Of a stretch of 64,000 nt of DNA, positions 1 through 64,000 are shown piece by piece. The stretch is taken from positions 672,001-736,000 of the forward strand of contig OY969559.1 in assembly GCA_963701075.1 (NCBI GenBank), in the 5' to 3' direction. The DNA comes from an uncultured Nitrososphaerota archaeon. GTDB lineage: Archaea; Thermoproteota; Nitrososphaeria; Nitrososphaerales; Nitrosopumilaceae. The first letter of the stretch is position 1. Every line of letters begins with the position of its first letter. Under the pieces are notes generated by a model. It searched no databases, was not told the DNA's origin, and saw nothing but the letters and a program-made list of their open reading frames with translations. Position numbers and translations under genes: made by a program.

Positions 1-723
1 TAGTATATCCATATAGCTCTTTATCGGTGGTGGGATCTCATCCCCACATGCTATTCCCAAATTCTTTGCATTTATCCAAATCACAAGAGTCTGAAGGATT
101 GTTAGAAATCTGGCATTTTCTATATCTTTGGATGATGATATTGTCTTTGAATATCGTTCTGCAAATTCCCACGCGGTAACAAAATCTATGCAATCAGTTC
201 CAAATATTGCAATAACTTGTTCTTTTAGCTCATCTGATTTTTTGAATGGAGTTACATTGAGAATGTAAGGAAATTCTACCTTATCAGGTAGACAACCAGG
301 CAATGGACCCCATATGGTTATGATTCTGCAATCTTTTTTTAATGTGGAAAATTTTTGCGTCATTTTTTCTACAATGGTCTCATCTGAAAACCAAAATAGG
401 ATTACAGTTGCCTCGCTGATATCGGACTCTAAAACATCCTCACACTTTAAAACCCAATTAGAAAGATTTTTGCCTTCAAGTGTTTTCTTGGCAGATGAGA
501 TTTTCTCACTGTTGTTATCCACACCAATTGCTTTTTTTACTCCAAATTCTTCTAATGCAATGGCTAAACCATGTCCGTTGCCACATCCTAAATGATAAAA
601 AATATCATTTTTGCTCAAGGAGACAAACTCGAAAATCTCCCTGAGTATATCATCTCGCAATTCAACATTTTCGCCTGTCATAATTGATGCAGGAAGTGTG
701 CTTAGATATTCCTCTATTTTCAT
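1..723 (-). CDS. SAM-dependent methyltransferase (runs off the window start)
   Basis: Manual translation from ATG at 723 gives MKIEEYLSTLPASIMTGENVEL...DIFYHLGCGNGHG (SAM-binding motif I). The frame is open to position 1 and is absent from the ORF track because it has no stop in the window. Confidence 0.75.
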   Translation of the reverse strand, partial: MKIEEYLSTLPASIMTGENVELRDDILREIFEFVSLSKNDIFYHLGCGNGHGLAIALEEFGVKKAIGVDNNSEKISSAKKTLEGKNLSNWVLKCEDVLESDISEATVILFWFSDETIVEKMTQKFSTLKKDCRIITIWGPLPGCLPDKVEFPYILNVTPFKKSDELKEQVIAIFGTDCIDFVTAWEFAERYSKTISSSKDIENARFLTILQTLVIWINAKNLGIACGDEIPPPIKSYMDIL

Positions 724-748
724 ACTAAAAGAAGTCTCTAGACTAAAT

Positions 749-1022
749 TTATTCCCTTATTCTCTCTAGGGTGGATACAGCCTGCCATAGCGTTACTCTC
801 ACGTATGATGGCATGTTTGGGTCTTGTGTTATTTCGTCAAGTACGCTTATGGCATTCGAAGACTCTTACGGAAACAGAATATTCCTGTTTTTTTAGTTCA
901 ATTACTAGATCCGAGAGATTTTTCTTTATATTTTTTGGAGTTGAAGGATTTGTAGTTATATCTTCAAGCGTAATGATTGCAGCATTGAGAGTTTCATCAT
1001 TTGGATTTTTCTTTTCTGTCAT
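749..1022 (-). CDS. UPF0147 family protein (apparent +1 frameshift near 863)
   Basis: The N-terminal ORF (PSTPKNIKK) continues in another frame as SNAISVLDEITQDPNMPSYVRVTLWQAVSTLERIRE*, the typical UPF0147 C-terminus. Confidence 0.8.
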
Positions 1023-1068
1023 ACATGGATCACGCTAAACTAATTGTACTTATTTTATAAAGTTTGCA

Positions 1069-1377
1069 TCATGCTTCTAAAAAGATGTTTCCTGATTCTA
1101 CTATTACTTTGTATGACTGTAAATCCTTTATTTTGGCCGGAAAAGCTGAAAGATTTCCTGTTTTACAATCAAATTTTGCTCCATGCCAACCGCATGTCAA
1201 CATCTGTCCCTCTAAACTTCCTTCAGAAAGACTAGCCCCTGCATGTGTACAAGTATCATTCATTGCATAAAAATTGCCATCTATATTGACCACTAGTATC
1301 TCCTTTCCGTCAGCTGCCACCTTTTGCATTTTGCCTGGTGGAATATCTGCGGCCTTACAAACAATTATTTTTCCCAT
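1069..1377 (-). CDS. Rieske [2Fe-2S] ferredoxin
   Basis: CTH...CGWH Rieske motifs; 102 aa. Confidence 0.92.
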   Translation of the reverse strand: MGKIIVCKAADIPPGKMQKVAADGKEILVVNIDGNFYAMNDTCTHAGASLSEGSLEGQMLTCGWHGAKFDCKTGNLSAFPAKIKDLQSYKVIVESGNIFLEA

Positions 1378-1438
1378 GACTAATCTTCTCTTTGCAACTC
1401 AATAATTTTAATGTTCTATGTGTATTGGCATGAAAACT

Positions 1439-2299
1439 CTAGACAAACTTTATTGTATTTTCTAATTTCCCAAGACTTTCTATTTCCATCTCTATTTTAT
1501 CGCCATTTTTCAAAAACACAGCATCAGGTTTGTTTAGCATGACTCCTGCAGGAGTACCAGTTGATATGATATCACCTTTTTCCAATGTCATTACCTTGCT
1601 TAGGATTGAAACTATTGAAGCTACTTTGAGATGCATGTTTGAGGTAGATGAATTTTGTCTGATGATACCATTTACTTTAGTTATCATCTTGAGATTCTGT
1701 GGATCGGATATTTCGTCAGAAGTAGTTATCCAAGGTCCACATGGAGCAAATGTATCAAATCCCTTTGCACGAGTGAATTGTTTATCTTTAGCTTGTATAT
1801 CCCGGGCTGAAGCATCGTTTAATATCATATAGCCAAATATGATTTTTTTTGCCTCTTCCTCTGAAATATTTTTGCAGTCTTTTCCTATTATCAACGCAAG
1901 TTCTATTTCATAATCAAGCTTTGACACAAATGATGGACAAATTATGTCGGAAGTTGCTCCATTGAGTGTTGATCTTGGTTTTATTATTATGGCAGGTTCA
2001 TCTGGCGGGATTAAGTTTTGTTCTTTTGCATGATCCTTATAGTTAAATGCTAGACAAATTATTTTTGATGGATTTGGAATGGGAGGCAGAAGTTTAAAAT
2101 CTGATATTTTATTATCATAGTTAAGCTGAGAAGCTTTTTGTTTTATTTCATCATACCAACCGTCGAACAAAAAGTCCTTGATGCTCTGTGGTATTGGAAT
2201 TCCTGTTTGTGTAGCAATGCTTTCTCTTGTAAGAACTTTGCCCTCATTAACAAATCCATATGTTTCCATGTTTTCTTTTACTAATCTAGCAATCTTCAT
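1439..2299 (-). CDS. Fumarylacetoacetate hydrolase family protein
   Basis: KIICLAFNY, DYEIELA, NDASARD, KGFDTFAPCGP and GDIISTGTPAGV motifs. Confidence 0.92.
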   Translation of the reverse strand: MKIARLVKENMETYGFVNEGKVLTRESIATQTGIPIPQSIKDFLFDGWYDEIKQKASQLNYDNKISDFKLLPPIPNPSKIICLAFNYKDHAKEQNLIPPDEPAIIIKPRSTLNGATSDIICPSFVSKLDYEIELALIIGKDCKNISEEEAKKIIFGYMILNDASARDIQAKDKQFTRAKGFDTFAPCGPWITTSDEISDPQNLKMITKVNGIIRQNSSTSNMHLKVASIVSILSKVMTLEKGDIISTGTPAGVMLNKPDAVFLKNGDKIEMEIESLGKLENTIKFV

Positions 2300-2304
2300 T
2301 TTAT

Positions 2305-4011
2305 TCACTTGTGCGTGTATATCACTTGATTTGCAGAATCTTTTCTACAATATCCGTATCTTACGAACTGAATTTCTGTACCCACATTTAATTCTAAGTA
2401 GTGCGGTTCAGTAAACGCTTGTTTGATTTCCAAGCTGTTTTCATTGAATTGTTCATTTACAAAAAGAATTTTTGGAATTAAAACCTCGATTTTTACAACA
2501 TTTTGTCTAGGAATCCACTGAATCTTTGGAATTTGAGGCTTGAAATTATTGTCTGTCATCTCTGCCTCTATATCTATTCCAACTTTGGTTATTCTGATAT
2601 TGTACAACTCCAACAGTCTTATTTCATCTCCAACTTTCAGAGATTTTACATCATCACCTGATATGTAAAAAGATCCATCCACCAGGACTTTCCTTTTGCC
2701 CATGTCTTTCTGTGGATGATTTGGTATGTCTATCTCTGTCAGGTTGTTGTTTTTTACTGTTAATTTTACAGGATCCATGACAATGAATAATCTGATGCTT
2801 GTTGGGTCAACTATTTTTCTATTAAATGACTCTAAAGTTTCAAAAGGTGCAAGGGTGTCAGATTTTGTGAAACTCAATGAAAGCACAAACTTTCTAATTG
2901 CCTCAGGAACAATTCCACGTCTTCGCATTGCTTCAAGAGTTGGCAATCTTGGATCATCATAGCCCGAAACTTTCCCATCTTCTACAAGCGGCTTCAATAC
3001 TCTCTTAGATACGGGCATTCCATCAAACTCTAACCTTGCAAATTCAAGAACTGTCGGTTTTCTCATTTTGAGCTTATCTAGAATTGCATAATAAAGCTCA
3101 TTTCGGAGCTCATATTCTTTCGTTCTAAACGCATGTGTTATGCCATCAACACTATCTTCTATAGCTACTGCAAAATCATAATTTGGCCATACCCTGTACT
3201 TATCTTTGTGAATTGGATGAGGTTCATCTATTATTCTTAGTAATGTGGGATCGCGCATAACTGTGTTTTCAGAATGCATATCTCCGCGAAATCTTACAAT
3301 TGCCTCTCCAGGTTTATACTTTTTAAACATGTCATTCCAACGTTTTGTGTTTTGTGAAAGATCTCCTGAACTACATTTACACGATAACATTTCACGTCTG
3401 TTTTTACTTATTGTTTCCTTGTTGCAAGTGCATACATATGCACTTCCGGATTGAATTATTTCTTCCGCCTTCTTGTACATTAATTCCATGTCATCTGAAG
3501 TATTCTTTACATGATCATACTTTACGCCCAACCAATCTAACCCTACTTTTATTGCGGCATAATACTCTAATCGTTCCTTCTCTGGATTTGTATCATCAAA
3601 TCTAAAGATTAGTTTGCCTCCATACATTCGTGCATATTCTTCGTCTATTATTGCAGCTTTTGCATGACCTATGTGTGGATATCCATTAGGTTCTGGAGGA
3701 AATCTAGTGACTATTTTTCCTTGTTCCGCTCCATCGAGAGGTGGTAGGCCGTCTCTGGCCTGTTTTGGTTTAGCTACAAGCAATTCTGGAAATTTATTTT
3801 CAAGCTCTGATTTCTGTATCGGTAGTGAAAGTGTGTTTACTTCATTTACTATCTCAGAAATGATAGGTATTACCTCTTTTGTTTTCCCTCTAAGTTCGGG
3901 TCTAGACCCCATAACTTTTGAAATTACTGCATCGTTTCTAGTTTTTCCATCGTGTTCAGAGGCATTTAACAGAGCAATTCCACGTATTATTTTCCTTATC
4001 TCGTCATCCAA
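2305..4011 (-). CDS. gltX: Glutamate--tRNA ligase
   Basis: TRFPPEPNGYPHIGHAKA (HIGH motif), DDPRLPT, archaeal N-terminal domain. Confidence 0.96.
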   Translation of the reverse strand: MDDEIRKIIRGIALLNASEHDGKTRNDAVISKVMGSRPELRGKTKEVIPIISEIVNEVNTLSLPIQKSELENKFPELLVAKPKQARDGLPPLDGAEQGKIVTRFPPEPNGYPHIGHAKAAIIDEEYARMYGGKLIFRFDDTNPEKERLEYYAAIKVGLDWLGVKYDHVKNTSDDMELMYKKAEEIIQSGSAYVCTCNKETISKNRREMLSCKCSSGDLSQNTKRWNDMFKKYKPGEAIVRFRGDMHSENTVMRDPTLLRIIDEPHPIHKDKYRVWPNYDFAVAIEDSVDGITHAFRTKEYELRNELYYAILDKLKMRKPTVLEFARLEFDGMPVSKRVLKPLVEDGKVSGYDDPRLPTLEAMRRRGIVPEAIRKFVLSLSFTKSDTLAPFETLESFNRKIVDPTSIRLFIVMDPVKLTVKNNNLTEIDIPNHPQKDMGKRKVLVDGSFYISGDDVKSLKVGDEIRLLELYNIRITKVGIDIEAEMTDNNFKPQIPKIQWIPRQNVVKIEVLIPKILFVNEQFNENSLEIKQAFTEPHYLELNVGTEIQFVRYGYCRKDSANQVIYTHK

Positions 4012-4989
4012 TTATAGAGTCCTCTCTACTACAAAATCTAACAAGGAAAGCAGATCTTTCCTTGCGGGATTATCATACCTAGAAATGGATTTCTTTGCAG
4101 TATCCAAGTGGTAAGAAGCTTTTTTTCGTATTGTTTTTTCAATTCCAAGAGATGATATTACTTCCACGGCCTTTTCCACTTCGGTCTTTGATATTGATAT
4201 ATTCCCAAAGGCATTGAGAATGATTCTTTTCTCTTTTCCCTCTGCAAGTTTTATGGCTAAAAGAATAGGTAAGGACTTTTTCCCTTCTCTTATGTCATTT
4301 CCTACGGGCTTTTTTGTAATTCTGGGGTTTCCTATGACCCCAATCAGATCATCAATTATTTGGAAAGCTATGCCTAGATTTTTGCCGTAAATGGCAAGTC
4401 TTCCCACATCTGATTTTGTAGTATTTGCAGAGAGAGCACCCATTGCACAAGCCGCTACAAATAGAGATGAAGTCTTTTTTTCTATCATCTTTATGTATTG
4501 TGGTTCTGTGGGAATAATCTTTGACTGGGCCATACTTATGTCTAATACTTGTCCCTCGCACACATCACTACATGCTCTTGAAAGTGTAGATATGAGAGAA
4601 AGACTTACTTCTTTTGGAATATGCATGGCAGAATCTGAAATAATTTCAAATGCTTTTGAAAAAAGCAGATCGCCAGCTAGAATTCCAACTGGAATGCCAA
4701 ATTTCATATGTACTGTAGGAACTCCATGTCTTACTTCGTCTTTATCCATAATGTCATCATGAACTAATGTGAAGTTATGTATCATCTCAACTGCAGCAGC
4801 TGCGGGAATTGCTTGTTTTATGGATCCTCCTAAAAGCTCACAGCTCTTTAGGACCAAATATGGTCTTAGACGTTTTCCTCCGTGCTCAATTAGATAACTT
4901 GCAGCCCTGTATAGATCCGAGGGTTCACCTTTTAGCCTAGACAAGAGAAATGAATCAATTCTTGTTGCTATCTTAACAACATTATTCAA
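4012..4989 (-). CDS. Polyprenyl synthetase (GGPP synthase)
   Basis: GGKRLRP, HDDIMDKD (FARM) and FQIIDD (SARM) motifs. Likely TTG start overlapping the idi stop. Confidence 0.92.
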   Translation of the reverse strand: MNNVVKIATRIDSFLLSRLKGEPSDLYRAASYLIEHGGKRLRPYLVLKSCELLGGSIKQAIPAAAAVEMIHNFTLVHDDIMDKDEVRHGVPTVHMKFGIPVGILAGDLLFSKAFEIISDSAMHIPKEVSLSLISTLSRACSDVCEGQVLDISMAQSKIIPTEPQYIKMIEKKTSSLFVAACAMGALSANTTKSDVGRLAIYGKNLGIAFQIIDDLIGVIGNPRITKKPVGNDIREGKKSLPILLAIKLAEGKEKRIILNAFGNISISKTEVEKAVEVISSLGIEKTIRKKASYHLDTAKKSISRYDNPARKDLLSLLDFVVERTL

Positions 4990-5630
4990 TTGCGTTCCTC
5001 TTTCAACTCCCACCGATGATCTGGAAAATGATATTTCAAAGATGCTTCTAAACGATTTTTGAGGTCGTCTCTGTTCCACATTTTAAGAATTTTCTTGTGA
5101 TCTTCTGTCACATTATTCTTTGACTCGGAAAGAAAATACAACGCAACTAGCATCCAAGGACAGAAGATCTGTGGGGATTTCTCAATTTCAGATAAAAGCT
5201 CATCAAATGTTACCAATTTGATTGCAGAGATTTCGTCTTCTACGAGTTTTATTTTCTTAGAATCTTTTACTATGCCTATGAGAGTGCCACAAACCTCATT
5301 TTCAGAACCTATATTTTTGTATGGAACATGGTATTCAAACTTGAACAAGTAATCCAATTTGCAAGTTATTCCAAGCTCTTCTGGGAGTCTTCTTTCCGCT
5401 GAAGGCACATATGTTTCAGATTGTCTGGGATGACTTGCAACGGTTCCATCCCAATCTCCAGGCCAAAGCATCTTGCTCATACTTCTCTGTGTTAACAAAA
5501 GTTTTCCATCATTACTGAATAACAAAATTGTAAATGCCCTGTGTAATTTTCCATTAAGCAGGTGGCATTTTGTTTTCTCTTCAGTTCCTACCTGATTATC
5601 GTTACTGTCTACCAGAATTAAATACTCCAT
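4986..5630 (-). CDS. idi: Isopentenyl-diphosphate delta-isomerase, type 1 (Nudix fold)
   Basis: LHRAF, WPGDWDGTVASHP, ERRLPEELGI and ENEVC motifs; lies in the mevalonate cluster. Confidence 0.88.
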   Translation of the reverse strand: MEYLILVDSNDNQVGTEEKTKCHLLNGKLHRAFTILLFSNDGKLLLTQRSMSKMLWPGDWDGTVASHPRQSETYVPSAERRLPEELGITCKLDYLFKFEYHVPYKNIGSENEVCGTLIGIVKDSKKIKLVEDEISAIKLVTFDELLSEIEKSPQIFCPWMLVALYFLSESKNNVTEDHKKILKMWNRDDLKNRLEASLKYHFPDHRWELKEERN

Positions 5631-5636
5631 CTTTGT

Positions 5637-6377
5637 TTATCCTCTAAATATAGTCCCTTCAAATTCTTTGTCATTTATTGCATTCACTATTCTTTGAGGT
5701 ATCTTTCCATTCACAAAGAAGACGTTAGTTCCACTCTTCGACATATCAATAGCCTCTTTTATTTTACGATTCATTCCTCCAGTAACATCCATTTTTACAT
5801 CTGAAATTGTAGGTCTCTCTGTAGTTATTTCATGAATTAATTTTTTAGTCTTGATGTTGGAGTATACCCCATCTACATTTGTTACAAAAATTGCAAGACG
5901 AGGTTTCAAGATTCTAGTCAACATTCCCATTATTTTGTCTCCAGACAATATGTAGAACTTATTTTTGCCAAACCACATGACATCCCCATAAGAGATAGGA
6001 ATCAGTCCAGTATTGGAAATTTTTGGAATCTCTTTAACTTTTTTTATTATTGGCTTGTTTCCAAAAATAAAATCAGTTGGAGGTAAGCAGTATGGATTAA
6101 GACGTGATCTAAGAAATGATTGAAGAACCAGTTTATTTAATTCTACCATGGAATTCTTGACAACTGAAACACCTTTGACACTATATCTGTCAGGTTTTGT
6201 GTGCATGTTATATTTTACAGACCAGTAATGTCCAAAAGAACCTCCCCCATGAACTATCATATATGGCTCCTTTACCTTTCTCAAGTGAGAAGCAATTTGT
6301 TTAATCGCAGGTACATTGGCTGTTAGTGGTTTTTGTTTGTTTGTAATTATTGATCCGCCCAGTTTGATCAAAATCAT
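5637..6377 (-). CDS. ipk: Isopentenyl phosphate kinase
   Basis: IKLGGSIIT, VHGGGSFGH, SGD and DVTGGM motifs of the amino-acid kinase family, with the IPK histidine. Confidence 0.9.
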   Translation of the reverse strand: MILIKLGGSIITNKQKPLTANVPAIKQIASHLRKVKEPYMIVHGGGSFGHYWSVKYNMHTKPDRYSVKGVSVVKNSMVELNKLVLQSFLRSRLNPYCLPPTDFIFGNKPIIKKVKEIPKISNTGLIPISYGDVMWFGKNKFYILSGDKIMGMLTRILKPRLAIFVTNVDGVYSNIKTKKLIHEITTERPTISDVKMDVTGGMNRKIKEAIDMSKSGTNVFFVNGKIPQRIVNAINDKEFEGTIFRG

Positions 6378-6451
6378 GATTTTTAACAATGATATGGTCG
6401 GTTTTAAAAAGTATCTCTCATGTTTCTGCCTATAATCATTACGAAGGAGTT

Positions 6452-7412
6452 TTAACTTGTATTGCAATAGATTAATCCATCAAAGTCTATCTTTGCAATA
6501 AAACAGTCACTGATTTTTTTTAAATTCTCTAATGTGATGGTTGCATTAGACTCATCTACTAGGGAAATTATACAACCGCCTCCTCCTGCTCCTGTTATTT
6601 TAGCTCCATACGACGTCTTGGATGCTTCTTTTATGAGAAGATCAAGCTTATCTGTTGACACATTTATTTTCTCTAATAATTCTTGATTTTCTGATATTAG
6701 AGAACCTAGTTCGTTTAGATTGTTTTCTTTCAATTTCAACAATGCCTCTCTTATCAATTTCTCCTCCTGTTTGCACATTTCCGCAAACATCTTTTCATTC
6801 TTGTTTTTAAATTCCCTTACCTTCAAAACAATTTCTCTTGTACTGTGAACCTGATTTGAGTTTGCTATTATCAAACTAAGATTATTTTTAAAATCAATTT
6901 TCTCAAATCCATTTTTGTCATATGACACAAGTCCACCAAAAGTAGAGACGGATGAATCTGCACCTGACACATCTTCAAATATTACACGTTCAGATTCGAT
7001 AGATCTCTTTAGAATCTGTTCCTTTGACTTTTTATCAAATAGTCCAGCAACTGATGCTGTTACGGCAACGCATGCAGCTCGAGGATGATCCAAGACCTAT
7101 TCCTGCAGGAATATCTGATTTTAGAACTATCTCTACGCCTTTGTTTTCATTGAATTCTTTCAAGGTTTCTTTTGTAATGTAAAAAAAAGGCTTCATAAAT
7201 CTAGTTGATATTGAATTCATGTCTGACGATGCATCCAAAGCAATCTCGGCATTTCCCAGTTCTGACTTTATGCGTATCTTTGGTTCATCTAAAAACTGAG
7301 AAGTTGCTGTAATCCTCTTATCTATGGCACAAAGTATTGCCTTGACACCATATACTACAAAATGCTCTCCAAAAAGAATTACCTTACCTGGAGCTGATGC
7401 TGTTGATTTCAT
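6452..7412 (-). CDS. mvk: Mevalonate kinase (apparent +1 frameshift near 7079)
   Basis: APGKVILFGEH and PAGIGLGSSS are in the upstream ORF; SGAD and GAKITGAGGGG are in the downstream ORF. Confidence 0.92.
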
Positions 7413-8245
7413 GAAAAAATGATCGATGCATATCCTACCACTGAATTTTTTTCACCTGTGACATCTCCACTGGTAGCATACTTTGCTAAGGTACCTCTAG
7501 TAGCGCCCAATTCTTTGCAGGCTATCATGGTAGAAGCTATCGCTCCATATCCGCATGCACTAACTTGATTCTTCTGTAAAATGTTATAGAGTTCATCGAT
7601 ATCCATTTTCAATATGGGTTCGATCAAAGATTTGTCTTGCTTATGTGCAAATTCATTTTCTTCATAATGTGTAAAGTCGGAAGAACCAATTATCACAGTT
7701 TTTTTATTTTTTACTATCTTTGATACTGACATGCCTATTTCTGTAGCAGCATTGTAGCTCTGATCTATCAAAATTATGGGTAATATCTTAAATTTATGAG
7801 AATAGATTTCTTGTAGCATTGGTATTTGTACTTCAAGACTATGATCTCTTGTATGTGAAAAAAAATCCAATTCTACATTCTTTGATACCTTGTTAATCTC
7901 AAGTGCTGCATCTGTATCAACCTCAACATCTCCAAGTGGTGTCCTCCACACCGCGTCTTTCATTGCAGCTATGTTACAGCCAATTCCCCAATGATTTGGC
8001 CCTATGATTATTACAAGATCTGGTTTTAATGAAGAAATTGCATAATAAGAGTATGCGGCAATTGGGCCAGAGTACATGTATCCGGCATGAGGACAAATGA
8101 CTCCGATTGTGTTTTTGCCATCTGGAAAGGGAGGTAATTTTCCAGGGCCGAAACTATGTAGGAAACAATCTCTAATAGTTGATCTTAACTCTTGTTGAGT
8201 TTTTGGATAGAACATTCCAGTCACAGCTGGTGTTCTTACCTGCAT
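7409..8245 (-). CDS. MEMO1 family / AmmeMemoRadiSam system protein B
   Basis: PHAGYMYSG, GPNH, DHSLEVQ, SSDFTHY, ACGYG and VVGYAS motifs. Confidence 0.92.
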   Translation of the reverse strand: MQVRTPAVTGMFYPKTQQELRSTIRDCFLHSFGPGKLPPFPDGKNTIGVICPHAGYMYSGPIAAYSYYAISSLKPDLVIIIGPNHWGIGCNIAAMKDAVWRTPLGDVEVDTDAALEINKVSKNVELDFFSHTRDHSLEVQIPMLQEIYSHKFKILPIILIDQSYNAATEIGMSVSKIVKNKKTVIIGSSDFTHYEENEFAHKQDKSLIEPILKMDIDELYNILQKNQVSACGYGAIASTMIACKELGATRGTLAKYATSGDVTGEKNSVVGYASIIFS

Positions 8246-8249
8246 TGTG

Positions 8250-8921
8250 TTATTGCCTCTGATTTCTTGTTCTCAGTGGTGGCATTCTTTCAGATTCTTC
8301 TTCTAATTCTTCTTCTGTTATTTTAGTTTCAAAGTCTTCTATTTCGTATTTCATTGACTCGTCAGCCTTGATATTTCCTTTTTGTAATAATATTTCTCTA
8401 GCTAATAGCCAATAGATTGCAGCAAGAGATTTCCTACCTCTGTTATTCGCAGGTATGACTAGATCAACTTTGGACGTCACATTGTCTGTATTTGCAATTG
8501 CAATGACGGGTATTCCAGCATTCGTAGCTTCCAAAATTGCTTGTTCGTCTACCTGAGGATCTGCTACTAGAACTAATTCTGGTTCTATGTAATAAGGCAA
8601 AAGCGGATTGGTGAGAGTGCCTGGCATAAATCTCCCAAGCATAGGGGTTGCACCTATAAGTTCACAAAATTTTTCAATTGGAGTACTTGCATATTCTCTT
8701 CCTGAACAAATGAATACCTTTGAGATAGTTGCCCTATTGATGAATTTAGCAGCTGTCTGAATACGGGACAATGTTTTCTTGCTATCTATAATGTAAAGAC
8801 CCTCGTTTGTTGCCTTTGTAATGAACGGTATCATGAATTTTGTCTTAACTTGAGTACCTACTCTTATCCCTGTAGACAACACATACTTTTCCATATGTTC
8901 AAATTCTTCTTGCTTAATCAT
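8250..8921 (-). CDS. rps2: 30S ribosomal protein S2
   Basis: GIRVGTQVKT, GRFMPGTLTN and IPANNRGRKS motifs. Confidence 0.95.
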   Translation of the reverse strand: MIKQEEFEHMEKYVLSTGIRVGTQVKTKFMIPFITKATNEGLYIIDSKKTLSRIQTAAKFINRATISKVFICSGREYASTPIEKFCELIGATPMLGRFMPGTLTNPLLPYYIEPELVLVADPQVDEQAILEATNAGIPVIAIANTDNVTSKVDLVIPANNRGRKSLAAIYWLLAREILLQKGNIKADESMKYEIEDFETKITEEELEEESERMPPLRTRNQRQ

Positions 8922-8930
8922 GACGTGTTC

Positions 8931-10168
8931 TTAAATCTCGACCATTCCACGTATTAAATCATACTCTGAGATACGCAGTAACTCATTTAGTTTAGTATTC
9001 TTTCTCCGCCCATAACACCCGCCTTTAACATCTTGGATTTCGTAGCAATTCCAATATGTGATATGTGTGAATCAGATGATTCTCCAGATCTATGAGATGT
9101 GATCAATTTTATATTATTTTTGGACGCTTCCTTTGCAAATTCAATAGCATCGTAAAGACTTCCTGCTTGGTTTACCTTTAAAATGGCCGCATTACATGCT
9201 TTTTTCTTTGCAGCATTCTTCAAAATTTCAGTATTAGTTACTAAAAGGTCATCTCCAGTTATCAAGACGTTCGGAAACTTTTTTGTTAAGATGGCCATAT
9301 CTTCAAAGGCCTCCTCATGAACTGCATCTTCAGCATACGCTAATTTGTATTTCTTTATTATTTCAGAAGCAAAATCAATTTGCTCTTCTGTCGTATTCTC
9401 AAAACCTGCCCTGTCATAGACATATTTCTTTTTATTCTCGTTCCATTGTGTAGTTGAGGCAAAATCCACTCCTAGCGAAACCTCTTTTCCTAATGTAAAT
9501 CCTAATTGTTCGCATGCTCTTGCAGATACTTCCAATGCTTCCTCATTGTTGAGTTTTGGGGCCCAACCACCCTCGTCCCCCCTCCCATTTGTGAATCCGG
9601 GGTCTTTTTTTGCTAGTATCTTCCCAAGTTCTTTGTGCACTGAAAAATTAACTTCGATGGAATCTCTTATGGTTTTTGAACCAGTAGCACAAACTAGTAT
9701 TTCTTGAATATCTGGAGTTCCATGACCAGCATGAGCCCCGCCGCCTAAAATATTTCCCAAGGGAAATGGAAATCTAAGATCAGAATCTTTGGTTAATAAT
9801 TTGAACATTGGAATTCCGTCTGATTTTGCTGCAGACTCTATTGCTGCTATAGTGAGAGAAAATGCAACCGAACCACCAATTTGCGAATAATTAGAAGTTG
9901 AATCTATTTCTCTTAGTGTTTCATGAATAGATTTTAAATCAGAAGGATCAAGTCCGATGAATTTTTTTTCGTTTGCTTTTAAGATCTCAAGACCTTTCTC
10001 AGGCGCATTGTCTGGAAAACCTATTGCCTCATATTTTCCTACACTTGCACCAGATGGTGCACAAACTCTTCCCATGTATCCATTGTTTGTGATTACATCA
10101 ACTTCGATTGTTTTACATCCTCTGCTGTTGTAGAGTAATCTCCCCTTTATTGACGCAACCCGTGCCAT
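8931..10168 (-). CDS. eno: Enolase (apparent 1-nt deletion near 8995)
   Basis: APSGAS, GDEGG, KVNQAGS and SHRSGES motifs. The shifted frame supplies KLNELLRISEYDLIRGMVEI*. Confidence 0.92.
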
Positions 10169-10169
10169 T

Positions 10170-10406
10170 CTACTCTAGCTCGGATTGAACTTCTTGCTCC
10201 CTTCTCCTTATTGCTTCATAAAATGGAATAACTTGGTGAATCGTTTCCACTGCTGTTAACATCATAGTTCTACAACAATATCGTTTTAATCCTAAGGAAT
10301 TTAGGACCTTTGCTGGATCCTCACCGCTTTTTACACGATTTTGGTACTCTTTGAATTTATCTGCAATTAAATTTCCACAAGTAAAACACCTGACAGGAAT
10401 TAGCAC
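10170..10406 (-). CDS. rpoN: RNA polymerase subunit N (Rpo10)
   Basis: IPVRCFTCG...RYCCR. Confidence 0.96.
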   Translation of the reverse strand: MLIPVRCFTCGNLIADKFKEYQNRVKSGEDPAKVLNSLGLKRYCCRTMMLTAVETIHQVIPFYEAIRRREQEVQSELE

Positions 10407-10458
10407 ATTTTAAAAAAGTAATCAAGGCTTATAAAAACCATACATGGGTATTGCATCT

Positions 10459-10543
10459 GCGGGAGTCGCCCAGCCTGGTCAAAGGCGCTAGCTTGAGGGG
10501 CTAGTATCTTAGGATTTCGAGGGTTCAAATCCCTTCTCCCGCA
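10459..10543 (+). tRNA. tRNA-Leu(GAG)
   Basis: GCGGGAG/CTCCCGC acceptor stem, CTAGC-TT-GAG-GG-GCTAG anticodon arm, long variable arm, GGTTCAAATCC T-arm. Confidence 0.95.
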
Positions 10544-10675
10544 CTTGACAATTGCGTTATGACAAAATCATCTTATTTGATAAAATTATTCAATTGTACT
10601 GTGATTTGGTATCTATTGTGTGAAATAGATTGTGATTTGGTAAAGCCCTTATTTGACATAAATTTTTGAAACTAC

Positions 10676-11326
10676 ATGGAAATCACAGTCAAACAAATGA
10701 TGCAAATTGAGGAAAATGGTCATCAGATGGGATTTCTTCGAAAACTGATGATGGAAAATGCTGGGGCATCAACAGCAAGATACCTACTTGAGAAATACAA
10801 GAACTTGCAGGAAAAGAAAATCATGGTATTTGCAGGATTAGGTAACAATGGGGGGGACTCGTTTGTGGTAGCAAGACATCTGGCAGGATTTGGATGCAAA
10901 CCCGATGTTGTTTTACTTGGAAACCCAGATAAAATAAAAACTGAGGAATCTATCTCAAATTGGAAAATTCTAGAAAAAATGAATTCAGTAAATCTTATGG
11001 TTACCTCTGATCCGACTTCAATTCTCCTTAATGCGGACATAATTGTTGATGGTATTTTTGGGACTGGAATTTCAGGTAAAATAAGAGAACCTCATGCTAC
11101 TGCAATAGATTTGATAAATAAATCTCAAGCCTTCAAGCTAGCGGTTGATGTGCCCTCTGGATTGGATCCTGATTCCGGTTCTGTGATAGATAAATGTGTA
11201 AAAGCAGATGTGACAATTACATACCATAAAATGAAGATTGGAATGCCAAAAAGATTGGACATGTGTGGAAAAATATTAGTTGAAAAAATAGGAATTCCGC
11301 CAGAGGCCGAAGTGGGAGTATTATGA
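10676..11326 (+). CDS. nnrE: NAD(P)H-hydrate epimerase (YjeF N-terminal domain)
   Basis: LMMENAG, GLGNNGGD, VDGIFGTG and AVDVPSG motifs. Confidence 0.92.
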   Translation: MEITVKQMMQIEENGHQMGFLRKLMMENAGASTARYLLEKYKNLQEKKIMVFAGLGNNGGDSFVVARHLAGFGCKPDVVLLGNPDKIKTEESISNWKILEKMNSVNLMVTSDPTSILLNADIIVDGIFGTGISGKIREPHATAIDLINKSQAFKLAVDVPSGLDPDSGSVIDKCVKADVTITYHKMKIGMPKRLDMCGKILVEKIGIPPEAEVGVL

Positions 11327-11936
11327 AAGTTTACCAGCTTGAAGTGGGAAGTATGCAAAATTTTACTTACATAGTTGAGGATGAACAAACAAGTGAAGCT
11401 GTAATTCTTGATCCTTCATGGGATCTTGATCTGATAGTGGAGATAATCGAGAAGAACAGTCTACAGGTAAAATATATCATAAACACTCATCATCATTTTG
11501 ACCATACTATAGGCAATGATGCCATGGTAAGAAAGACTGGAGTAAGATCTTACAGTATGCATCTTCAACCCTAAAAAACGATGTAACAGTATCTGAAGGT
11601 GACAAAATTATATTTGGAAATTCAGAACTTACTGTTATTCATACCCCGGGACATTCAAAAGACAGTATGTGTCTTGTTGGAGATGGCAAGATCTTCTCAG
11701 GTGACACATTATTTGTGGGAAACTGTGGCAGAATTGATCTTCCAGGAGGTAGTGCTAAAGAGCTTTATCACAGCTTATTTGATCTCATTTCAAAGATGGA
11801 TGAGAACCTGACTCTTTATCCTGGTCATAACTATGGTAATTCGCCAACGTCTACAATAGGAAGAGAAAAGAAAACCAATTTTGTACTTCAACCTAGAACA
11901 GAAAAAGAATTTTTAGAATTTATGAGTAGTGATTAA
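11323..11936 (+). CDS. MBL-fold metallo-hydrolase (apparent 1-nt deletion near 11543)
   Basis: THHHFDH in the first ORF; HTPGHS, FSGDTLF and YPGH follow after the frame change. Confidence 0.88.
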
Positions 11937-11939
11937 TTT

Positions 11940-12995
11940 TTGCAAGATATAGAGATACTAGGAAACAAGAAAGAAGGCTTGGATTTTATCGATAAGACAA
12001 AGCAAAAGAGATTTGCTTTTTCCCTAGTAATATCATATACTGCAACCTCAGAAATTCAAGGCATTACAATTGCTGGCGAACATCCTGACCTAATAAAATA
12101 TACTGGACCTGCAGATGCTGAGTTTATCCACTATGGATATTGTAAAAGCATATCTGTCATACCTATGACTCCTGACGGCAAACCCACGCCAGCTCTTCTG
12201 ACAAAAACAGCTTTAGAAGCAGCAAGCATACCAAGCATAGTGATTAATGCTGGAAGTAAAATTCCTCCAAAACTTCCATTTATAGATATGAATTTAGAAT
12301 ACGGAAAAAATATCTCAAGTGAAGCTGCATCAAGTCAAGAAGAGATAAGAAAAGCAGTAGAATATGGTAGAATAATTGGTAGATTTCTTGGTGCTTCAAC
12401 TGATTGTTTAGTAATTGGAGAAAGTATTCCGGGAGGAACCACAACAGCACTTGGAGTACTTGAAGGACTTGGTCTAAAGGCACTGGTAAGCAGCAGTATG
12501 CCTGATAATCCAACACGTCTCAAGAATGAAGTTGTAAAAAATGCACTAAAGAGAGTGCAATCAAATGATCCTTTTGACATTGTTGCAGAGATTGGTGATC
12601 CAATGATACCTACAGTTGCTGGAATACTTAGTACCTCGTCTGAAATCACAAAAGTATTACTAGCAGGTGGAACACAGATGGCAGCAGTCTTATGCTTTGC
12701 AAAAAGTATGGATTTCAACGGTAAAAACACTGCTATAGGCACTACCTCCTATGTTGCAGATGACAAGTCAGCAAATTTAGCTGAAACGGTTGGCCAAATA
12801 TTTGATATCCCGATACTAGTTGCCAAACTTAGACTTGGCCAATCCAGTATTCCTGGTCTTCGTTCCTATGCTGAAGGATTTGTCAAAGAAGGGGCAGGTG
12901 CAGGAGGAGCTTCTATAGCATGTATGTTAAAAACTGGAATGAACGCGGAAAAATTACTTGCCCTCACAGAAAAAGAATACCAAAAAATCACTTGA
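11940..12995 (+). CDS. cobT: Archaeal-type nicotinate-nucleotide phosphoribosyltransferase CobT (TIGR00303-like)
   Basis: PTPALLT, GESIPGGTTTA, LAGGTQM and GFVKEGAGAGG motifs. Confidence 0.87.
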   Translation: MQDIEILGNKKEGLDFIDKTKQKRFAFSLVISYTATSEIQGITIAGEHPDLIKYTGPADAEFIHYGYCKSISVIPMTPDGKPTPALLTKTALEAASIPSIVINAGSKIPPKLPFIDMNLEYGKNISSEAASSQEEIRKAVEYGRIIGRFLGASTDCLVIGESIPGGTTTALGVLEGLGLKALVSSSMPDNPTRLKNEVVKNALKRVQSNDPFDIVAEIGDPMIPTVAGILSTSSEITKVLLAGGTQMAAVLCFAKSMDFNGKNTAIGTTSYVADDKSANLAETVGQIFDIPILVAKLRLGQSSIPGLRSYAEGFVKEGAGAGGASIACMLKTGMNAEKLLALTEKEYQKIT

Positions 12996-14748
12996 CTGTC
13001 ACAGATTTTGCCAAGTTTCTGGGATAGTCAGGATCCGTGTTCTTTTCAACAGCTGCATAATAAGCCAAAAGTTGGACAGGTACTATTTCCACTAACGGAT
13101 ACATGGATTCATCCATCTGTGGTATCTCTACCCAGTAATCATAAACATCGCTAGGCTTGTCTGAAATCCCGATGACCTTTGCACCCCTGGCCTTTATTTC
13201 ACGTGCACTAGTTAACGTATCAGAGTAGGTAGAATCACTTGGATTTATCATAATGACATATGTATTAGAATCCATTAATGCAAGCGGCCCATGTTTTAGC
13301 TCTCCTCCGGGAAGACCCTCTGCATGTATATACGTGAGTTCCTTTAGTTTTAGTGAAGCTTCTAACGCTATAGGGTAATGGATTCCCCTTCCAAGTATGT
13401 ATATGTCAGATACATCTTTGATCTTCTTTGCTATTTCCTTAATCTTAGAATCGTCAGAAAGAATCTTTTTGATTGCTTCTGATACTTTGGTAAAATCCAT
13501 GCCAGCACTACCATTGCATATCTTATCGGTCATTTTGTATAATATAGCAAGTTGCGCAGTGAAACTCTTTGTCGCAGCTACTCCTATTTCAGGACCGCAA
13601 CCTAGTCCTATGGATATAGATGATAAATGAACTAGAGATGATGTCATTATATTTACAATTGAAATAATTTTGGTACCTGCTTTTTTTGCAATATTTACAG
13701 CCTCCAATACATCTGCACTTTCACCACTTTGAGACAATGCTATCAAAATGGATTGTTGCTCAAAAATATCAGGGGAAAAATGTGCCTCGCTTGAGATTAT
13801 TGGCTCTATCTTGATCTTTGCATATTTTGAAAAAAGGAATTTGGCTACAAGCGCAGCATTATAGCTTGTTCCACTGCCAGTTATGTAAAGTGTTTTTGCA
13901 TGTCGGACAAAATCAGTTGCTAGATCAAGTTCAAGTTTTGTGTTATTTCCTGCATTTGATATCGTAGTAGGCTGCTCTGATATTTCCTTGAGAGTAAAAT
14001 GTGCATATTCTCCCTTGTATACATCGGCAAATTCTTTTGATACTTTGGTGATTTGATGTTGTACCGGATTTGTGTCAAAATCAAAAATCTGAATTCCAGA
14101 TGCGTTGATAATTACAAATTCTCTATTATCCAAATAAATAACTTCGTCTGTGTGTTCCACAAATCCTAAAACATCACTAGAGATGAAGTATCCTTCTTTT
14201 CCAATTCCTATTATAAGAGGTTCATGAAATCTTGCTGCAGACAATGTCCCGTCTTCAAAAACAGCTACAAAAGCATAACTTCCTTTAAGATCAGAAACAG
14301 TATGAGTCATTGACTGCTTTATGTCTCTAGTTTTATCGTAATGATATTGAAGAAGATTTGCAATTACTTCACTGTCTGTCTGACTTTTGAATGCATAACC
14401 TTTCTGTTGAAGTTCTCTCTTTAATTCCTCGTGATTTTCTATTATTCCATTGTGAACAATAGCTATCTCTCCAGTGCTAGATGGATGAGGATGAGCATTT
14501 GTATCAGTAACCATGCCATGTGTGGCCCATCTTGTATGTCCTATTCCGACAGTTCCTGAAAGTTCGTCAAGTCTTACTGCCTTATTTACTTCCATTACTT
14601 TTCCTACTCCTTTTCTTACTAGAATGTGATTATTAGAAAATGTAGCAACCCCGACGCTGTCATAACCGCGATATTCCATTCTCTTTAGGCCCTTAACTAT
14701 TATCGGTGCAGCTTGGTTGATGCCTAGATATCCTATGATTGAACACAT
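12988..14748 (-). CDS. glmS: Glutamine--fructose-6-phosphate transaminase
   Basis: N-terminal Cys, GHTRWATHG, SQSGES and PRNLAKSVTV motifs. Confidence 0.96.
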   Translation of the reverse strand: MCSIIGYLGINQAAPIIVKGLKRMEYRGYDSVGVATFSNNHILVRKGVGKVMEVNKAVRLDELSGTVGIGHTRWATHGMVTDTNAHPHPSSTGEIAIVHNGIIENHEELKRELQQKGYAFKSQTDSEVIANLLQYHYDKTRDIKQSMTHTVSDLKGSYAFVAVFEDGTLSAARFHEPLIIGIGKEGYFISSDVLGFVEHTDEVIYLDNREFVIINASGIQIFDFDTNPVQHQITKVSKEFADVYKGEYAHFTLKEISEQPTTISNAGNNTKLELDLATDFVRHAKTLYITGSGTSYNAALVAKFLFSKYAKIKIEPIISSEAHFSPDIFEQQSILIALSQSGESADVLEAVNIAKKAGTKIISIVNIMTSSLVHLSSISIGLGCGPEIGVAATKSFTAQLAILYKMTDKICNGSAGMDFTKVSEAIKKILSDDSKIKEIAKKIKDVSDIYILGRGIHYPIALEASLKLKELTYIHAEGLPGGELKHGPLALMDSNTYVIMINPSDSTYSDTLTSAREIKARGAKVIGISDKPSDVYDYWVEIPQMDESMYPLVEIVPVQLLAYYAAVEKNTDPDYPRNLAKSVTVK

Positions 14749-14794
14749 ATCGCTATTTTATGTCATTTCTGTATAAATAATAATTGTGTATGTT

Positions 14795-15334
14795 TTACTC
14801 GGTTGGCTGTTCAGTTTTTACTTCTTCAGCGGGTTTTTGCTTGGCTTTACCCAAGTCTACCTCAGGTGACAAACCCACTTGGTTTTCTTCTTCTACAGTT
14901 ACAGTATAAGATGGAATGTTTATTGTCCTCTCTCCTATCATGACATGTCCATGTACAACGGCTTGTCTTGCAAGGTAAGGACTTTTGATATTGGCTTTTT
15001 TCTGAATCACTGTTTGTAATCTGCGCGATAGTAAATCAGTTACTTTCAGATTTAAAACATCATCTAAGGTGGAATCTTCTTTTACTAATCCTATTCGCGT
15101 CAACGATCTCATGAGAATTGGCTCTTTATTGCTTCTTACCTCTTGCGTTAAAGCCAAAAGAGATCTTGCTTGATTTCTTATTCTGGAAAGTTCTGTATGT
15201 GCTTTCCAGAGTTCTCTCTTGTTCTTAAGTCCATAAGTGCCAAGAACATATAGTTCTTCACTCAATAGATCATAATTTAGAGGACGCTTTGGCTTTCTCC
15301 ACATTTTGCGAGAATTCTTTGGATGATCTCCCAT
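14795..15334 (-). CDS. rps4: 30S ribosomal protein S4
   Basis: YGLKNKRELW, RRLQT and ARQAVVHGHV motifs. Confidence 0.96.
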   Translation of the reverse strand: MGDHPKNSRKMWRKPKRPLNYDLLSEELYVLGTYGLKNKRELWKAHTELSRIRNQARSLLALTQEVRSNKEPILMRSLTRIGLVKEDSTLDDVLNLKVTDLLSRRLQTVIQKKANIKSPYLARQAVVHGHVMIGERTINIPSYTVTVEEENQVGLSPEVDLGKAKQKPAEEVKTEQPTE

Positions 15335-15343
15335 CTATCTCAC

Positions 15344-15979
15344 CTATTTGGCCTTCTTTTCCGCGGCTGGCTTTGCAGTAGACTTCGTATCCTTTGCAGG
15401 AGCTGCCGCTCCTTTTGTAGCAGCTGCAGGAGCTGCCGCACCTTTCTCAGTTGAAGTAGCTGCAGGAGCTGCTGCGGCACCTGCTGCAGGAGCTGCCGCG
15501 CCTTCGACTGGTGCACCAGCTGGTAACACCTTTCCGCCCTTACGAACTCCTACTGCACCACCTTTTCTGCCAGTTGTGCGAGTTCTTTGTCCTCTTACCT
15601 TTAATCCATAAGTATGACGAAATCCTCTCCAACTATTCATTCCCTTTTCTCTTTCAACATCATTTCTCACATTGAAATCTATGTCAGAAGTAATCAAATG
15701 TAGATTGTTACCTGAATCCATGTCTTTTCTTCTGTTAAGGAACCATGGAGGAATATTGACTGATGATGGATTTCTCATTGCTTTTTCTATCTCTTCAACT
15801 TGAGACTCGGTGAGAAAACCTACGTTACTATTAGGATTTATTTTTAATATATCTAAGATAGATTTTGCAAAACTGTAACCCATTCCTTTTACTTGACTTA
15901 TGCCTATTATGGTCTTTTTAGCACCAGGTATATCTTTACCCGCAATCCTAACAATGTGTCTAAATTCTTGTGAAGACAA
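15344..15979 (-). CDS. rps13: 30S ribosomal protein S13 with Ala/Pro-rich C-terminal tail
   Basis: [22 protein letters not shown]. The tail is built from GAAAPAA repeats. Confidence 0.96.
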
Positions 15980-16063
15980 GTATTGAAAAATCCCCTCTAT
16001 CCCCGATAAAAACCATGCTAAAATAATAATACTTTAAATCAGAATTCTGCTGTACTTAGCATA

Positions 16064-17698
16064 TTGACACAGGATCTTGAAAATCTTATTAATCGAAGCT
16101 ACAATTCGGAGCCAAAATATACTGAAGTAATGGCAGGCGTTCCCGAGGATTACAAACAAGTCAAGACATTAGGAGATCTCTTGCAAATTAATTACAAGAT
16201 AGTAGGTGCTAAAGAACAACTACGAAGGAACTTGATTTCGAAGATCAAGACAAATAGTATCAAATATCCTGGCATAATAGGATTTGATAGTGACGTCATT
16301 CCATCTCTTGATCGTGCCATATTGTCATGTCATGATATAATACTAGTCGGTCAAATTGGTCAGGCCAAAACAAGGATTGCTCAAACAATTGCGGAAAACT
16401 TGCTTTCACCAATGCCGGTGATAAGAGGAAGCATCACAAATGATTGTCCGATGGATCTGCCATCTCATGAATTACTCCGCTTACTACAAGATGGGGAAAA
16501 TTCTATGTCAAGTCCTAGATTTTACGTGGATTCTAGCAGCATGGAAAAGATTCGTAATAATAAACTTGAAACGCCAATAGAATGGTTATGGGGAAAAGAC
16601 AGATTCAAATATGTTCTCGCAACACCTGACATTTCTGTAAAAGATCTAGTGGGACAGATTGATGCAATAAAAATAACAAAAAAAGGAACAGAAATGTATG
16701 AAATCGAATCTTATTCTCCTGGCCAACTAATGCAGGCAAAACACGGTTTATTCTGCATTGATGAACTTCCAGTACTTGATACACGCAAACAAGTTTCTCT
16801 TCTTTCAGTATTGCAAGAAGGAAGATTTACTACCGGAGCTTATCCAGTAATTTTTGAACCAAAAACTGCATTTTTTGCCACTGCAAATCCGATAGATTAT
16901 ACGCACGCCGGTAAAATAATCGAACCTCTCTACGACAGATTAAAAAGTCATATACGCACACATTATCCCAAAACATTGAATCATGAAATGCTCATTATTG
17001 CTCAAGAATCTAAAGTGCCAAAATCATTCATTCCTATTTTTATGCTCAAAGTGTTGGCAAGAATAACACAAAATGCACGTTCAAGTCATGAAATTAATCA
17101 GGATAAAGGCGTCAGTGTGAGAATGAGTATTCACAGTCTTGAGCTATTGGTTGGTGAAGCAGAAAGAACAAGATCCTTATCTCATAATATATTGCCAGTA
17201 CCTAGGCCAAGTGATATATTTTGTATAGAACAATGTGCTAAATTCGAACTTGCTGAATTGGATGATACTGCAGAAAATCGACAAAAAACATTGAAGCATC
17301 TGATCGATACTGCCATGAAGGATACTTCACTTGAATATCTCAATGATGTTGAACAGAGTATATTTGATATGATTAAAATGGAATTTACAGGCAAAACCTT
17401 TGTAGTTTCCCAATCAATTTTAGGCTCTAATAGTCTAGAAACTTCCTATGAAAATCAACTCCAGAATTTTAAATCTCTATCAGTCTTGGTGGATAAAATT
17501 TATCAAAAGACATTATCTGAACAAAGTGAATTTGTGAATCAAGCCAAAAAACATAACGTGTGCCAAGATCCTCTAATGTTTTCTGAAGTGATACGTCATG
17601 AGCTTAGGTCTGCAATATTAGAATTAACTCTAGATGGGCTTTGCTATGTGGAACCTAAGATTTTGGACAGGAAAGAAGGCACATACATTGCAGCATAA
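16064..17698 (+). CDS. AAA+ ATPase (MoxR/Mg-chelatase-related)
   Basis: Degenerate Walker A (GQIGQAKT), Walker B (FCIDE), TANP and LYDR motifs. Confidence 0.85.
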   Translation: MTQDLENLINRSYNSEPKYTEVMAGVPEDYKQVKTLGDLLQINYKIVGAKEQLRRNLISKIKTNSIKYPGIIGFDSDVIPSLDRAILSCHDIILVGQIGQAKTRIAQTIAENLLSPMPVIRGSITNDCPMDLPSHELLRLLQDGENSMSSPRFYVDSSSMEKIRNNKLETPIEWLWGKDRFKYVLATPDISVKDLVGQIDAIKITKKGTEMYEIESYSPGQLMQAKHGLFCIDELPVLDTRKQVSLLSVLQEGRFTTGAYPVIFEPKTAFFATANPIDYTHAGKIIEPLYDRLKSHIRTHYPKTLNHEMLIIAQESKVPKSFIPIFMLKVLARITQNARSSHEINQDKGVSVRMSIHSLELLVGEAERTRSLSHNILPVPRPSDIFCIEQCAKFELAELDDTAENRQKTLKHLIDTAMKDTSLEYLNDVEQSIFDMIKMEFTGKTFVVSQSILGSNSLETSYENQLQNFKSLSVLVDKIYQKTLSEQSEFVNQAKKHNVCQDPLMFSEVIRHELRSAILELTLDGLCYVEPKILDRKEGTYIAA

Positions 17699-17699
17699 C

Positions 17700-19028
17700 A
17701 TGGTAAACTTTCTCTATTTTCTAAATGAAAAGAAAAACTCGAAAGGTTCTGATTTAGATGTATCAAATGAACAACTCAGCAAAATTCTAAAAATGATGGC
17801 AAAACAGGTGATAAAAGAGAAGCCCCCTTCTGTACAGGATTTGGAGAGAATACTTCAGGGAATGACACAGGAACAGTCATCACAATCTGAAATGGATGAA
17901 GAACCTAAAAATGAACTGGATATTCATGGTAATAATGAGCCAATAACAAAATACCTACAGAAAAAAGGTTACCTAAAAGATGACAAAAGATGGCTTACTA
18001 ACAAAGGATTTTTTGAAATTGGTCAGAGGATGCTTGAGGATATAATAAAAGCAATAAACGAGGGAGGATTTGGACTTCATGAAACAAAAAACATGGGATC
18101 TGGTAGTACTATACTGGATACTACAAAAAAACTTGAGATAGGCGATGATATAAAAAATCTAGACATACCAAAGACAATACTGAATTCTGTACAAAGATCT
18201 AGGCGTAAGCAATTAACAATCGAACTACCGATTCAGTTGGAGTTAGAGGACTTTGAAAAATTTGAAACACTAGAAGAAGTAAAGGTTGCAGTTGTTTACT
18301 GCATTGATTTAAGCTCCACAATGAAATATTCTCTTGGTTCTGGTGAAGGAAGTAGGATAGAAGCTGCAAAGAAAGCTCTGTGGGCATTATATGTTTTAAA
18401 TAAGAAATTCTTTCCAAATGACTCTATCTACGTTGTAGGCTTTGGCTCTCTGGCGTCAGAAATTAAACAGCGTGACATACCATACCTTAAAACTTTTGAT
18501 GCAAATGATAATTTTTTACACTATACAAATTACCAAGCAGCATTTCGACTTGCTCTGAAGATTCTAAAAAAAGATGGTTCACACAATAAACGTATAGTTA
18601 TGATTACAGATGGTCAACCCTCTGCATGTTTTGTAGATGACGAATCTCAAAAAAATGCAATCTTGTCAGATAAACCATATTCGCATTTCTACAAACCTGA
18701 CAATGAAACTCTCGCCAAAATGAAAAATGAGAGGGAAGTAAAACTGGACATTGGGAATGAAATGGTATATCTTTGTTATAGGTACAAGCAAGTCGACTCT
18801 GCTATTGATACCAAAACATTACAGGAGGCAAAAAAATGCAAACGTGAGGGAATTGAGATTGATACAATCATGGTAAGCGAAGAGGAAGAGCTTCTAAGCT
18901 ATGTTGAAAATCTAGAAAAGCACCTAAAAGGAAGAGCTTATTACATTAATCCTGAAAAAATTGATAAAATTCTAATAAGCGATTTCATTTCAAACAAGAA
19001 AAGAATACTTGGCTCAAAACATGGTTAG
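17700..19028 (+). CDS. VWA domain protein, partner of the upstream AAA+ ATPase
   Basis: MIDAS motif DLSSTM, plus YTNY and ITDGQP. Confidence 0.87.
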   Translation: MVNFLYFLNEKKNSKGSDLDVSNEQLSKILKMMAKQVIKEKPPSVQDLERILQGMTQEQSSQSEMDEEPKNELDIHGNNEPITKYLQKKGYLKDDKRWLTNKGFFEIGQRMLEDIIKAINEGGFGLHETKNMGSGSTILDTTKKLEIGDDIKNLDIPKTILNSVQRSRRKQLTIELPIQLELEDFEKFETLEEVKVAVVYCIDLSSTMKYSLGSGEGSRIEAAKKALWALYVLNKKFFPNDSIYVVGFGSLASEIKQRDIPYLKTFDANDNFLHYTNYQAAFRLALKILKKDGSHNKRIVMITDGQPSACFVDDESQKNAILSDKPYSHFYKPDNETLAKMKNEREVKLDIGNEMVYLCYRYKQVDSAIDTKTLQEAKKCKREGIEIDTIMVSEEEELLSYVENLEKHLKGRAYYINPEKIDKILISDFISNKKRILGSKHG

Positions 19029-19032
19029 TAAT

Positions 19033-19344
19033 ATGAACGAAGATTTTGATAAACGACAAATGATGGATATACTTGTAGATCCTAATGTTTCAGTAATTTT
19101 ATCTGAACTAGAGTATGGTGAAAAGGATTCTATCTATCTCACTGAGAAATTACAAATATCAGAAAATGAGATAAAATCACGACTATCATACGTTACTGAA
19201 CATGGATTTGTTATCATGCGACAAGATGGAAAAAACACAAGTTTTAGCGTAGATACGGGTAAACTCAATAAAATTATGGAAGCAGACGAAAACTTTGCTA
19301 GTGTGGTTGATGGATTGACCGAGCTAGACCAATTCCTCAATTAG
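19033..19344 (+). CDS. Winged helix-turn-helix protein
   Basis: ArsR-like pattern (DPNVSVILSEL...LQISENEIKSRLSYVTEHGFV); cotranscribed with the AAA+/VWA pair. Confidence 0.6.
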   Translation: MNEDFDKRQMMDILVDPNVSVILSELEYGEKDSIYLTEKLQISENEIKSRLSYVTEHGFVIMRQDGKNTSFSVDTGKLNKIMEADENFASVVDGLTELDQFLN

Positions 19345-19456
19345 CATCATAGTTGGTTATTTCGCCTTGTATGGTAATCTATTAACAGCTAAAATCTCAT
19401 AATATCAGATGTTCTAGTATCATTCTTCATTGGTTCGTATTTCTCTTTTGTTCTTT

Positions 19457-19990
19457 TCATTCATTCTCGGCATGCCCTCTTTTGTCTTGATTGTAATTGC
19501 CTCGATTTTTTATAAAGTACATCATGCCTATGGCAAGGCCGCTTAGGCCCACTATTAAAACTATGATGCTTAATACATCAAACAAGGTTGCACCTTGTGG
19601 ATAATACCCAATAATTCCAAGCACTTGCATATCTGTCTGTGCTGTATTCTGTATTTTCAATTCATAGATGCCTGTAGAAGAGATTGTGAAATTTTCTTGA
19701 AATGGACTTGTTACTATTGATTTTGTAGTTATGGCGTTTCCGTTAGGATCAATAACACTGATACCAAGATTATCACCATCTTTAAAATCTGATATCTGAA
19801 TTGAATAAACTCCGTCCTTACTCTTTATCGGGTCTAAACTCTTACTAACATTCATCGATGAACCTGTTGTTAGACTTTGCTGTACACTGGCCAGACTATC
19901 CGTTTCAGATTCAGATTGGAGAAATGAAATCGCTATACCACTTATTACAAGAATTACACTAATTATCAGGATAGTCTTTGGTTTTGCCAT
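19457..19990 (-). CDS. Hypothetical membrane protein (2 TM, beta-sandwich ectodomain)
   Basis: N- and C-terminal hydrophobic helices flank a beta-rich region (GIYELKIQN). Confidence 0.7.
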   Translation of the reverse strand: MAKPKTILIISVILVISGIAISFLQSESETDSLASVQQSLTTGSSMNVSKSLDPIKSKDGVYSIQISDFKDGDNLGISVIDPNGNAITTKSIVTSPFQENFTISSTGIYELKIQNTAQTDMQVLGIIGYYPQGATLFDVLSIIVLIVGLSGLAIGMMYFIKNRGNYNQDKRGHAENE

Positions 19991-20063
19991 GTTTGGGCTC
20001 AGCAGGTCTTAGTTAAAACTTAGCTGTTTCTTGATTTCATGATTTATTTGAGGCTATTAGAAT

Positions 20064-23000
20064 ATGCATGAATTATTCGACAGGGTTAATTCCAAGAATG
20101 ATTTCACTATTATATTGTTGCACAAAACATGGACTATTGTCTTAGTTACACTGCTCGTCTTTCCATCCGTGTTATCATATAATGTAAAGGGATACTCAGA
20201 TCATCCAAATCTATTCGTATCTGCAGAAAATAGCGTTTTTCAAAATCACTTCTCTGGTGCAATGGTAGTTGAGGTAATAATCGAAGGGGATAATACTCAA
20301 CTGAATCAGGCTCAAGGTGAACCTAATGTCAATGTAAATGGAAGACAACTTAGTATGGTTCAAGGATCAGATGGCTATTGGTATGCATTTTTTGCTAATA
20401 CCGCTGCAGCTAAACAGGCAGATCAAATAGCATTGGGTGGTACGCCTGGCCAAAATCTAGACTTTGGAGTTTTCTGCTCAGGATCCACTCCTTCGTCTGT
20501 ACTGGGGGTTGACTTTTCGCAAACTGACGGTGTTGCAATTCCTGACTCTAGTGGTCTTTCAGGCACCACTCAAGGGCTTGCATCATTTAACTCATGTAGT
20601 GGTACTCCACAACCGCCATCTGTTAATCAGAATAATGTAGTTAAAAATCCTCCTTCTTTGAATACAAATCCAAATGTAAGTGCAGGCCAAATTGGAATTA
20701 ATCCAAATATATGGCCAACCATTCAACTTTTCTCACTGAGTAATGATGTTAATGTAGAATACAATGCCGCTACAGGAACACAAAGTGTTGATCTTACGTA
20801 CTCTGAAATTCCAAATATTTCCATAACCCTTGATAGGAATGCATATCCTGCAGGCTCTGACGTTTTTGCAACAATAAATGATATTCAATTAGATGAGGAT
20901 CCAACTGCAATAGATTCGTGGACATTTAATGTCAACAATCCTGAAGCAACTTTCTATCAAGCATTTTCAGAATCTGGCGGAAGTAATATCTCAGGGCTTG
21001 TAAATCTTGCACCCTATCTTAGTAGCTTAGGTTTTCAGGACAATGGAAAGGTGGAAATGAATCTTGGTAGTGTTGTTAATCTGAAGACAAACAACCTTCA
21101 AACAAGTTCATCAATAACAGCAAATGGGATAACTTACAACCAATTAGTAACATTTGTAGAAACTGGCCCAAACACTGGAGTTTTTGAGAGTGATTATGAT
21201 AGCATTTCCACAATTGGCATTTTGCAGAATGCTCCTAGAGGACAATCAGGTAGTATAGAATATGATCAACAATCAACATCCATTGTTGCTGGCACTGCAC
21301 CTACTGCTGGTCTTACTCTTGGTTCTGGTCAAGGTCAGTTTGGGCCAGGACAAAAACAAACCATTACGCTATCTGATAGTAATCAGGTTTTAAACTCGGG
21401 AATTATTGAGAGTCTAAATGACTATAGAAGCTCCGCTGTAGTTCCCACATTAAAGATTGGAAGCCCAATGACACTGACTGGCGCTTCTGATGTGAATTTT
21501 TATCCAAATCCAAACAGTCTTTCAAACCCGATCTCTGTTTCTTCTAGTGTTCCTGACGCAAACTCTGCCAGATTAATAGTAGATACCAGATCTACACCAT
21601 CTACTAATTTTTATGAGATTACATTGAATCTTGGAATCACTACTGCTACTCTAAAAGATCTATTCATAGATGCCAGTCAACCTAATTCTGACGGGACAAA
21701 CTGGGTTAATTATGATTTAAGATCGTTTCAACAACAGCTAGGAATTAATTCCTTCTCAGATACTAGTATGACTCTTCATTTTGGTAGTGCTTCTAGTAGT
21801 TCATCTGTTCAAATCATAGCCCCTGGTACCATTTCTTCTGGAAATGGTCTTGTTCAAATAAGCGATACTGCAGTTGCTTCGATAGAATCTCAATCTTCAT
21901 CATCTCCAGTGTATCTAGAAATTAATTTTGGTAGTCCAGGCGGTAGCATTTCGGATGAAACTGATGTGCAACCAATCGTTTTCGATCTATTTTCTTTTGG
22001 TATGCAAAATGGGCAAACAGTGAATAATGCTGTATATCGTGCTGAACTTCAAGAAACAGCTGCCGGCTCGGGTATTTTTACGGGTACAATTTCATATGTA
22101 GAAGCAAATCAATTAAATCAATTTGATCCAAATCTGATAAAAAGTCTACAGACATTTGGTAACAATATAGTATTTTTTGTAAATGGTCAAATGGTAGGCG
22201 AAAATGGAATCAACTTTTCTATTTCAGGTTTATCGGCTGGCCAACAAACTACTGTTACCTCGAAAAACAGTCTTCCAACAACAACAGCTACAGTAACGCT
22301 CAATTCTGCAAATTATAACATTGGCTCGCCAGTCACAATAACATTATACGATCCAGATCTTGTATCAGATGCTAATACTATCCAATCGTTTACAACTGTA
22401 AGTGATCCAAATTCTCCTGCGGTGGATACGGTAGGAGATGCTAGTGGAAATATACTCCTTGAGGTATGGATAAAGGGATTTAGATTTCATCAATGTACAA
22501 TAAATGGAGTATTTCATGGGGGACTCGCCGCTACAGGTTTCACACTTACTGAAACTGCACCAGGTTCAGGAACATTCCAAGGTATATTCAAGATGCCATC
22601 TTGGATATGTAACGAAGATGGTACTGCCTTGATATCACCTATTGGAGGATCAGTACAAGTTTGGTATCATGACTGGATGGACGCACTGGGAAGATATGTC
22701 ATAATAGGTTCAACAGTTGCTTCGTCTTCACAAACAAATTCATCATCCACTCAGACATCACAACCGTCACCTCAAATATATCCGCCTGGTGTTCCACAAG
22801 GAGCATATCTTTCAAATATTAGCCAAGCTGCACAAATTAGCGACATAAATGGACTTCCTCTGTTACAAAGTCCTAAGGTAGGTCAGACAATAACCTTCAA
22901 GGATGTTATTTCAAATGGCGATTATCAAAACGGTCAGAAAATTTCATACATTGTTCAGGTAAAAGACAGTCAAGGCGAAGTTGTATACTTGAAATGGGTT

Positions 23001-23162
23001 AATGATACAATAAACCCATCAAATGAAGTAAATGAGCAAATTCAATGGACTCCAACTATTCCAGGAAACTATTCTGCTGAAGTATATGTGTGGGATGGAA
23101 TGGATTCTCTAGTTCCCCTAACTGAGAAAGATGGGTACCAATTCCAGGTCTTGCCTCAATAA
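20064..23162 (+). CDS. Large secreted S-layer-like protein
   Basis: Signal peptide, Ser/Thr/Asn-rich sequence, three ET(G/A)xxxGxF repeats, and a C-terminal YIVQVKD...WTP...AEVYVW domain typical of thaumarchaeal surface proteins. Confidence 0.72.
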   Translation: MHELFDRVNSKNDFTIILLHKTWTIVLVTLLVFPSVLSYNVKGYSDHPNLFVSAENSVFQNHFSGAMVVEVIIEGDNTQLNQAQGEPNVNVNGRQLSMVQGSDGYWYAFFANTAAAKQADQIALGGTPGQNLDFGVFCSGSTPSSVLGVDFSQTDGVAIPDSSGLSGTTQGLASFNSCSGTPQPPSVNQNNVVKNPPSLNTNPNVSAGQIGINPNIWPTIQLFSLSNDVNVEYNAATGTQSVDLTYSEIPNISITLDRNAYPAGSDVFATINDIQLDEDPTAIDSWTFNVNNPEATFYQAFSESGGSNISGLVNLAPYLSSLGFQDNGKVEMNLGSVVNLKTNNLQTSSSITANGITYNQLVTFVETGPNTGVFESDYDSISTIGILQNAPRGQSGSIEYDQQSTSIVAGTAPTAGLTLGSGQGQFGPGQKQTITLSDSNQVLNSGIIESLNDYRSSAVVPTLKIGSPMTLTGASDVNFYPNPNSLSNPISVSSSVPDANSARLIVDTRSTPSTNFYEITLNLGITTATLKDLFIDASQPNSDGTNWVNYDLRSFQQQLGINSFSDTSMTLHFGSASSSSSVQIIAPGTISSGNGLVQISDTAVASIESQSSSSPVYLEINFGSPGGSISDETDVQPIVFDLFSFGMQNGQTVNNAVYRAELQETAAGSGIFTGTISYVEANQLNQFDPNLIKSLQTFGNNIVFFVNGQMVGENGINFSISGLSAGQQTTVTSKNSLPTTTATVTLNSANYNIGSPVTITLYDPDLVSDANTIQSFTTVSDPNSPAVDTVGDASGNILLEVWIKGFRFHQCTINGVFHGGLAATGFTLTETAPGSGTFQGIFKMPSWICNEDGTALISPIGGSVQVWYHDWMDALGRYVIIGSTVASSSQTNSSSTQTSQPSPQIYPPGVPQGAYLSNISQAAQISDINGLPLLQSPKVGQTITFKDVISNGDYQNGQKISYIVQVKDSQGEVVYLKWVNDTINPSNEVNEQIQWTPTIPGNYSAEVYVWDGMDSLVPLTEKDGYQFQVLPQ

Positions 23163-23164
23163 AT

Positions 23165-24323
23165 CTAGAAATTGTACTTGTTCTTGTAGGGGGAAACAGC
23201 ACGGAGTCTCTTGTACTACTTTCTTTAGTACCCCTACAGTCTCATCTATCTCTTCTTCAGTATTAGTAATTCCCACGGTCAAACGTAGAGAACCGGTTAT
23301 CTGTTCATGTGAAAAGCCCATTGCCCTAAGTACATGTGATGCCTTCTGTACTCGTACAGAGCATGCTGAGCCTGTAGAAGCAGCAATTCTATTTTCATCA
23401 AGTTTAATGATAAGATCCTCACCATTTACGCCAAGAAATGTAAAGTGAGCATTATTAGGAATTCTCTTTTCAATATGTCCATTAAGACTAGTCCCTGGTA
23501 TTTCGGATAGAACCCGTGTGATCAGTTTAGAGGTGAGATTCCTGAAATAAGATGTGTTTTGACTCATGTTATCCTTTGCTAACTTGCAAGCCATGCCAAA
23601 GCCTGCTATGCTTGCAACATTTTCAGTTCCTGACCTTAATCCATTTTCTTGGCCTCCCCCTAGTATGAGAGGAGAAATTGTAATTCCTTTTCTAAGATAT
23701 AGTGCACCTACTCCCTTAGGACCGTTTATTTTATGTGAAGAGATAGAAAGCAAATCAACTCCTAGTTCTTTGACATCAATTGGAACTTTGCCTACTGCTT
23801 GAACAGCATCTGTGTGGAAAATTATGTTGTTGTCATGTGCTACCCCAGCAATTTCTTTTATTGGTTGAATGGTTCCAACTTCATTATTTGCAAACATTAT
23901 CGTAATAAGGCACGTATCTTGTGAGACTTCTTTTCTAACGTCATCCACATTTACAAGACCATATCTGTCAACTGGAAGATATGATACTCTGTATCCTTCT
24001 CTTTCAAGATGTTTACAGGGTTCTAGTATTGCATCATGTTCTATAGAAGATGTTATGATATGTCCGCCTTTGCTCTGGAAAGCTATGCCATAAATTGCGG
24101 TGTTGTTTGATTCAGTACCTCCTGACGTTAAAAGAATTTCTTTACTGTCGGCATTGATCAAATCAGCTATTCTCTTTCTAGCATTTTGGATGGCTGCATT
24201 GGCAGTCCTACCAAACTTATGTATGGAAGATGGATTTCCGTATTGTTCTTTAAAGTAGGGAATCATCTCATCTACTACTTTTTGATCAACAGGCGTAGAT
24301 GCAGCATTATCTAGATAGATCAA
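23165..24323 (-). CDS. iscS: Cysteine desulfurase (apparent +1 frameshift near 23207)
   Basis: YLDNAAS, HTDAVQ, SSHKINGPKG and STGSAC motifs. The corrected end reads ELRAVSPYKNKYNF*. Confidence 0.93.
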
Positions 24324-25120
24324 TCTGCTATCACATTGAGTTTGCCAGGTCTATATCCTTCTCTGTCTATCAATATGGATTCAAATCCTGCCTCTTTGAG
24401 ACATTCATTTAATATTGAAACCTTTTGCAAATCTGAAAGCAGATGAAGCTCATTCTGTCCCACTTCTATTCTTGCTTCTTTACCTAAATCTCGTACTCTT
24501 ACCTGTTTTACTCCAAAAAGTTGTTTGACCACGTTTTCACTTTTTTCAATTCTTGTTAATTTTTCTGCAGTAACTCTATGACCCCAGGGAATGCGAGATG
24601 CAAGACATGAATTTGAAGGCTTGTCATAAACTGAAAGTCCAGCTTCTCTTGAAAAATTTCTTATCTCTGTTTTTGTAAATCCTATTTCAACAAGTGGACT
24701 TTGAACCCCATTTTCTCGCAATGCGGCTATGCCAGGCCGATATTCTACAAGATCATCCAAGTTGGTGCCATCAACTATTACACCAGCTCCCTCATTCTTG
24801 GCTATTTTTGTCAAATATGTTGCTAATTGTGTCCTACAATGAAAACATCTATCCTTATCATTTTTAACAAAATCTGGATTATCAAGCTCATTGTATTCTA
24901 TTACGATGTGTCTTATTCCTATCTCCGAGCAAATCTTCTTTGCTGATTCTAATTCTTCCTGTGAGAGGGTTTTGTAATCTGCAGTAACAGCTACCGAGAG
25001 CTCTCCAAGTGATCTGTATGAAGCATAGGCTACAAGTGCACTGTCAACGCCGCCAGACAATGCTACCAAAATCTTCTCTTTCCCATCAAACCATTTGATT
25101 AACTGTTCTAATTTGTTCAT
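24320..25120 (-). CDS. larE: ATP-dependent sulfur transferase LarE
   Basis: PP-loop SGGVDS, RCFHC, DGTNLDD and SNSCLASRIP motifs. Confidence 0.9.
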   Translation of the reverse strand: MNKLEQLIKWFDGKEKILVALSGGVDSALVAYASYRSLGELSVAVTADYKTLSQEELESAKKICSEIGIRHIVIEYNELDNPDFVKNDKDRCFHCRTQLATYLTKIAKNEGAGVIVDGTNLDDLVEYRPGIAALRENGVQSPLVEIGFTKTEIRNFSREAGLSVYDKPSNSCLASRIPWGHRVTAEKLTRIEKSENVVKQLFGVKQVRVRDLGKEARIEVGQNELHLLSDLQKVSILNECLKEAGFESILIDREGYRPGKLNVIAD

Positions 25121-26349
25121 TTTAGATGAAGAGTCTGTCTTACTTCGGTAGTAATCAACGCATTTGCCTCTCTAAAGGTAATGCCTAGAGCTTCAGAAAC
25201 TGACTTTATGTTGTTAGCCTCTACTTTGAAATGTTTTGTTACACCATCATTTTTTATTACCTTGCATTGCACTGTAAAGTTTCTCCCCCAAATTGTAATT
25301 GGAACTGAAACGATAATTCTCGGAATGATGCGACGATTTGAGGTCCTGATTCTAACTCCCAGCGTGCCAGTTTCGGAGGTAATGGTACTAATCACATCGT
25401 TTAGATTTGAGGGATCGCATATGACCGAAACAAGATTGGTTGGCCTGCTTTTTTTTGTAATAGCTGGTGCTACGGTAACATCTTTTGCTCCCATGGCAAT
25501 TAATTTGTCGATCATTTGTCCTATTATCTCTCCTGAAACATCGTCAATATTTGTTTCAATAACTTGAACCATGTCTTGTTCAAATTGGTGTGTTAATTCT
25601 CCTCTGACAATTTTTAAGACATTTGAAAATCCTTCAAAATCCTTGCTACCTGCACCATATCCAATTGATTTAATCTTCATAGATGGATAAAATTCAGCAC
25701 ATTGACTTGCAAGGTTTACTAGTAAACTTGCGCCCGTAGGAGTAGTAAGCTCTTCTCTTGCACCGCCTCCAGTCATTATTATGTCAGAACCGCAAAATAT
25801 CTCTAGAATTGCACTTGCAGGATTTGACGTAATTCCATGTGAGAAGCTCAGGGTTCCACCACCAACAGCAACTGGAGTAGAAATGATCTCGTCAGAAAAA
25901 ATTTTTAAATCATCAAGAGCTATTGCAGAACCAATAATATCAATAACAGTGTCGATACTTGACGCTTCATGAAAATGGACTGATTCTATTGGTTCTCCAT
26001 GGATCTTGGATTCTGCTCTGATTAAAGACTTGATACTCTCCTTTGCAAATACTTTGGCTCTCTCAGATAATTCTATTTTATCAGATGTTTGTAATATACA
26101 GTCTTGAATCTCGATCCCCTTTCTTTCATGAGGTTCTTCCTTTATGTCTAAAGCCAATCTAGTAGCCTCAGTTCCATGTTTTGTTGTCTTTTCGAAATTG
26201 ATATTCTGAATCTTTGAACCCGCAAGATAACTTTCAGATGTGTATATACCTTCAATTATTTTGGATTTATTGGCGCCTATGTTTACAAGAGCAGAAAGTA
26301 ACATGTCACCAGAAATACCTGCCACTTGAGCATCAATTACAAGAACCAT
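25117..26349 (-). CDS. larC: Nickel pincer cofactor biosynthesis protein LarC
   Basis: GISGDM, VHFHE, ELTTPTGA, ETNIDD and ETGTLGVR motifs. Confidence 0.92.
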   Translation of the reverse strand: MVLVIDAQVAGISGDMLLSALVNIGANKSKIIEGIYTSESYLAGSKIQNINFEKTTKHGTEATRLALDIKEEPHERKGIEIQDCILQTSDKIELSERAKVFAKESIKSLIRAESKIHGEPIESVHFHEASSIDTVIDIIGSAIALDDLKIFSDEIISTPVAVGGGTLSFSHGITSNPASAILEIFCGSDIIMTGGGAREELTTPTGASLLVNLASQCAEFYPSMKIKSIGYGAGSKDFEGFSNVLKIVRGELTHQFEQDMVQVIETNIDDVSGEIIGQMIDKLIAMGAKDVTVAPAITKKSRPTNLVSVICDPSNLNDVISTITSETGTLGVRIRTSNRRIIPRIIVSVPITIWGRNFTVQCKVIKNDGVTKHFKVEANNIKSVSEALGITFREANALITTEVRQTLHLK

Positions 26350-26476
26350 GATTCTGTAAGCAGATTTGAATGAATATAAATTATAATTCTGTACTAAGGA
26401 CAAGTTCTAATTTCGACACTGATTTTACCGGGAATAATAGTGAAGTTTAATTAGCGAATTAAATTGACGCCTGATT

Positions 26477-27390
26477 ATGATTACAATTATTGGCTCAGGT
26501 AAAGTGGGAGGAGCAGCAGCGCTTTTTACTGCATTAAGAAAAGTAACAGACGAAATTCTTCTACTAGATGTTGTACAGGGACTCCCACAAGGAGAAGCAA
26601 TGGATCTTAATCATATGTTATCTGAAAAGGGAATAGATGTAAACATTCGAGGTTCAAATGATTATTCTGAAATGAAAGGATCCGATATTGTAGTAGTTGT
26701 AGCTGGATCAGGACGAAAACCAGGTATGACACGAATGGATCTATTGAAAATTAACGCATCGATTGTAAAAGGAGTGGTAGAGAACATAAAGAAATTTGCA
26801 AAAGATGCAATGATAATTCCTGTGACTAATCCTCTAGATCCTATGGCATATCTTACCTACAAAGTTTCAGGGTTTCAAAAAAACAGAGTATTTGGTATGG
26901 GTAACATGCTTGATCTATCTAGATTTGTCCAATTTATTCACGAGTCAACAAACTATTCTCGTAATTCAATTCGTGCCTTGGTAATAGGAGAACATGGAGA
27001 AAATATGTTGCCACTTCCAAGATATTCTACAGTATCAGGTATTCCTCTGACTTCTATATTGCCAAAACAAAAAACTGATGAAATTGTGCAAAGTACAAGA
27101 CAAGTTGCAGCCAAAGTGATTGAACTCAAAGGTGCAACAGTTCATGCCCCCGGAAATGCCATCTCTGCCATTATTGAGGCTGTAATGAGAGATACAAGGC
27201 AAGTTATACCAGTAGTACGTATCTTGATGGTGAGTATGGCTATTCCGATGTTTCGATTGGAGTACCAGTAATATTAGGCAAGAATGGAGTGGAAAAAATC
27301 ATAGAATTAGATCTGGATTCAAATGAAAAGGAATGGTTCAAGAAAGGGGTAGAAAGTGTCAAGACTGCAATTTCTGGTCTTGAACTCTGA
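26477..27390 (+). CDS. mdh: Malate dehydrogenase, LDH-like (apparent 1-nt deletion near 27216)
   Basis: [16 protein letters not shown] and GEHG motifs. The shifted frame gives YLDGEYG...[14 protein letters not shown]...LEL*. Confidence 0.92.
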
Positions 27391-27424
27391 TTAAATTTTT
27401 TAACTCGTAACAGTTACGGAGATA

Positions 27425-28207
27425 TTGTTGGAGCTCATAGAAATACTGAGATCACTTGAATTGGGAAAGATTAATGCGGTCCAGGCCAAAAAATTGCTTT
27501 CTCTTTATTCTATAGAAAAAATAGAAGATTTTGCTAAACTTGATGTAGGGAGAAAAATCAGAAGAGGAGTTCCAGAGGTAATATTTGCTGAAAAAAAACA
27601 ACTACCAGATTTAAAAAAAATCATTCTGGCTGTAATGTCTAGATCAGACTGTGTCTTGGCCTCAAGGATTAACAAAGTTCACTACAAAACCATTGCTTCT
27701 TTTTCTAGGGCACATAAACTCAAGATCAAAACAGGAAGGCATACCACATCAATTTTGTTCTTTAAAAAATTGTTATCTTCAGGTGGTAAAGTAGGAATAT
27801 TGACTGCTGGCACATCTGATATTGGTGTTGCAGAAGAAGCTAGGTTAATGTGTGAAGCAATGGGTTGTACATGCATTACCAGCTATGATGTTGGTATAGC
27901 AGGATTACACAGGATTTTTCCAATAATTAAGAAAATGATCCATGAAGAAGTAGATGTAATCATTGTAGTGGCAGGAATGGAAGGAGCACTAGCATCTGTT
28001 GTCTCATCTTTAGTGGACATTCCAGTGATTGGTGTTCCTTCATCAGTAGGATATGGATATGGAGAGAAGGGCGTTGCTGCACTTGCTTCTATGTTGCAGA
28101 GTTGTACGCTAGGACTTTCAGTTGTGAATATAGATAATGGAATAGGTGCTGGAGCTTTTGCAGCAAATGTGGCAAACAGAGTTGCTATGAATAGGACTAG
28201 GCCTTGA
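27425..28207 (+). CDS. larB: Nickel pincer cofactor biosynthesis protein LarB
   Basis: GVPEVIF, AGTSDIGVAEEA, AGMEGAL and VVNIDNG motifs. Confidence 0.93.
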   Translation: MLELIEILRSLELGKINAVQAKKLLSLYSIEKIEDFAKLDVGRKIRRGVPEVIFAEKKQLPDLKKIILAVMSRSDCVLASRINKVHYKTIASFSRAHKLKIKTGRHTTSILFFKKLLSSGGKVGILTAGTSDIGVAEEARLMCEAMGCTCITSYDVGIAGLHRIFPIIKKMIHEEVDVIIVVAGMEGALASVVSSLVDIPVIGVPSSVGYGYGEKGVAALASMLQSCTLGLSVVNIDNGIGAGAFAANVANRVAMNRTRP

Positions 28208-28916
28208 TTATTCCGATATGACCTAATTCTGAACCAATACCATATCCTATTAACGCGATTCCAGTACCAAGGCCAGCCATTTCTAATCCGCCCCACACTA
28301 TGTTTAGGTCCGCCATCTTGGATTTGATTGCTCCAATGACAAATGATGCAGATAGACTCGTACCTACAGCTATTAACAGTGGTACATACCCACTTGCAAA
28401 GAAATATGGAATAATCGGTAAAATGCCCCCAACTAAAAATGCTCCAAACATACGGAAAGCACTCTTCAATGGACTTCCCACTATTTCTAAATTTAATTTT
28501 AATTCTTCTGTAAGCATTGTATCTAACCACACTTTTTTATCAGAAGTAATTTTGTTGACTATATTTTCAAGTTCGGTACCGGTAAATCCTTTTGCTTTGT
28601 AGATGCCTTCTATCTCACCTCTTTCAGCATCTGGAACATTTTCCATCTCCCATTTTTCTCGTTCAATTTCAGATTGTAAGATCTGTCTTTGTGATCTAAC
28701 TGCAAGATAATTCTGGACTGCCATTGCTTTTGCACCGGTAAACATTGCTACTATTGCAGCTAAGATGATTATGCTTGAGGTTTGATCAGCTCCGCCAACC
28801 CCAGCTACCAATCCCAATGATGTGTTTATTCCATCTCCAAAGCCAAATACGAAATCCCTTATCGAACTAGTCTCTTTTTGATGTCTTTCAATATGTCTTG
28901 GTTCTGATATATCCAC
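28197..28916 (-). CDS. VIT1/CCC1 family Fe/Mn transporter
   Basis: RDFVFGFGDG, SEIEREKWE and GGILPIIPY motifs. Confidence 0.9.
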   Translation of the reverse strand: MDISEPRHIERHQKETSSIRDFVFGFGDGINTSLGLVAGVGGADQTSSIIILAAIVAMFTGAKAMAVQNYLAVRSQRQILQSEIEREKWEMENVPDAERGEIEGIYKAKGFTGTELENIVNKITSDKKVWLDTMLTEELKLNLEIVGSPLKSAFRMFGAFLVGGILPIIPYFFASGYVPLLIAVGTSLSASFVIGAIKSKMADLNIVWGGLEMAGLGTGIALIGYGIGSELGHIGIIKA

Positions 28917-29015
28917 AGTGTAGATTATACAATACCGGTTTATATGTCAAAAGAGAAATTTTTCATAGGGCAATAAGGTAAACGATTTATATCGTAGTAA
29001 AAAAGATTAAGGAGA

Positions 29016-30581
29016 ATGGCAGGCAAGAGGATAGTTCTTACCGCAGATCGTAGCTTGATGACTAATTATCGTGGTAATTTTCTTTATGGTTTCATTGCAT
29101 GTGGACCTTATGAGGTTATACCAGAATGGGTTTTTGATAAAGTGTTTTGCCCTCCTGTGGAAACCAATGTGGTAACTGGTGAAGCAAAAGTTGCTCAGGT
29201 CGGATTGCGTAGAGTAGAGGCAGCACTATTACAAGGTTACACACGAGACGAGATATTTATTGCAAATCCTGATTATCTTGAAAAATGTATAGGTCCTGAT
29301 ACTAAAGTTGTAGGGATAAATGTAATGGATCCACTTGGAATGGCTCCTGTTACTACTACCATGTCTCCTGAAAAACTATCGTATGTTGCAATGAAATTCA
29401 AAAGAATGTGTGCTAAGATCATTCAGCTCAAGAAAAAATACAATTTTCATGTAGCAGTTGGTGGAAACGGAGTCTGGGAGCTTGCAAAAACTGAAAGGAT
29501 GAAAATTCACGGTCTTGATACTGTAGTCGTGGGAGAAGCAGACGAACTTGCATTAGATCTATTTCACGATCTCGAAAAGGGTGATGCCCCAGAACTAATG
29601 CATTGCTTTGTAAAAAACATTCAAAACATTCCAATGATTCAAGGTCCCACTGTTAACTCGCTTATTGAAGCCATGCGGGGATGTGGAAGAGGTTGCGACT
29701 TTTGTGATGTAAACAAAAGATCAAAGAAGGATCTTCCACTTGAAAGACTACAACAAGAAGCAAAAATAAATCTAGATTATGGATTTGATTCAATTTGGTT
29801 ACATTCTGATGAAATGTTGCTTTATGGTTGTGACAATCGGGAGTTTAGACCGAACTATGATGCAATAACTGAATTATGGAAAGGGCTCAAATCTCTAGGA
29901 GTTAGATTTGTAGGGACCACCCACATGACATTTTCTGCTGTGTGTGCAGATCCTAAACTATTTCACGATATTTCAGCAATTAATGGCATGAGTAATGAAA
30001 AGTGGTTGGCAACAAATCTTGGTATAGAAACAGTAGCACCAAGAATGGTGAAGAAGCATCTTGGAGTCAAGACAAAACCGTTTTCTACAGATGAATGGGG
30101 ATGGGTTGTCAGAGAGGGTGCAAAGATAATGAATCAGAACCATTGGTTCCCAGCAGCGACTTTGATTATTGGATGGCCAGATGAAACACCAGATGAAACA
30201 CAGTATACTATCGATTTAATTGAAGACTTTAAACACACAAACATGAGAGGTATTGTCGCACCATTGCTTTATCAAGACTTTAACGAAAAGAATTCGATGC
30301 ACTTTGGCAATCTCAATGAGGCGCAATTTACATTATTCTGGAAGTGCTGGGAACACAACTTGAGAGTAATTAACGATATTATTCCTATAATTCTTAGAAA
30401 TAAGTCGTATGGTACTTTGATGAAGCCTGTGATGTATGGCATGATTAAAGCTGGAACTTGGGCAATAATGCGTTACTTGCGAGGTTTATCCAAGGAATTG
30501 TTCAATGGCAAGCTTCCTGAAGATATTATGGAAAAGTATGCCAGAAGCAGGTCAGTCAATGCTCCTGCTTACACTAAGTAG
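29016..30581 (+). CDS. Radical SAM protein with B12-binding-like domain; probable GDGT ring synthase (Grs) homologue
   Basis: CGRGCDFC motif. The N-terminal IVLTADRSLMTNY and GLRRVEAAL segments resemble the GrsA/B family as I recall it. Confidence 0.72.
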   Translation: MAGKRIVLTADRSLMTNYRGNFLYGFIACGPYEVIPEWVFDKVFCPPVETNVVTGEAKVAQVGLRRVEAALLQGYTRDEIFIANPDYLEKCIGPDTKVVGINVMDPLGMAPVTTTMSPEKLSYVAMKFKRMCAKIIQLKKKYNFHVAVGGNGVWELAKTERMKIHGLDTVVVGEADELALDLFHDLEKGDAPELMHCFVKNIQNIPMIQGPTVNSLIEAMRGCGRGCDFCDVNKRSKKDLPLERLQQEAKINLDYGFDSIWLHSDEMLLYGCDNREFRPNYDAITELWKGLKSLGVRFVGTTHMTFSAVCADPKLFHDISAINGMSNEKWLATNLGIETVAPRMVKKHLGVKTKPFSTDEWGWVVREGAKIMNQNHWFPAATLIIGWPDETPDETQYTIDLIEDFKHTNMRGIVAPLLYQDFNEKNSMHFGNLNEAQFTLFWKCWEHNLRVINDIIPIILRNKSYGTLMKPVMYGMIKAGTWAIMRYLRGLSKELFNGKLPEDIMEKYARSRSVNAPAYTK

Positions 30582-30924
30582 ATTTCTCGAGTTCTTTAAT
30601 CGCTGCATCTGCAATTGTGTTTCTTTTTGGAGTTAGAACAACAAAATAGCTTTTATCCGCCCGTTCTGCTACATCGACTAGCCTATATTTTCTCAGATTC
30701 ATATCAAATTCCAACATCTTTCCATCAAGCTTGCCTTTTGTATAGATTATAAGGTAAGAATTGCCAGTTGCAGGGCTCAAGGGGATAATTGAAAAGATGT
30801 ATCCTTTGTAGGAACTTATTGGTAGCATGTTTTTCATCGGCGGTGCCATGGTAGCCATGTATACAAACATGTCTTCTAGAGAATTAAATTCTTCGAACTC
30901 AAAATTCATCATTCCATCTTTCAT
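30574..30924 (-). CDS. Conserved hypothetical protein
   Basis: Clean 116-aa ORF convergent with the radical SAM gene. Confidence 0.65.
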   Translation of the reverse strand: MKDGMMNFEFEEFNSLEDMFVYMATMAPPMKNMLPISSYKGYIFSIIPLSPATGNSYLIIYTKGKLDGKMLEFDMNLRKYRLVDVAERADKSYFVVLTPKRNTIADAAIKELEKST

Positions 30925-31058
30925 TTAGTCGTATAATAATCTAAGTACCTTGTCAATAATGTAGTAAATAAATTCAGAATATTAACACGTGACAAAAATC
31001 AACCTAGACAATAAAAATTTTGAAGATCAGAGTTTGCAGATAAGTCTAAAAGAAAATG

Positions 31059-32366
31059 TTAGTATTTTGGCATCAATCTTAGTCCAGTCTTTGCAGATAC
31101 TGCAATTATTGATGTGATCGCAATTGCAAGTACTAGAGCTGCTATTGGGCCAAACTCTGGAACTGAAACTGTGCCGACAACATCTATTGTCGTATCTCCC
31201 TTGTGGAAGGATATGCCTAGTGTTCTAGTGGTTGTGCTTTTCGTTTCAGTAAACTGTACGTTTTGTCCTCCGTCTTGAACAATGAATGATGAATCTGGCT
31301 CCTCTGCTGGGTTGACTGACGTGGTTGACGTCGAGTTTACCGCTGTTGATACAGGTGGCAATGCTTTGGCATCTATGAGTGCTCTTGGGAGGCTTATAGA
31401 CAACGAGCCATTTGATGATGTGTTAATGGTGATTGCAAGTGTAGTCTGCTGCCCGAGTATCTGCATGTTTTGTATAGTTCCACCCTCTATTGTATATGGT
31501 ATGTTGAAAGTTCCAGCGGGAGTTTGTAACGCATAAGTACCAGTTGTAGGTGCGGATATGACTTCTTGTCCGTTGCCGCCGTTATATGTGAAGCTAGTAG
31601 TAGTGTTTAGAGATGGGCCATATTGTGCAACTATTGTGTAATTGCCTGCTGTTGTCCATAATGGACCAGTAGCAAGAACTTTGGTAGAAAAACTACCATC
31701 TGAGGCGGGGACAAACTGTGCTATTGAAACCATGTTTTTTAATGAATTCATGATTCTTACAGTAACGGCAGTATCGTTTGATATGTTTTTGACTGCGCCA
31801 TTGATAACTATTGTGTCGCCTTGATTATAACTTGGAGAATTCGTCTGTACTGAGAGGGGTGGAAGACTTGATGCTGTCAGGCTACCGTTGTGTTCTTGCT
31901 GGAGATACTGGTATGCGTTCATGGTGCCAGCATTTGGATTTGCTACTGTGGCATTCAGCATATTAACATTAGCTCCTATAGTTCCTGTGGCTGTCACTGT
32001 AAATTGTTGAGTGTAATCAGTGCCATCGTTGGCATCCACCTCTACAGTACCGGTATAGTTTCCTGCTGACTGGTATGTGTATGTCCCGTTCATGACATTA
32101 GTTACTGCTGGATTCCCATCTCCAAAATTCCATGTAGAAGCTTTCATTGTACTATTGCCGGAAAACGATGCCTTGTAGGAAATTTGCAATGGCGAACCGC
32201 CGGTAGTCGGGGTTATAACGACATTTAGCGTATCTCCACCTTCCACACATCCCGTTACAGGACAATTGCCAGTATTAGCATGTGCGGGAGTCAAGATAAA
32301 GGAAGATAATCCAAAAATCGATATAATTACAACTAGTGTTGCACACAAGGCGCTTGATGTTCTCAT
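31059..32366 (-). CDS. PEFG-CTERM surface protein with PKD domain
   Basis: Signal peptide, WNFGDG PKD motif, C-terminal VPEFGPIAALVLAIAI. Confidence 0.9.
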   Translation of the reverse strand: MRTSSALCATLVVIISIFGLSSFILTPAHANTGNCPVTGCVEGGDTLNVVITPTTGGSPLQISYKASFSGNSTMKASTWNFGDGNPAVTNVMNGTYTYQSAGNYTGTVEVDANDGTDYTQQFTVTATGTIGANVNMLNATVANPNAGTMNAYQYLQQEHNGSLTASSLPPLSVQTNSPSYNQGDTIVINGAVKNISNDTAVTVRIMNSLKNMVSIAQFVPASDGSFSTKVLATGPLWTTAGNYTIVAQYGPSLNTTTSFTYNGGNGQEVISAPTTGTYALQTPAGTFNIPYTIEGGTIQNMQILGQQTTLAITINTSSNGSLSISLPRALIDAKALPPVSTAVNSTSTTSVNPAEEPDSSFIVQDGGQNVQFTETKSTTTRTLGISFHKGDTTIDVVGTVSVPEFGPIAALVLAIAITSIIAVSAKTGLRLMPKY

Positions 32367-32432
32367 TTGCTAGCCAATACTCAAGGATCATGAGTATTTA
32401 TGTATTGATAAAAGAAAATTTGACTTTTAGTT

Positions 32433-33290
32433 CTAGTATTTTGGCATCAATCTTAGTCCAGTCTTTGCAGATACTACAATTATTGATGTGATCGCAATTG
32501 CAAGTACTAGAGCTGCGATCGGACCAAACTCTGGAATTATCTGTGTGCCGATTATCTCTACGTCTTGATCTCCTTGCAAGAATGGTATTGTCAATGTTCT
32601 ATAGTCTCCATTTGCTGATTCGCTTTGTGGTTTGACCTCAGCACCATCTATCAAGATTATGAACGAGTCGTCTTGACCAGAACTAGTTTTTGCGTCCACT
32701 AGTGTTCGTGGTATTTGGAGTGTAATAGAACCCTCACTTGTTGAGTTGATAGAGACAATGAGTGATATGCTTTGTGTGTCGATTGTCATGCTGTTTACAC
32801 TTCCGCCAGTTATGGTATAGTTGACACTAAAGGTTTGCTGGCTGTTGGGATCTTTTACTTGGAAAATATTACTTATAGGGGCAACTGAGCTTTGAAAAGT
32901 AAATGTGGTCTGAGTAGTTACATTTGGAAGGCCATATTGAACTTTAACTGTATAGACCCCATTTGATTTCCATAATGGGCCTGACGCCAGGAATGATTTT
33001 GTAAATTTCCCATCTGAAGAAACATCAATCTGGGCTATTTGGATCAAATTGGTATTAGAATCTAATATCTGCACAGTGAGTGGTGTTCCAGGTACCACTG
33101 CTTGAACTTGGCCTGAGATGACTACTGTGTCTCCTGCCAGATAGGAGCTCTTATCGGTGCTAACTGTGATTGCAGGTGCAGTAGGCGCGGTAGGTGTAAG
33201 AGTGGGAGTTGTCGGTGTTTGGGCAAATGCATTGAAAGACATCCCGGATAATATTACAAAAGAAATTGCTAATAATGCTATTGAGCGCAT
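32433..33290 (-). CDS. PEFG-CTERM surface protein
   Basis: Signal peptide, VSTDKSSY Ig-like domain, IPEFG tail. Confidence 0.9.
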   Translation of the reverse strand: MRSIALLAISFVILSGMSFNAFAQTPTTPTLTPTAPTAPAITVSTDKSSYLAGDTVVISGQVQAVVPGTPLTVQILDSNTNLIQIAQIDVSSDGKFTKSFLASGPLWKSNGVYTVKVQYGLPNVTTQTTFTFQSSVAPISNIFQVKDPNSQQTFSVNYTITGGSVNSMTIDTQSISLIVSINSTSEGSITLQIPRTLVDAKTSSGQDDSFIILIDGAEVKPQSESANGDYRTLTIPFLQGDQDVEIIGTQIIPEFGPIAALVLAIAITSIIVVSAKTGLRLMPKY

Positions 33291-33360
33291 ATTCGATTTG
33301 TCTTTATGTCGTATATTTCCTTTACTATAGTTTAATAAAAAAATGAAAAAGTAGAGTGTT

Positions 33361-34281
33361 CTAGTATTTTGGCATCAATCTTAGTCCAGTCTTTGCAGAT
33401 ACTGCAATTATTGATGTGATCGCAATTGCAAGTACTAGAGCTGCTATTGGGCCAAACTCTGGAACTACCTGTGTACCAATGATCTGTACCTGCTCTGCCC
33501 CTATGCTGAATGGTATTGTCAATGTTCTAGTATCAGCACTTGGCGTATCTGTGAAACTATCCTTTTCTTCTCCATCTACTAGGACAAAGAAGCTGCCATC
33601 ATTGACACCAGATTTTGCATCTAATACTGATCTTGGTATCTGGAGAGTTATCTGACCATCACTGGTTGCTTGTAAATTTACAGTGAGAGTTTTAGATGAC
33701 ATACTAAGAGTTGCTCCTGTAGCTGTCCCTCCACTGATGCTGTAATTGATACAGTACATCTCGTTATTTACTGTAGCTGAGAGTTGATCTGGTTGGCAAC
33801 TTGATGCTCCACCTCCACCGATACTAAATTGTGTCTGTGCTGTACGCATACCTTGCTGTTCTCCATACTGACCATAAATGGTGTACGTTCCACCACTTGT
33901 CCACAGCGGACTTGATGTATTTATTGTGGTGTTAAAATTTCCGCTGTTGTCGACAGTTAGCTGATTAACTTCTACGACATTACCTAATGAATCTGAAACT
34001 CGTAATGTGACTGGCACTCCAGGTATTATGTTCTGGACATGTCCTGTGACAAGTATTGTCGATTGTCGATCATATGTTGTCTTGTCTGTTGTCAGACTGA
34101 ATGGTAATGTGACAGGTATTATGATTGGCTGAACAGTTGTTGTATTGCTACCTGACATGCCTTGCATACTGTTTCCAGGTGAAGACATTCCTGACATGCT
34201 ATCTCCAAATGCAGGACCAACACCTACAATGGCTGCCGTTGCAAGAATAGCGATCAACGCGTATTCTTTATGAGTACTCAT
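33361..34281 (-). CDS. PEFG-CTERM surface protein with Met-rich N-terminus
   Basis: Signal peptide, TTDKTTY domain, VPEFG tail. Confidence 0.9.
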   Translation of the reverse strand: MSTHKEYALIAILATAAIVGVGPAFGDSMSGMSSPGNSMQGMSGSNTTTVQPIIIPVTLPFSLTTDKTTYDRQSTILVTGHVQNIIPGVPVTLRVSDSLGNVVEVNQLTVDNSGNFNTTINTSSPLWTSGGTYTIYGQYGEQQGMRTAQTQFSIGGGGASSCQPDQLSATVNNEMYCINYSISGGTATGATLSMSSKTLTVNLQATSDGQITLQIPRSVLDAKSGVNDGSFFVLVDGEEKDSFTDTPSADTRTLTIPFSIGAEQVQIIGTQVVPEFGPIAALVLAIAITSIIAVSAKTGLRLMPKY

Positions 34282-34992
34282 CGTCTGCGATTAAGTAGAA
34301 TGGGTATTTATGTATATTCAAAAAATGAAAAAATGGATGTTAGTATTTTGGCATCAATCTTAGTCCAGTCTTTGCAGATACTGCAATTATTGATGTGATC
34401 GCAATTGCAAGTACTAGAGCTGCTATTGGGCCAAACTCTGGAATACTTGGTATTGATGTTGGTGTTGTTGGCATTTGTCCAGTAAGTTGGAACTGAACCT
34501 GATTAGTTCTTGCTTGCTCATTGCCTTGCTGTGCATACAAGGTGTACTGCCCATTTTCTGCCATGAGTGAACTATCTGTATTTATCGTGGTGTTAAAGTC
34601 TCCTTTGCTGTCTAGTGCTAACTGAGATACAAACACGATGTTTCCTTCTGGACTAGTTAACTTCATAGCCACATCCTGACCTGGATATGGGTTTATCACA
34701 TGACCGCTCACCATTATGACTGAGGCATGATCATATGTTGTCTTGTCTGTTGTCAGCGTAAGTGGTATTATGTTCGCTGGCTGTTGAACTGCTGAAAGAC
34801 TAGAGGCATTACCTGTCATCATTGCGTTACTGTATTGGGCGGCTGGTTCACATGTTGGTGGACAGAATCCAAATGCAGGACCAACACCTACAATGGCTGC
34901 CGTTGCAAGAATAGCGATCAACGCGTATTCTTTATGAGTACTCATCGTCTGCGATTAAGTAGAATGGGTATTTATGTATATTCAAAAAATGA
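34204..34992. repeat. ~125-bp identical duplication of promoter plus signal peptide (34204-34328 and 34868-34992)
   Basis: Direct sequence comparison, offset 664 bp. Confidence 0.95.
34340..34945 (-). CDS. Short PEFG-CTERM surface protein
   Basis: Same signal peptide as its neighbour, a single TTDKTTY domain, IPEFG tail. Confidence 0.9.
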   Translation of the reverse strand: MSTHKEYALIAILATAAIVGVGPAFGFCPPTCEPAAQYSNAMMTGNASSLSAVQQPANIIPLTLTTDKTTYDHASVIMVSGHVINPYPGQDVAMKLTSPEGNIVFVSQLALDSKGDFNTTINTDSSLMAENGQYTLYAQQGNEQARTNQVQFQLTGQMPTTPTSIPSIPEFGPIAALVLAIAITSIIAVSAKTGLRLMPKY

Positions 34993-35453
34993 GAAAGTGG
35001 TATTTTTCTTATTATCATTTAGCACAAAAACTGACATCTTGATCGTTTATCTTGTAGTCAATTTATGCTCTAGGAGTAATTGTTTGCATGTCACATCAAA
35101 TAGCCTGCATTGTATAACAAAGGGATTGGGACTATACATCAGCCTTGATGTACCAACATCTTTCATTTCCTATTGTATTTATTGTGAATGATGATCCTGG
35201 GATCGGGCAAACTAGATCTATTTGAATACAAAGCTTTGTCAATCCATAATCAAATTACAAATAAATCCAAGTCTTCAAAACAAGTGTTAGTCGAGTCAGC
35301 GATAGCTTTTTACTATTTAAAGTTGAAAAAACTAGATAAAATATAGCGCTTTTGAAATGCCATGGATTAGATATATATTAACCTCTCGGTGGAAGCAACG
35401 TAGTTTGTGGATTAATTATCTATTACAGCTAATGTTCAAAGGGGATTTTTAAC

Positions 35454-35705
35454 GTGATAAGTAAGAAAGAGAAAATACTGATTCCAGATCATATCTATGT
35501 TCCAAAACATGCGATAATGACTAAAGAAGAAGCTGAAAAGGTGTTAGAAAAATATCACACAAAGCCTACTGAGATGCCATTGATATATGTCAGTGATCCT
35601 GCGATCAGAGGCCTGGGAGTAAAACCAGGTGATATGATAAAGATAGCAAGAAAAAGTCCTACAGCTGGTGAAAGCATCTACTACAGATACGTGGTGGAAG
35701 AATAA
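35454..35705 (+). CDS. rpoH: RNA polymerase subunit H (Rpo5)
   Basis: HIYVPKH, SDPAI and KIARKSPTAGESIYYRYV motifs. Confidence 0.96.
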   Translation: MISKKEKILIPDHIYVPKHAIMTKEEAEKVLEKYHTKPTEMPLIYVSDPAIRGLGVKPGDMIKIARKSPTAGESIYYRYVVEE

Positions 35706-38700
35706 TGACACACATTTCACATAAACGATGGCCAATAGTTCAGGACATTCTAAAAAGAGAAGGAATAGCAAGGCAACACCTGAATTCTTATGATGAGTTT
35801 CTTGAAAGAGGACTTCAAAGTATTATTGATGAAGTTGGGCAGATAGAGATAGAGAGTGCAGAGTATCCATATAAAATTCAACTTGGAAAAGTAAAACTTC
35901 AACAACCTCGCATGATGGAATTAGATGGTTCAATCACACACATTGCTCCGATGGAAGCTCGATTAAGAAATGTAACTTATGCATCTCCTATAATGCTTGA
36001 AGCAAGTGTAGTAGAAGATGGAAAAATTCTAGAATCAAGATATGTTCACATAGGTGACATGCCAGTAATGGTTAGATCTAATGCTTGTATTTTGCATAAC
36101 CTCTCTGAACAAAAACTCATAGAATATGGTGAGGATCCAAATGATCCAGGCGGTTATTTTATCATCAATGGCTCTGAGCGTGTCATTGTTGGATTAGAAG
36201 ATCTTTCTTACAATAAAATTATAGTTGATAAGGAAACTGTCGGAGGCAATACAGTTTTCAAAGCCAAAGTATATTCATCCATTGTAGGTTATCGCGCAAA
36301 ACTTGAACTTGTGATGAAAAATGATGGCCTGATAGTAGCAAAGATTCCAGGTTCTCCTGTGGATATTCCTGTAGTTACTCTAATGCGTGCATTAGGACTT
36401 GAATCTGATCGAGAAATTGCAGCAGCAGTTTCTCTAGTTGACGAGATTCAAGATGAATTAGAAGCTTCATTTGAAAAATCAGGTGATGTACCAACAGCAA
36501 AAGACGCTATAGTGTATATCAGCAAAAGGATTGCGCCAGGTATGCTAGAAGAATTCCAGATAAAAAGAGCAGAGACTTTGCTTGACTGGGGTCTCCTACC
36601 GCACTTGGGAAAACACCCTGATAATAGAAAGGAAAAATCTCTATTTCTAGGTGAAGCAACCTGCAAATTAATTGAACTGAAGTTAGGATGGATCACTCCT
36701 GATGACAAAGATCATTATGGAAATAAAGTCATAAAATTTGCAGGTCAAATGCTTGCTGACCTTTTCCGAACAGCCTTCCGAAATCTGGTGAGAGACATGA
36801 AATATCAGCTTGAGAGATCAGGACAAAAAAGAGGAATAAACGCAGTTGCGGCAGCAGTTAGGCCCGGTATAGTTACGGATAAACTAAACAATGCAATAGC
36901 AACAGGAAACTGGGGAAGAGGCCGTGTTGGTGTTACACAACTTTTGGACAGAACCAACTATCTGTCTACAATAAGTCATCTTAGAAGAATACAATCGCCA
37001 CTTAGTAGAAGTCAACCTAACTTCGAGGCAAGAGACTTGCATGCTACTCATTTTGGAAGAATATGTCCAAGCGAGACTCCTGAGGGATCTAATTGTGGGT
37101 TGGTAAAGAATTTGGCACTGTCTGCTATAATATCAGTAAATGTAGCATCTGAAGATATAGTTGAAAAGCTTTACGATCTAGGCGCTACTTATGTTTCTGA
37201 CGCAAAAGATGATCTGAAAAAAGAGGGAACTAGAGTTTTCGTAGATGGGAGATTAATAGGATATTACAAAGATGGACAGAAACTTGTTGATTCGTTGAGA
37301 GAACTTCGAAGGAACTATAAGATTCATCCACACGTTGGCATTTTCTTGTATCAGTCTAGTGTGGAAGGTTCAACTAAGAGACTTTATGTCAACTGTAATG
37401 CGGGTAGAGTTCTACGACCCTTGATTGTAATTAAGGACAATAAATTGCTGTTAACACAAGAGCTGAATAGACAAAGTTAGCAAAAAATTTTCGTCATGGA
37501 CAGATCTCTTGCATATGGGTGTAATTGAGCTAGTTGACGCAAATGAAGAAGAAAACTGTTACATCGCAATAGATGAAACAGACATGAAAAAACATACCCA
37601 CATGGAAATATTCCCATCTGCAATTCTCGGAGCCGGTGCATCCATCATACCATACCCCGAGCACAATCAATCTCCAAGAAATACATATGAATCAGCCATG
37701 GCAAAGCAAAGTCTTGGTTTCTCAACCCCGCTGATGAATGCAAGCACATACGTTAGGCAACATCTTATGCTGTATCCACAAACTCCAATTGTTACAACAA
37801 AGGCAATGGGTCTGTTAGGACTAGAAGATAGACCGGCAGGACAAAACTGTGTTGTTGCAGTATTACCTTTTGACGGTTACAATATTGAAGATGCGATAGT
37901 ATTGAGTAAATCATCTGTCGATAGAGGATTGGGTAGGACCTTCTTCTATAGGATCTACGAGGCAGAAGCCAAACAATATCCTGGAGGAATGAGAGATAAT
38001 TTTGAAATTCCAACTGCAGATGGAAACATTCGCGGATTTCGTGGCGACAAAGCATATAGATTATTAGAAGAAGACGGAGTTATCGCAACCGAGTCCACCG
38101 TTCAGGGTGGAGACATACTCATTGGAAAAACAAGTCCTCCTAGATTTATGGAAGAATATAGAGAGTTTGAAGTAAAGGGACCATATAGAAGAGATACATC
38201 AATAGGTGTAAGACCATCCGAAAACGGTGTTGTCGATACCGTTGTTATGACACAATCTCATGATGGTGGCAGAATGTACAAAATTAGAGTAAGAGATGTG
38301 AGAATTCCTGAGATTGGAGACAAATTTGCATCACGACATGGACAAAAAGGAGTTGTGGGGTTACTTGTAAACCATGAGGACTTGCCTTATACTGCTGATG
38401 GCGTTGTACCTGATGTTATGATAAATCCTCATGCTTTCCCGTCTAGAATGACAGTAGGGATGTTTCTTGAATCCGTAACAGGAAAAGCTGCCGCCTTGCG
38501 TGGTTCAAAGATGGATGGTTCTGCATTTGTTGGTGAAAAATTAGAGGACATTAAGGGGGTTTTGGAGACTGCAGGATTCAAGTATTCAGGTAAGGAAATG
38601 ATGTATGACGGGAGGACAGGTAAGGCCTTTTCAGTTGATGTTTTCGTCGGTGTTGTATACTATCAAAAATTACACCACATGGTTGCAGATAAGATACATG

Positions 38701-39053
38701 CAAGGGCAAGAGGCCAAGTACAAATGTTGACAAAGCAGCCAACCGAGGGTCGTGCAAGAGGCGGTGGTCTACGATTTGGTGAAATGGAAAGAGACTGTCT
38801 TATTGCATATGGCGCATCTATGATGTTAAAGGATAGACTTCTTGAAGAATCTGACAAGGCTGAAATCTATATCTGTGAAAGATGTGGACTTGTGTCATAT
38901 TATGATATAAAACAAAGACGATTTGTCTGTAGGGTGTGTGGAGATAAAGCAAAGGTAACCTCAATCTCAGTTGCTTATGCCTTTAAACTTCTATTGCAGG
39001 AAATGATGAGCCTTGACGTAGCGCCAAGACTTTTGATAAAGGAGAGAGTCTAA
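35705..39053 (+). CDS. rpoB: RNA polymerase subunit B (Rpo2), single gene with apparent +1 frameshift near 37466
   Basis: ETPEG, GDKFASRHGQKG and RFGEMERD motifs. Removing one base joins the two ORFs via LIDKVSKKF.SWTDLLHMG. Confidence 0.95.
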
Positions 39054-42000
39054 TGGCAGTTGAAACAATCAAAGTAATTGATGGAATCAAGTTTTCTGTA
39101 TGGTCTCCAACCGAAATAAGGAAATATTCTGTTGCAGAGATTACAGCCCCTGAAACTTATGATGAAGATGGAATGTCTGTCCAAGGTGGATTGATGGATG
39201 GTAGACTTGGTACTCTTGAACCAGGTCAAAAATGTCTTACATGCGGAAACACTGCAGCTAGATGTCCTGGGCATTTTGGTCACATTGAGCTTGCAGAGCC
39301 TGTATTGCATATTGCGTTTATTGATAATATCTACAAGCTTTTGTTGACCACCTGTAGGTCATGTGCTAGATTAAAGATACCACAAGAAGAACTTGAAGAA
39401 TATCACAAAATAATCCAAAAAGAGGCTGCGTACAACGTTATCTCAATTAAACACATTCCTGATGAAATAATTGAAAGGGCAAAGAAAGAGAAAACATGTC
39501 CTCATTGTGGAAAATCGCAATACGAGATGATATTTACAAAACCCACAATTTTCATTGAACGAACAGAGCTAGGAGAAAACAGATTACTCCCAATTACCAT
39601 TCGTGAAAGATTTTCTCATATGATAGATGATGACCTGAAATTACTTGGTTATGATCCGACTACTGCTAGACCTGAATGGTTTGTGCTCCAAGTCTTACCT
39701 GTACCGCCTGTCACAGTACGACCCTCAATAATTTTAGAAACTGGAATTAGATCTGAAGATGACTTGACCCACAAACTTGTTGATATCATCAGAGTAAATC
39801 AACGGCTAAAGGAAAGCAAGGAAGCTGGTACCCCCCCACTCATTGTGCAAGATCTAGTCGATTTGTTACAATATCACGTTACAACATATTTTGACAATGA
39901 AGTATCTGGCATCCCACAAGCTCATCATAGATCTGGCAGACCACTCAAGACTTTGACACAAAGACTGAAAGGAAAGGAGGGTAGATTCAGAGGCTCTCTT
40001 TCTGGAAAAAGAGTAGACTTTTCCAGCAGAACTGTAATCTCACCAGATCCAAACTTGGCGATCTCTGAAGTTGGAGTTCCAGAATCTGTTGCAACAAAGC
40101 TCACAATTCCCGAAGTTGTAACGGAATGGAATATTGAGAGACTAAAGAAACTTGTCATCAATGGTCCTACCAAATATCCTGGAGCTAATTACATTGTAAG
40201 ACCAGACGGTGTAAAGATAAGATTAGACTTTGTTGAGGACAGGGAGACAATTGCTAACAATATAGAGATAGGATATCTTGTTGAAAGACATCTATCTGAT
40301 GGAGACATTGTGATGTTCAACAGACAACCATCATTGCATCAAATGTCTATAATGGGTCACTACGTTAGGGTCTTACCAAACAAGACTTTCAGATTACATC
40401 CTTCAGTATGTCCTCCGTACAACGCAGATTTTGATGGTGATGAAATGAATCTTCATGTACCTCAAAGCGAGGAGGCAAGAGCTGAAGCCATTCTCCTAAT
40501 GCGCGTACAGGATCAAATAATATCACCTAGATACGGAGGACCAATAATTGGTGCACTACGTGACTTTATTACAGGAGCATACTTGCTGACAAAAGACGAT
40601 ACCACCCTTACTCCACAAGAATTTGCAAATTTGGCAATGTTAGGTGGATACACAGATACATTCCCAGAACCTCAGATCAAAGGAAAGGGCGGTCCACTGT
40701 ATACCGGTAAACAGCTATTCTCACTATTCTTACCAAAAGATTTCAATTATGTCATTACATCAAAATGGTCTAAAGGAACCAAGGGACCAGCAAAGGATGT
40801 CGTAATTAAAAACGGTCAACTTGTAAGCGGTGTAATAGACAAAGCGTCAATAGGAGCAGAAGAACCTGATAGTGTTCTACATAGAGTAGCTAAAGATTAT
40901 GGTTTCGAGGAAGCAAAGAATTTTCTCAATTCTATTCTAATTGTATTAAAGCAGTTTATCACAGGATATGGATTTAGCTATGGATATGCTGACTTGGAAC
41001 TCTCAGTGAAGACCAAGGATTCCATATTGGGAGATATTCAAGAATCCTATGACAAGGTCTATGATTTCATATCGCAGGCAAAGAAGGGAACCTTGCAGCT
41101 TAGCAGAGGACTCTCCGCTGAAGAAGCTCTTGAAGCTTACATTGTAAACGAACTATCAAAAGCAAGAGATAGAGCAGGCAGTATGGCTGACAAATCATTT
41201 GATGAAACAAACGCAGGTAGAATTATGGCAACAACTGGAGCAAGAGGTTCTTCTCTGAATATTGGTCAGATGGCAGGTGCATTAGGTCAACAGTCAATTC
41301 GAGGTAGAAGAATTCACAAAGGTTACAGTAACAGAGCATTACCACATTTCAAGGAGAATGATACAAATCCTGATTCAAGAGGATTTGTAAAATCAAACTA
41401 TAGGGATGGTCTATCAACACTAGAGTTTTTCTTTCACGCAATGGGTGGAAGAGAGGGTCTTGTAGACACTGCAGTAAGAACTCAGCAAAGTGGATACATG
41501 CAAAGGAGATTGATAAATGCATTAGAGCATCTCAAACTAGAGTATGATCAGACAGTAAGAGACCCACATGGTCATATCATACAATTCCTGTATGGTGAAG
41601 ACGGAATTGATGTTTCAAAAAGTGATCACGGTGAGGCATTTAGAATTTCTAGATTAATTGAATCTGAAAGTATCATTGACTCTGGAAAGAAAGCAACCAA
41701 AGAAGACGTTGAAGACCTTGTAAAAAAATACACCAAAACATTCAATCCACGTTTGTCTCAAACTGTTCACGATGCTCTGGCAGAATCAAAACTCAGCAGA
41801 GATGGAATCGAGAAGGTGCTGAAGAAAGCATTGGAACTTTACGATACCGCCAAGGTTGAACCAGGACAAGCAGTAGGTGTTGTCACAGCACAATCAATAG
41901 GTGAGCCTGGTACCCAGATGACCCTTAGAACTTTCCACTTTGCAGGTATTAGAGAGAGAAACGTCACACTGGGACTTCCAAGACTTATTGAACTTGTAGA

Positions 42001-42847
42001 TGCACGAAAGAAGCCAGTCACTCCAACCATGGACATATACTTGGAGGAACATCACAAAAAATCAAAAGAAAAGGCGATCAAGGTAGCACGAGAAATCTTG
42101 CATACTAAGATAAGCGCATTAATCACAAGTACGGAGACTGACTATTCTACAAAAATAAAACTGAATCTAAATCAAGACAGACTAAAAGAAAGAGCTTGCA
42201 CCGTTGAAGATGTTGTAATGGCATTACAGTCATCAAAGAAGAAATTTGAAATTGAGCCTAGTGGACATTCCATTACACTTACTCTTCCTGAAGAATCTGA
42301 TGCTCAGACAATACTTGGTATGAGAAATAAAGTTCTTTCAGCTACAGTCAAGGGAGTAACCGATGTGGAACGTGTAACAATTGTACAACAAGGAGATGAA
42401 TGGGTTATCCAAACATCAGGATCAAACATTGCTAAGGTGATGGAGGTTGATGGTATTGACAAAAAGAACATTAGAACAAACAATGTCTTTGAAATAGCAA
42501 ACACACTTGGTATAGAAGCTGCTCGTAATTCATTGATAAACGAACTAAACTCAACTCTTGAAGATCAGGGTCTTGAAGTTGATGTTAGATATATCATGTT
42601 GGTGGCAGACTTGATGTGCTCTAGAGGATACCTACAACAAATTGGAAGACATGGAATTGCAGGTACAAAGACTAGCGTGTTGGCAAGAGCCGCATTTGAG
42701 ATTACTGTTCCTACCATTGCAGAAGCTGCATTGGCAGGAGAGGTAGAAGAACTCAAAGGAGTCACAGAAAATGTCATAGTTGGAGCAAACATTCCGATTG
42801 GTACTGGCACTGTAGATCTTTACATGAAGGTAGTAGAAGATGGTTAA
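39053..42847 (+). CDS. rpoA: RNA polymerase subunit A, fused A'/A'' (Rpo1)
   Basis: NADFDGDEMN and AQSIGEPGTQMTLRTFH occur in one 1264-aa ORF. Confidence 0.97.
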   Translation: MAVETIKVIDGIKFSVWSPTEIRKYSVAEITAPETYDEDGMSVQGGLMDGRLGTLEPGQKCLTCGNTAARCPGHFGHIELAEPVLHIAFIDNIYKLLLTTCRSCARLKIPQEELEEYHKIIQKEAAYNVISIKHIPDEIIERAKKEKTCPHCGKSQYEMIFTKPTIFIERTELGENRLLPITIRERFSHMIDDDLKLLGYDPTTARPEWFVLQVLPVPPVTVRPSIILETGIRSEDDLTHKLVDIIRVNQRLKESKEAGTPPLIVQDLVDLLQYHVTTYFDNEVSGIPQAHHRSGRPLKTLTQRLKGKEGRFRGSLSGKRVDFSSRTVISPDPNLAISEVGVPESVATKLTIPEVVTEWNIERLKKLVINGPTKYPGANYIVRPDGVKIRLDFVEDRETIANNIEIGYLVERHLSDGDIVMFNRQPSLHQMSIMGHYVRVLPNKTFRLHPSVCPPYNADFDGDEMNLHVPQSEEARAEAILLMRVQDQIISPRYGGPIIGALRDFITGAYLLTKDDTTLTPQEFANLAMLGGYTDTFPEPQIKGKGGPLYTGKQLFSLFLPKDFNYVITSKWSKGTKGPAKDVVIKNGQLVSGVIDKASIGAEEPDSVLHRVAKDYGFEEAKNFLNSILIVLKQFITGYGFSYGYADLELSVKTKDSILGDIQESYDKVYDFISQAKKGTLQLSRGLSAEEALEAYIVNELSKARDRAGSMADKSFDETNAGRIMATTGARGSSLNIGQMAGALGQQSIRGRRIHKGYSNRALPHFKENDTNPDSRGFVKSNYRDGLSTLEFFFHAMGGREGLVDTAVRTQQSGYMQRRLINALEHLKLEYDQTVRDPHGHIIQFLYGEDGIDVSKSDHGEAFRISRLIESESIIDSGKKATKEDVEDLVKKYTKTFNPRLSQTVHDALAESKLSRDGIEKVLKKALELYDTAKVEPGQAVGVVTAQSIGEPGTQMTLRTFHFAGIRERNVTLGLPRLIELVDARKKPVTPTMDIYLEEHHKKSKEKAIKVAREILHTKISALITSTETDYSTKIKLNLNQDRLKERACTVEDVVMALQSSKKKFEIEPSGHSITLTLPEESDAQTILGMRNKVLSATVKGVTDVERVTIVQQGDEWVIQTSGSNIAKVMEVDGIDKKNIRTNNVFEIANTLGIEAARNSLINELNSTLEDQGLEVDVRYIMLVADLMCSRGYLQQIGRHGIAGTKTSVLARAAFEITVPTIAEAALAGEVEELKGVTENVIVGANIPIGTGTVDLYMKVVEDG

Positions 42848-43160
42848 ACTCTTAGAAAAAACCATCAAGGATGCAGTAGATGATGGAAAATGTTTCTTTG
42901 GAACCAAAGAAGCTTTGAGTTCTATTAAAAACTCTAAATTAATTGTACTTTCACGTTCGATTCCGTCATCAATGACGCAAAAGATAGTTGAAGCTGCAAA
43001 GAGTGCCAAAGTGCCAACTCTAAATTATAATGGTTCATCAGTAGAACTAGGTAGACTGTGTGGTACACAGTTTCGAATTTCGGCAGTATCGCTAAAAACT
43101 CTAAGTGATACTAATCTTAAAGCTATTATAAAAGATGCAGAAACAGAGAAGCAAGCATAA
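42840..43160 (+). CDS. rpl30e: 50S ribosomal protein L30e
   Basis: GSSVELGRLCG motif; canonical operon position. Confidence 0.9.
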   Translation: MVKLLEKTIKDAVDDGKCFFGTKEALSSIKNSKLIVLSRSIPSSMTQKIVEAAKSAKVPTLNYNGSSVELGRLCGTQFRISAVSLKTLSDTNLKAIIKDAETEKQA

Positions 43161-43230
43161 ATGTCTTGTTTTTCTCAAACCGTCTATCAAGATTTAAATG
43201 TCCCCCAAAGAGATCGAGTTTAAAAAAGGT

Positions 43231-43689
43231 ATGACAGAGACAATCAAACTAACAACAGATCAAATAAAACTAATGTCACTTTTTCAAAATGTGACTGGTG
43301 CAACAGCAAGAGACTGCATCGAAGATGAAAAGCAAGACAGAGTGATTTTTGTAGTAAATCAAGGCAAGATGGGTCTTGCAATAGGAAAAGGAGGTTCTAC
43401 AATAAGAAACCTACAAAATGTAGTGAAAAGAAATGTCGAACTAGTTGAATATTCTGAAGATCCTGCAGAGTTTCTAAAAAATATGTTAAATCCAAAATTA
43501 ATATCAGAAGTTAAGCTAAACAAAAGATTGGATGGCTCTCTTCAAGCAATTGTTCTTGTTGATGCAAAGAAGAAAGGCATAGTGGTAGGCAGAGAAGGTA
43601 GAAATGCTGAAAAGGCAAGATTGCTTGCAAAAAGATATTTTCAAATCTCAAGTGTATTAATACAAAGTCCTGAAAAAATAATGGAGTAA
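43231..43689 (+). CDS. nusA: NusA-like transcription factor
   Basis: Two KH motifs (AIGKGG, VVGREG); operon position. Confidence 0.93.
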   Translation: MTETIKLTTDQIKLMSLFQNVTGATARDCIEDEKQDRVIFVVNQGKMGLAIGKGGSTIRNLQNVVKRNVELVEYSEDPAEFLKNMLNPKLISEVKLNKRLDGSLQAIVLVDAKKKGIVVGREGRNAEKARLLAKRYFQISSVLIQSPEKIME

Positions 43690-43695
43690 TGGATA

Positions 43696-44133
43696 ATGGC
43701 AAAATCACCCCTTGGTCTATTTGCAGGAAGAGTTCTTAGAGATAAAAGAAAGAGACAAAGATGGTCTATTGGAACTTACAAGAGAAGACAACTCGGACTG
43801 GATAAAAAGGCAAGCCCTCTTGGAGGAGCGCCTCAAGCCCGCGGCATTGTACTGGAAAAAGTAGGAATTGAAGCTAAACAACCCAACTCTGCTGTGAGAA
43901 AATGTGTACGTGTTCAACTCATAAAGAACGGTAAGACTGTAACTGCATTTCTTCCAAAAGACGGAGCGCTAAATTTTGTTGATGAACACGATGAGGTGCA
44001 CGTAGAAGGAATGGGTGCATCTATGGGTGGAGCAATGGGAGATATTCCTGGAGTAAGATGGAAAGTATTCAAGGTAAACGGCACTTCACTTAAAGAACTA
44101 GTTTACGGTAAGAAAGAAAAACCGAGAAGATAG
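43696..44133 (+). CDS. rps12: 30S ribosomal protein S12
   Basis: [15 protein letters not shown] and GDIPGVR motifs. Confidence 0.97.
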
Positions 44134-44135
44134 AA

Positions 44136-44735
44136 ATGACTGAAACACAGAATCTTTTACTTTTTAGAAAATGGGATACCTCCAAAATTGAGATTAAAGA
44201 TCCAGGTCTGAGAAATGTCATCTCGCTAAAAAAAGAGATAATCCCAATATCCTTTGGCCGTTCCGCACTGAAGCGATTTAACAAAGCTGAGGTCAACATA
44301 ACTGAGAGACTTGTAAACAAGTTATCTCATTTTGGAAAAAAATATGCAAAGAACACTGGCAGAATGGGTGGAAAAAAGATTCACGCTATAAATACAGTCA
44401 AGACGGCATTTGAAATCATGCATCTTAAAACAGGAAAGAATCCTGTTGAAGTCTTGATAAGAGCAGTAGAACACTCAGCTCCAAACGAAGATACTACAAG
44501 AATAGTTTACGGTGGAACCGTATATCATGTTTCAGTAGATGTTGCTCCTCTTCGAAGAATTGATCTTGCTCTTAGATTCATAGCAGAAGGGGTAAGGGAT
44601 GCAACATTTTCAAATCCAAAGGCGATAGAGGAAAACCTTGCAGAGCACTTGATACTTGCCGCTGCAAACGACATGAACGCACCTTCTGTTAAAAAGAAGA
44701 ATGAGTGAGAAAGAATTGCAATGGCCTCTAGGTAG
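44136..44735 (+). CDS. rps7: 30S ribosomal protein S7 (in-frame TGA at 44706-44708, probably a base-call error)
   Basis: VDVAPLRRID motif. The frame continues NE*ERIAMASR*, matching the conserved S7 end. Confidence 0.94.
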
Positions 44736-44755
44736 AAGAGTTTTAAAAAATAAGA

Positions 44756-44859
44756 TAGCCCGAGGCAGATTCGAACTGCCGTCTCCAGGTGTCCTCTCGT
44801 AAGATCCAGAGCCTGGAATCCCTAGCCCAAAAATTGTTTGGCCACTAGACTATCGGGCT
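44756..44859 (-). tRNA. tRNA-Gln(CTG) with two introns (~16 nt in the D-arm, 15 nt at 37/38)
   Basis: Reverse complement: AGCCCGA-TA-GTCTAGTGGCCAA[ACAATTTTTGGGCTAG]GGAT-T-CCAGG-CT-CTG-G[ATCTTACGAGAGGAC]A-CCTGG-AGAC-GGCAG-TTCGAAT-CTGCC-TCGGGCT-A, giving a 73-nt mature tRNA. Confidence 0.9.
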
Positions 44860-44887
44860 ACCAAAACGAGTGGTATAAGTTGAGAAT

Positions 44888-45325
44888 ATAATTATTAGGT
44901 TTTACGGTCTGTCCTACGCCTGTAAAGTCAGAAACACCCTGACATTACACCTGACATTATGATTTCAACTGATTTTAAACAGTTTTCATTGAAATAAACT
45001 GTTTAAACTCAGTTCATGATTTTAAACTAAAAATTTGAACTAGTTTAAACGCACGCACGAAATTTGTTGAAATGTACTTTAAACACTTTTTCTACACTTT
45101 CATGAGTAGAAAATTTGTTTAAACTTGTTTTTCTACGAGTAGAAATGGGCAAGAAAGAGTGTATCACCTGTTTTCCAATCTGAACTGACTTTAAACACTG
45201 TTTAGCACTTTAAACTTACGGCTAATACTTTGAACTTGACGTTAATCTGTAAACTGTTCATGAATTTAATTTTAAACTAGCAAGTGTAATTTTTGACGCA
45301 CGAAATTTAGAAAAAACAGGAAACT
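44888..45325 (+). repeat. Left non-coding palindrome-rich element (inverted homologue of 58350-58765)
   Basis: 45227-45280 matches the reverse complement of 58396-58449 at 44/54 positions without gaps. GCACGCACGAA and paired GACATTA motifs are shared. Confidence 0.85.
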
Positions 45326-45501
45326 AGGAAAGTCGTGCGTAAGAAACTAGGAAAAACTAAGAAATTGCTATGTGAGAAGATGATGGTGTTACTAGATAGT
45401 TTCCTAGTTTGGAAATTTCCAAACTTTCCTTGGAAAGTTTCCTTGACAGGAAAAATTCATGCCAACTTGAAATTATGGAAAGGTACAAGTCAAGAAAGTC
45501 C

Positions 45502-45939
45502 CTAGTTTTCCATCATACAATTATTGATATGGAAGGTATCTAATACCAATCCCAGTCGTGCTGTCAAGTGATAATCATATGTCAGATGGGGCAAGCGAAC
45601 ATTTTTCCCTACTCCAAGACACTCGAAATCTTTGTGTGTTGCTAGGCGTCCCAACAACAAACCTGGCACGTTTGTGTGTGGAAAGCCTCTTAACTTTTCA
45701 TGTTGTGTTTTGTTTAGATCGCCCATGGCAATAGACGCATAGCCTATAACATTCACATTTTTGTAGACAAACACCCATGTTTGAGCAATCATATTCCTTT
45801 GGTCATCACATGCTTCTTTTTTGATATAATCTTCATAGATTTTATTACTACATTTGAAATCCTTGATATCGAATAGATTTTCTTCTAAACGATAAACCTC
45901 AACTTCCGTATCTAAATTAATTGAAGTGACTTTAGACAT
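45502..45939 (-). pseudogene. GNAT acetyltransferase toxin (TacT/AtaT-like), C-terminally truncated near 45600
   Basis: DFKCSN..YEDYIK and VPGLLLGRLATHKDFECLGVGK motifs, after which similarity stops in all three frames. Confidence 0.75.
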
Positions 45940-45949
45940 GAAAAATTAA

Positions 45950-46093
45950 TTATCTATGTACTTTTAACTTTGATCCGCTTTTCACGGCATCTTGAATTAT
46001 CCTTATTTTTTCTGAGGTTGGTTCTTTCTTAAGCTCCGCTACAAATTCGCTCCATTCTTCATTATCCAATGGTTGGACTTCTCGCAATGCCAT
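45950..46093 (-). CDS. 47-aa putative antitoxin (resembles the DUF1778 C-terminal half)
   Basis: MALREVQPLDNEEWSEFVAELKKEPTSEKIRIIQDAVKSGSKLKVHR*, ending 10 nt upstream of the GNAT start. Confidence 0.6.
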   Translation of the reverse strand: MALREVQPLDNEEWSEFVAELKKEPTSEKIRIIQDAVKSGSKLKVHR

Positions 46094-46755
46094 GTTACTA
46101 ATATGTATACATATTATTTGATTTTTGTGTAAATAGTATACTGTATACTGTACTTGGATGCATTTTGTATGGCAAACTTACCTATGTGTCTTTTTCGATA
46201 ATCAACCATTTACCTTCTGCTTAATGGTTAGGCAATTGAAAGGTGTTTTACTCTGACTCGTCAAGAGGGCATAGATGAGGGCAATATTTGAAAAATTCTC
46301 TCATTTCCTGATCATAGATGTCTTTTGGTATGGTGGCCATTCCTTTTCCATCTAAAGATGGTTTAAAACGCATGATGTATTCTTGTCATAACGATTACCT
46401 CTGTATTTTTCCAACATTTTTTGAGTGAACATGTTGAGCATATGAGTTTGTTGGTCATGTTCTGCTTGGATTTTACGCATCAAGTCATCAATCATGACTG
46501 TTATTTTGGTTTCGAAATTGATAAGGTTTGTTGCTAATTACAAAATTCGAATTCAAGGGAAATAATGAATCATAGAATAGGATAAAGATCCAATGCGACG
46601 ACGAAGAAAAAATAACGGAATATCTGAAAATGAGGTTGAGGTCGGTGGAGTGATTGAAGTGGATCTTAGACAGTTGACTGCACAGGATGAAAATTAATCC
46701 AATAACTTAACTTAACTGATATAAAATTTAACTAGAGGCGATCCTTACAGAAAAT

Positions 46756-46878
46756 ATGGATGGTGAGTATACATGTGGCTGTTTCGTCTGCGGGAAATTA
46801 TTCTTTGAGGAAGATGATTGCACGGAACATATGCAAACGGAACACGGCGGTAGAAGAAAGGATCAGCCTAACTTTTGA
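46756..46878 (+). CDS. 40-aa C2H2 zinc-finger microprotein
   Basis: MDGEYTCGCFVCGKLFFEEDDCTEHMQTEHGGRRKDQPNF*, with the pattern CxxC-x3-F-x8-H-x4-H. Confidence 0.7.
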   Translation: MDGEYTCGCFVCGKLFFEEDDCTEHMQTEHGGRRKDQPNF

Positions 46879-46879
46879 A

Positions 46880-47167
46880 TCATATGTCAACACCATTATA
46901 TCTTCTACATAGCCAAGTTTTCCTTTCTTGAACGATGTTAGACTTTGATGATTTCGAAGGATCTGGGTATTCTAATTTTAATATTCTATGTTTTGAATCA
47001 AACGCCATTTTTAGTAGTATTAATGCCCCAACTCCCATCAAAAATAATCCAGAAAGAAATAGACTACCAATTGCACCTGTAGTATCATTTTGGTACCTGA
47101 GTACAATCGTTGAAACAATCATACCAAAACCAGTGGCAAGTACAGCAGCTCCAACCGCGGTTTCCAC
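46880..47167 (-). CDS. Small membrane protein (2 TM); may be the frameshifted C-terminus of the PH-domain ORF
   Basis: Two hydrophobic helices; the frame is open upstream into the end of 47191-47541. Confidence 0.5.
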   Translation of the reverse strand: METAVGAAVLATGFGMIVSTIVLRYQNDTTGAIGSLFLSGLFLMGVGALILLKMAFDSKHRILKLEYPDPSKSSKSNIVQERKTWLCRRYNGVDI

Positions 47168-47190
47168 GCCTGAGCGTATTCCTTCAATCG

Positions 47191-47541
47191 TTAAGCGTTT
47201 TTGAATCTAAATATTTTTTCTCCTACATCTTTTGGAAAATTGTCTACCTCGACATTATCTGAAAGAAATCTCATCTTTGGTATAACGCCGGATCTGATTA
47301 TTCCTCGCTTTAGATGTACATTTGCAATGTCTGTATATCTATAATCTTCTAGATTTTTTCGCAAACCTAGGGTAGTAGGTCTTTTCACTATTACTCGTTG
47401 AGAAGTAATAAAGATAGTTTCTGGATTTATCAGCGAGGCAGATCTATCTGTCTCTGCTGAAAGTAGAACTTTCTCATTGAATTGCAATAATCTCTTGACA
47501 TCATCTGGTACTTCGATTTCCTTTCCAGTAAAGAAACTCAT
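47191..47541 (-). CDS. Bacterial-type PH (bPH) domain protein
   Basis: EKVLL, IFITSQRVI and YRYTDIANV pattern. Confidence 0.72.
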   Translation of the reverse strand: MSFFTGKEIEVPDDVKRLLQFNEKVLLSAETDRSASLINPETIFITSQRVIVKRPTTLGLRKNLEDYRYTDIANVHLKRGIIRSGVIPKMRFLSDNVEVDNFPKDVGEKIFRFKNA

Positions 47542-47611
47542 TTGCTGGCTATCTCAGTGCATAGTAATAGAAAAGGGTTAGGGTAGTATTTTGGCAGTTT
47601 TGATAAATTTT

Positions 47612-48991
47612 TCAACTGCATGTGTAAGATGCTACAAGATTCACATTCTTTGTCGAAATCGTCGAGTAGGCATTGGACAATATCAGATAGTATTGTCCGG
47701 AAGACAGACCAATGTTCAATGTCCCTAAAGCTACCTTGCCGCTATTGTAATACGTATAGGGAGAGCCACCTGACTGGAACTGCCTAAACCCAGTAGAATC
47801 AACCACATATACAATGATGTTATTTCCAAGTGAGGCTTGTGCAGAAAACTCTCCGGTTACAGTTCCAGAACACTGCATGTTAAATGGAATGTAGGTATAG
47901 GTATGGGGACCAACCTGATACACAGAATTTGCTATGAGAAAGCTAGGCACTTGAGAATTGGAAGGATTGGGGTTGATTGCACTGACTGGATTTTTTTGTC
48001 CTGCTAGTTCTAGTTGTTGTGATAGAGATGGGTTTTGGTTTGATGTCAGAGTTGATTGGTATGCATTTACCTGAATTGAAATATCTTCACTTCTTGCGCT
48101 AGAATATCCAGAACCTCCTTGGAATATTGCATAGATGTTGGCAGTGTTGCTAGTTGCAGGCTTTGTTGCAGTCCAAGTCACACTAAACTGGCCATTTGAA
48201 TCAGTATATGACGAACCTAAAATTACATCTGGAGCAAGGGTGATGTCTCTTTGAACATCAACCGTCTGGTTTAGAATGCCGTTACCATTTGAATCGGTTA
48301 ACCGTCCTGAGAATGTCACTGTTTGACCTTGTGAAACAGTATAAGCTGATGACTGTATGTTGATGCTTGTCCCTACTAATGGAGAAGACGGGTTAGAGTT
48401 GTTTGAATATCCTGAATTCTGTGAGCTTCCAAAAATGTGGCTTTTCAATTCATTAACTACATTTACTTGTCTTGTGGATTCAAATGGTACTGGAACAGAA
48501 AGCCCCAAGAAGTTAAAGTATGCAGTACCGCTTACCTTGAAATTTATCACGCCGCCAGATTCTACTATTGAAGCAACAGCGGGTTTTATGCTGCTAAACT
48601 GAATATCCTGGTTGTCCTCAATGCTTTTTGTTTCGCCCGGATTGATTGTTTCGTCTATGTGACTCTGGCCTTGTCCCACCTTTACATCATTTATCAAGAG
48701 ATCATATGATACATCTGGGATGTAGACTGGAAAAAATCCATGGTTACTTAGAGCAAATCCTAGTCCCAGTTTGACTCCAGTTATCAGATCAAGTGCAGCC
48801 CCAAGCCAATTTTGCAATAGAGCATTGATACCTGCTTTAACAAGGGATCCTTGAGTTAGGGAGACGTCAAGACTTTGATATGATATGTTTTCAAGACTGA
48901 TCTGAATCTGAGTATAAGAATATGCAATCAGGCCAAGTATAATTCCAACAATTGCTACAGCTATGATTGCAGCAATAACCCCCGTCTTCAT
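47612..48991 (-). CDS. Membrane-anchored multidomain protein (LEA-2/WHy-like + Ig-like + GOLD-like)
   Basis: N-terminal TM; SNHGFFPVYIPDVSYDLLIND; VTFSGRLTD...TDSNGQFS; YYNSGKV...GQYYLILSN. Confidence 0.7.
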   Translation of the reverse strand: MKTGVIAAIIAVAIVGIILGLIAYSYTQIQISLENISYQSLDVSLTQGSLVKAGINALLQNWLGAALDLITGVKLGLGFALSNHGFFPVYIPDVSYDLLINDVKVGQGQSHIDETINPGETKSIEDNQDIQFSSIKPAVASIVESGGVINFKVSGTAYFNFLGLSVPVPFESTRQVNVVNELKSHIFGSSQNSGYSNNSNPSSPLVGTSINIQSSAYTVSQGQTVTFSGRLTDSNGNGILNQTVDVQRDITLAPDVILGSSYTDSNGQFSVTWTATKPATSNTANIYAIFQGGSGYSSARSEDISIQVNAYQSTLTSNQNPSLSQQLELAGQKNPVSAINPNPSNSQVPSFLIANSVYQVGPHTYTYIPFNMQCSGTVTGEFSAQASLGNNIIVYVVDSTGFRQFQSGGSPYTYYNSGKVALGTLNIGLSSGQYYLILSNAYSTISTKNVNLVASYTCS

Positions 48992-49091
48992 GCCTAGTTC
49001 ATTCCGGTACAACTAGATAAATAAGATCATAATTCAAATCTAGAGAAAATCTACAGTTTTTCAAAGATTCTTGCTATGAGAAATGTCACAA

Positions 49092-49361
49092 TCACTTTCT
49101 TGAAAATGGAGCAAGTGATTTTTCTCTCAACCCAAAAATTAGAATTGGTATTCCAATTATTACTATACAAAGAGAAATCAAACGGAATAATAGCCAATTT
49201 GAATAATTGCCAGAACATTCGTGAGATGTAAAAGGTTGAGTAGAATCTATCTGACAAGTTGGAATAAACATGTGTAACACCAGCAAATTATTCTGGGGTA
49301 TGGACAAAATCGAGCCAACAACAATCATTGCAATGCCTGCCACAACTTTTAGTTTATTCAT
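49092..49361 (-). CDS. Small 2-TM membrane protein with a Cys pair in the loop
   Basis: Two hydrophobic helices flanking TCQ...HECS. Confidence 0.6.
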   Translation of the reverse strand: MNKLKVVAGIAMIVVGSILSIPQNNLLVLHMFIPTCQIDSTQPFTSHECSGNYSNWLLFRLISLCIVIIGIPILIFGLREKSLAPFSRK

Positions 49362-49489
49362 ACTCTCAACTAGAACAATTTTTGATAATTAGGTTTGTGG
49401 AACAATCTTACAGTGGGAATCTACACCAGTTTTTTAAAGTTTGAAAAGTGGATAATTATATATTTTGAGACCTCCGGGAAGTTATTACG

Positions 49490-49900
49490 ATGAACCCATC
49501 CGAACAAATTGACAAACGGATCGCAGAACTAGCAGATTGGCGTGGCGATGTGCTTGCCAAACTTCGTAAAATCATCCATGATGCTGATCCAAAAGTGATC
49601 GAGGAATGGAAATGGATGGGAACCCCAACCTGGTCGCATGATGGGATATTCGTGATAGTAAATGCGCACAAAGACAAGGTGAAGATGACTTTTTCTCACG
49701 GCGCAAGTCTTCCAGATCCCGAGAAGGTCTTCAACGCGGGACTAGATGGTAACAAATGGCGCGCGATCGATTTCCATGAGGGCGACAAGATTAATGAACG
49801 TGCTTTGAAAAATTTCATCCGCTCGGCTATTGCGCTCAATACTGCTGCCTTGAAAAAGAAAACTTTCAAGACCCGACCTAAAGCAAAGAAAAAATCGTAA
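49490..49900 (+). CDS. DUF1801 (YdhG-like) protein
   Basis: LADWRG, EEWKWMGTPTW and GASLPDP..FN motifs. Confidence 0.88.
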   Translation: MNPSEQIDKRIAELADWRGDVLAKLRKIIHDADPKVIEEWKWMGTPTWSHDGIFVIVNAHKDKVKMTFSHGASLPDPEKVFNAGLDGNKWRAIDFHEGDKINERALKNFIRSAIALNTAALKKKTFKTRPKAKKKS

Positions 49901-49944
49901 CTAGGGCGGTTAAGCAAAAAGATAATTACTAAATCATAAGGCTT

Positions 49945-49980
49945 ATATTCCTATAAAGGAATATTCCTGTAGAGGAATAT
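49945..49980. promoter_or_regulatory. Two overlapping palindromic operators ATATTCCT-N4-AGGAATAT
   Basis: Located at 49945-49964 and 49961-49980, directly upstream of the ArsR start at 49988. Confidence 0.8.
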
Positions 49981-49987
49981 TAAATTC

Positions 49988-50347
49988 ATGAAAGCTACCC
50001 TAAGTGCATTAAGTGTACTGGCAGAACCTAATCGTTTACATATTGTTGAACTTTTGCGTGATGGGCCACGACCAGTTGGAGATATTGTCAATAGACTCCG
50101 ATTACACCAACCACAAGTCTCCAAACATCTACACGTGTTAAGTAATGCTGGATTAGTCGAGATGCATCCAGTTGCGCAGCAACGGATCTACAAACTTCGT
50201 CCAGAACCACTCAAAGAGTTAGACACATGGCTGGAATCATATCGTAGCATTTGGAATGAGAAACTTGATCGACTGGATGATTATCTTATCAAACTACAAG
50301 AAAATGAAATGAAACAGAGAGGAAAGAAACATGGCAGAAAAAAATAG
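49988..50347 (+). CDS. ArsR/SmtB family regulator
   Basis: LAEPNRLHIVELL and QPQVSKHLHVLSNAGLV motifs. Confidence 0.92.
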   Translation: MKATLSALSVLAEPNRLHIVELLRDGPRPVGDIVNRLRLHQPQVSKHLHVLSNAGLVEMHPVAQQRIYKLRPEPLKELDTWLESYRSIWNEKLDRLDDYLIKLQENEMKQRGKKHGRKK

Positions 50348-50849
50348 TACCAACACAGGAACATCGGATAGAGAACTCACTATCACACGAATATTTGATG
50401 CTCCACGTGAGCTAGTGTTCAAGGCTTGGACTGACCCAAAGATAATTGCAAAATGGTGGGGTCCAAGAGGCGTAACAAATCCTGTTTGTGATCTGGCTGC
50501 GCGACTTGGTGGCTCTATCCACATTGTTATGTTGGCAGGTAAAGACCTTGGCGACCTAGAAGGACAAAAGTGGCCCATGAAAGGAATCTTCAACGAAATC
50601 ATTCCGCCCAAGCGCATTGTTTTCACCTCTTCTGCAATAGAGGATGAAGACGGCAACCCACAACTCGAGAATAAAGTTACAATAATGCTTGAGGATTTTG
50701 GAGGAAAGACGAAAATGATACTACATATAGTCGTGACCAAGGCAGGGCCGGGAACAGAAGGACCGCTTTCTGGAATGGAGATGGGCTGGAATCAGAGCAT
50801 CGATAAGCTCGGGGAAGAGCTGGGAAAACGCGTTATTAGCACAGGTTGA
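50331..50849 (+). CDS. SRPBCC/AHSA1 domain protein
   Basis: ITRIFDAPRELVFKAWTDP...WWGP and GWNQSIDKL motifs. Confidence 0.92.
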   Translation: MAEKNSTNTGTSDRELTITRIFDAPRELVFKAWTDPKIIAKWWGPRGVTNPVCDLAARLGGSIHIVMLAGKDLGDLEGQKWPMKGIFNEIIPPKRIVFTSSAIEDEDGNPQLENKVTIMLEDFGGKTKMILHIVVTKAGPGTEGPLSGMEMGWNQSIDKLGEELGKRVISTG

Positions 50850-51029
50850 AAACTCTACTTAACGTATAAAAATACTAAAGGAGTTTTTCAGCCTTCAAAG
50901 GCATAGGTTTAGGGAGTTTAAGAGAGTTTAAAACAGGCTTAGACTTTTGTCAGAGATAAAAAAAGCAGTTTGGTTGCAAATATCTTTATAATTTAGATTG
51001 TTAATCCGGTACCTAAACAGGAATATGAT

Positions 51030-52383
51030 ATGTCAACTGATCCAATAAAACATGTTATCGTACTCATGCTTGAAAACAATTCCTTTGATCATATTCTTGG
51101 ATCACTAACCAAGATAAAAAAAATTGATGGAGTGCAACCAAATTTACCATCCACTAACAATTATGCTGGGAATACCTACAAGCAAACAGCTGACAACTCT
51201 CCGATAGTTTCTCCAGATCCAATGCATGATCTCAAAGATACTCTAGCCCAGATTGGAACCGACGACAAGGGCAACGAGATGGGTAACTTTGTTGAAAATT
51301 ATTACGAGTCCTTCAAAGACAAGCCCCAGCCTGCACAGCTCGGGCAAGTTATGAATTATTATTCATTTAACAGCCTGCCTGTACTGCATCAACTAGCTAG
51401 TCAATTTACGATATGTGATCATTGGTTCTCTTCCATGCCTGGACCCACATGGCCAAACCGCCTCTTTGCCATGTCAGGCACTTCACTTGGGAGGGCAACA
51501 ATGCCATCAGGTATAATGGATCTCAGTCTTCACTTTTATGATCAAACCACAATATTTGACCGCCTTGACGAGAAGAAATTAACTTGGAAAGTATACTTTG
51601 GGGATATCCCAGTCTCGTTGGTTCTGGCCCATCAGTGGGAGCCACAAAATGCTGTTCGCCATAGGCCATTGCTCGAACTCTACGATGATTTCAAAAAAGA
51701 ATCAGAAGTGCCAAATTTTGTTTGGATAGAGCCAAGCTACATGCCGCCTACAGCAAACGATTACCATCCTCCACACAATGTTTTTCGTGGAGAAAAACTT
51801 GTTGCAGATGTCTACAACGCTTTGCGCGCAAACGAAGAACTTTGGAACTCTACTCTCTTTGTAGTGTTATTTGATGAGCATGGGGGCTTTTACAATCATG
51901 TCACACCCCCGCAAGCAACTCCTCCGGACAATAATAGCAAAGAGTGGACTTTTAATCAACTAGGTGTGCGGGTCCCTGCAATTCTTGTCTCTCCATGGGT
52001 TGGAAATGGTGTAATATCAGACACCTTTGACCACACAAGTCTGCTCAAATATTTGACAGACAAGTGGGGGCTAGGGACACTTGGAGCGCGGACAGCCAAT
52101 GCAAAAAGTTTTGCCAGTGCGATTTCATCTACATGCAGGCCAGATACTCTAAAACAACTAACAGTTCCATCTTTTGATGAAACCCAAACCATTCCAGACG
52201 AGCTAACAGAGCATGAAAAAGCCATGGTCTCTCTTTCTAAGGTACTGGAATCAAAGGCAGGAGAAGATGACAGTGTAATTGCCCAACGCAGCAAGCAGAG
52301 CTCAAAAAGACCTGTCTGGACAGATTGATGCAGCCTTGAGCCGTGTACAAGGTTTTCTTAGCCACCAAGCCTTCAAAATTTAG
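51030..52383 (+). CDS. Phosphoesterase / phospholipase C family protein (probable frameshift near 52300)
   Basis: IKHVIVLMLENNSFDH, PGPTWPNR, DEHGGFYNHV, GVRVP and DHTS motifs. An alternate frame ends QIDAALSRVQGFLSHQAFKI*. No signal peptide. Confidence 0.88.
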
Positions 52384-52481
52384 TGGCTCTATCCGGTACA
52401 ACTAGATAAATAAGATCATAATTCAAATCTAGAGGAAATCTACGTCACTTTTTTTAAGCATTAATTTTAGAATCATAACAA

Positions 52482-52918
52482 ATGAAACACGCAGACTTGC
52501 AATAACATTCATCATAATAGGTTCTTTTTTTGGTATCGTTTTTGCCTTTACACAACAAGCAAGATATTCGTATCCGGCTCCAGAACCTACAACAATGTGC
52601 AAAACAGTACAAAACATAGAACAGGCATTGGTATCTTTTACTGTTGACAAAGCAAAAGCAATTTCTATTGCAAAAGGCAGCATGGAATTTGAAAAAAATA
52701 CCGCAGGATACAATGTAGAAAATACCGAAGTACAGGTGCCCTTTAGTTTTAACGTATTTAGCTGCTCATTTCCTCGTATAGAAAATGTATTTGTGGGCTT
52801 TCTTCTCAGTAATGGAACACAATCGCATGTCTTGCTTTTGCAAGAAGACCCTTCCCTCGGTGGGGTTGACGCAATAGAACAAGTTCCAGTTGGTCAATAT
52901 GGATTTTTCAAACAATAG
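52482..52918 (+). CDS. Membrane-anchored hypothetical protein (probable 1-nt deletion just after the ATG)
   Basis: Adding one A gives MKTRRLAITFIIIGSFFGIVFAF in frame with ORF 52595-52918. A TATA-like TTTTTAAG lies ~25 nt upstream. Confidence 0.6.
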
Positions 52919-52930
52919 GATATGCCAAAA

Positions 52931-53542
52931 ATGAAGATTCCATATCTTACAATAGTTTCAGTAACTACCTTGGCAATCACCATTTCAGTCTATGTTTTCC
53001 TTCTTATCCAAAACGAGCCAATACAACCACAGCAATGCTCAGAATCTCAATTAACCAATTGCATATCCAGTTTTAGCATGGAGATAGACAACGAGAGCAA
53101 AAATTATCATAAATTTCAAGTCATGGATACAGTAAACAAGCCAGTAGAATTTGACGGCATAAAATTCGTATATGCTGGCACCAGTACGCCTAGCACTGAC
53201 GGCATAAACTGTGATGCCGTATTTCCAAGGGCAATAAACTCAACCTTGGGTCACCACCCTCCAGAAATTGTAAACTATGGCGGATACTTCAAAATAAACG
53301 AGACTCGGCACTTTACTGCTACTTTTCCAAATGGCCAGACAAAATCCCTTACGCTGTGCTGGAATGGTAATGCAAGAGCAAAGGTTACGCAGATGATAGA
53401 TTCTGGCCTGGGAATAGGTCCAATGTTTTGTCCTTCAAGGACAAGTTGGTTTGATGATAACAAGACTGCCGGCATAATTCAAGATGAATACTGTTCTTCT
53501 GACAGTCCATATTATGACAATTACATTGCGGAGGTACGATAA
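52931..53542 (+). CDS. Secreted Cys-rich hypothetical protein
   Basis: MKIPYLTI leader, TM segment, six Cys. Confidence 0.72.
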   Translation: MKIPYLTIVSVTTLAITISVYVFLLIQNEPIQPQQCSESQLTNCISSFSMEIDNESKNYHKFQVMDTVNKPVEFDGIKFVYAGTSTPSTDGINCDAVFPRAINSTLGHHPPEIVNYGGYFKINETRHFTATFPNGQTKSLTLCWNGNARAKVTQMIDSGLGIGPMFCPSRTSWFDDNKTAGIIQDEYCSSDSPYYDNYIAEVR

Positions 53543-54781
53543 ATGAAAACTCTACATCTTGCAATAATTCTAGCCAGCACATTTCTACTCCTTACACTTG
53601 GCACTCACAATACATTTGCATCACAGGAATTTATACTGTCATCTCTTCCAATTAATCTCAGTCCAAATCCTCCGGTGATGATAGATCAAGTAGAACTTGA
53701 CAGTGCATTTGCATTATTTCCTGATAATCAAACATGTTATGACAAGCCAGGATTTGCCAACAACTATACTTGTTCTACAAATTTGGTTCCAGGCCACAAG
53801 GTTCAATGCGCATATTTTATTGGCAGTAGCTACTGTGAACCCATACATCGATACACCAGCGGTACAAGACAGACATGCCTTGATCTAAATACCATTCAGA
53901 ATACACCTCAATGGTTTGATATGTACAATACGCAAAACAAGACAGTACAGATACAATTGTTTGCGCTCACAATACATCAAGGAACAAGACCATGGGGACA
54001 GCAAGGGATTCCTCCTGCCGTGATTAGTCTTGGACCATATGAAAAATGCACATACACATTTAATCCCGTAGACGAACCTCTCTCACTTGACCAGACAAAC
54101 ATGTCTACGGTAATATCGTACACATATGGTGCAAAGAACTATACCGTATCAACACCCGAGCTGACTGACATACAAAACGATAGCAGGACATGGCAACTTG
54201 ACGGAAACAAGTGGGTTTTTGCAGAACAAAATACGGTGCAACCTCCAGAGATTCCAATCTTGCCACTACAGCAACTCAAGTCAGGAATACCTATAGAGTA
54301 CATACAGTGCAAACCTCCTCTCGTACTGTTTCTAAAACAGGAAGATAAATCTCCTGCCTGTCTTACCCTTGATACGTCAGACAAGCTGCAAAAGATCAAG
54401 TGGCTTGCCCAGCCTCCATACCGTAACATCATTGTCAACAAGACAAGAGATCTAGTCACTTCAAGTCCAACTTTTGAGACTTTTGGAATCAAAAGCACTC
54501 TTTTTGTAGACAATGACTTTACATGCATCTTGACAGAACCACTGCAATGCACCAGCCAGGCCTTTTTTGATGGGGCTCGCCCCGGTTATGGCAATGGGAC
54601 AAATCCGCTTGTTCCTGTAAATACAATCATCCATCACAATGTGACAATTCTGACAAATAATACAAATCATGTAGAATGTGCAGTAATTGATGGACTCTGG
54701 GATGACCTAAACCAGAAACCACTTGAGAAAAATGATCCGATTTGTGGATATCTGTATGGATTCAAGGGAGGGTTGCCGTAG
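53543..54781 (+). CDS. Secreted protein with central SPLKQ-type Cys module
   Basis: MKTLHL leader; LPLQQLKSGIP...C...KQEDKSPAC...KW. Confidence 0.8.
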   Translation: MKTLHLAIILASTFLLLTLGTHNTFASQEFILSSLPINLSPNPPVMIDQVELDSAFALFPDNQTCYDKPGFANNYTCSTNLVPGHKVQCAYFIGSSYCEPIHRYTSGTRQTCLDLNTIQNTPQWFDMYNTQNKTVQIQLFALTIHQGTRPWGQQGIPPAVISLGPYEKCTYTFNPVDEPLSLDQTNMSTVISYTYGAKNYTVSTPELTDIQNDSRTWQLDGNKWVFAEQNTVQPPEIPILPLQQLKSGIPIEYIQCKPPLVLFLKQEDKSPACLTLDTSDKLQKIKWLAQPPYRNIIVNKTRDLVTSSPTFETFGIKSTLFVDNDFTCILTEPLQCTSQAFFDGARPGYGNGTNPLVPVNTIIHHNVTILTNNTNHVECAVIDGLWDDLNQKPLEKNDPICGYLYGFKGGLP

Positions 54782-54783
54782 AA

Positions 54784-55722
54784 ATGAAAACTCTACATAT
54801 TTCAATAATCATATTGATTACAATCGTAATTGTGGAGATTAATACGAATGCGTATGCAACGTGTGCATTTACAGGTCTGGATAAAAAAGAGATCTGTGTG
54901 AACGGTAATCTACTTGATATTTCAGCACAAGGAGAAAATGATAGATGTGTTGCAGGACCGGGAATGTCGTGCCCAATAGCAAATATTGAATCGCCATTAA
55001 CGCAATTCAAATCAGGTATTGCAGCAAAGAATGTGGCATGTGCCAATGATCTTATGCTAGTTATCAAAGCAGAGGATAATTCTCCGGCATGTGTAAAATC
55101 TGATACTGCCCAGAAATTGATGGAAAAAGGTTGGACAAGAGAGGTTGTCACATCAAACTTGGATGTAGACTCGTCATGTAATGGAACCACAATACTTTCC
55201 CCAAACTATCACGCAATGATGTTTCCAGTTCTTTTGATGCAGCCAAACTCAACCTCATGTGTAAAATTGACTTATACTGTTATCAGACCTTATGGCGTGT
55301 ATGAAGATAGTGTAAGCTGGCCACAAAATGAGACCATTCCACTTCAGATAAGCGATCTAAACTATGAAGGTAATGCTAACGAGTTTGGAATAACTCAAGG
55401 AAAAGACTATACAAATTCATTCAACATTATTGCATTTCCAAAAATAATTGATCATGCAAATTATCCTGTAGGCTCTAACTTTACAGTAACTTATCTAATT
55501 CGACCTCTGCCAAACGCAACTGGCTTTTACGACCAATCAATACCAATGCCTCTCTGTTTTCGGTATCCTCTTGCAGTAGGACATACTGCAGAGCAAGTAA
55601 ACTCGTCTGATTTCTCAAAGGATCTATTCATTATGTTGAATCACTCCTGCATGAGAGGACAAGATGAACTTGTAGGAGTAGAGGTAAAGGGCATGAACTA
55701 CACTGAGATGAAGCTTCCATGA
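54784..55722 (+). CDS. Secreted protein with SPLKQ-type Cys module
   Basis: MKTLHI leader; SPLTQFKSGI...C...KAEDNSPACV...KGW. Confidence 0.8.
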   Translation: MKTLHISIIILITIVIVEINTNAYATCAFTGLDKKEICVNGNLLDISAQGENDRCVAGPGMSCPIANIESPLTQFKSGIAAKNVACANDLMLVIKAEDNSPACVKSDTAQKLMEKGWTREVVTSNLDVDSSCNGTTILSPNYHAMMFPVLLMQPNSTSCVKLTYTVIRPYGVYEDSVSWPQNETIPLQISDLNYEGNANEFGITQGKDYTNSFNIIAFPKIIDHANYPVGSNFTVTYLIRPLPNATGFYDQSIPMPLCFRYPLAVGHTAEQVNSSDFSKDLFIMLNHSCMRGQDELVGVEVKGMNYTEMKLP

Positions 55723-55750
55723 TCTGCCAAAATTTACTGGATATTGCAAG

Positions 55751-57163
55751 ATGAAATCTCTATCTTTCTTAATAATTGCAATTCTGGTACTTTTCACACT
55801 GCTGTACCTCAAACCGATACAGGCAGACAGCACAGGTAACATCGAAATACAAGACATCAAAACTCTGCCTACTGCAGTTATCATTGGACACACGTTCAAG
55901 ATTAACGCGACCCTTGTCAACAACTCGATAAGCCCGATATCTGTTGAACATGGCCCCTGTGAAGCCCCGTTCTCTGCAACTTTTGATAGTCATGTCCTAG
56001 TCAGGATGAATAACATAACATGTACGACTGACATGGTCTTGCAAAAACTAGACCCCGAAGAAAAAATCACGGCCACCAGTCCATACTTGGATGTCGCCTA
56101 TGTGGCTTCACAACCAGGAACAGTAAACGCAACCGTAACATTCCGATATTCGATATGGGATCAAAATAACCAGTCAAACGTCGAGGAAAAAGTTTCAGCG
56201 CCATTTTCATTTAACATAAATCCTATGACCCAAGTGTCACCACTGGAACCATCTGAAAATAATGATAATTCTTTTGTGCTAAATTTCGAATCTGTAAAAG
56301 AGAGATATCTGACACTAATCAACGCAACAGAACTCAATCTTGTCATAACTAATAGTTCAGAGTTTAAGGAACAGGTACAAGGATACAACTATAGCTTTGC
56401 AGAAGCAATATCTAGACTTGGATATGATAAAAACAACAGCTATACGGTGTGGCCTGTAGATGTCGTATATTCTCTATATCACTCTGACTTGTATGACTAT
56501 GACAAGACACTGGTTGTTACAATGGATTCAAACTTGAATATGCTTGGCACTACAGAATACAATCCTTGGAATGTGCCGCCTGGCTATCCACGTCCTGCAA
56601 TGAGTCCACTCTTCATACATGGAAACTATGCCCCGCCGAAAATTGATATCAACAAACTGGTAAATCTCATACCACCTTCTCCGCCCGAGCAGGTAAAACA
56701 TGGAGTAGCTCCAAACGATGTTAACTGTCTTGCTGGTTTTGGATTGATCTTCAAGCAAGAAGACAGATCACCTGCTTGCGTCAGTGATAATACTGGCAGA
56801 TACCTCGCAGAACGTGGATGGGCAATAAATCAGACTCAAGAATCAATCATTCTGGCAGAGGACCATGGAGAAGATGATATGAACAAGAATGGAACAATAA
56901 CTGGAAAAAATACGATTGACATAAACATAAAAAATTTCCAGATTCTCTCTCCACCTGTTACTGTTGAAATCTTTTATTCAAATGGTACATTGTATGAGAC
57001 TGATGAAATATCCTCAAATAGCATTCAACCAGGCGGCTATTACAAATACACTTTTACAGTCTCATCTACAAATGCAAGTGATGTCTTTGGCAAATACCGG
57101 GTGGATGTAGAGCACAATGGCAACAAGGCAGAGACATTCGTTGAGATTTTAGTACCACCTTAG
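55751..57163 (+). CDS. Secreted protein with SPLKQ-type Cys module
   Basis: MKSLSF leader; SPPEQVKHGV...C...KQEDRSPACV...RGW. Confidence 0.8.
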   Translation: MKSLSFLIIAILVLFTLLYLKPIQADSTGNIEIQDIKTLPTAVIIGHTFKINATLVNNSISPISVEHGPCEAPFSATFDSHVLVRMNNITCTTDMVLQKLDPEEKITATSPYLDVAYVASQPGTVNATVTFRYSIWDQNNQSNVEEKVSAPFSFNINPMTQVSPLEPSENNDNSFVLNFESVKERYLTLINATELNLVITNSSEFKEQVQGYNYSFAEAISRLGYDKNNSYTVWPVDVVYSLYHSDLYDYDKTLVVTMDSNLNMLGTTEYNPWNVPPGYPRPAMSPLFIHGNYAPPKIDINKLVNLIPPSPPEQVKHGVAPNDVNCLAGFGLIFKQEDRSPACVSDNTGRYLAERGWAINQTQESIILAEDHGEDDMNKNGTITGKNTIDINIKNFQILSPPVTVEIFYSNGTLYETDEISSNSIQPGGYYKYTFTVSSTNASDVFGKYRVDVEHNGNKAETFVEILVPP

Positions 57164-57165
57164 AA

Positions 57166-58335
57166 ATGAAAACGCTACATCTTATCGTAATTACAATTCT
57201 AGGAGTTGCCATTGTTATGGGCAGTAATGTCGTATCTGCACAGGCTGAAACAACGGTTTCTCCGCTAAAACAATTCCAATCAGGAATACCAATTTCGAAC
57301 ATACAGTGTGCGCAAGACCTTTCACTTGTCATCAAGGCAGAAGACAAAACTCCGGCCTGCATCAACCAAGACAGCATTTCAAAGCTCATACTACGTGGTT
57401 GGCTAAGTACAACATCTTCTCTTGGCCAAAATAATACAATTTTTGGCAACTTTTATCAAGGAATAGAAAATGATTCCGGAATTGTATCCATCAAGAACCA
57501 GACTTATTACATGATGACTGTATCAAACACCACTTATCCAATAGTACATGGCATGACAGTAAAATTCCATCAGGTAACTTTCTCATTTCCATATGGCGCA
57601 CAAGCTACGCCGGGAGGCATCATCATTCCTTTTGACATGACATTCCCAGACGGTACCACGGAAACATATGGAAACGTTACAAAGAATCCAGACGGTTCTG
57701 GTTCTATCTCAGGTATATCGCTTGGTCCCGGGCCATCATCAAACAGGACTGTTACGGTTCAAAGCGATCACATGCATCATCAATCTGGTGTAACCCTGAC
57801 AGAAGATCAGGTAAAACTCCTAGTTAGTACAGATACAACGACCATACAAACACAGACACCTGAAAACCATACATTACCTGCCTCGTTTGAGCCATGTGAC
57901 ACACCTTTTCCACAAAATTATACAGGGATACCAATCTTGTACATGCAGCAAAACTCGACAGCGAAAATTTGCGTAAGATACCACAACCTCAATGACTTTG
58001 CAGCCCAGGCAGGAATCAGAGTCTCTGATGCAGGCAACCTGACTGGAGAGGCAACTGCGATCTCAACTTGGAGTGACTCGGAAAACAACCAGATACCTCC
58101 AAATCAAGACCTAACAATTGTATACTGGATCAAGACGGGAGACAAGGCAGGATTTTATGGACTGACAATATTTTGTGCTCCGATGCCTTTGGTTGTGGGA
58201 TATGACAACAATTCTACCATAACTGCAAGTGATTTTCCATGGTTTGGCAAGCAGTTTGAATGCCCAATGGGAACATATGATTATCATATTGACAGCACGA
58301 CTGGGATTGGAGTAAAATACATGCCAGTGAAATAA
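57166..58335 (+). CDS. Secreted protein with N-terminal SPLKQ-type Cys module
   Basis: MKTLHL leader; SPLKQFQSGI...C...KAEDKTPACI...RGW. Confidence 0.8.
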   Translation: MKTLHLIVITILGVAIVMGSNVVSAQAETTVSPLKQFQSGIPISNIQCAQDLSLVIKAEDKTPACINQDSISKLILRGWLSTTSSLGQNNTIFGNFYQGIENDSGIVSIKNQTYYMMTVSNTTYPIVHGMTVKFHQVTFSFPYGAQATPGGIIIPFDMTFPDGTTETYGNVTKNPDGSGSISGISLGPGPSSNRTVTVQSDHMHHQSGVTLTEDQVKLLVSTDTTTIQTQTPENHTLPASFEPCDTPFPQNYTGIPILYMQQNSTAKICVRYHNLNDFAAQAGIRVSDAGNLTGEATAISTWSDSENNQIPPNQDLTIVYWIKTGDKAGFYGLTIFCAPMPLVVGYDNNSTITASDFPWFGKQFECPMGTYDYHIDSTTGIGVKYMPVK

Positions 58336-58349
58336 TGTAATGAAAAATT

Positions 58350-58785
58350 ACGGTTCCTAATTTTTTGGCAAACTTTATGTGTCCAAATTAACACTCTGGT
58401 TCAAAATCATGTTCATGAACAGTTCACAGGTTAATGGCAGGTTCAAAGTGTGAACCATGTTCAAAATTAAACTCATGTTCACAAGTTGGCAAGCTCTTTT
58501 TTTTTGAACCGTTTTTCATATATGAATTAACACGAGTTAACAAAACATTTTGTGCCTAGTGAGTCTAACTAACATAGAGTTAACAAACTTCGTGCGTGCA
58601 TTTTAACATGTTAAAAATTTGGTTCAAAATATTGTGAGCTAAATCTTAACATGTTAATTCTTGTTCAAACTGGTTAAATCATGTTAAAATTATAATGTCG
58701 CACATAATGTCATCTTGAATCGGACATTATACGAACGAAATCGAGGTAAAAAAGCTTTAATTATTGTGTAGCAATCGGACATTAT
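58350..58785 (-). repeat. Right non-coding palindrome-rich element (inverted homologue of 44888-45325)
   Basis: TTCGTGCGTGC at 58589-58599; palindromes at 58601-58616 and 58646-58657; AATCGGACATTAT twice (58718, 58773). Confidence 0.85.
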
Positions 58786-58867
58786 TGGAACAAAAAATAA
58801 CAGAATACAATTTTATCATGAACAATGTTTACGAATGCATAAATACATTAAAACCAAGTCTACGTAA

Positions 58868-59764
58868 ATGAAAGTCATTTTATTTTTAGGGTTTGTAGCA
58901 ATACTCTTTTTCGCAGGTGCAATGTTTGCAACTCAAGCCAGTGCACAGCAATATCCATCGCAGTCCGGACAACACCAATTCCAAGGAACGCGTACCCCTG
59001 TAAATGGCACAACATATACCAACGCTAACTATGGAGTTCAAGTGGCAATTCCAGATGGATGGAGTGGCTCTGAGATAAAGCGAACTACGGGAGCTACATC
59101 TGTAACTTTAGCACCGGGAGGATTTCAGTCAATGCAAGGAGGACAGCGTCCACCAGTTACTATATCTATATCCGTGATACCAAAAGGCTCTACACCATAT
59201 ACTCCACACTTTATGCCAAGAAATATGCAAGATGGTGAAACGTGTACCAATTCTACATCAACACAGACTTTTAACAGCTTGAACTTTAATGAAGTAATTG
59301 TAGAATGTAACGGAACTGTGGATATGAAGTCCCAGTATGAGATGACCCAGACAGACTCGGCCTATATTACACTTGGACTGAGGGCAAGCCCATCATCTGG
59401 TTTTGATTCTCAAGTTACAACCTTTGATACCATGCTTGGGACATTGCAGATTACAAACGCATCTCAGAATACCGTAACTCCATCTCAAAGCATTGTAATT
59501 CCGTCGTGGGTAAAGAAGAATGCTGGTTACTGGGCAACAGGTCAGCTAGGTGATTCTGATTTTGTTTCAGGTATGCAGTATTTAGTTCAACAAGGAATAA
59601 TGAAAATACCATTATCGACATCAGCATCAAATTCTTCATCTCAACAAATCCCATCTTGGGTAAAAACAAATGCTGGTTGGTGGGCCAATGGACAAATATC
59701 TGATAGCGACTTTGTCAAAGGAATACAATATCTTGTATCAAACGGCATAATGAAAATATCATAA
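58868..59764 (+). CDS. Secreted protein with tandem thaumarchaeal IPSWVKxNAGWW C-terminal repeats
   Basis: Signal peptide, PsbP-like core (YGVQVAIPDGWS), two IPSWVK...DSDFV.G.QYL repeats. Confidence 0.8.
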   Translation: MKVILFLGFVAILFFAGAMFATQASAQQYPSQSGQHQFQGTRTPVNGTTYTNANYGVQVAIPDGWSGSEIKRTTGATSVTLAPGGFQSMQGGQRPPVTISISVIPKGSTPYTPHFMPRNMQDGETCTNSTSTQTFNSLNFNEVIVECNGTVDMKSQYEMTQTDSAYITLGLRASPSSGFDSQVTTFDTMLGTLQITNASQNTVTPSQSIVIPSWVKKNAGYWATGQLGDSDFVSGMQYLVQQGIMKIPLSTSASNSSSQQIPSWVKTNAGWWANGQISDSDFVKGIQYLVSNGIMKIS

Positions 59765-59873
59765 ATCAAATCCCAACAAAACATTATCTCAGTACTTTGA
59801 TTAAATTTTGTTTATATCATGTCAGGAATCTGAAATATGATGTAATATTAAGAGAGTTTGATTACTGTTTAGC

Positions 59874-60887
59874 ATGTCTCAGCATCAAAAAACATTTCAG
59901 CTAACATCCAACTTGAAAATTTGCCGTATTCTAAACGGTATGTGGCAAGTATCAGGAGGTCATGGTCAAGTCAATCCAGAATCTGCTATATCTGATATGT
60001 TCTTGTATCATAATTTCGGTTTTACAACATGGGACATGGCAGACATTTATGGTCCTGCAGAAGAATACATTGGTGAATTTAGAAAAAGACTTGCAAAAAA
60101 TAAAGGAGAGGCAGAACTTGATACCATGCAAGCACTAACAAAATTTGTTCCAAATCCAGGACCAATGACTAGAACCATAGTGGAACACTACATAGACAAG
60201 TCAATTCGTAGAATGAATGTAAAGACAATCGATGTAGTACAATTTCATTGGTGGGACTATAACGATACAAGATATCTTGATGCATTACATCATCTTTCAA
60301 AGATTCGTGATGAGGGAAAAATAAAACATCTCGCGTTGACAAACTTTGATACAGAAAGAATTGAGATCATGATAGAAAATGGATTCAAACTAGTATCAAA
60401 TCAAGTACAATATTCTGTGCTAGATCAGAGACCTGAAGTCAAAATGACTACATTTTGTCAAAAACATGGAATAAAACTATTGACGTATGGAACTCTGCTT
60501 GGTGGACTTTTGTCTGAAAAATATCTAGGTAAACCAGAACCGTCCAGATCTCAGCTTGATACGCCAAGTTTGCAAAAATACAAAAACATGATTGATGCAT
60601 GGGGTAGTTGGAATCTATTTCAGGATCTACTTGTTGTACTTGATGGTATATCCAAGAAACACCATGTTAGTATTGCAAATGTTGCTACAAGATACATCCT
60701 GGATAAACCTGCAGTAGCAGGTGTAATAATTGGAGCAAGATTGGGTATTGCAGAACACAAATCCGATAATGTGAGAGTGTTTGAATTCCAACTAGACAAA
60801 GAGGATAGTGACGCCATAAAATCAATAACATCAAGATCTAACAACCTGTTTGAAAGAATTGGAGACTGTGGCGATGAATATAGATAA
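59874..60887 (+). CDS. Aldo/keto reductase
   Basis: LNGMWQ, DMADIYG, QFHWW and NQVQYSVLD motifs. Confidence 0.92.
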   Translation: MSQHQKTFQLTSNLKICRILNGMWQVSGGHGQVNPESAISDMFLYHNFGFTTWDMADIYGPAEEYIGEFRKRLAKNKGEAELDTMQALTKFVPNPGPMTRTIVEHYIDKSIRRMNVKTIDVVQFHWWDYNDTRYLDALHHLSKIRDEGKIKHLALTNFDTERIEIMIENGFKLVSNQVQYSVLDQRPEVKMTTFCQKHGIKLLTYGTLLGGLLSEKYLGKPEPSRSQLDTPSLQKYKNMIDAWGSWNLFQDLLVVLDGISKKHHVSIANVATRYILDKPAVAGVIIGARLGIAEHKSDNVRVFEFQLDKEDSDAIKSITSRSNNLFERIGDCGDEYR

Positions 60888-60994
60888 ACCATCAAACAAG
60901 AATCAGAGTGTAGACAAATCTAAGATTATTTTCACATAATTTGTTATGATCGTACCTGAGTCAATAAAATCAAAATTAAGATCTGCGACTAACC

Positions 60995-61315
60995 CTATTT
61001 TGTACTAGCTTCACGAACAGCCATTGCATAATCGCAATCTGCTTTAAGCCTCATGTATGGAATGAGTCTGTAATGAATGGAATACAGATCTTTTTCCTTG
61101 TACAATATTCCCTTTAGCAAAAGTGAGACAAATCCACCAGCTATGCGTGATGATGGAATATTTAGCTCCTTGCATACCTCATCACGTTTTTTCTTGTATT
61201 GCTCTAAAGTAAAACTGATATTATTTATTTCAAGAATTAGGGGCCACATGACTTTTTCCCACACTAATCTTCTGTTTTGTGTTGCAGAAGCATATTTCCC
61301 CTTCTGGCTTAACAT
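60995..61315 (-). CDS. Conserved hypothetical protein (winged-helix-like)
   Basis: 106-aa basic ORF divergent from the YkgJ gene. Confidence 0.6.
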   Translation of the reverse strand: MLSQKGKYASATQNRRLVWEKVMWPLILEINNISFTLEQYKKKRDEVCKELNIPSSRIAGGFVSLLLKGILYKEKDLYSIHYRLIPYMRLKADCDYAMAVREASTK

Positions 61316-61353
61316 TGATAACGTTCAAAAGTCTATTCTTAATTTATTGGTTG

Positions 61354-62058
61354 ATGCAACCTAAAATCGAAGAAGCTTCAGAGCTGTTATCAAAAGACTG
61401 GAAGATTGAACCTATAATCCGTGACTTTATTTTGGGTAAAAGAGTTGATGTATCAGATTTTCCGATAAAAGTAAATGATGTGATATTTCACATACCATAT
61501 CTGTCCTCAGATAATGGGTATGTACTTTGGAAATGCTACTGGCCTGAATGTCATAATTGTTGTAACAGACAGGGAAGGCTACCCCTTACCTCAAATGACT
61601 TGATAACGATAAGCAAGAACATGAAGTACAGCAAGGTTTCCGATTTTGTAAAAAATGAAACCAATGTAACCACATGGGAGGAACAAAGCCCTACTGGTAA
61701 TTCAATTGTCATGACTATGATTAACCTTAAACGAAAAAATGATGAAACAGAAGCAGAAGATGGTACTCATATCAAGTGCAGATTCCTAGATCAAAAAGGC
61801 TACTGTGGTTTACATCCATCAAGACCAAGTGTATGCTATCTCTATCCGTTTTCATCATGGCTTGAAAATGAAAAAGGCAGAGCAAGAGTGCATGCAACAT
61901 TTCAATTTACTGGAGATTGTCCAGGATTCTACTTTGCAAAATCAATTGATGAAATGAGAGATATTCTTACAGAATATTCCAAGATTATCTATGATTATAC
62001 GATGAGCTCAAACAGAACTACGCGTGAGAATCTTGGTTATGTAAGTATGGGCTTTTAG
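61354..62058 (+). CDS. YkgJ family cysteine-cluster protein
   Basis: C..ECHNCC, CRFL...CGLHPSRPSVCYLYPF and CPG motifs. Confidence 0.87.
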   Translation: MQPKIEEASELLSKDWKIEPIIRDFILGKRVDVSDFPIKVNDVIFHIPYLSSDNGYVLWKCYWPECHNCCNRQGRLPLTSNDLITISKNMKYSKVSDFVKNETNVTTWEEQSPTGNSIVMTMINLKRKNDETEAEDGTHIKCRFLDQKGYCGLHPSRPSVCYLYPFSSWLENEKGRARVHATFQFTGDCPGFYFAKSIDEMRDILTEYSKIIYDYTMSSNRTTRENLGYVSMGF

Positions 62059-63065
62059 GCTCGAGCTACCTTCATCATGTCAGCCATTCGAATCTCCATT
62101 CCAAATCTCCATTCATTTTTCTTCATGTATCTGTAGATTGATATGAGATCTGAAAAATTCTTTAGTATGCCAAATTTGCTATCCATCTTGCTTCTGACAA
62201 AAGACAACACTCTGGAATATATTGCAAATTTTTCTAACACCTTTTGACGATACTTTTCATTATTTCCAATGTTCTCAACAAATATGTCAGCACATGTCAT
62301 ACTGGGTATAATTCCCTCCCCAAGTAGAGGATAAACGGTACCTATCGATTCTCCAACTCCAACTACCTTACCATGATAAAATGGTTCACACATGTCAGGT
62401 GTGGCAAGTCGAATCGGTCTTCCCACCGTCTTTATAACTTTGCCACCATATTTCTTCAAGAAGGCATTAGTTTCCTCAACATGGTTTCTATTTTTATCGC
62501 CAGCGCCTATGTGTGCAATGTTTTTTCCCAATGGAAAGTACCAGAAATAGCCGCTCATTGATGTGAAAGGCTTGAGATAAAAGTCATCGAAAGGAACACC
62601 ATTCTCATACTGAACTTTGTATTGAAAAGTTGGTAAATGGAAATCCTGAGAAAGTCTTGGGAGATAAGATCTGTGAAAGCCTGTGGAATCTATGATTATG
62701 TCAAACTCTGATTCTAAGTCTGCAATTTTTGGTGCATTTCCGTAATGAATCTTACAATCTTTTGACATGTCTTTTATCAAACCAATTTTATTGTATGTGC
62801 ATAATCCCATCAATTTGATGGTAAATCGTTCGGAGTTGTTCATACTAATGTACATCTTTTTTCCATCGTGGATAAGATAATCATTAAAATCAAGATCACA
62901 TTTTTTTGCAAACTCCTCCATTGGGCCTTTTGTAGTGCCCCATGCACATATGGAATCGTGGTTTTCCTCTGTAGATCTTTCAAAACCAACTACCTCGTGT
63001 TGATTCTTCAATCTTGCAAGAAGATAGGCACCAGCGACCCCTATGCCGACAACAGCTATTTTCAA
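62055..63065 (-). CDS. FAD-dependent oxidoreductase, geranylgeranyl reductase-like
   Basis: GIGVAG, GYFWYFP and VGESIGTVYPLLGEGI motifs. Confidence 0.82.
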   Translation of the reverse strand: MKIAVVGIGVAGAYLLARLKNQHEVVGFERSTEENHDSICAWGTTKGPMEEFAKKCDLDFNDYLIHDGKKMYISMNNSERFTIKLMGLCTYNKIGLIKDMSKDCKIHYGNAPKIADLESEFDIIIDSTGFHRSYLPRLSQDFHLPTFQYKVQYENGVPFDDFYLKPFTSMSGYFWYFPLGKNIAHIGAGDKNRNHVEETNAFLKKYGGKVIKTVGRPIRLATPDMCEPFYHGKVVGVGESIGTVYPLLGEGIIPSMTCADIFVENIGNNEKYRQKVLEKFAIYSRVLSFVRSKMDSKFGILKNFSDLISIYRYMKKNEWRFGMEIRMADMMKVARA

Positions 63066-63118
63066 ACGAGCTTATACCTAAAATTACCTAATAAAAAGAT
63101 GTGGCTGCACAAAGTCGA

Positions 63119-64000
63119 TTATTCTATTAGTATGGCAGGCTTGTATGGTCTTGCAGTCCTAGACTTGTTTTTAGGATCGTATTTGTTTTGATCAGATTCA
63201 GAAAAAACCTGAAGGCCTATACCGTATTCGCTTTTTATCAACGATTCTAATTCCGATAACACCTTTATTTCATCAACAAGACCGACTTTATTTTTAGAAT
63301 CTCTTTCGTCTTGAGGATTGGATAAAATGTCATTGACTGTCTTTTTGACAAAATCAGGATCTTTTTTTATCTCTTCCGTTTCTTTATCTGATATGAGTAA
63401 TTTTATCAAATCTCCAATGTTGATGTCTCCACCTGTGACTCTTTCTAGAATTTTCTGGTAAGCCTTTGCTTTCCATGGAGCAGCTGTGTACATGGTAATC
63501 TTCTTTGGATTCATTTTTGTTACCTTGATTATGTTTTTAATATCACTCAATGTTGTATTGAGAAGAATTTCAGATTGTACCGAAAGCAAATCAATTTTTG
63601 CTTCATCTGGAGTTGGCCAAGAAGATTTTGATACCAAACCTGAATTTCCAAGTCTGGACCACATTTCTTCTGACATGTATGGAGCAAAGGGTGACATCAT
63701 TGCAACCCTTGCAGAAAATATCTCATGCAGAATTCCTGAATAGTCTGTTCTATTTTTTGCCGCAACCCGTCTGAGATACCATTGCAAATCAGAGTCAAAT
63801 TCATATAAAATATGATGAAGAGCTTCCCTTAATCTCATTTTTTGAATCGAGGAAGTTGCTTTAGAAATTAATTGTTGTAAACGGCTTTGAATCCATCTGT
63901 CTTCTTGTGTCAAGACAGTATACTTTGTAGTCTTGTATTTGGTACATTCTTCAAGTATGCTTTCTAGCTTGTTTTTGATCCCTCGTACTGCTTCTTGGTT
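63119..64000 (-). CDS. leuS: Leucine--tRNA ligase, C-terminal part
   Basis: Class Ia anticodon-binding domain (EDRWIQSRL, PFAPYMSEEMW) and the archaeal LeuRS tail YDPKNKS..ARPYKPAILIE. Confidence 0.9.
   Translation of the reverse strand, partial: NQEAVRGIKNKLESILEECTKYKTTKYTVLTQEDRWIQSRLQQLISKATSSIQKMRLREALHHILYEFDSDLQWYLRRVAAKNRTDYSGILHEIFSARVAMMSPFAPYMSEEMWSRLGNSGLVSKSSWPTPDEAKIDLLSVQSEILLNTTLSDIKNIIKVTKMNPKKITMYTAAPWKAKAYQKILERVTGGDINIGDLIKLLISDKETEEIKKDPDFVKKTVNDILSNPQDERDSKNKVGLVDEIKVLSELESLIKSEYGIGLQVFSESDQNKYDPKNKSRTARPYKPAILIE

Follow-up and report, generated by a model that had tools for sequence, protein, structure and literature searches.

The locus raises the question of how a block of accessory genes that lacks a recombinase of its own came to be enclosed by two long, inverted, non-coding homologues. 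Within the window, the 64,000-nt stretch of DNA analysed here, the original prediction placed such elements, each of ~400 bp, at or near the edges of the block and read them as the ends of a non-autonomous element mobilised in trans; as an alternative, it suggested a family of cis-elements (origin, partition or recombination site) that nucleates cargo capture. The best reading of our data is that the island is a decayed composite of two related integrative elements rather than a transposon. The left and right elements (L and R) are probably diverged A-type attachment arms (A-arms) of tyrosine-integrase elements, and the island an integrase-less, double-A remnant of such elements. The features of the locus are collected in Table 1.

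Table 1 Features of the island and its flanks (positions counted from the first letter of the window)
Feature	Positions	Strand	Evidence
Putative tRNA gene with introns; TATA-box region is the insertion target	44754..44867	-	manual fold
Left core TAATTATT, overlapping the tRNA promoter	44889..44896	.	exact match
L, putative A-type attachment arm	44897..45340	+	R1 model, 83.7 bits, E 4.8e-25
L-specific non-coding stretch with GGAAA/TTTCC word repeats	45341..45501	.	no counterpart in R
Chimeric 145-aa ORF	45502..45939	-	PHROGs phrog_1758, E 2.1e-14, profile positions 18-119 of 184
Cargo, left and middle	45950..52918	.	Pfam, NCBIfam, PADLOC
Five tandem paralogous secreted proteins, WING-49 domain in four	52922..58335	+	paralogue comparison, NCBIfam
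R, second putative A-type attachment arm, inverted	58336..58757	-	R1 model, 70.8 bits, E 4.9e-21
Right core TAATTATT	58758..58765	.	exact match
Putative B-type arm remnant, M unit 58773-58795	58766..58800	+	weak R1 match, 58773-58815
Older inserted layer: 298-aa protein and aldo/keto reductase	58868..60996	+	Pfam, locus comparison

The predicted inverted homology was borne out. In a global alignment, L and the reverse complement of R are identical at 283 of 391 aligned positions (72%), and MAFFT aligns 44880-45340 colinearly with the reverse complement of 58340-58800. Local alignment gives a score of 74, which corresponds to z ~30 against dinucleotide-preserving shuffles (n = 500; mean 14.2, sd 2.0, maximum 25), whereas the same-orientation control, L against R, scored 13. 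BLASTN across the whole genome under study (G000; 1,915,938 bp; other G-numbers denote genomes of the same genus) returned three colinear inverted L/R blocks (E 7e-14, 5e-12 and 4e-10); a third copy was not found. The two internal landmarks that had been proposed were also located: the anchor GCACGCACGAA(A/G)TTTGTT lies at 45051 in L and within 58582-58620 in R, and the inner block consists of inverted 61-nt arms (45220-45280 and 58396-58456) that are 79% complementary. Besides this inner dyad block, L contains one M unit (~44912-44934), two GACATTA sites (44941 and 44953, plus strand), TTTAAAC word arrays, a GCACGCACGAAATTTGTT block at 45051 and iteron-like CAYGAGTAGAAA units; R contains an M unit (58718-58740), two GACATTA sites (58693 and 58705, minus strand), TTGAAC/GTTAAC word arrays and a GCACGCACGAAGTTTGTT block. 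The homology extends into coding DNA, where 45513-45600 and 58254-58343 are 76% identical over 90 nt. This coding extension turned up in none of the other family members that were looked at, unsystematically.

The exact borders of the island are the two copies of TAATTATT, which has no other occurrence within 44000-61000 and 112 on the plus strand of the 1.9-Mb genome; L and R thus form the precise ends of the recombinase-less accessory block. The left copy overlaps the promoter of a gene that, in our own manual reading, appears to be a tRNA-Gln(CUG) with two introns. Default ARAGORN missed this gene and Rfam reports no tRNA there either; with introns allowed, ARAGORN gives a doubtful tRNA-Pro(AGG) at 44754-44860. 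The gene and its promoter are conserved in 58 of the 63 genus genomes. The empty site anticipated by the original prediction exists: at ten of 30 tRNA loci examined, the promoter core is joined directly to the ancestral neighbour gene, which in G000 resumes only at ~60997. Another ten loci have a B-type arm (B-arm) after the core, and an A-arm occurs at this site in G000 only. The core is single-copy in the ten unoccupied relatives and in those with only a B-arm after it, and is duplicated as direct repeats around the island, the pattern of an attachment (att) core. The sequence at 58766-58800 follows the core directly in relatives without the L-to-R block. The L-to-R block is a discrete insertion at the TATA-box region of the tRNA gene. 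The search for inversion or excision yielded neither: across 43000-61500, contigs from four soil-metagenome DNA runs, an assembly product that drops rare variants, bridge both junctions only as they stand in the window. As for a recombinase-driven invertible segment, no recombinase is encoded nearby.

The cargo confirms the predicted absence of mobility genes, as Pfam, NCBIfam, PHROGs and PADLOC assigned none of the ORFs between L and R to an integrase, transposase, Cas1 or PolB, and neither PF00589 nor any other recombinase was found in 44897-58757 (Pfam, NCBIfam, PHROGs). Next to L, the chimeric ORF combines an N-terminal acetyltransferase part (residues 20-113) with a tail homologous to the 3' end of the gene beside R; the two have TYDYH in common and then differ in frame. 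The left and middle cargo encodes a bPH protein, a 466-aa LEA_2/Big membrane protein and small ORFs on the minus strand, and a DUF1801 protein, an ArsR-family regulator, an AHSA1/SRPBCC protein and a phosphoesterase (PLC/acid phosphatase family) on the plus strand. The last of the tandem paralogues (57166-58335) ends beside R. One metagenome contig joins 53569 to 57870, among these paralogous genes. A simple in-place inversion between G000 and G069 was ruled out because the cargo is mosaic, with only the 466-aa protein in common.

To place L and R in a wider context, we searched the 63 genus genomes with a model (R1) built from six end modules, taking E below 1e-10 as a strong match. R1 matched in 17 of these genomes, strongly in nine including G000, and the other eight carry the A-arm as one strong copy each. 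L and R belong to a family of ~450-bp non-coding A-arm modules, which carry repeated CAYGAGTRRAAA-type units and short words; 23-nt M units containing ATAATGTC/GACATTAT are repeated in both A- and B-arms. For at least six of eleven further members examined (G011, G002, G070, G069, G075 and G078), the module marks where gene conservation ends, and flanks are mixed in G018 and G072. The core TAATTATT also adjoins A-arms at unrelated loci in G018 and G072, and AATAATTATT does so in G078. L and R do not seem to be each other's nearest relatives: over its first 95 nt, L matches the G011 copy at 66%, the G075 copy at 65% and R at 58% identity, small differences over a short stretch, and its inner block is 80% identical to G069 (90 nt), 81% to G002 (57 nt) and 74% to R (97 nt). 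The G069 orthologue of R comes from an unpublished genome, as does the simplest layout of core, B-arm and reductase (G019, G070). An exact-pattern scan for double GACATTA returned 18 stretches in genome_contigs, of which 17 come from bacterial records and were taken, without sequence comparison, as chance matches; the remaining one, on a 10,691-bp Nitrosopumilales contig, matches where G018:C45 does and probably belongs to the same record. Two further double-GACATTA stretches, in viral_contigs, were rejected as they bear no likeness to L or R by BLASTN.

The family is linked to a tyrosine integrase. A PF00589 integrase family (~430 aa) adjoins the B-arm in G008, G072 and G075, the G008 and G072 proteins being 42% identical, and integrases are encoded within the elements of G008, G072, G075, G071 and G078. 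The family is present in nine of the 63 genomes, including all eight genomes other than G000 with a strong A-arm, a co-occurrence whose independence is overstated because the genomes are related; its G011 and G069 rows come from unpublished genomes. Complete elements read core, A-arm (~450 bp), variable cargo, integrase (~430 aa), B-arm (~110 bp), core, where the core is TAATTATT or a similar sequence. Both ends lie on one contig in three elements (G075, G072 and G071), each of which pairs an A-arm with an unlike, short B-arm and an integrase. These three occupy one chromosomal site, with the A-arm on the left in G075 and on the right in G072 and G071, and the integrase-B-arm segments of G075 and G072 are 92% identical and inverted, with breakpoints at the cores. 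Element layout is not uniform: in G078 the integrase stands beside the A-arm instead. G008 reads tRNA, core, B-arm, integrase and CRISPR-Cas I-B at the tRNA site, and on another contig its A-arm abuts the ancestral neighbour. No cognate integrase homologue is present in G000, where tblastn with four family integrases gave no match in the island and no genome-wide match below E 0.5.

Given this organisation, we propose that the integrase would recombine a near-palindromic, AT-rich core of 7-9 bp with the same sequence at a promoter-like chromosomal spot, which in G000 would be the TATA-box region of the tRNA gene, with the crossover presumably falling inside the core. The M units are putative protein-binding sites, and the remaining A-arm word arrays are candidate sites for accessory factors. 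Since the core is nearly symmetric, elements could sit in either orientation; two related elements may have stacked at that core facing opposite ways, or one may have flipped in place, and the integrase-B-arm middle would later have been lost from the G000 island. Motif search, tblastn and the R1 model found no internal B-arm, core or integrase remnant in the island, and we infer this two-element history as one of several possible paths. As G000 has no cognate integrase, the island would now be fixed.

The locus has the outward appearance of a non-autonomous transposon-like element, with L and R as terminal inverted repeats, TAATTATT as the target-site duplication and a transposase acting in trans: the inverted arms reach the junctions, an 8-bp direct repeat flanks the block, and no recombinase lies inside it. 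However, an identical or almost identical core is found at independent sites (G018, G072, G075 and G078), which points to a specific core and not a duplicated random target, and the other members pair one A-arm with a different B-arm and a tyrosine integrase, so that the family consists of integrase-driven integrative elements with asymmetric attachment arms. With only two copies in the genome and arms merely 72% identical, we consider terminal repeats of a transposon very unlikely; for the predicted mobilisation in trans, there is likewise no candidate in G000. It is somewhat more conceivable, although still quite unlikely, that an old inverted duplication within this lineage produced L from the R unit, which comprises the final WING-49 gene's 3' end and the arm downstream of it; L would then be no second element. 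Such an origin would account for the homology that runs 90 nt into coding sequence on both sides, and for a left copy made up of a dead gene's tail and a truncated acetyltransferase, joined out of frame, but not for an L whose end and inner blocks are closer to arms of other genomes than to R, nor for its placement exactly at a core copy, as expected of an integration product.

Other explanations concern what the arms do. The A-arm interior might, in addition to its attachment role, serve as the replication origin or partition site of an excised, plasmid-like form, as the repeated units and short words, the four tandem 19-nt repeats of G072 and the folding of L as single-stranded DNA (better than shuffles, z -3.45) would allow. 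The repeat units recall an iteron-type origin, but the cargo of six elements (G000, G075, G072, G071, G078 and G008) yielded neither an initiator gene nor a replication or partition protein, and such a putative function appears unlikely to us. A chromosomal origin at the island was rejected separately, with the Cdc6 genes far away at 371 and 1179 kb and GC skew uninformative. Conserved non-coding DNA of ~450 nt with internal dyads could also encode a structured RNA, yet Rfam (evalue mode, 44000-60000) gives one chance-level miRNA match (E 0.75), and the covariation sought for such an RNA is not convincing, the consensus fold of six end modules having eight pairs, one compensatory change and a covariation term of -0.5 kcal/mol. 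Short words and palindromes, occurring in both orientations, make up the conserved pieces, a pattern typical of protein-binding DNA, and we regard a non-coding RNA as highly improbable. Of the original alternatives, the cis-element family comes closest, in the form of a recombination-site family that accumulates cargo and is tied to island borders elsewhere.

If the island is indeed a remnant of two integrative elements, the variable block beside the ribosomal-protein/RNA-polymerase operon of these soil ammonia oxidisers was built up by successive site-specific insertions at a single promoter core. Core, M units and A- and B-arms would then form a signature that delimits islands in draft genomes even where the integrase is lacking, including islands such as that of G000, which integrase-based surveys would miss. 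The occurrence of both orientations at one att site, together with a near-symmetric core, poses a concrete biochemical question for archaeal tyrosine recombinases, of which, to our knowledge, very few have been studied beyond hyperthermophiles and halophiles. The practical weight of the G000 island itself is moderate, as it appears inert. A more far-reaching scheme, which we regard as speculative and unlikely, treats the near-symmetric core in the tRNA promoter as a chromosomal landing pad where one integrase family inserts, stacks and flips elements, whichever way they face, the A-arm as an episomal replication/partition region, and double-A cassettes as mobilisable in trans. A visiting element could in that case still invert, excise or exchange integrase-less double-A cassettes, an archaeal counterpart of recombinase-mediated cassette exchange that would layer defence and surface-protein islands.

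Like TIR/TSD transposons, MITEs and casposons, the island has inverted ends extending to the junction and is flanked by a short direct repeat. Unlike these, it has no transposase, two copies only and the same repeat at independent sites, and in its complete relatives the two ends differ and a tyrosine integrase is present; the near-identical ends in every copy, varied target duplications and dispersed copies of TIR elements and MITEs are not seen, and neither the Cas1 casposase nor the family B polymerase of casposons is among the island ORFs. A lambda-type attP, by comparison, has a short AT-rich core, unequal long arms with repeated protein-binding sites, and an integrase gene beside one arm. 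The G000 element family is similar in its AT-rich core, unequal arms with putative binding sites and integrase by one arm, and differs in arms that are longer on one side (~450 versus ~110 bp), a nearly symmetric core and elements in both orientations at one chromosomal site. Lambda-type attP sites with arm-type sites are also treated in PMC8371274. For Thermococcales, a mobile-element integrase is proposed to cause inversions besides integration ("Flipping chromosomes in deep-sea archaea", PMC5495485); that case involves another archaeal order and integrase family, and any inversion at the G000 island is conjectural.

The closest counterparts are the cryptic integrated elements (CIE) of Thaumarchaeota. 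For this group, PMC6563490 and PMC8371274 report short att sites (the shortest 8 bp), insertion between genes, repeated tandem use of a site and cryptic elements that carry CRISPR. The CIE described by Krupovic et al. 2019 (PMC6563490) resemble the present family: they are islands defined by their integrases, range from a few kb to tens of kb and carry variable cargo in which CRISPR-Cas can occur; their att repeats are very short, their targets lie between genes or are linked to tRNA genes, and a single site may be used again in tandem. The G000 island departs from that description in encoding no tyrosine integrase, in its two long inverted bounding arms and in its position upstream of a tRNA promoter rather than in the 3' part of the tRNA; in common with such elements, it has direct repeats of a short att core, an unoccupied counterpart in relatives and arms homologous to those of integrase-bearing elements. 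The text portions of PMC6563490 give no description of a 450-bp A-arm, a B-arm or a near-palindromic core, and the family may figure in its supplementary att-site tables. The kind of element is thus already known, as a thaumarchaeal cryptic integrated element, and the new details are the arm architecture, the near-palindromic core and the double-A layout.

The two non-coding stretches that bound the island, L and R, are homologous and lie in inverted orientation, as the original prediction held. They align colinearly with a local alignment score of 74 and a global identity of 283/391 positions, compared with scores of 14.2 ± 2.0 (maximum 25) in 500 dinucleotide-preserving shuffles and 13 in a same-strand control. 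BLASTN against the whole source genome (a single contig of 1,915,938 bp, 38.6% G+C) returned three colinear inverted blocks (E 7e-14, 5e-12 and 4e-10) and no third copy. The homology extends into coding DNA, where a tail beside L matches the 3' end of the last paralogue gene beside R. The two tails have TYDYH in common, after which the frame differs, and the tail beside L is joined to a truncated acetyltransferase whose residues 20-113 correspond to positions 18-119 of a 184-position PHROGs profile. The absence of a recombinase from the cargo was likewise borne out, and no replication or virion gene was found between L and R.

Features of the island and its surroundings, in window coordinates
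Feature	Coordinates	Strand	Remark
rpoA', L30e, NusA, S12, S7 genes			left of L
Intron-bearing tRNA	44754-44867	minus	between the ribosomal-protein side genes and L
Core, first junction	44889		TAATTATT
L	44897-45340		A-arm
Coding tail beside L	45513-45600		matches 58254-58343
Acetyltransferase remnant, bPH protein, 466-aa LEA_2/Big membrane protein		minus	island cargo
52-nt direct repeat, first copy	49003-49054		overlaps start of 466-aa membrane-protein gene
DUF1801, ArsR regulator, AHSA1 protein, phosphoesterase		plus	island cargo
32-nt imperfect palindrome	49934-49991		just upstream of ArsR-family gene
52-nt direct repeat, second copy	52392-52443		98% identical to first
Five tandem secreted paralogues	52922-58335	plus	WING-49 domain (NCBIfam) in 4/5
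Last paralogue gene	57166-58335	plus	3' end at 58254-58343
R	58336-58757		A-arm, inverted
Core, second junction	58758		TAATTATT
B-arm remnant	58766-58800		right of R
298-aa gene, aldo/keto reductase	58868-60996		
Ancestral neighbour gene of tRNA	60997 onward		only occurrence in window

The tRNA beside L was not detected by default ARAGORN or Rfam and was called as a weak Pro(AGG) when ARAGORN allowed introns; by manual folding it looks like a tRNA-Gln(CUG) with two introns. Within the cargo, the 52-nt direct repeat flanks the DUF1801/ArsR/AHSA1/phosphoesterase module and could stem from recent duplication of a promoter or be left over from recombination. The imperfect palindrome is probably the operator of the ArsR-family gene; it gives a weak, chance-level match to R1, our sequence-only model of six end modules. 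Contigs from two of four soil-metagenome runs join 53569 to 57870, skipping 4300 bp within the paralogue array; this joint is either a variant with a deletion between paralogues or an artefact of assembly. Contigs of all four runs agree with one another and differ from the window at 52298 (a single base deleted close to the 3' end of the phosphoesterase gene), 44706-44707, 51894 and 61378-61379, and at 58471 and 58564-58565 the window differs from contigs of all three runs covering these positions; these shared differences may be consensus errors in the window's assembly.

Both junctions of the island carry a short core, TAATTATT, with no other copy in 44000-61000, and the same string occurs 112 times on the plus strand of the genome (~1 per 17 kb). 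A probe of the tRNA and its promoter was present in 58/63 genomes of the genus, and the sequence following the promoter was read in 30 loci. After the core, ten loci continue directly into the ancestral neighbour gene, which provides the unoccupied site expected in relatives; ten continue into a short arm (B-arm, GACATTAT plus GGAAC), eight into a variant or other sequence and one into a contig end. Only in the source genome (1/30) does the core lead into an A-arm, the ~450-bp non-coding attachment arm of which L and R are copies. The B-arm of the relatives is the same sequence as that to the right of R. These junctions give the following layers in the window: tRNA promoter, core, [L ... R], core, B-arm remnant, 298-aa gene, aldo/keto reductase and ancestral neighbour. 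Two unpublished genomes, G019 and G070, show the simplest arrangement lacking the L-R block (core, B-arm remnant, reductase), and a core followed by a B-arm also occurs in the published genomes G068, G077, G062, G001, G053, G063 and G008. Ten relatives lack the 298-aa gene and reductase at the ancestral site; the pair is an older inserted layer with an eroded far border. Two loci carry double B-arms: a tandem pair follows the tRNA core in G068 (L107, G068:C3), and in G013 (L020, G013:C204, 120-280) two B-arms stand head to head on either side of a 16-nt perfect palindrome containing the core. Both resemble scars left by repeated recombination at the core.

Complete relatives link these arms to a tyrosine integrase. 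At the same tRNA site, G008 (L028, G008:C25, 2890-11480) has a B-arm after the core and then the integrase, a 436-aa PF00589 protein, with a CRISPR array and the type I-B cas genes for Cas4, Cas1, Cas6b, Cas3, Cas5 and Cas7 next to it; on a separate contig of this genome, an A-arm abuts the tRNA's ancestral neighbour. Three further genomes (G075, G072 and G071) have elements at one other chromosomal site, with an A-arm at one end and the integrase and B-arm at the opposite end, the A-arm being on the left in G075 and on the right in G072 and G071. G075 and G072 share 87-90% identity in the flanks and 92% in the integrase-B-arm segment, which is inverted between them, with breakpoints at the cores; their remaining cargo is unlike. 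The G008 and G072 integrases are 42% identical. The integrase family is present in 9/63 genus genomes, including all eight genomes other than the source with a strong A-arm (the unpublished G011 and G069 being counted), an association that does not amount to a formal test because the genomes are kin; the ninth retains no more than a fragment interrupted by an in-frame stop. Across the order, 18/401 sampled genomes gave an integrase match with an E-value of 1e-20 or lower; most of these genomes show ~31% identity and lie in another family. Four other PF00589 genes lie in the source genome (at 565, 980, 1238 and 1773 kb), but it has no homologue of the element's integrase family, not even a fragment. 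Cargo of the complete relatives includes CRISPR-Cas, type I restriction-modification parts, a Dam methylase, HamA, SbcCD-like and AAA_5 proteins and a transporter.

Searches with BLASTN and R1 (built from the first 100 nt of six members) placed A-arm relatives in 17/63 genus genomes, strong ones (E below 1e-10) in nine including the source genome, which alone has two strong copies. The shared modules begin with the core, followed ~22 nt further inward by a ~23-nt M unit containing ATAATGTC, M units being repeated in both the A- and the B-arm; they also include two GACATTA sites in the opposite sense, a GCACGCACGAA-type block, iteron-like units and an inner dyad block, with short-word arrays that vary between elements. 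Among 11 further members checked for synteny against the source genome, genes conserved with it end at the module and accessory genes start there in at least six (G011, G002, G070, G069, G075 and G078), and the flanks are mixed in G018 and G072. In G011 the A-arm adjoins a DUF5655 gene; the counterpart of this spot in the source genome (G000:C1 ~621,580-621,900, outside the window) is a non-coding stretch that is rich in G+C, looks structured and may be an RNA gene.

The window alone fits a transposon with L and R as terminal inverted repeats. However, the element family does not. The sequences establish the junctions, the cores, the unlike A- and B-arms, the adjoining integrase and the occurrence of both orientations at one site. 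The original prediction was partly right in its interpretation. In elements of this family, the integrase would bind the M units and crossover would take place within the AT-rich core. The core is nearly symmetric (ATAATTAT is a palindrome), so that a directional cue would be lost and insertion could proceed in either orientation. R, the far arm, occupies the A-arm position of G008 and of the unpublished G069, which also has an integrase beside the tRNA; therefore, L stands where a B-arm and integrase are expected. The most economical history would be that the same core took up two related elements facing opposite ways, one stacked on the other, or that the proximal one flipped, and that the central integrase-B-arm region was then lost. 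A head-to-head B-arm/core/B-arm palindrome of the kind predicted by this history is present in G013, and the island holds no internal remnant proving a two-element origin. L and R may instead come from an old inverted duplication; L resembles the arms of other genomes more than it does R, which argues weakly against a recent local duplication. It is possible that the A-arm interior doubles as an origin or partition site, but no initiator gene backs this role, and no replication protein was found in the cargo of complete relatives. A non-coding RNA reading of L and R found no support. We conclude that the island is an integrase-less relic, probably composite, of a known kind of element.

Integrated elements that carry a tyrosine integrase have already been described in Thaumarchaeota, together with att repeats down to 8 bp, insertion at intergenic targets, repeated use of a site in tandem and CRISPR cargo (PMC6563490, PMC8371274). 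The window's island has the arms and cores of these elements, but it lacks the integrase that is their defining trait and therefore falls outside the class by that test. Within the portions of the literature covered by our search, there was no account of the arm architecture, of a symmetric core lying in a tRNA TATA region, of dual orientation at one site or of any double-A derivative, and the family may be listed in the supplementary att tables of PMC6563490. What these comparisons add is a newly resolved end architecture on a known kind of element.
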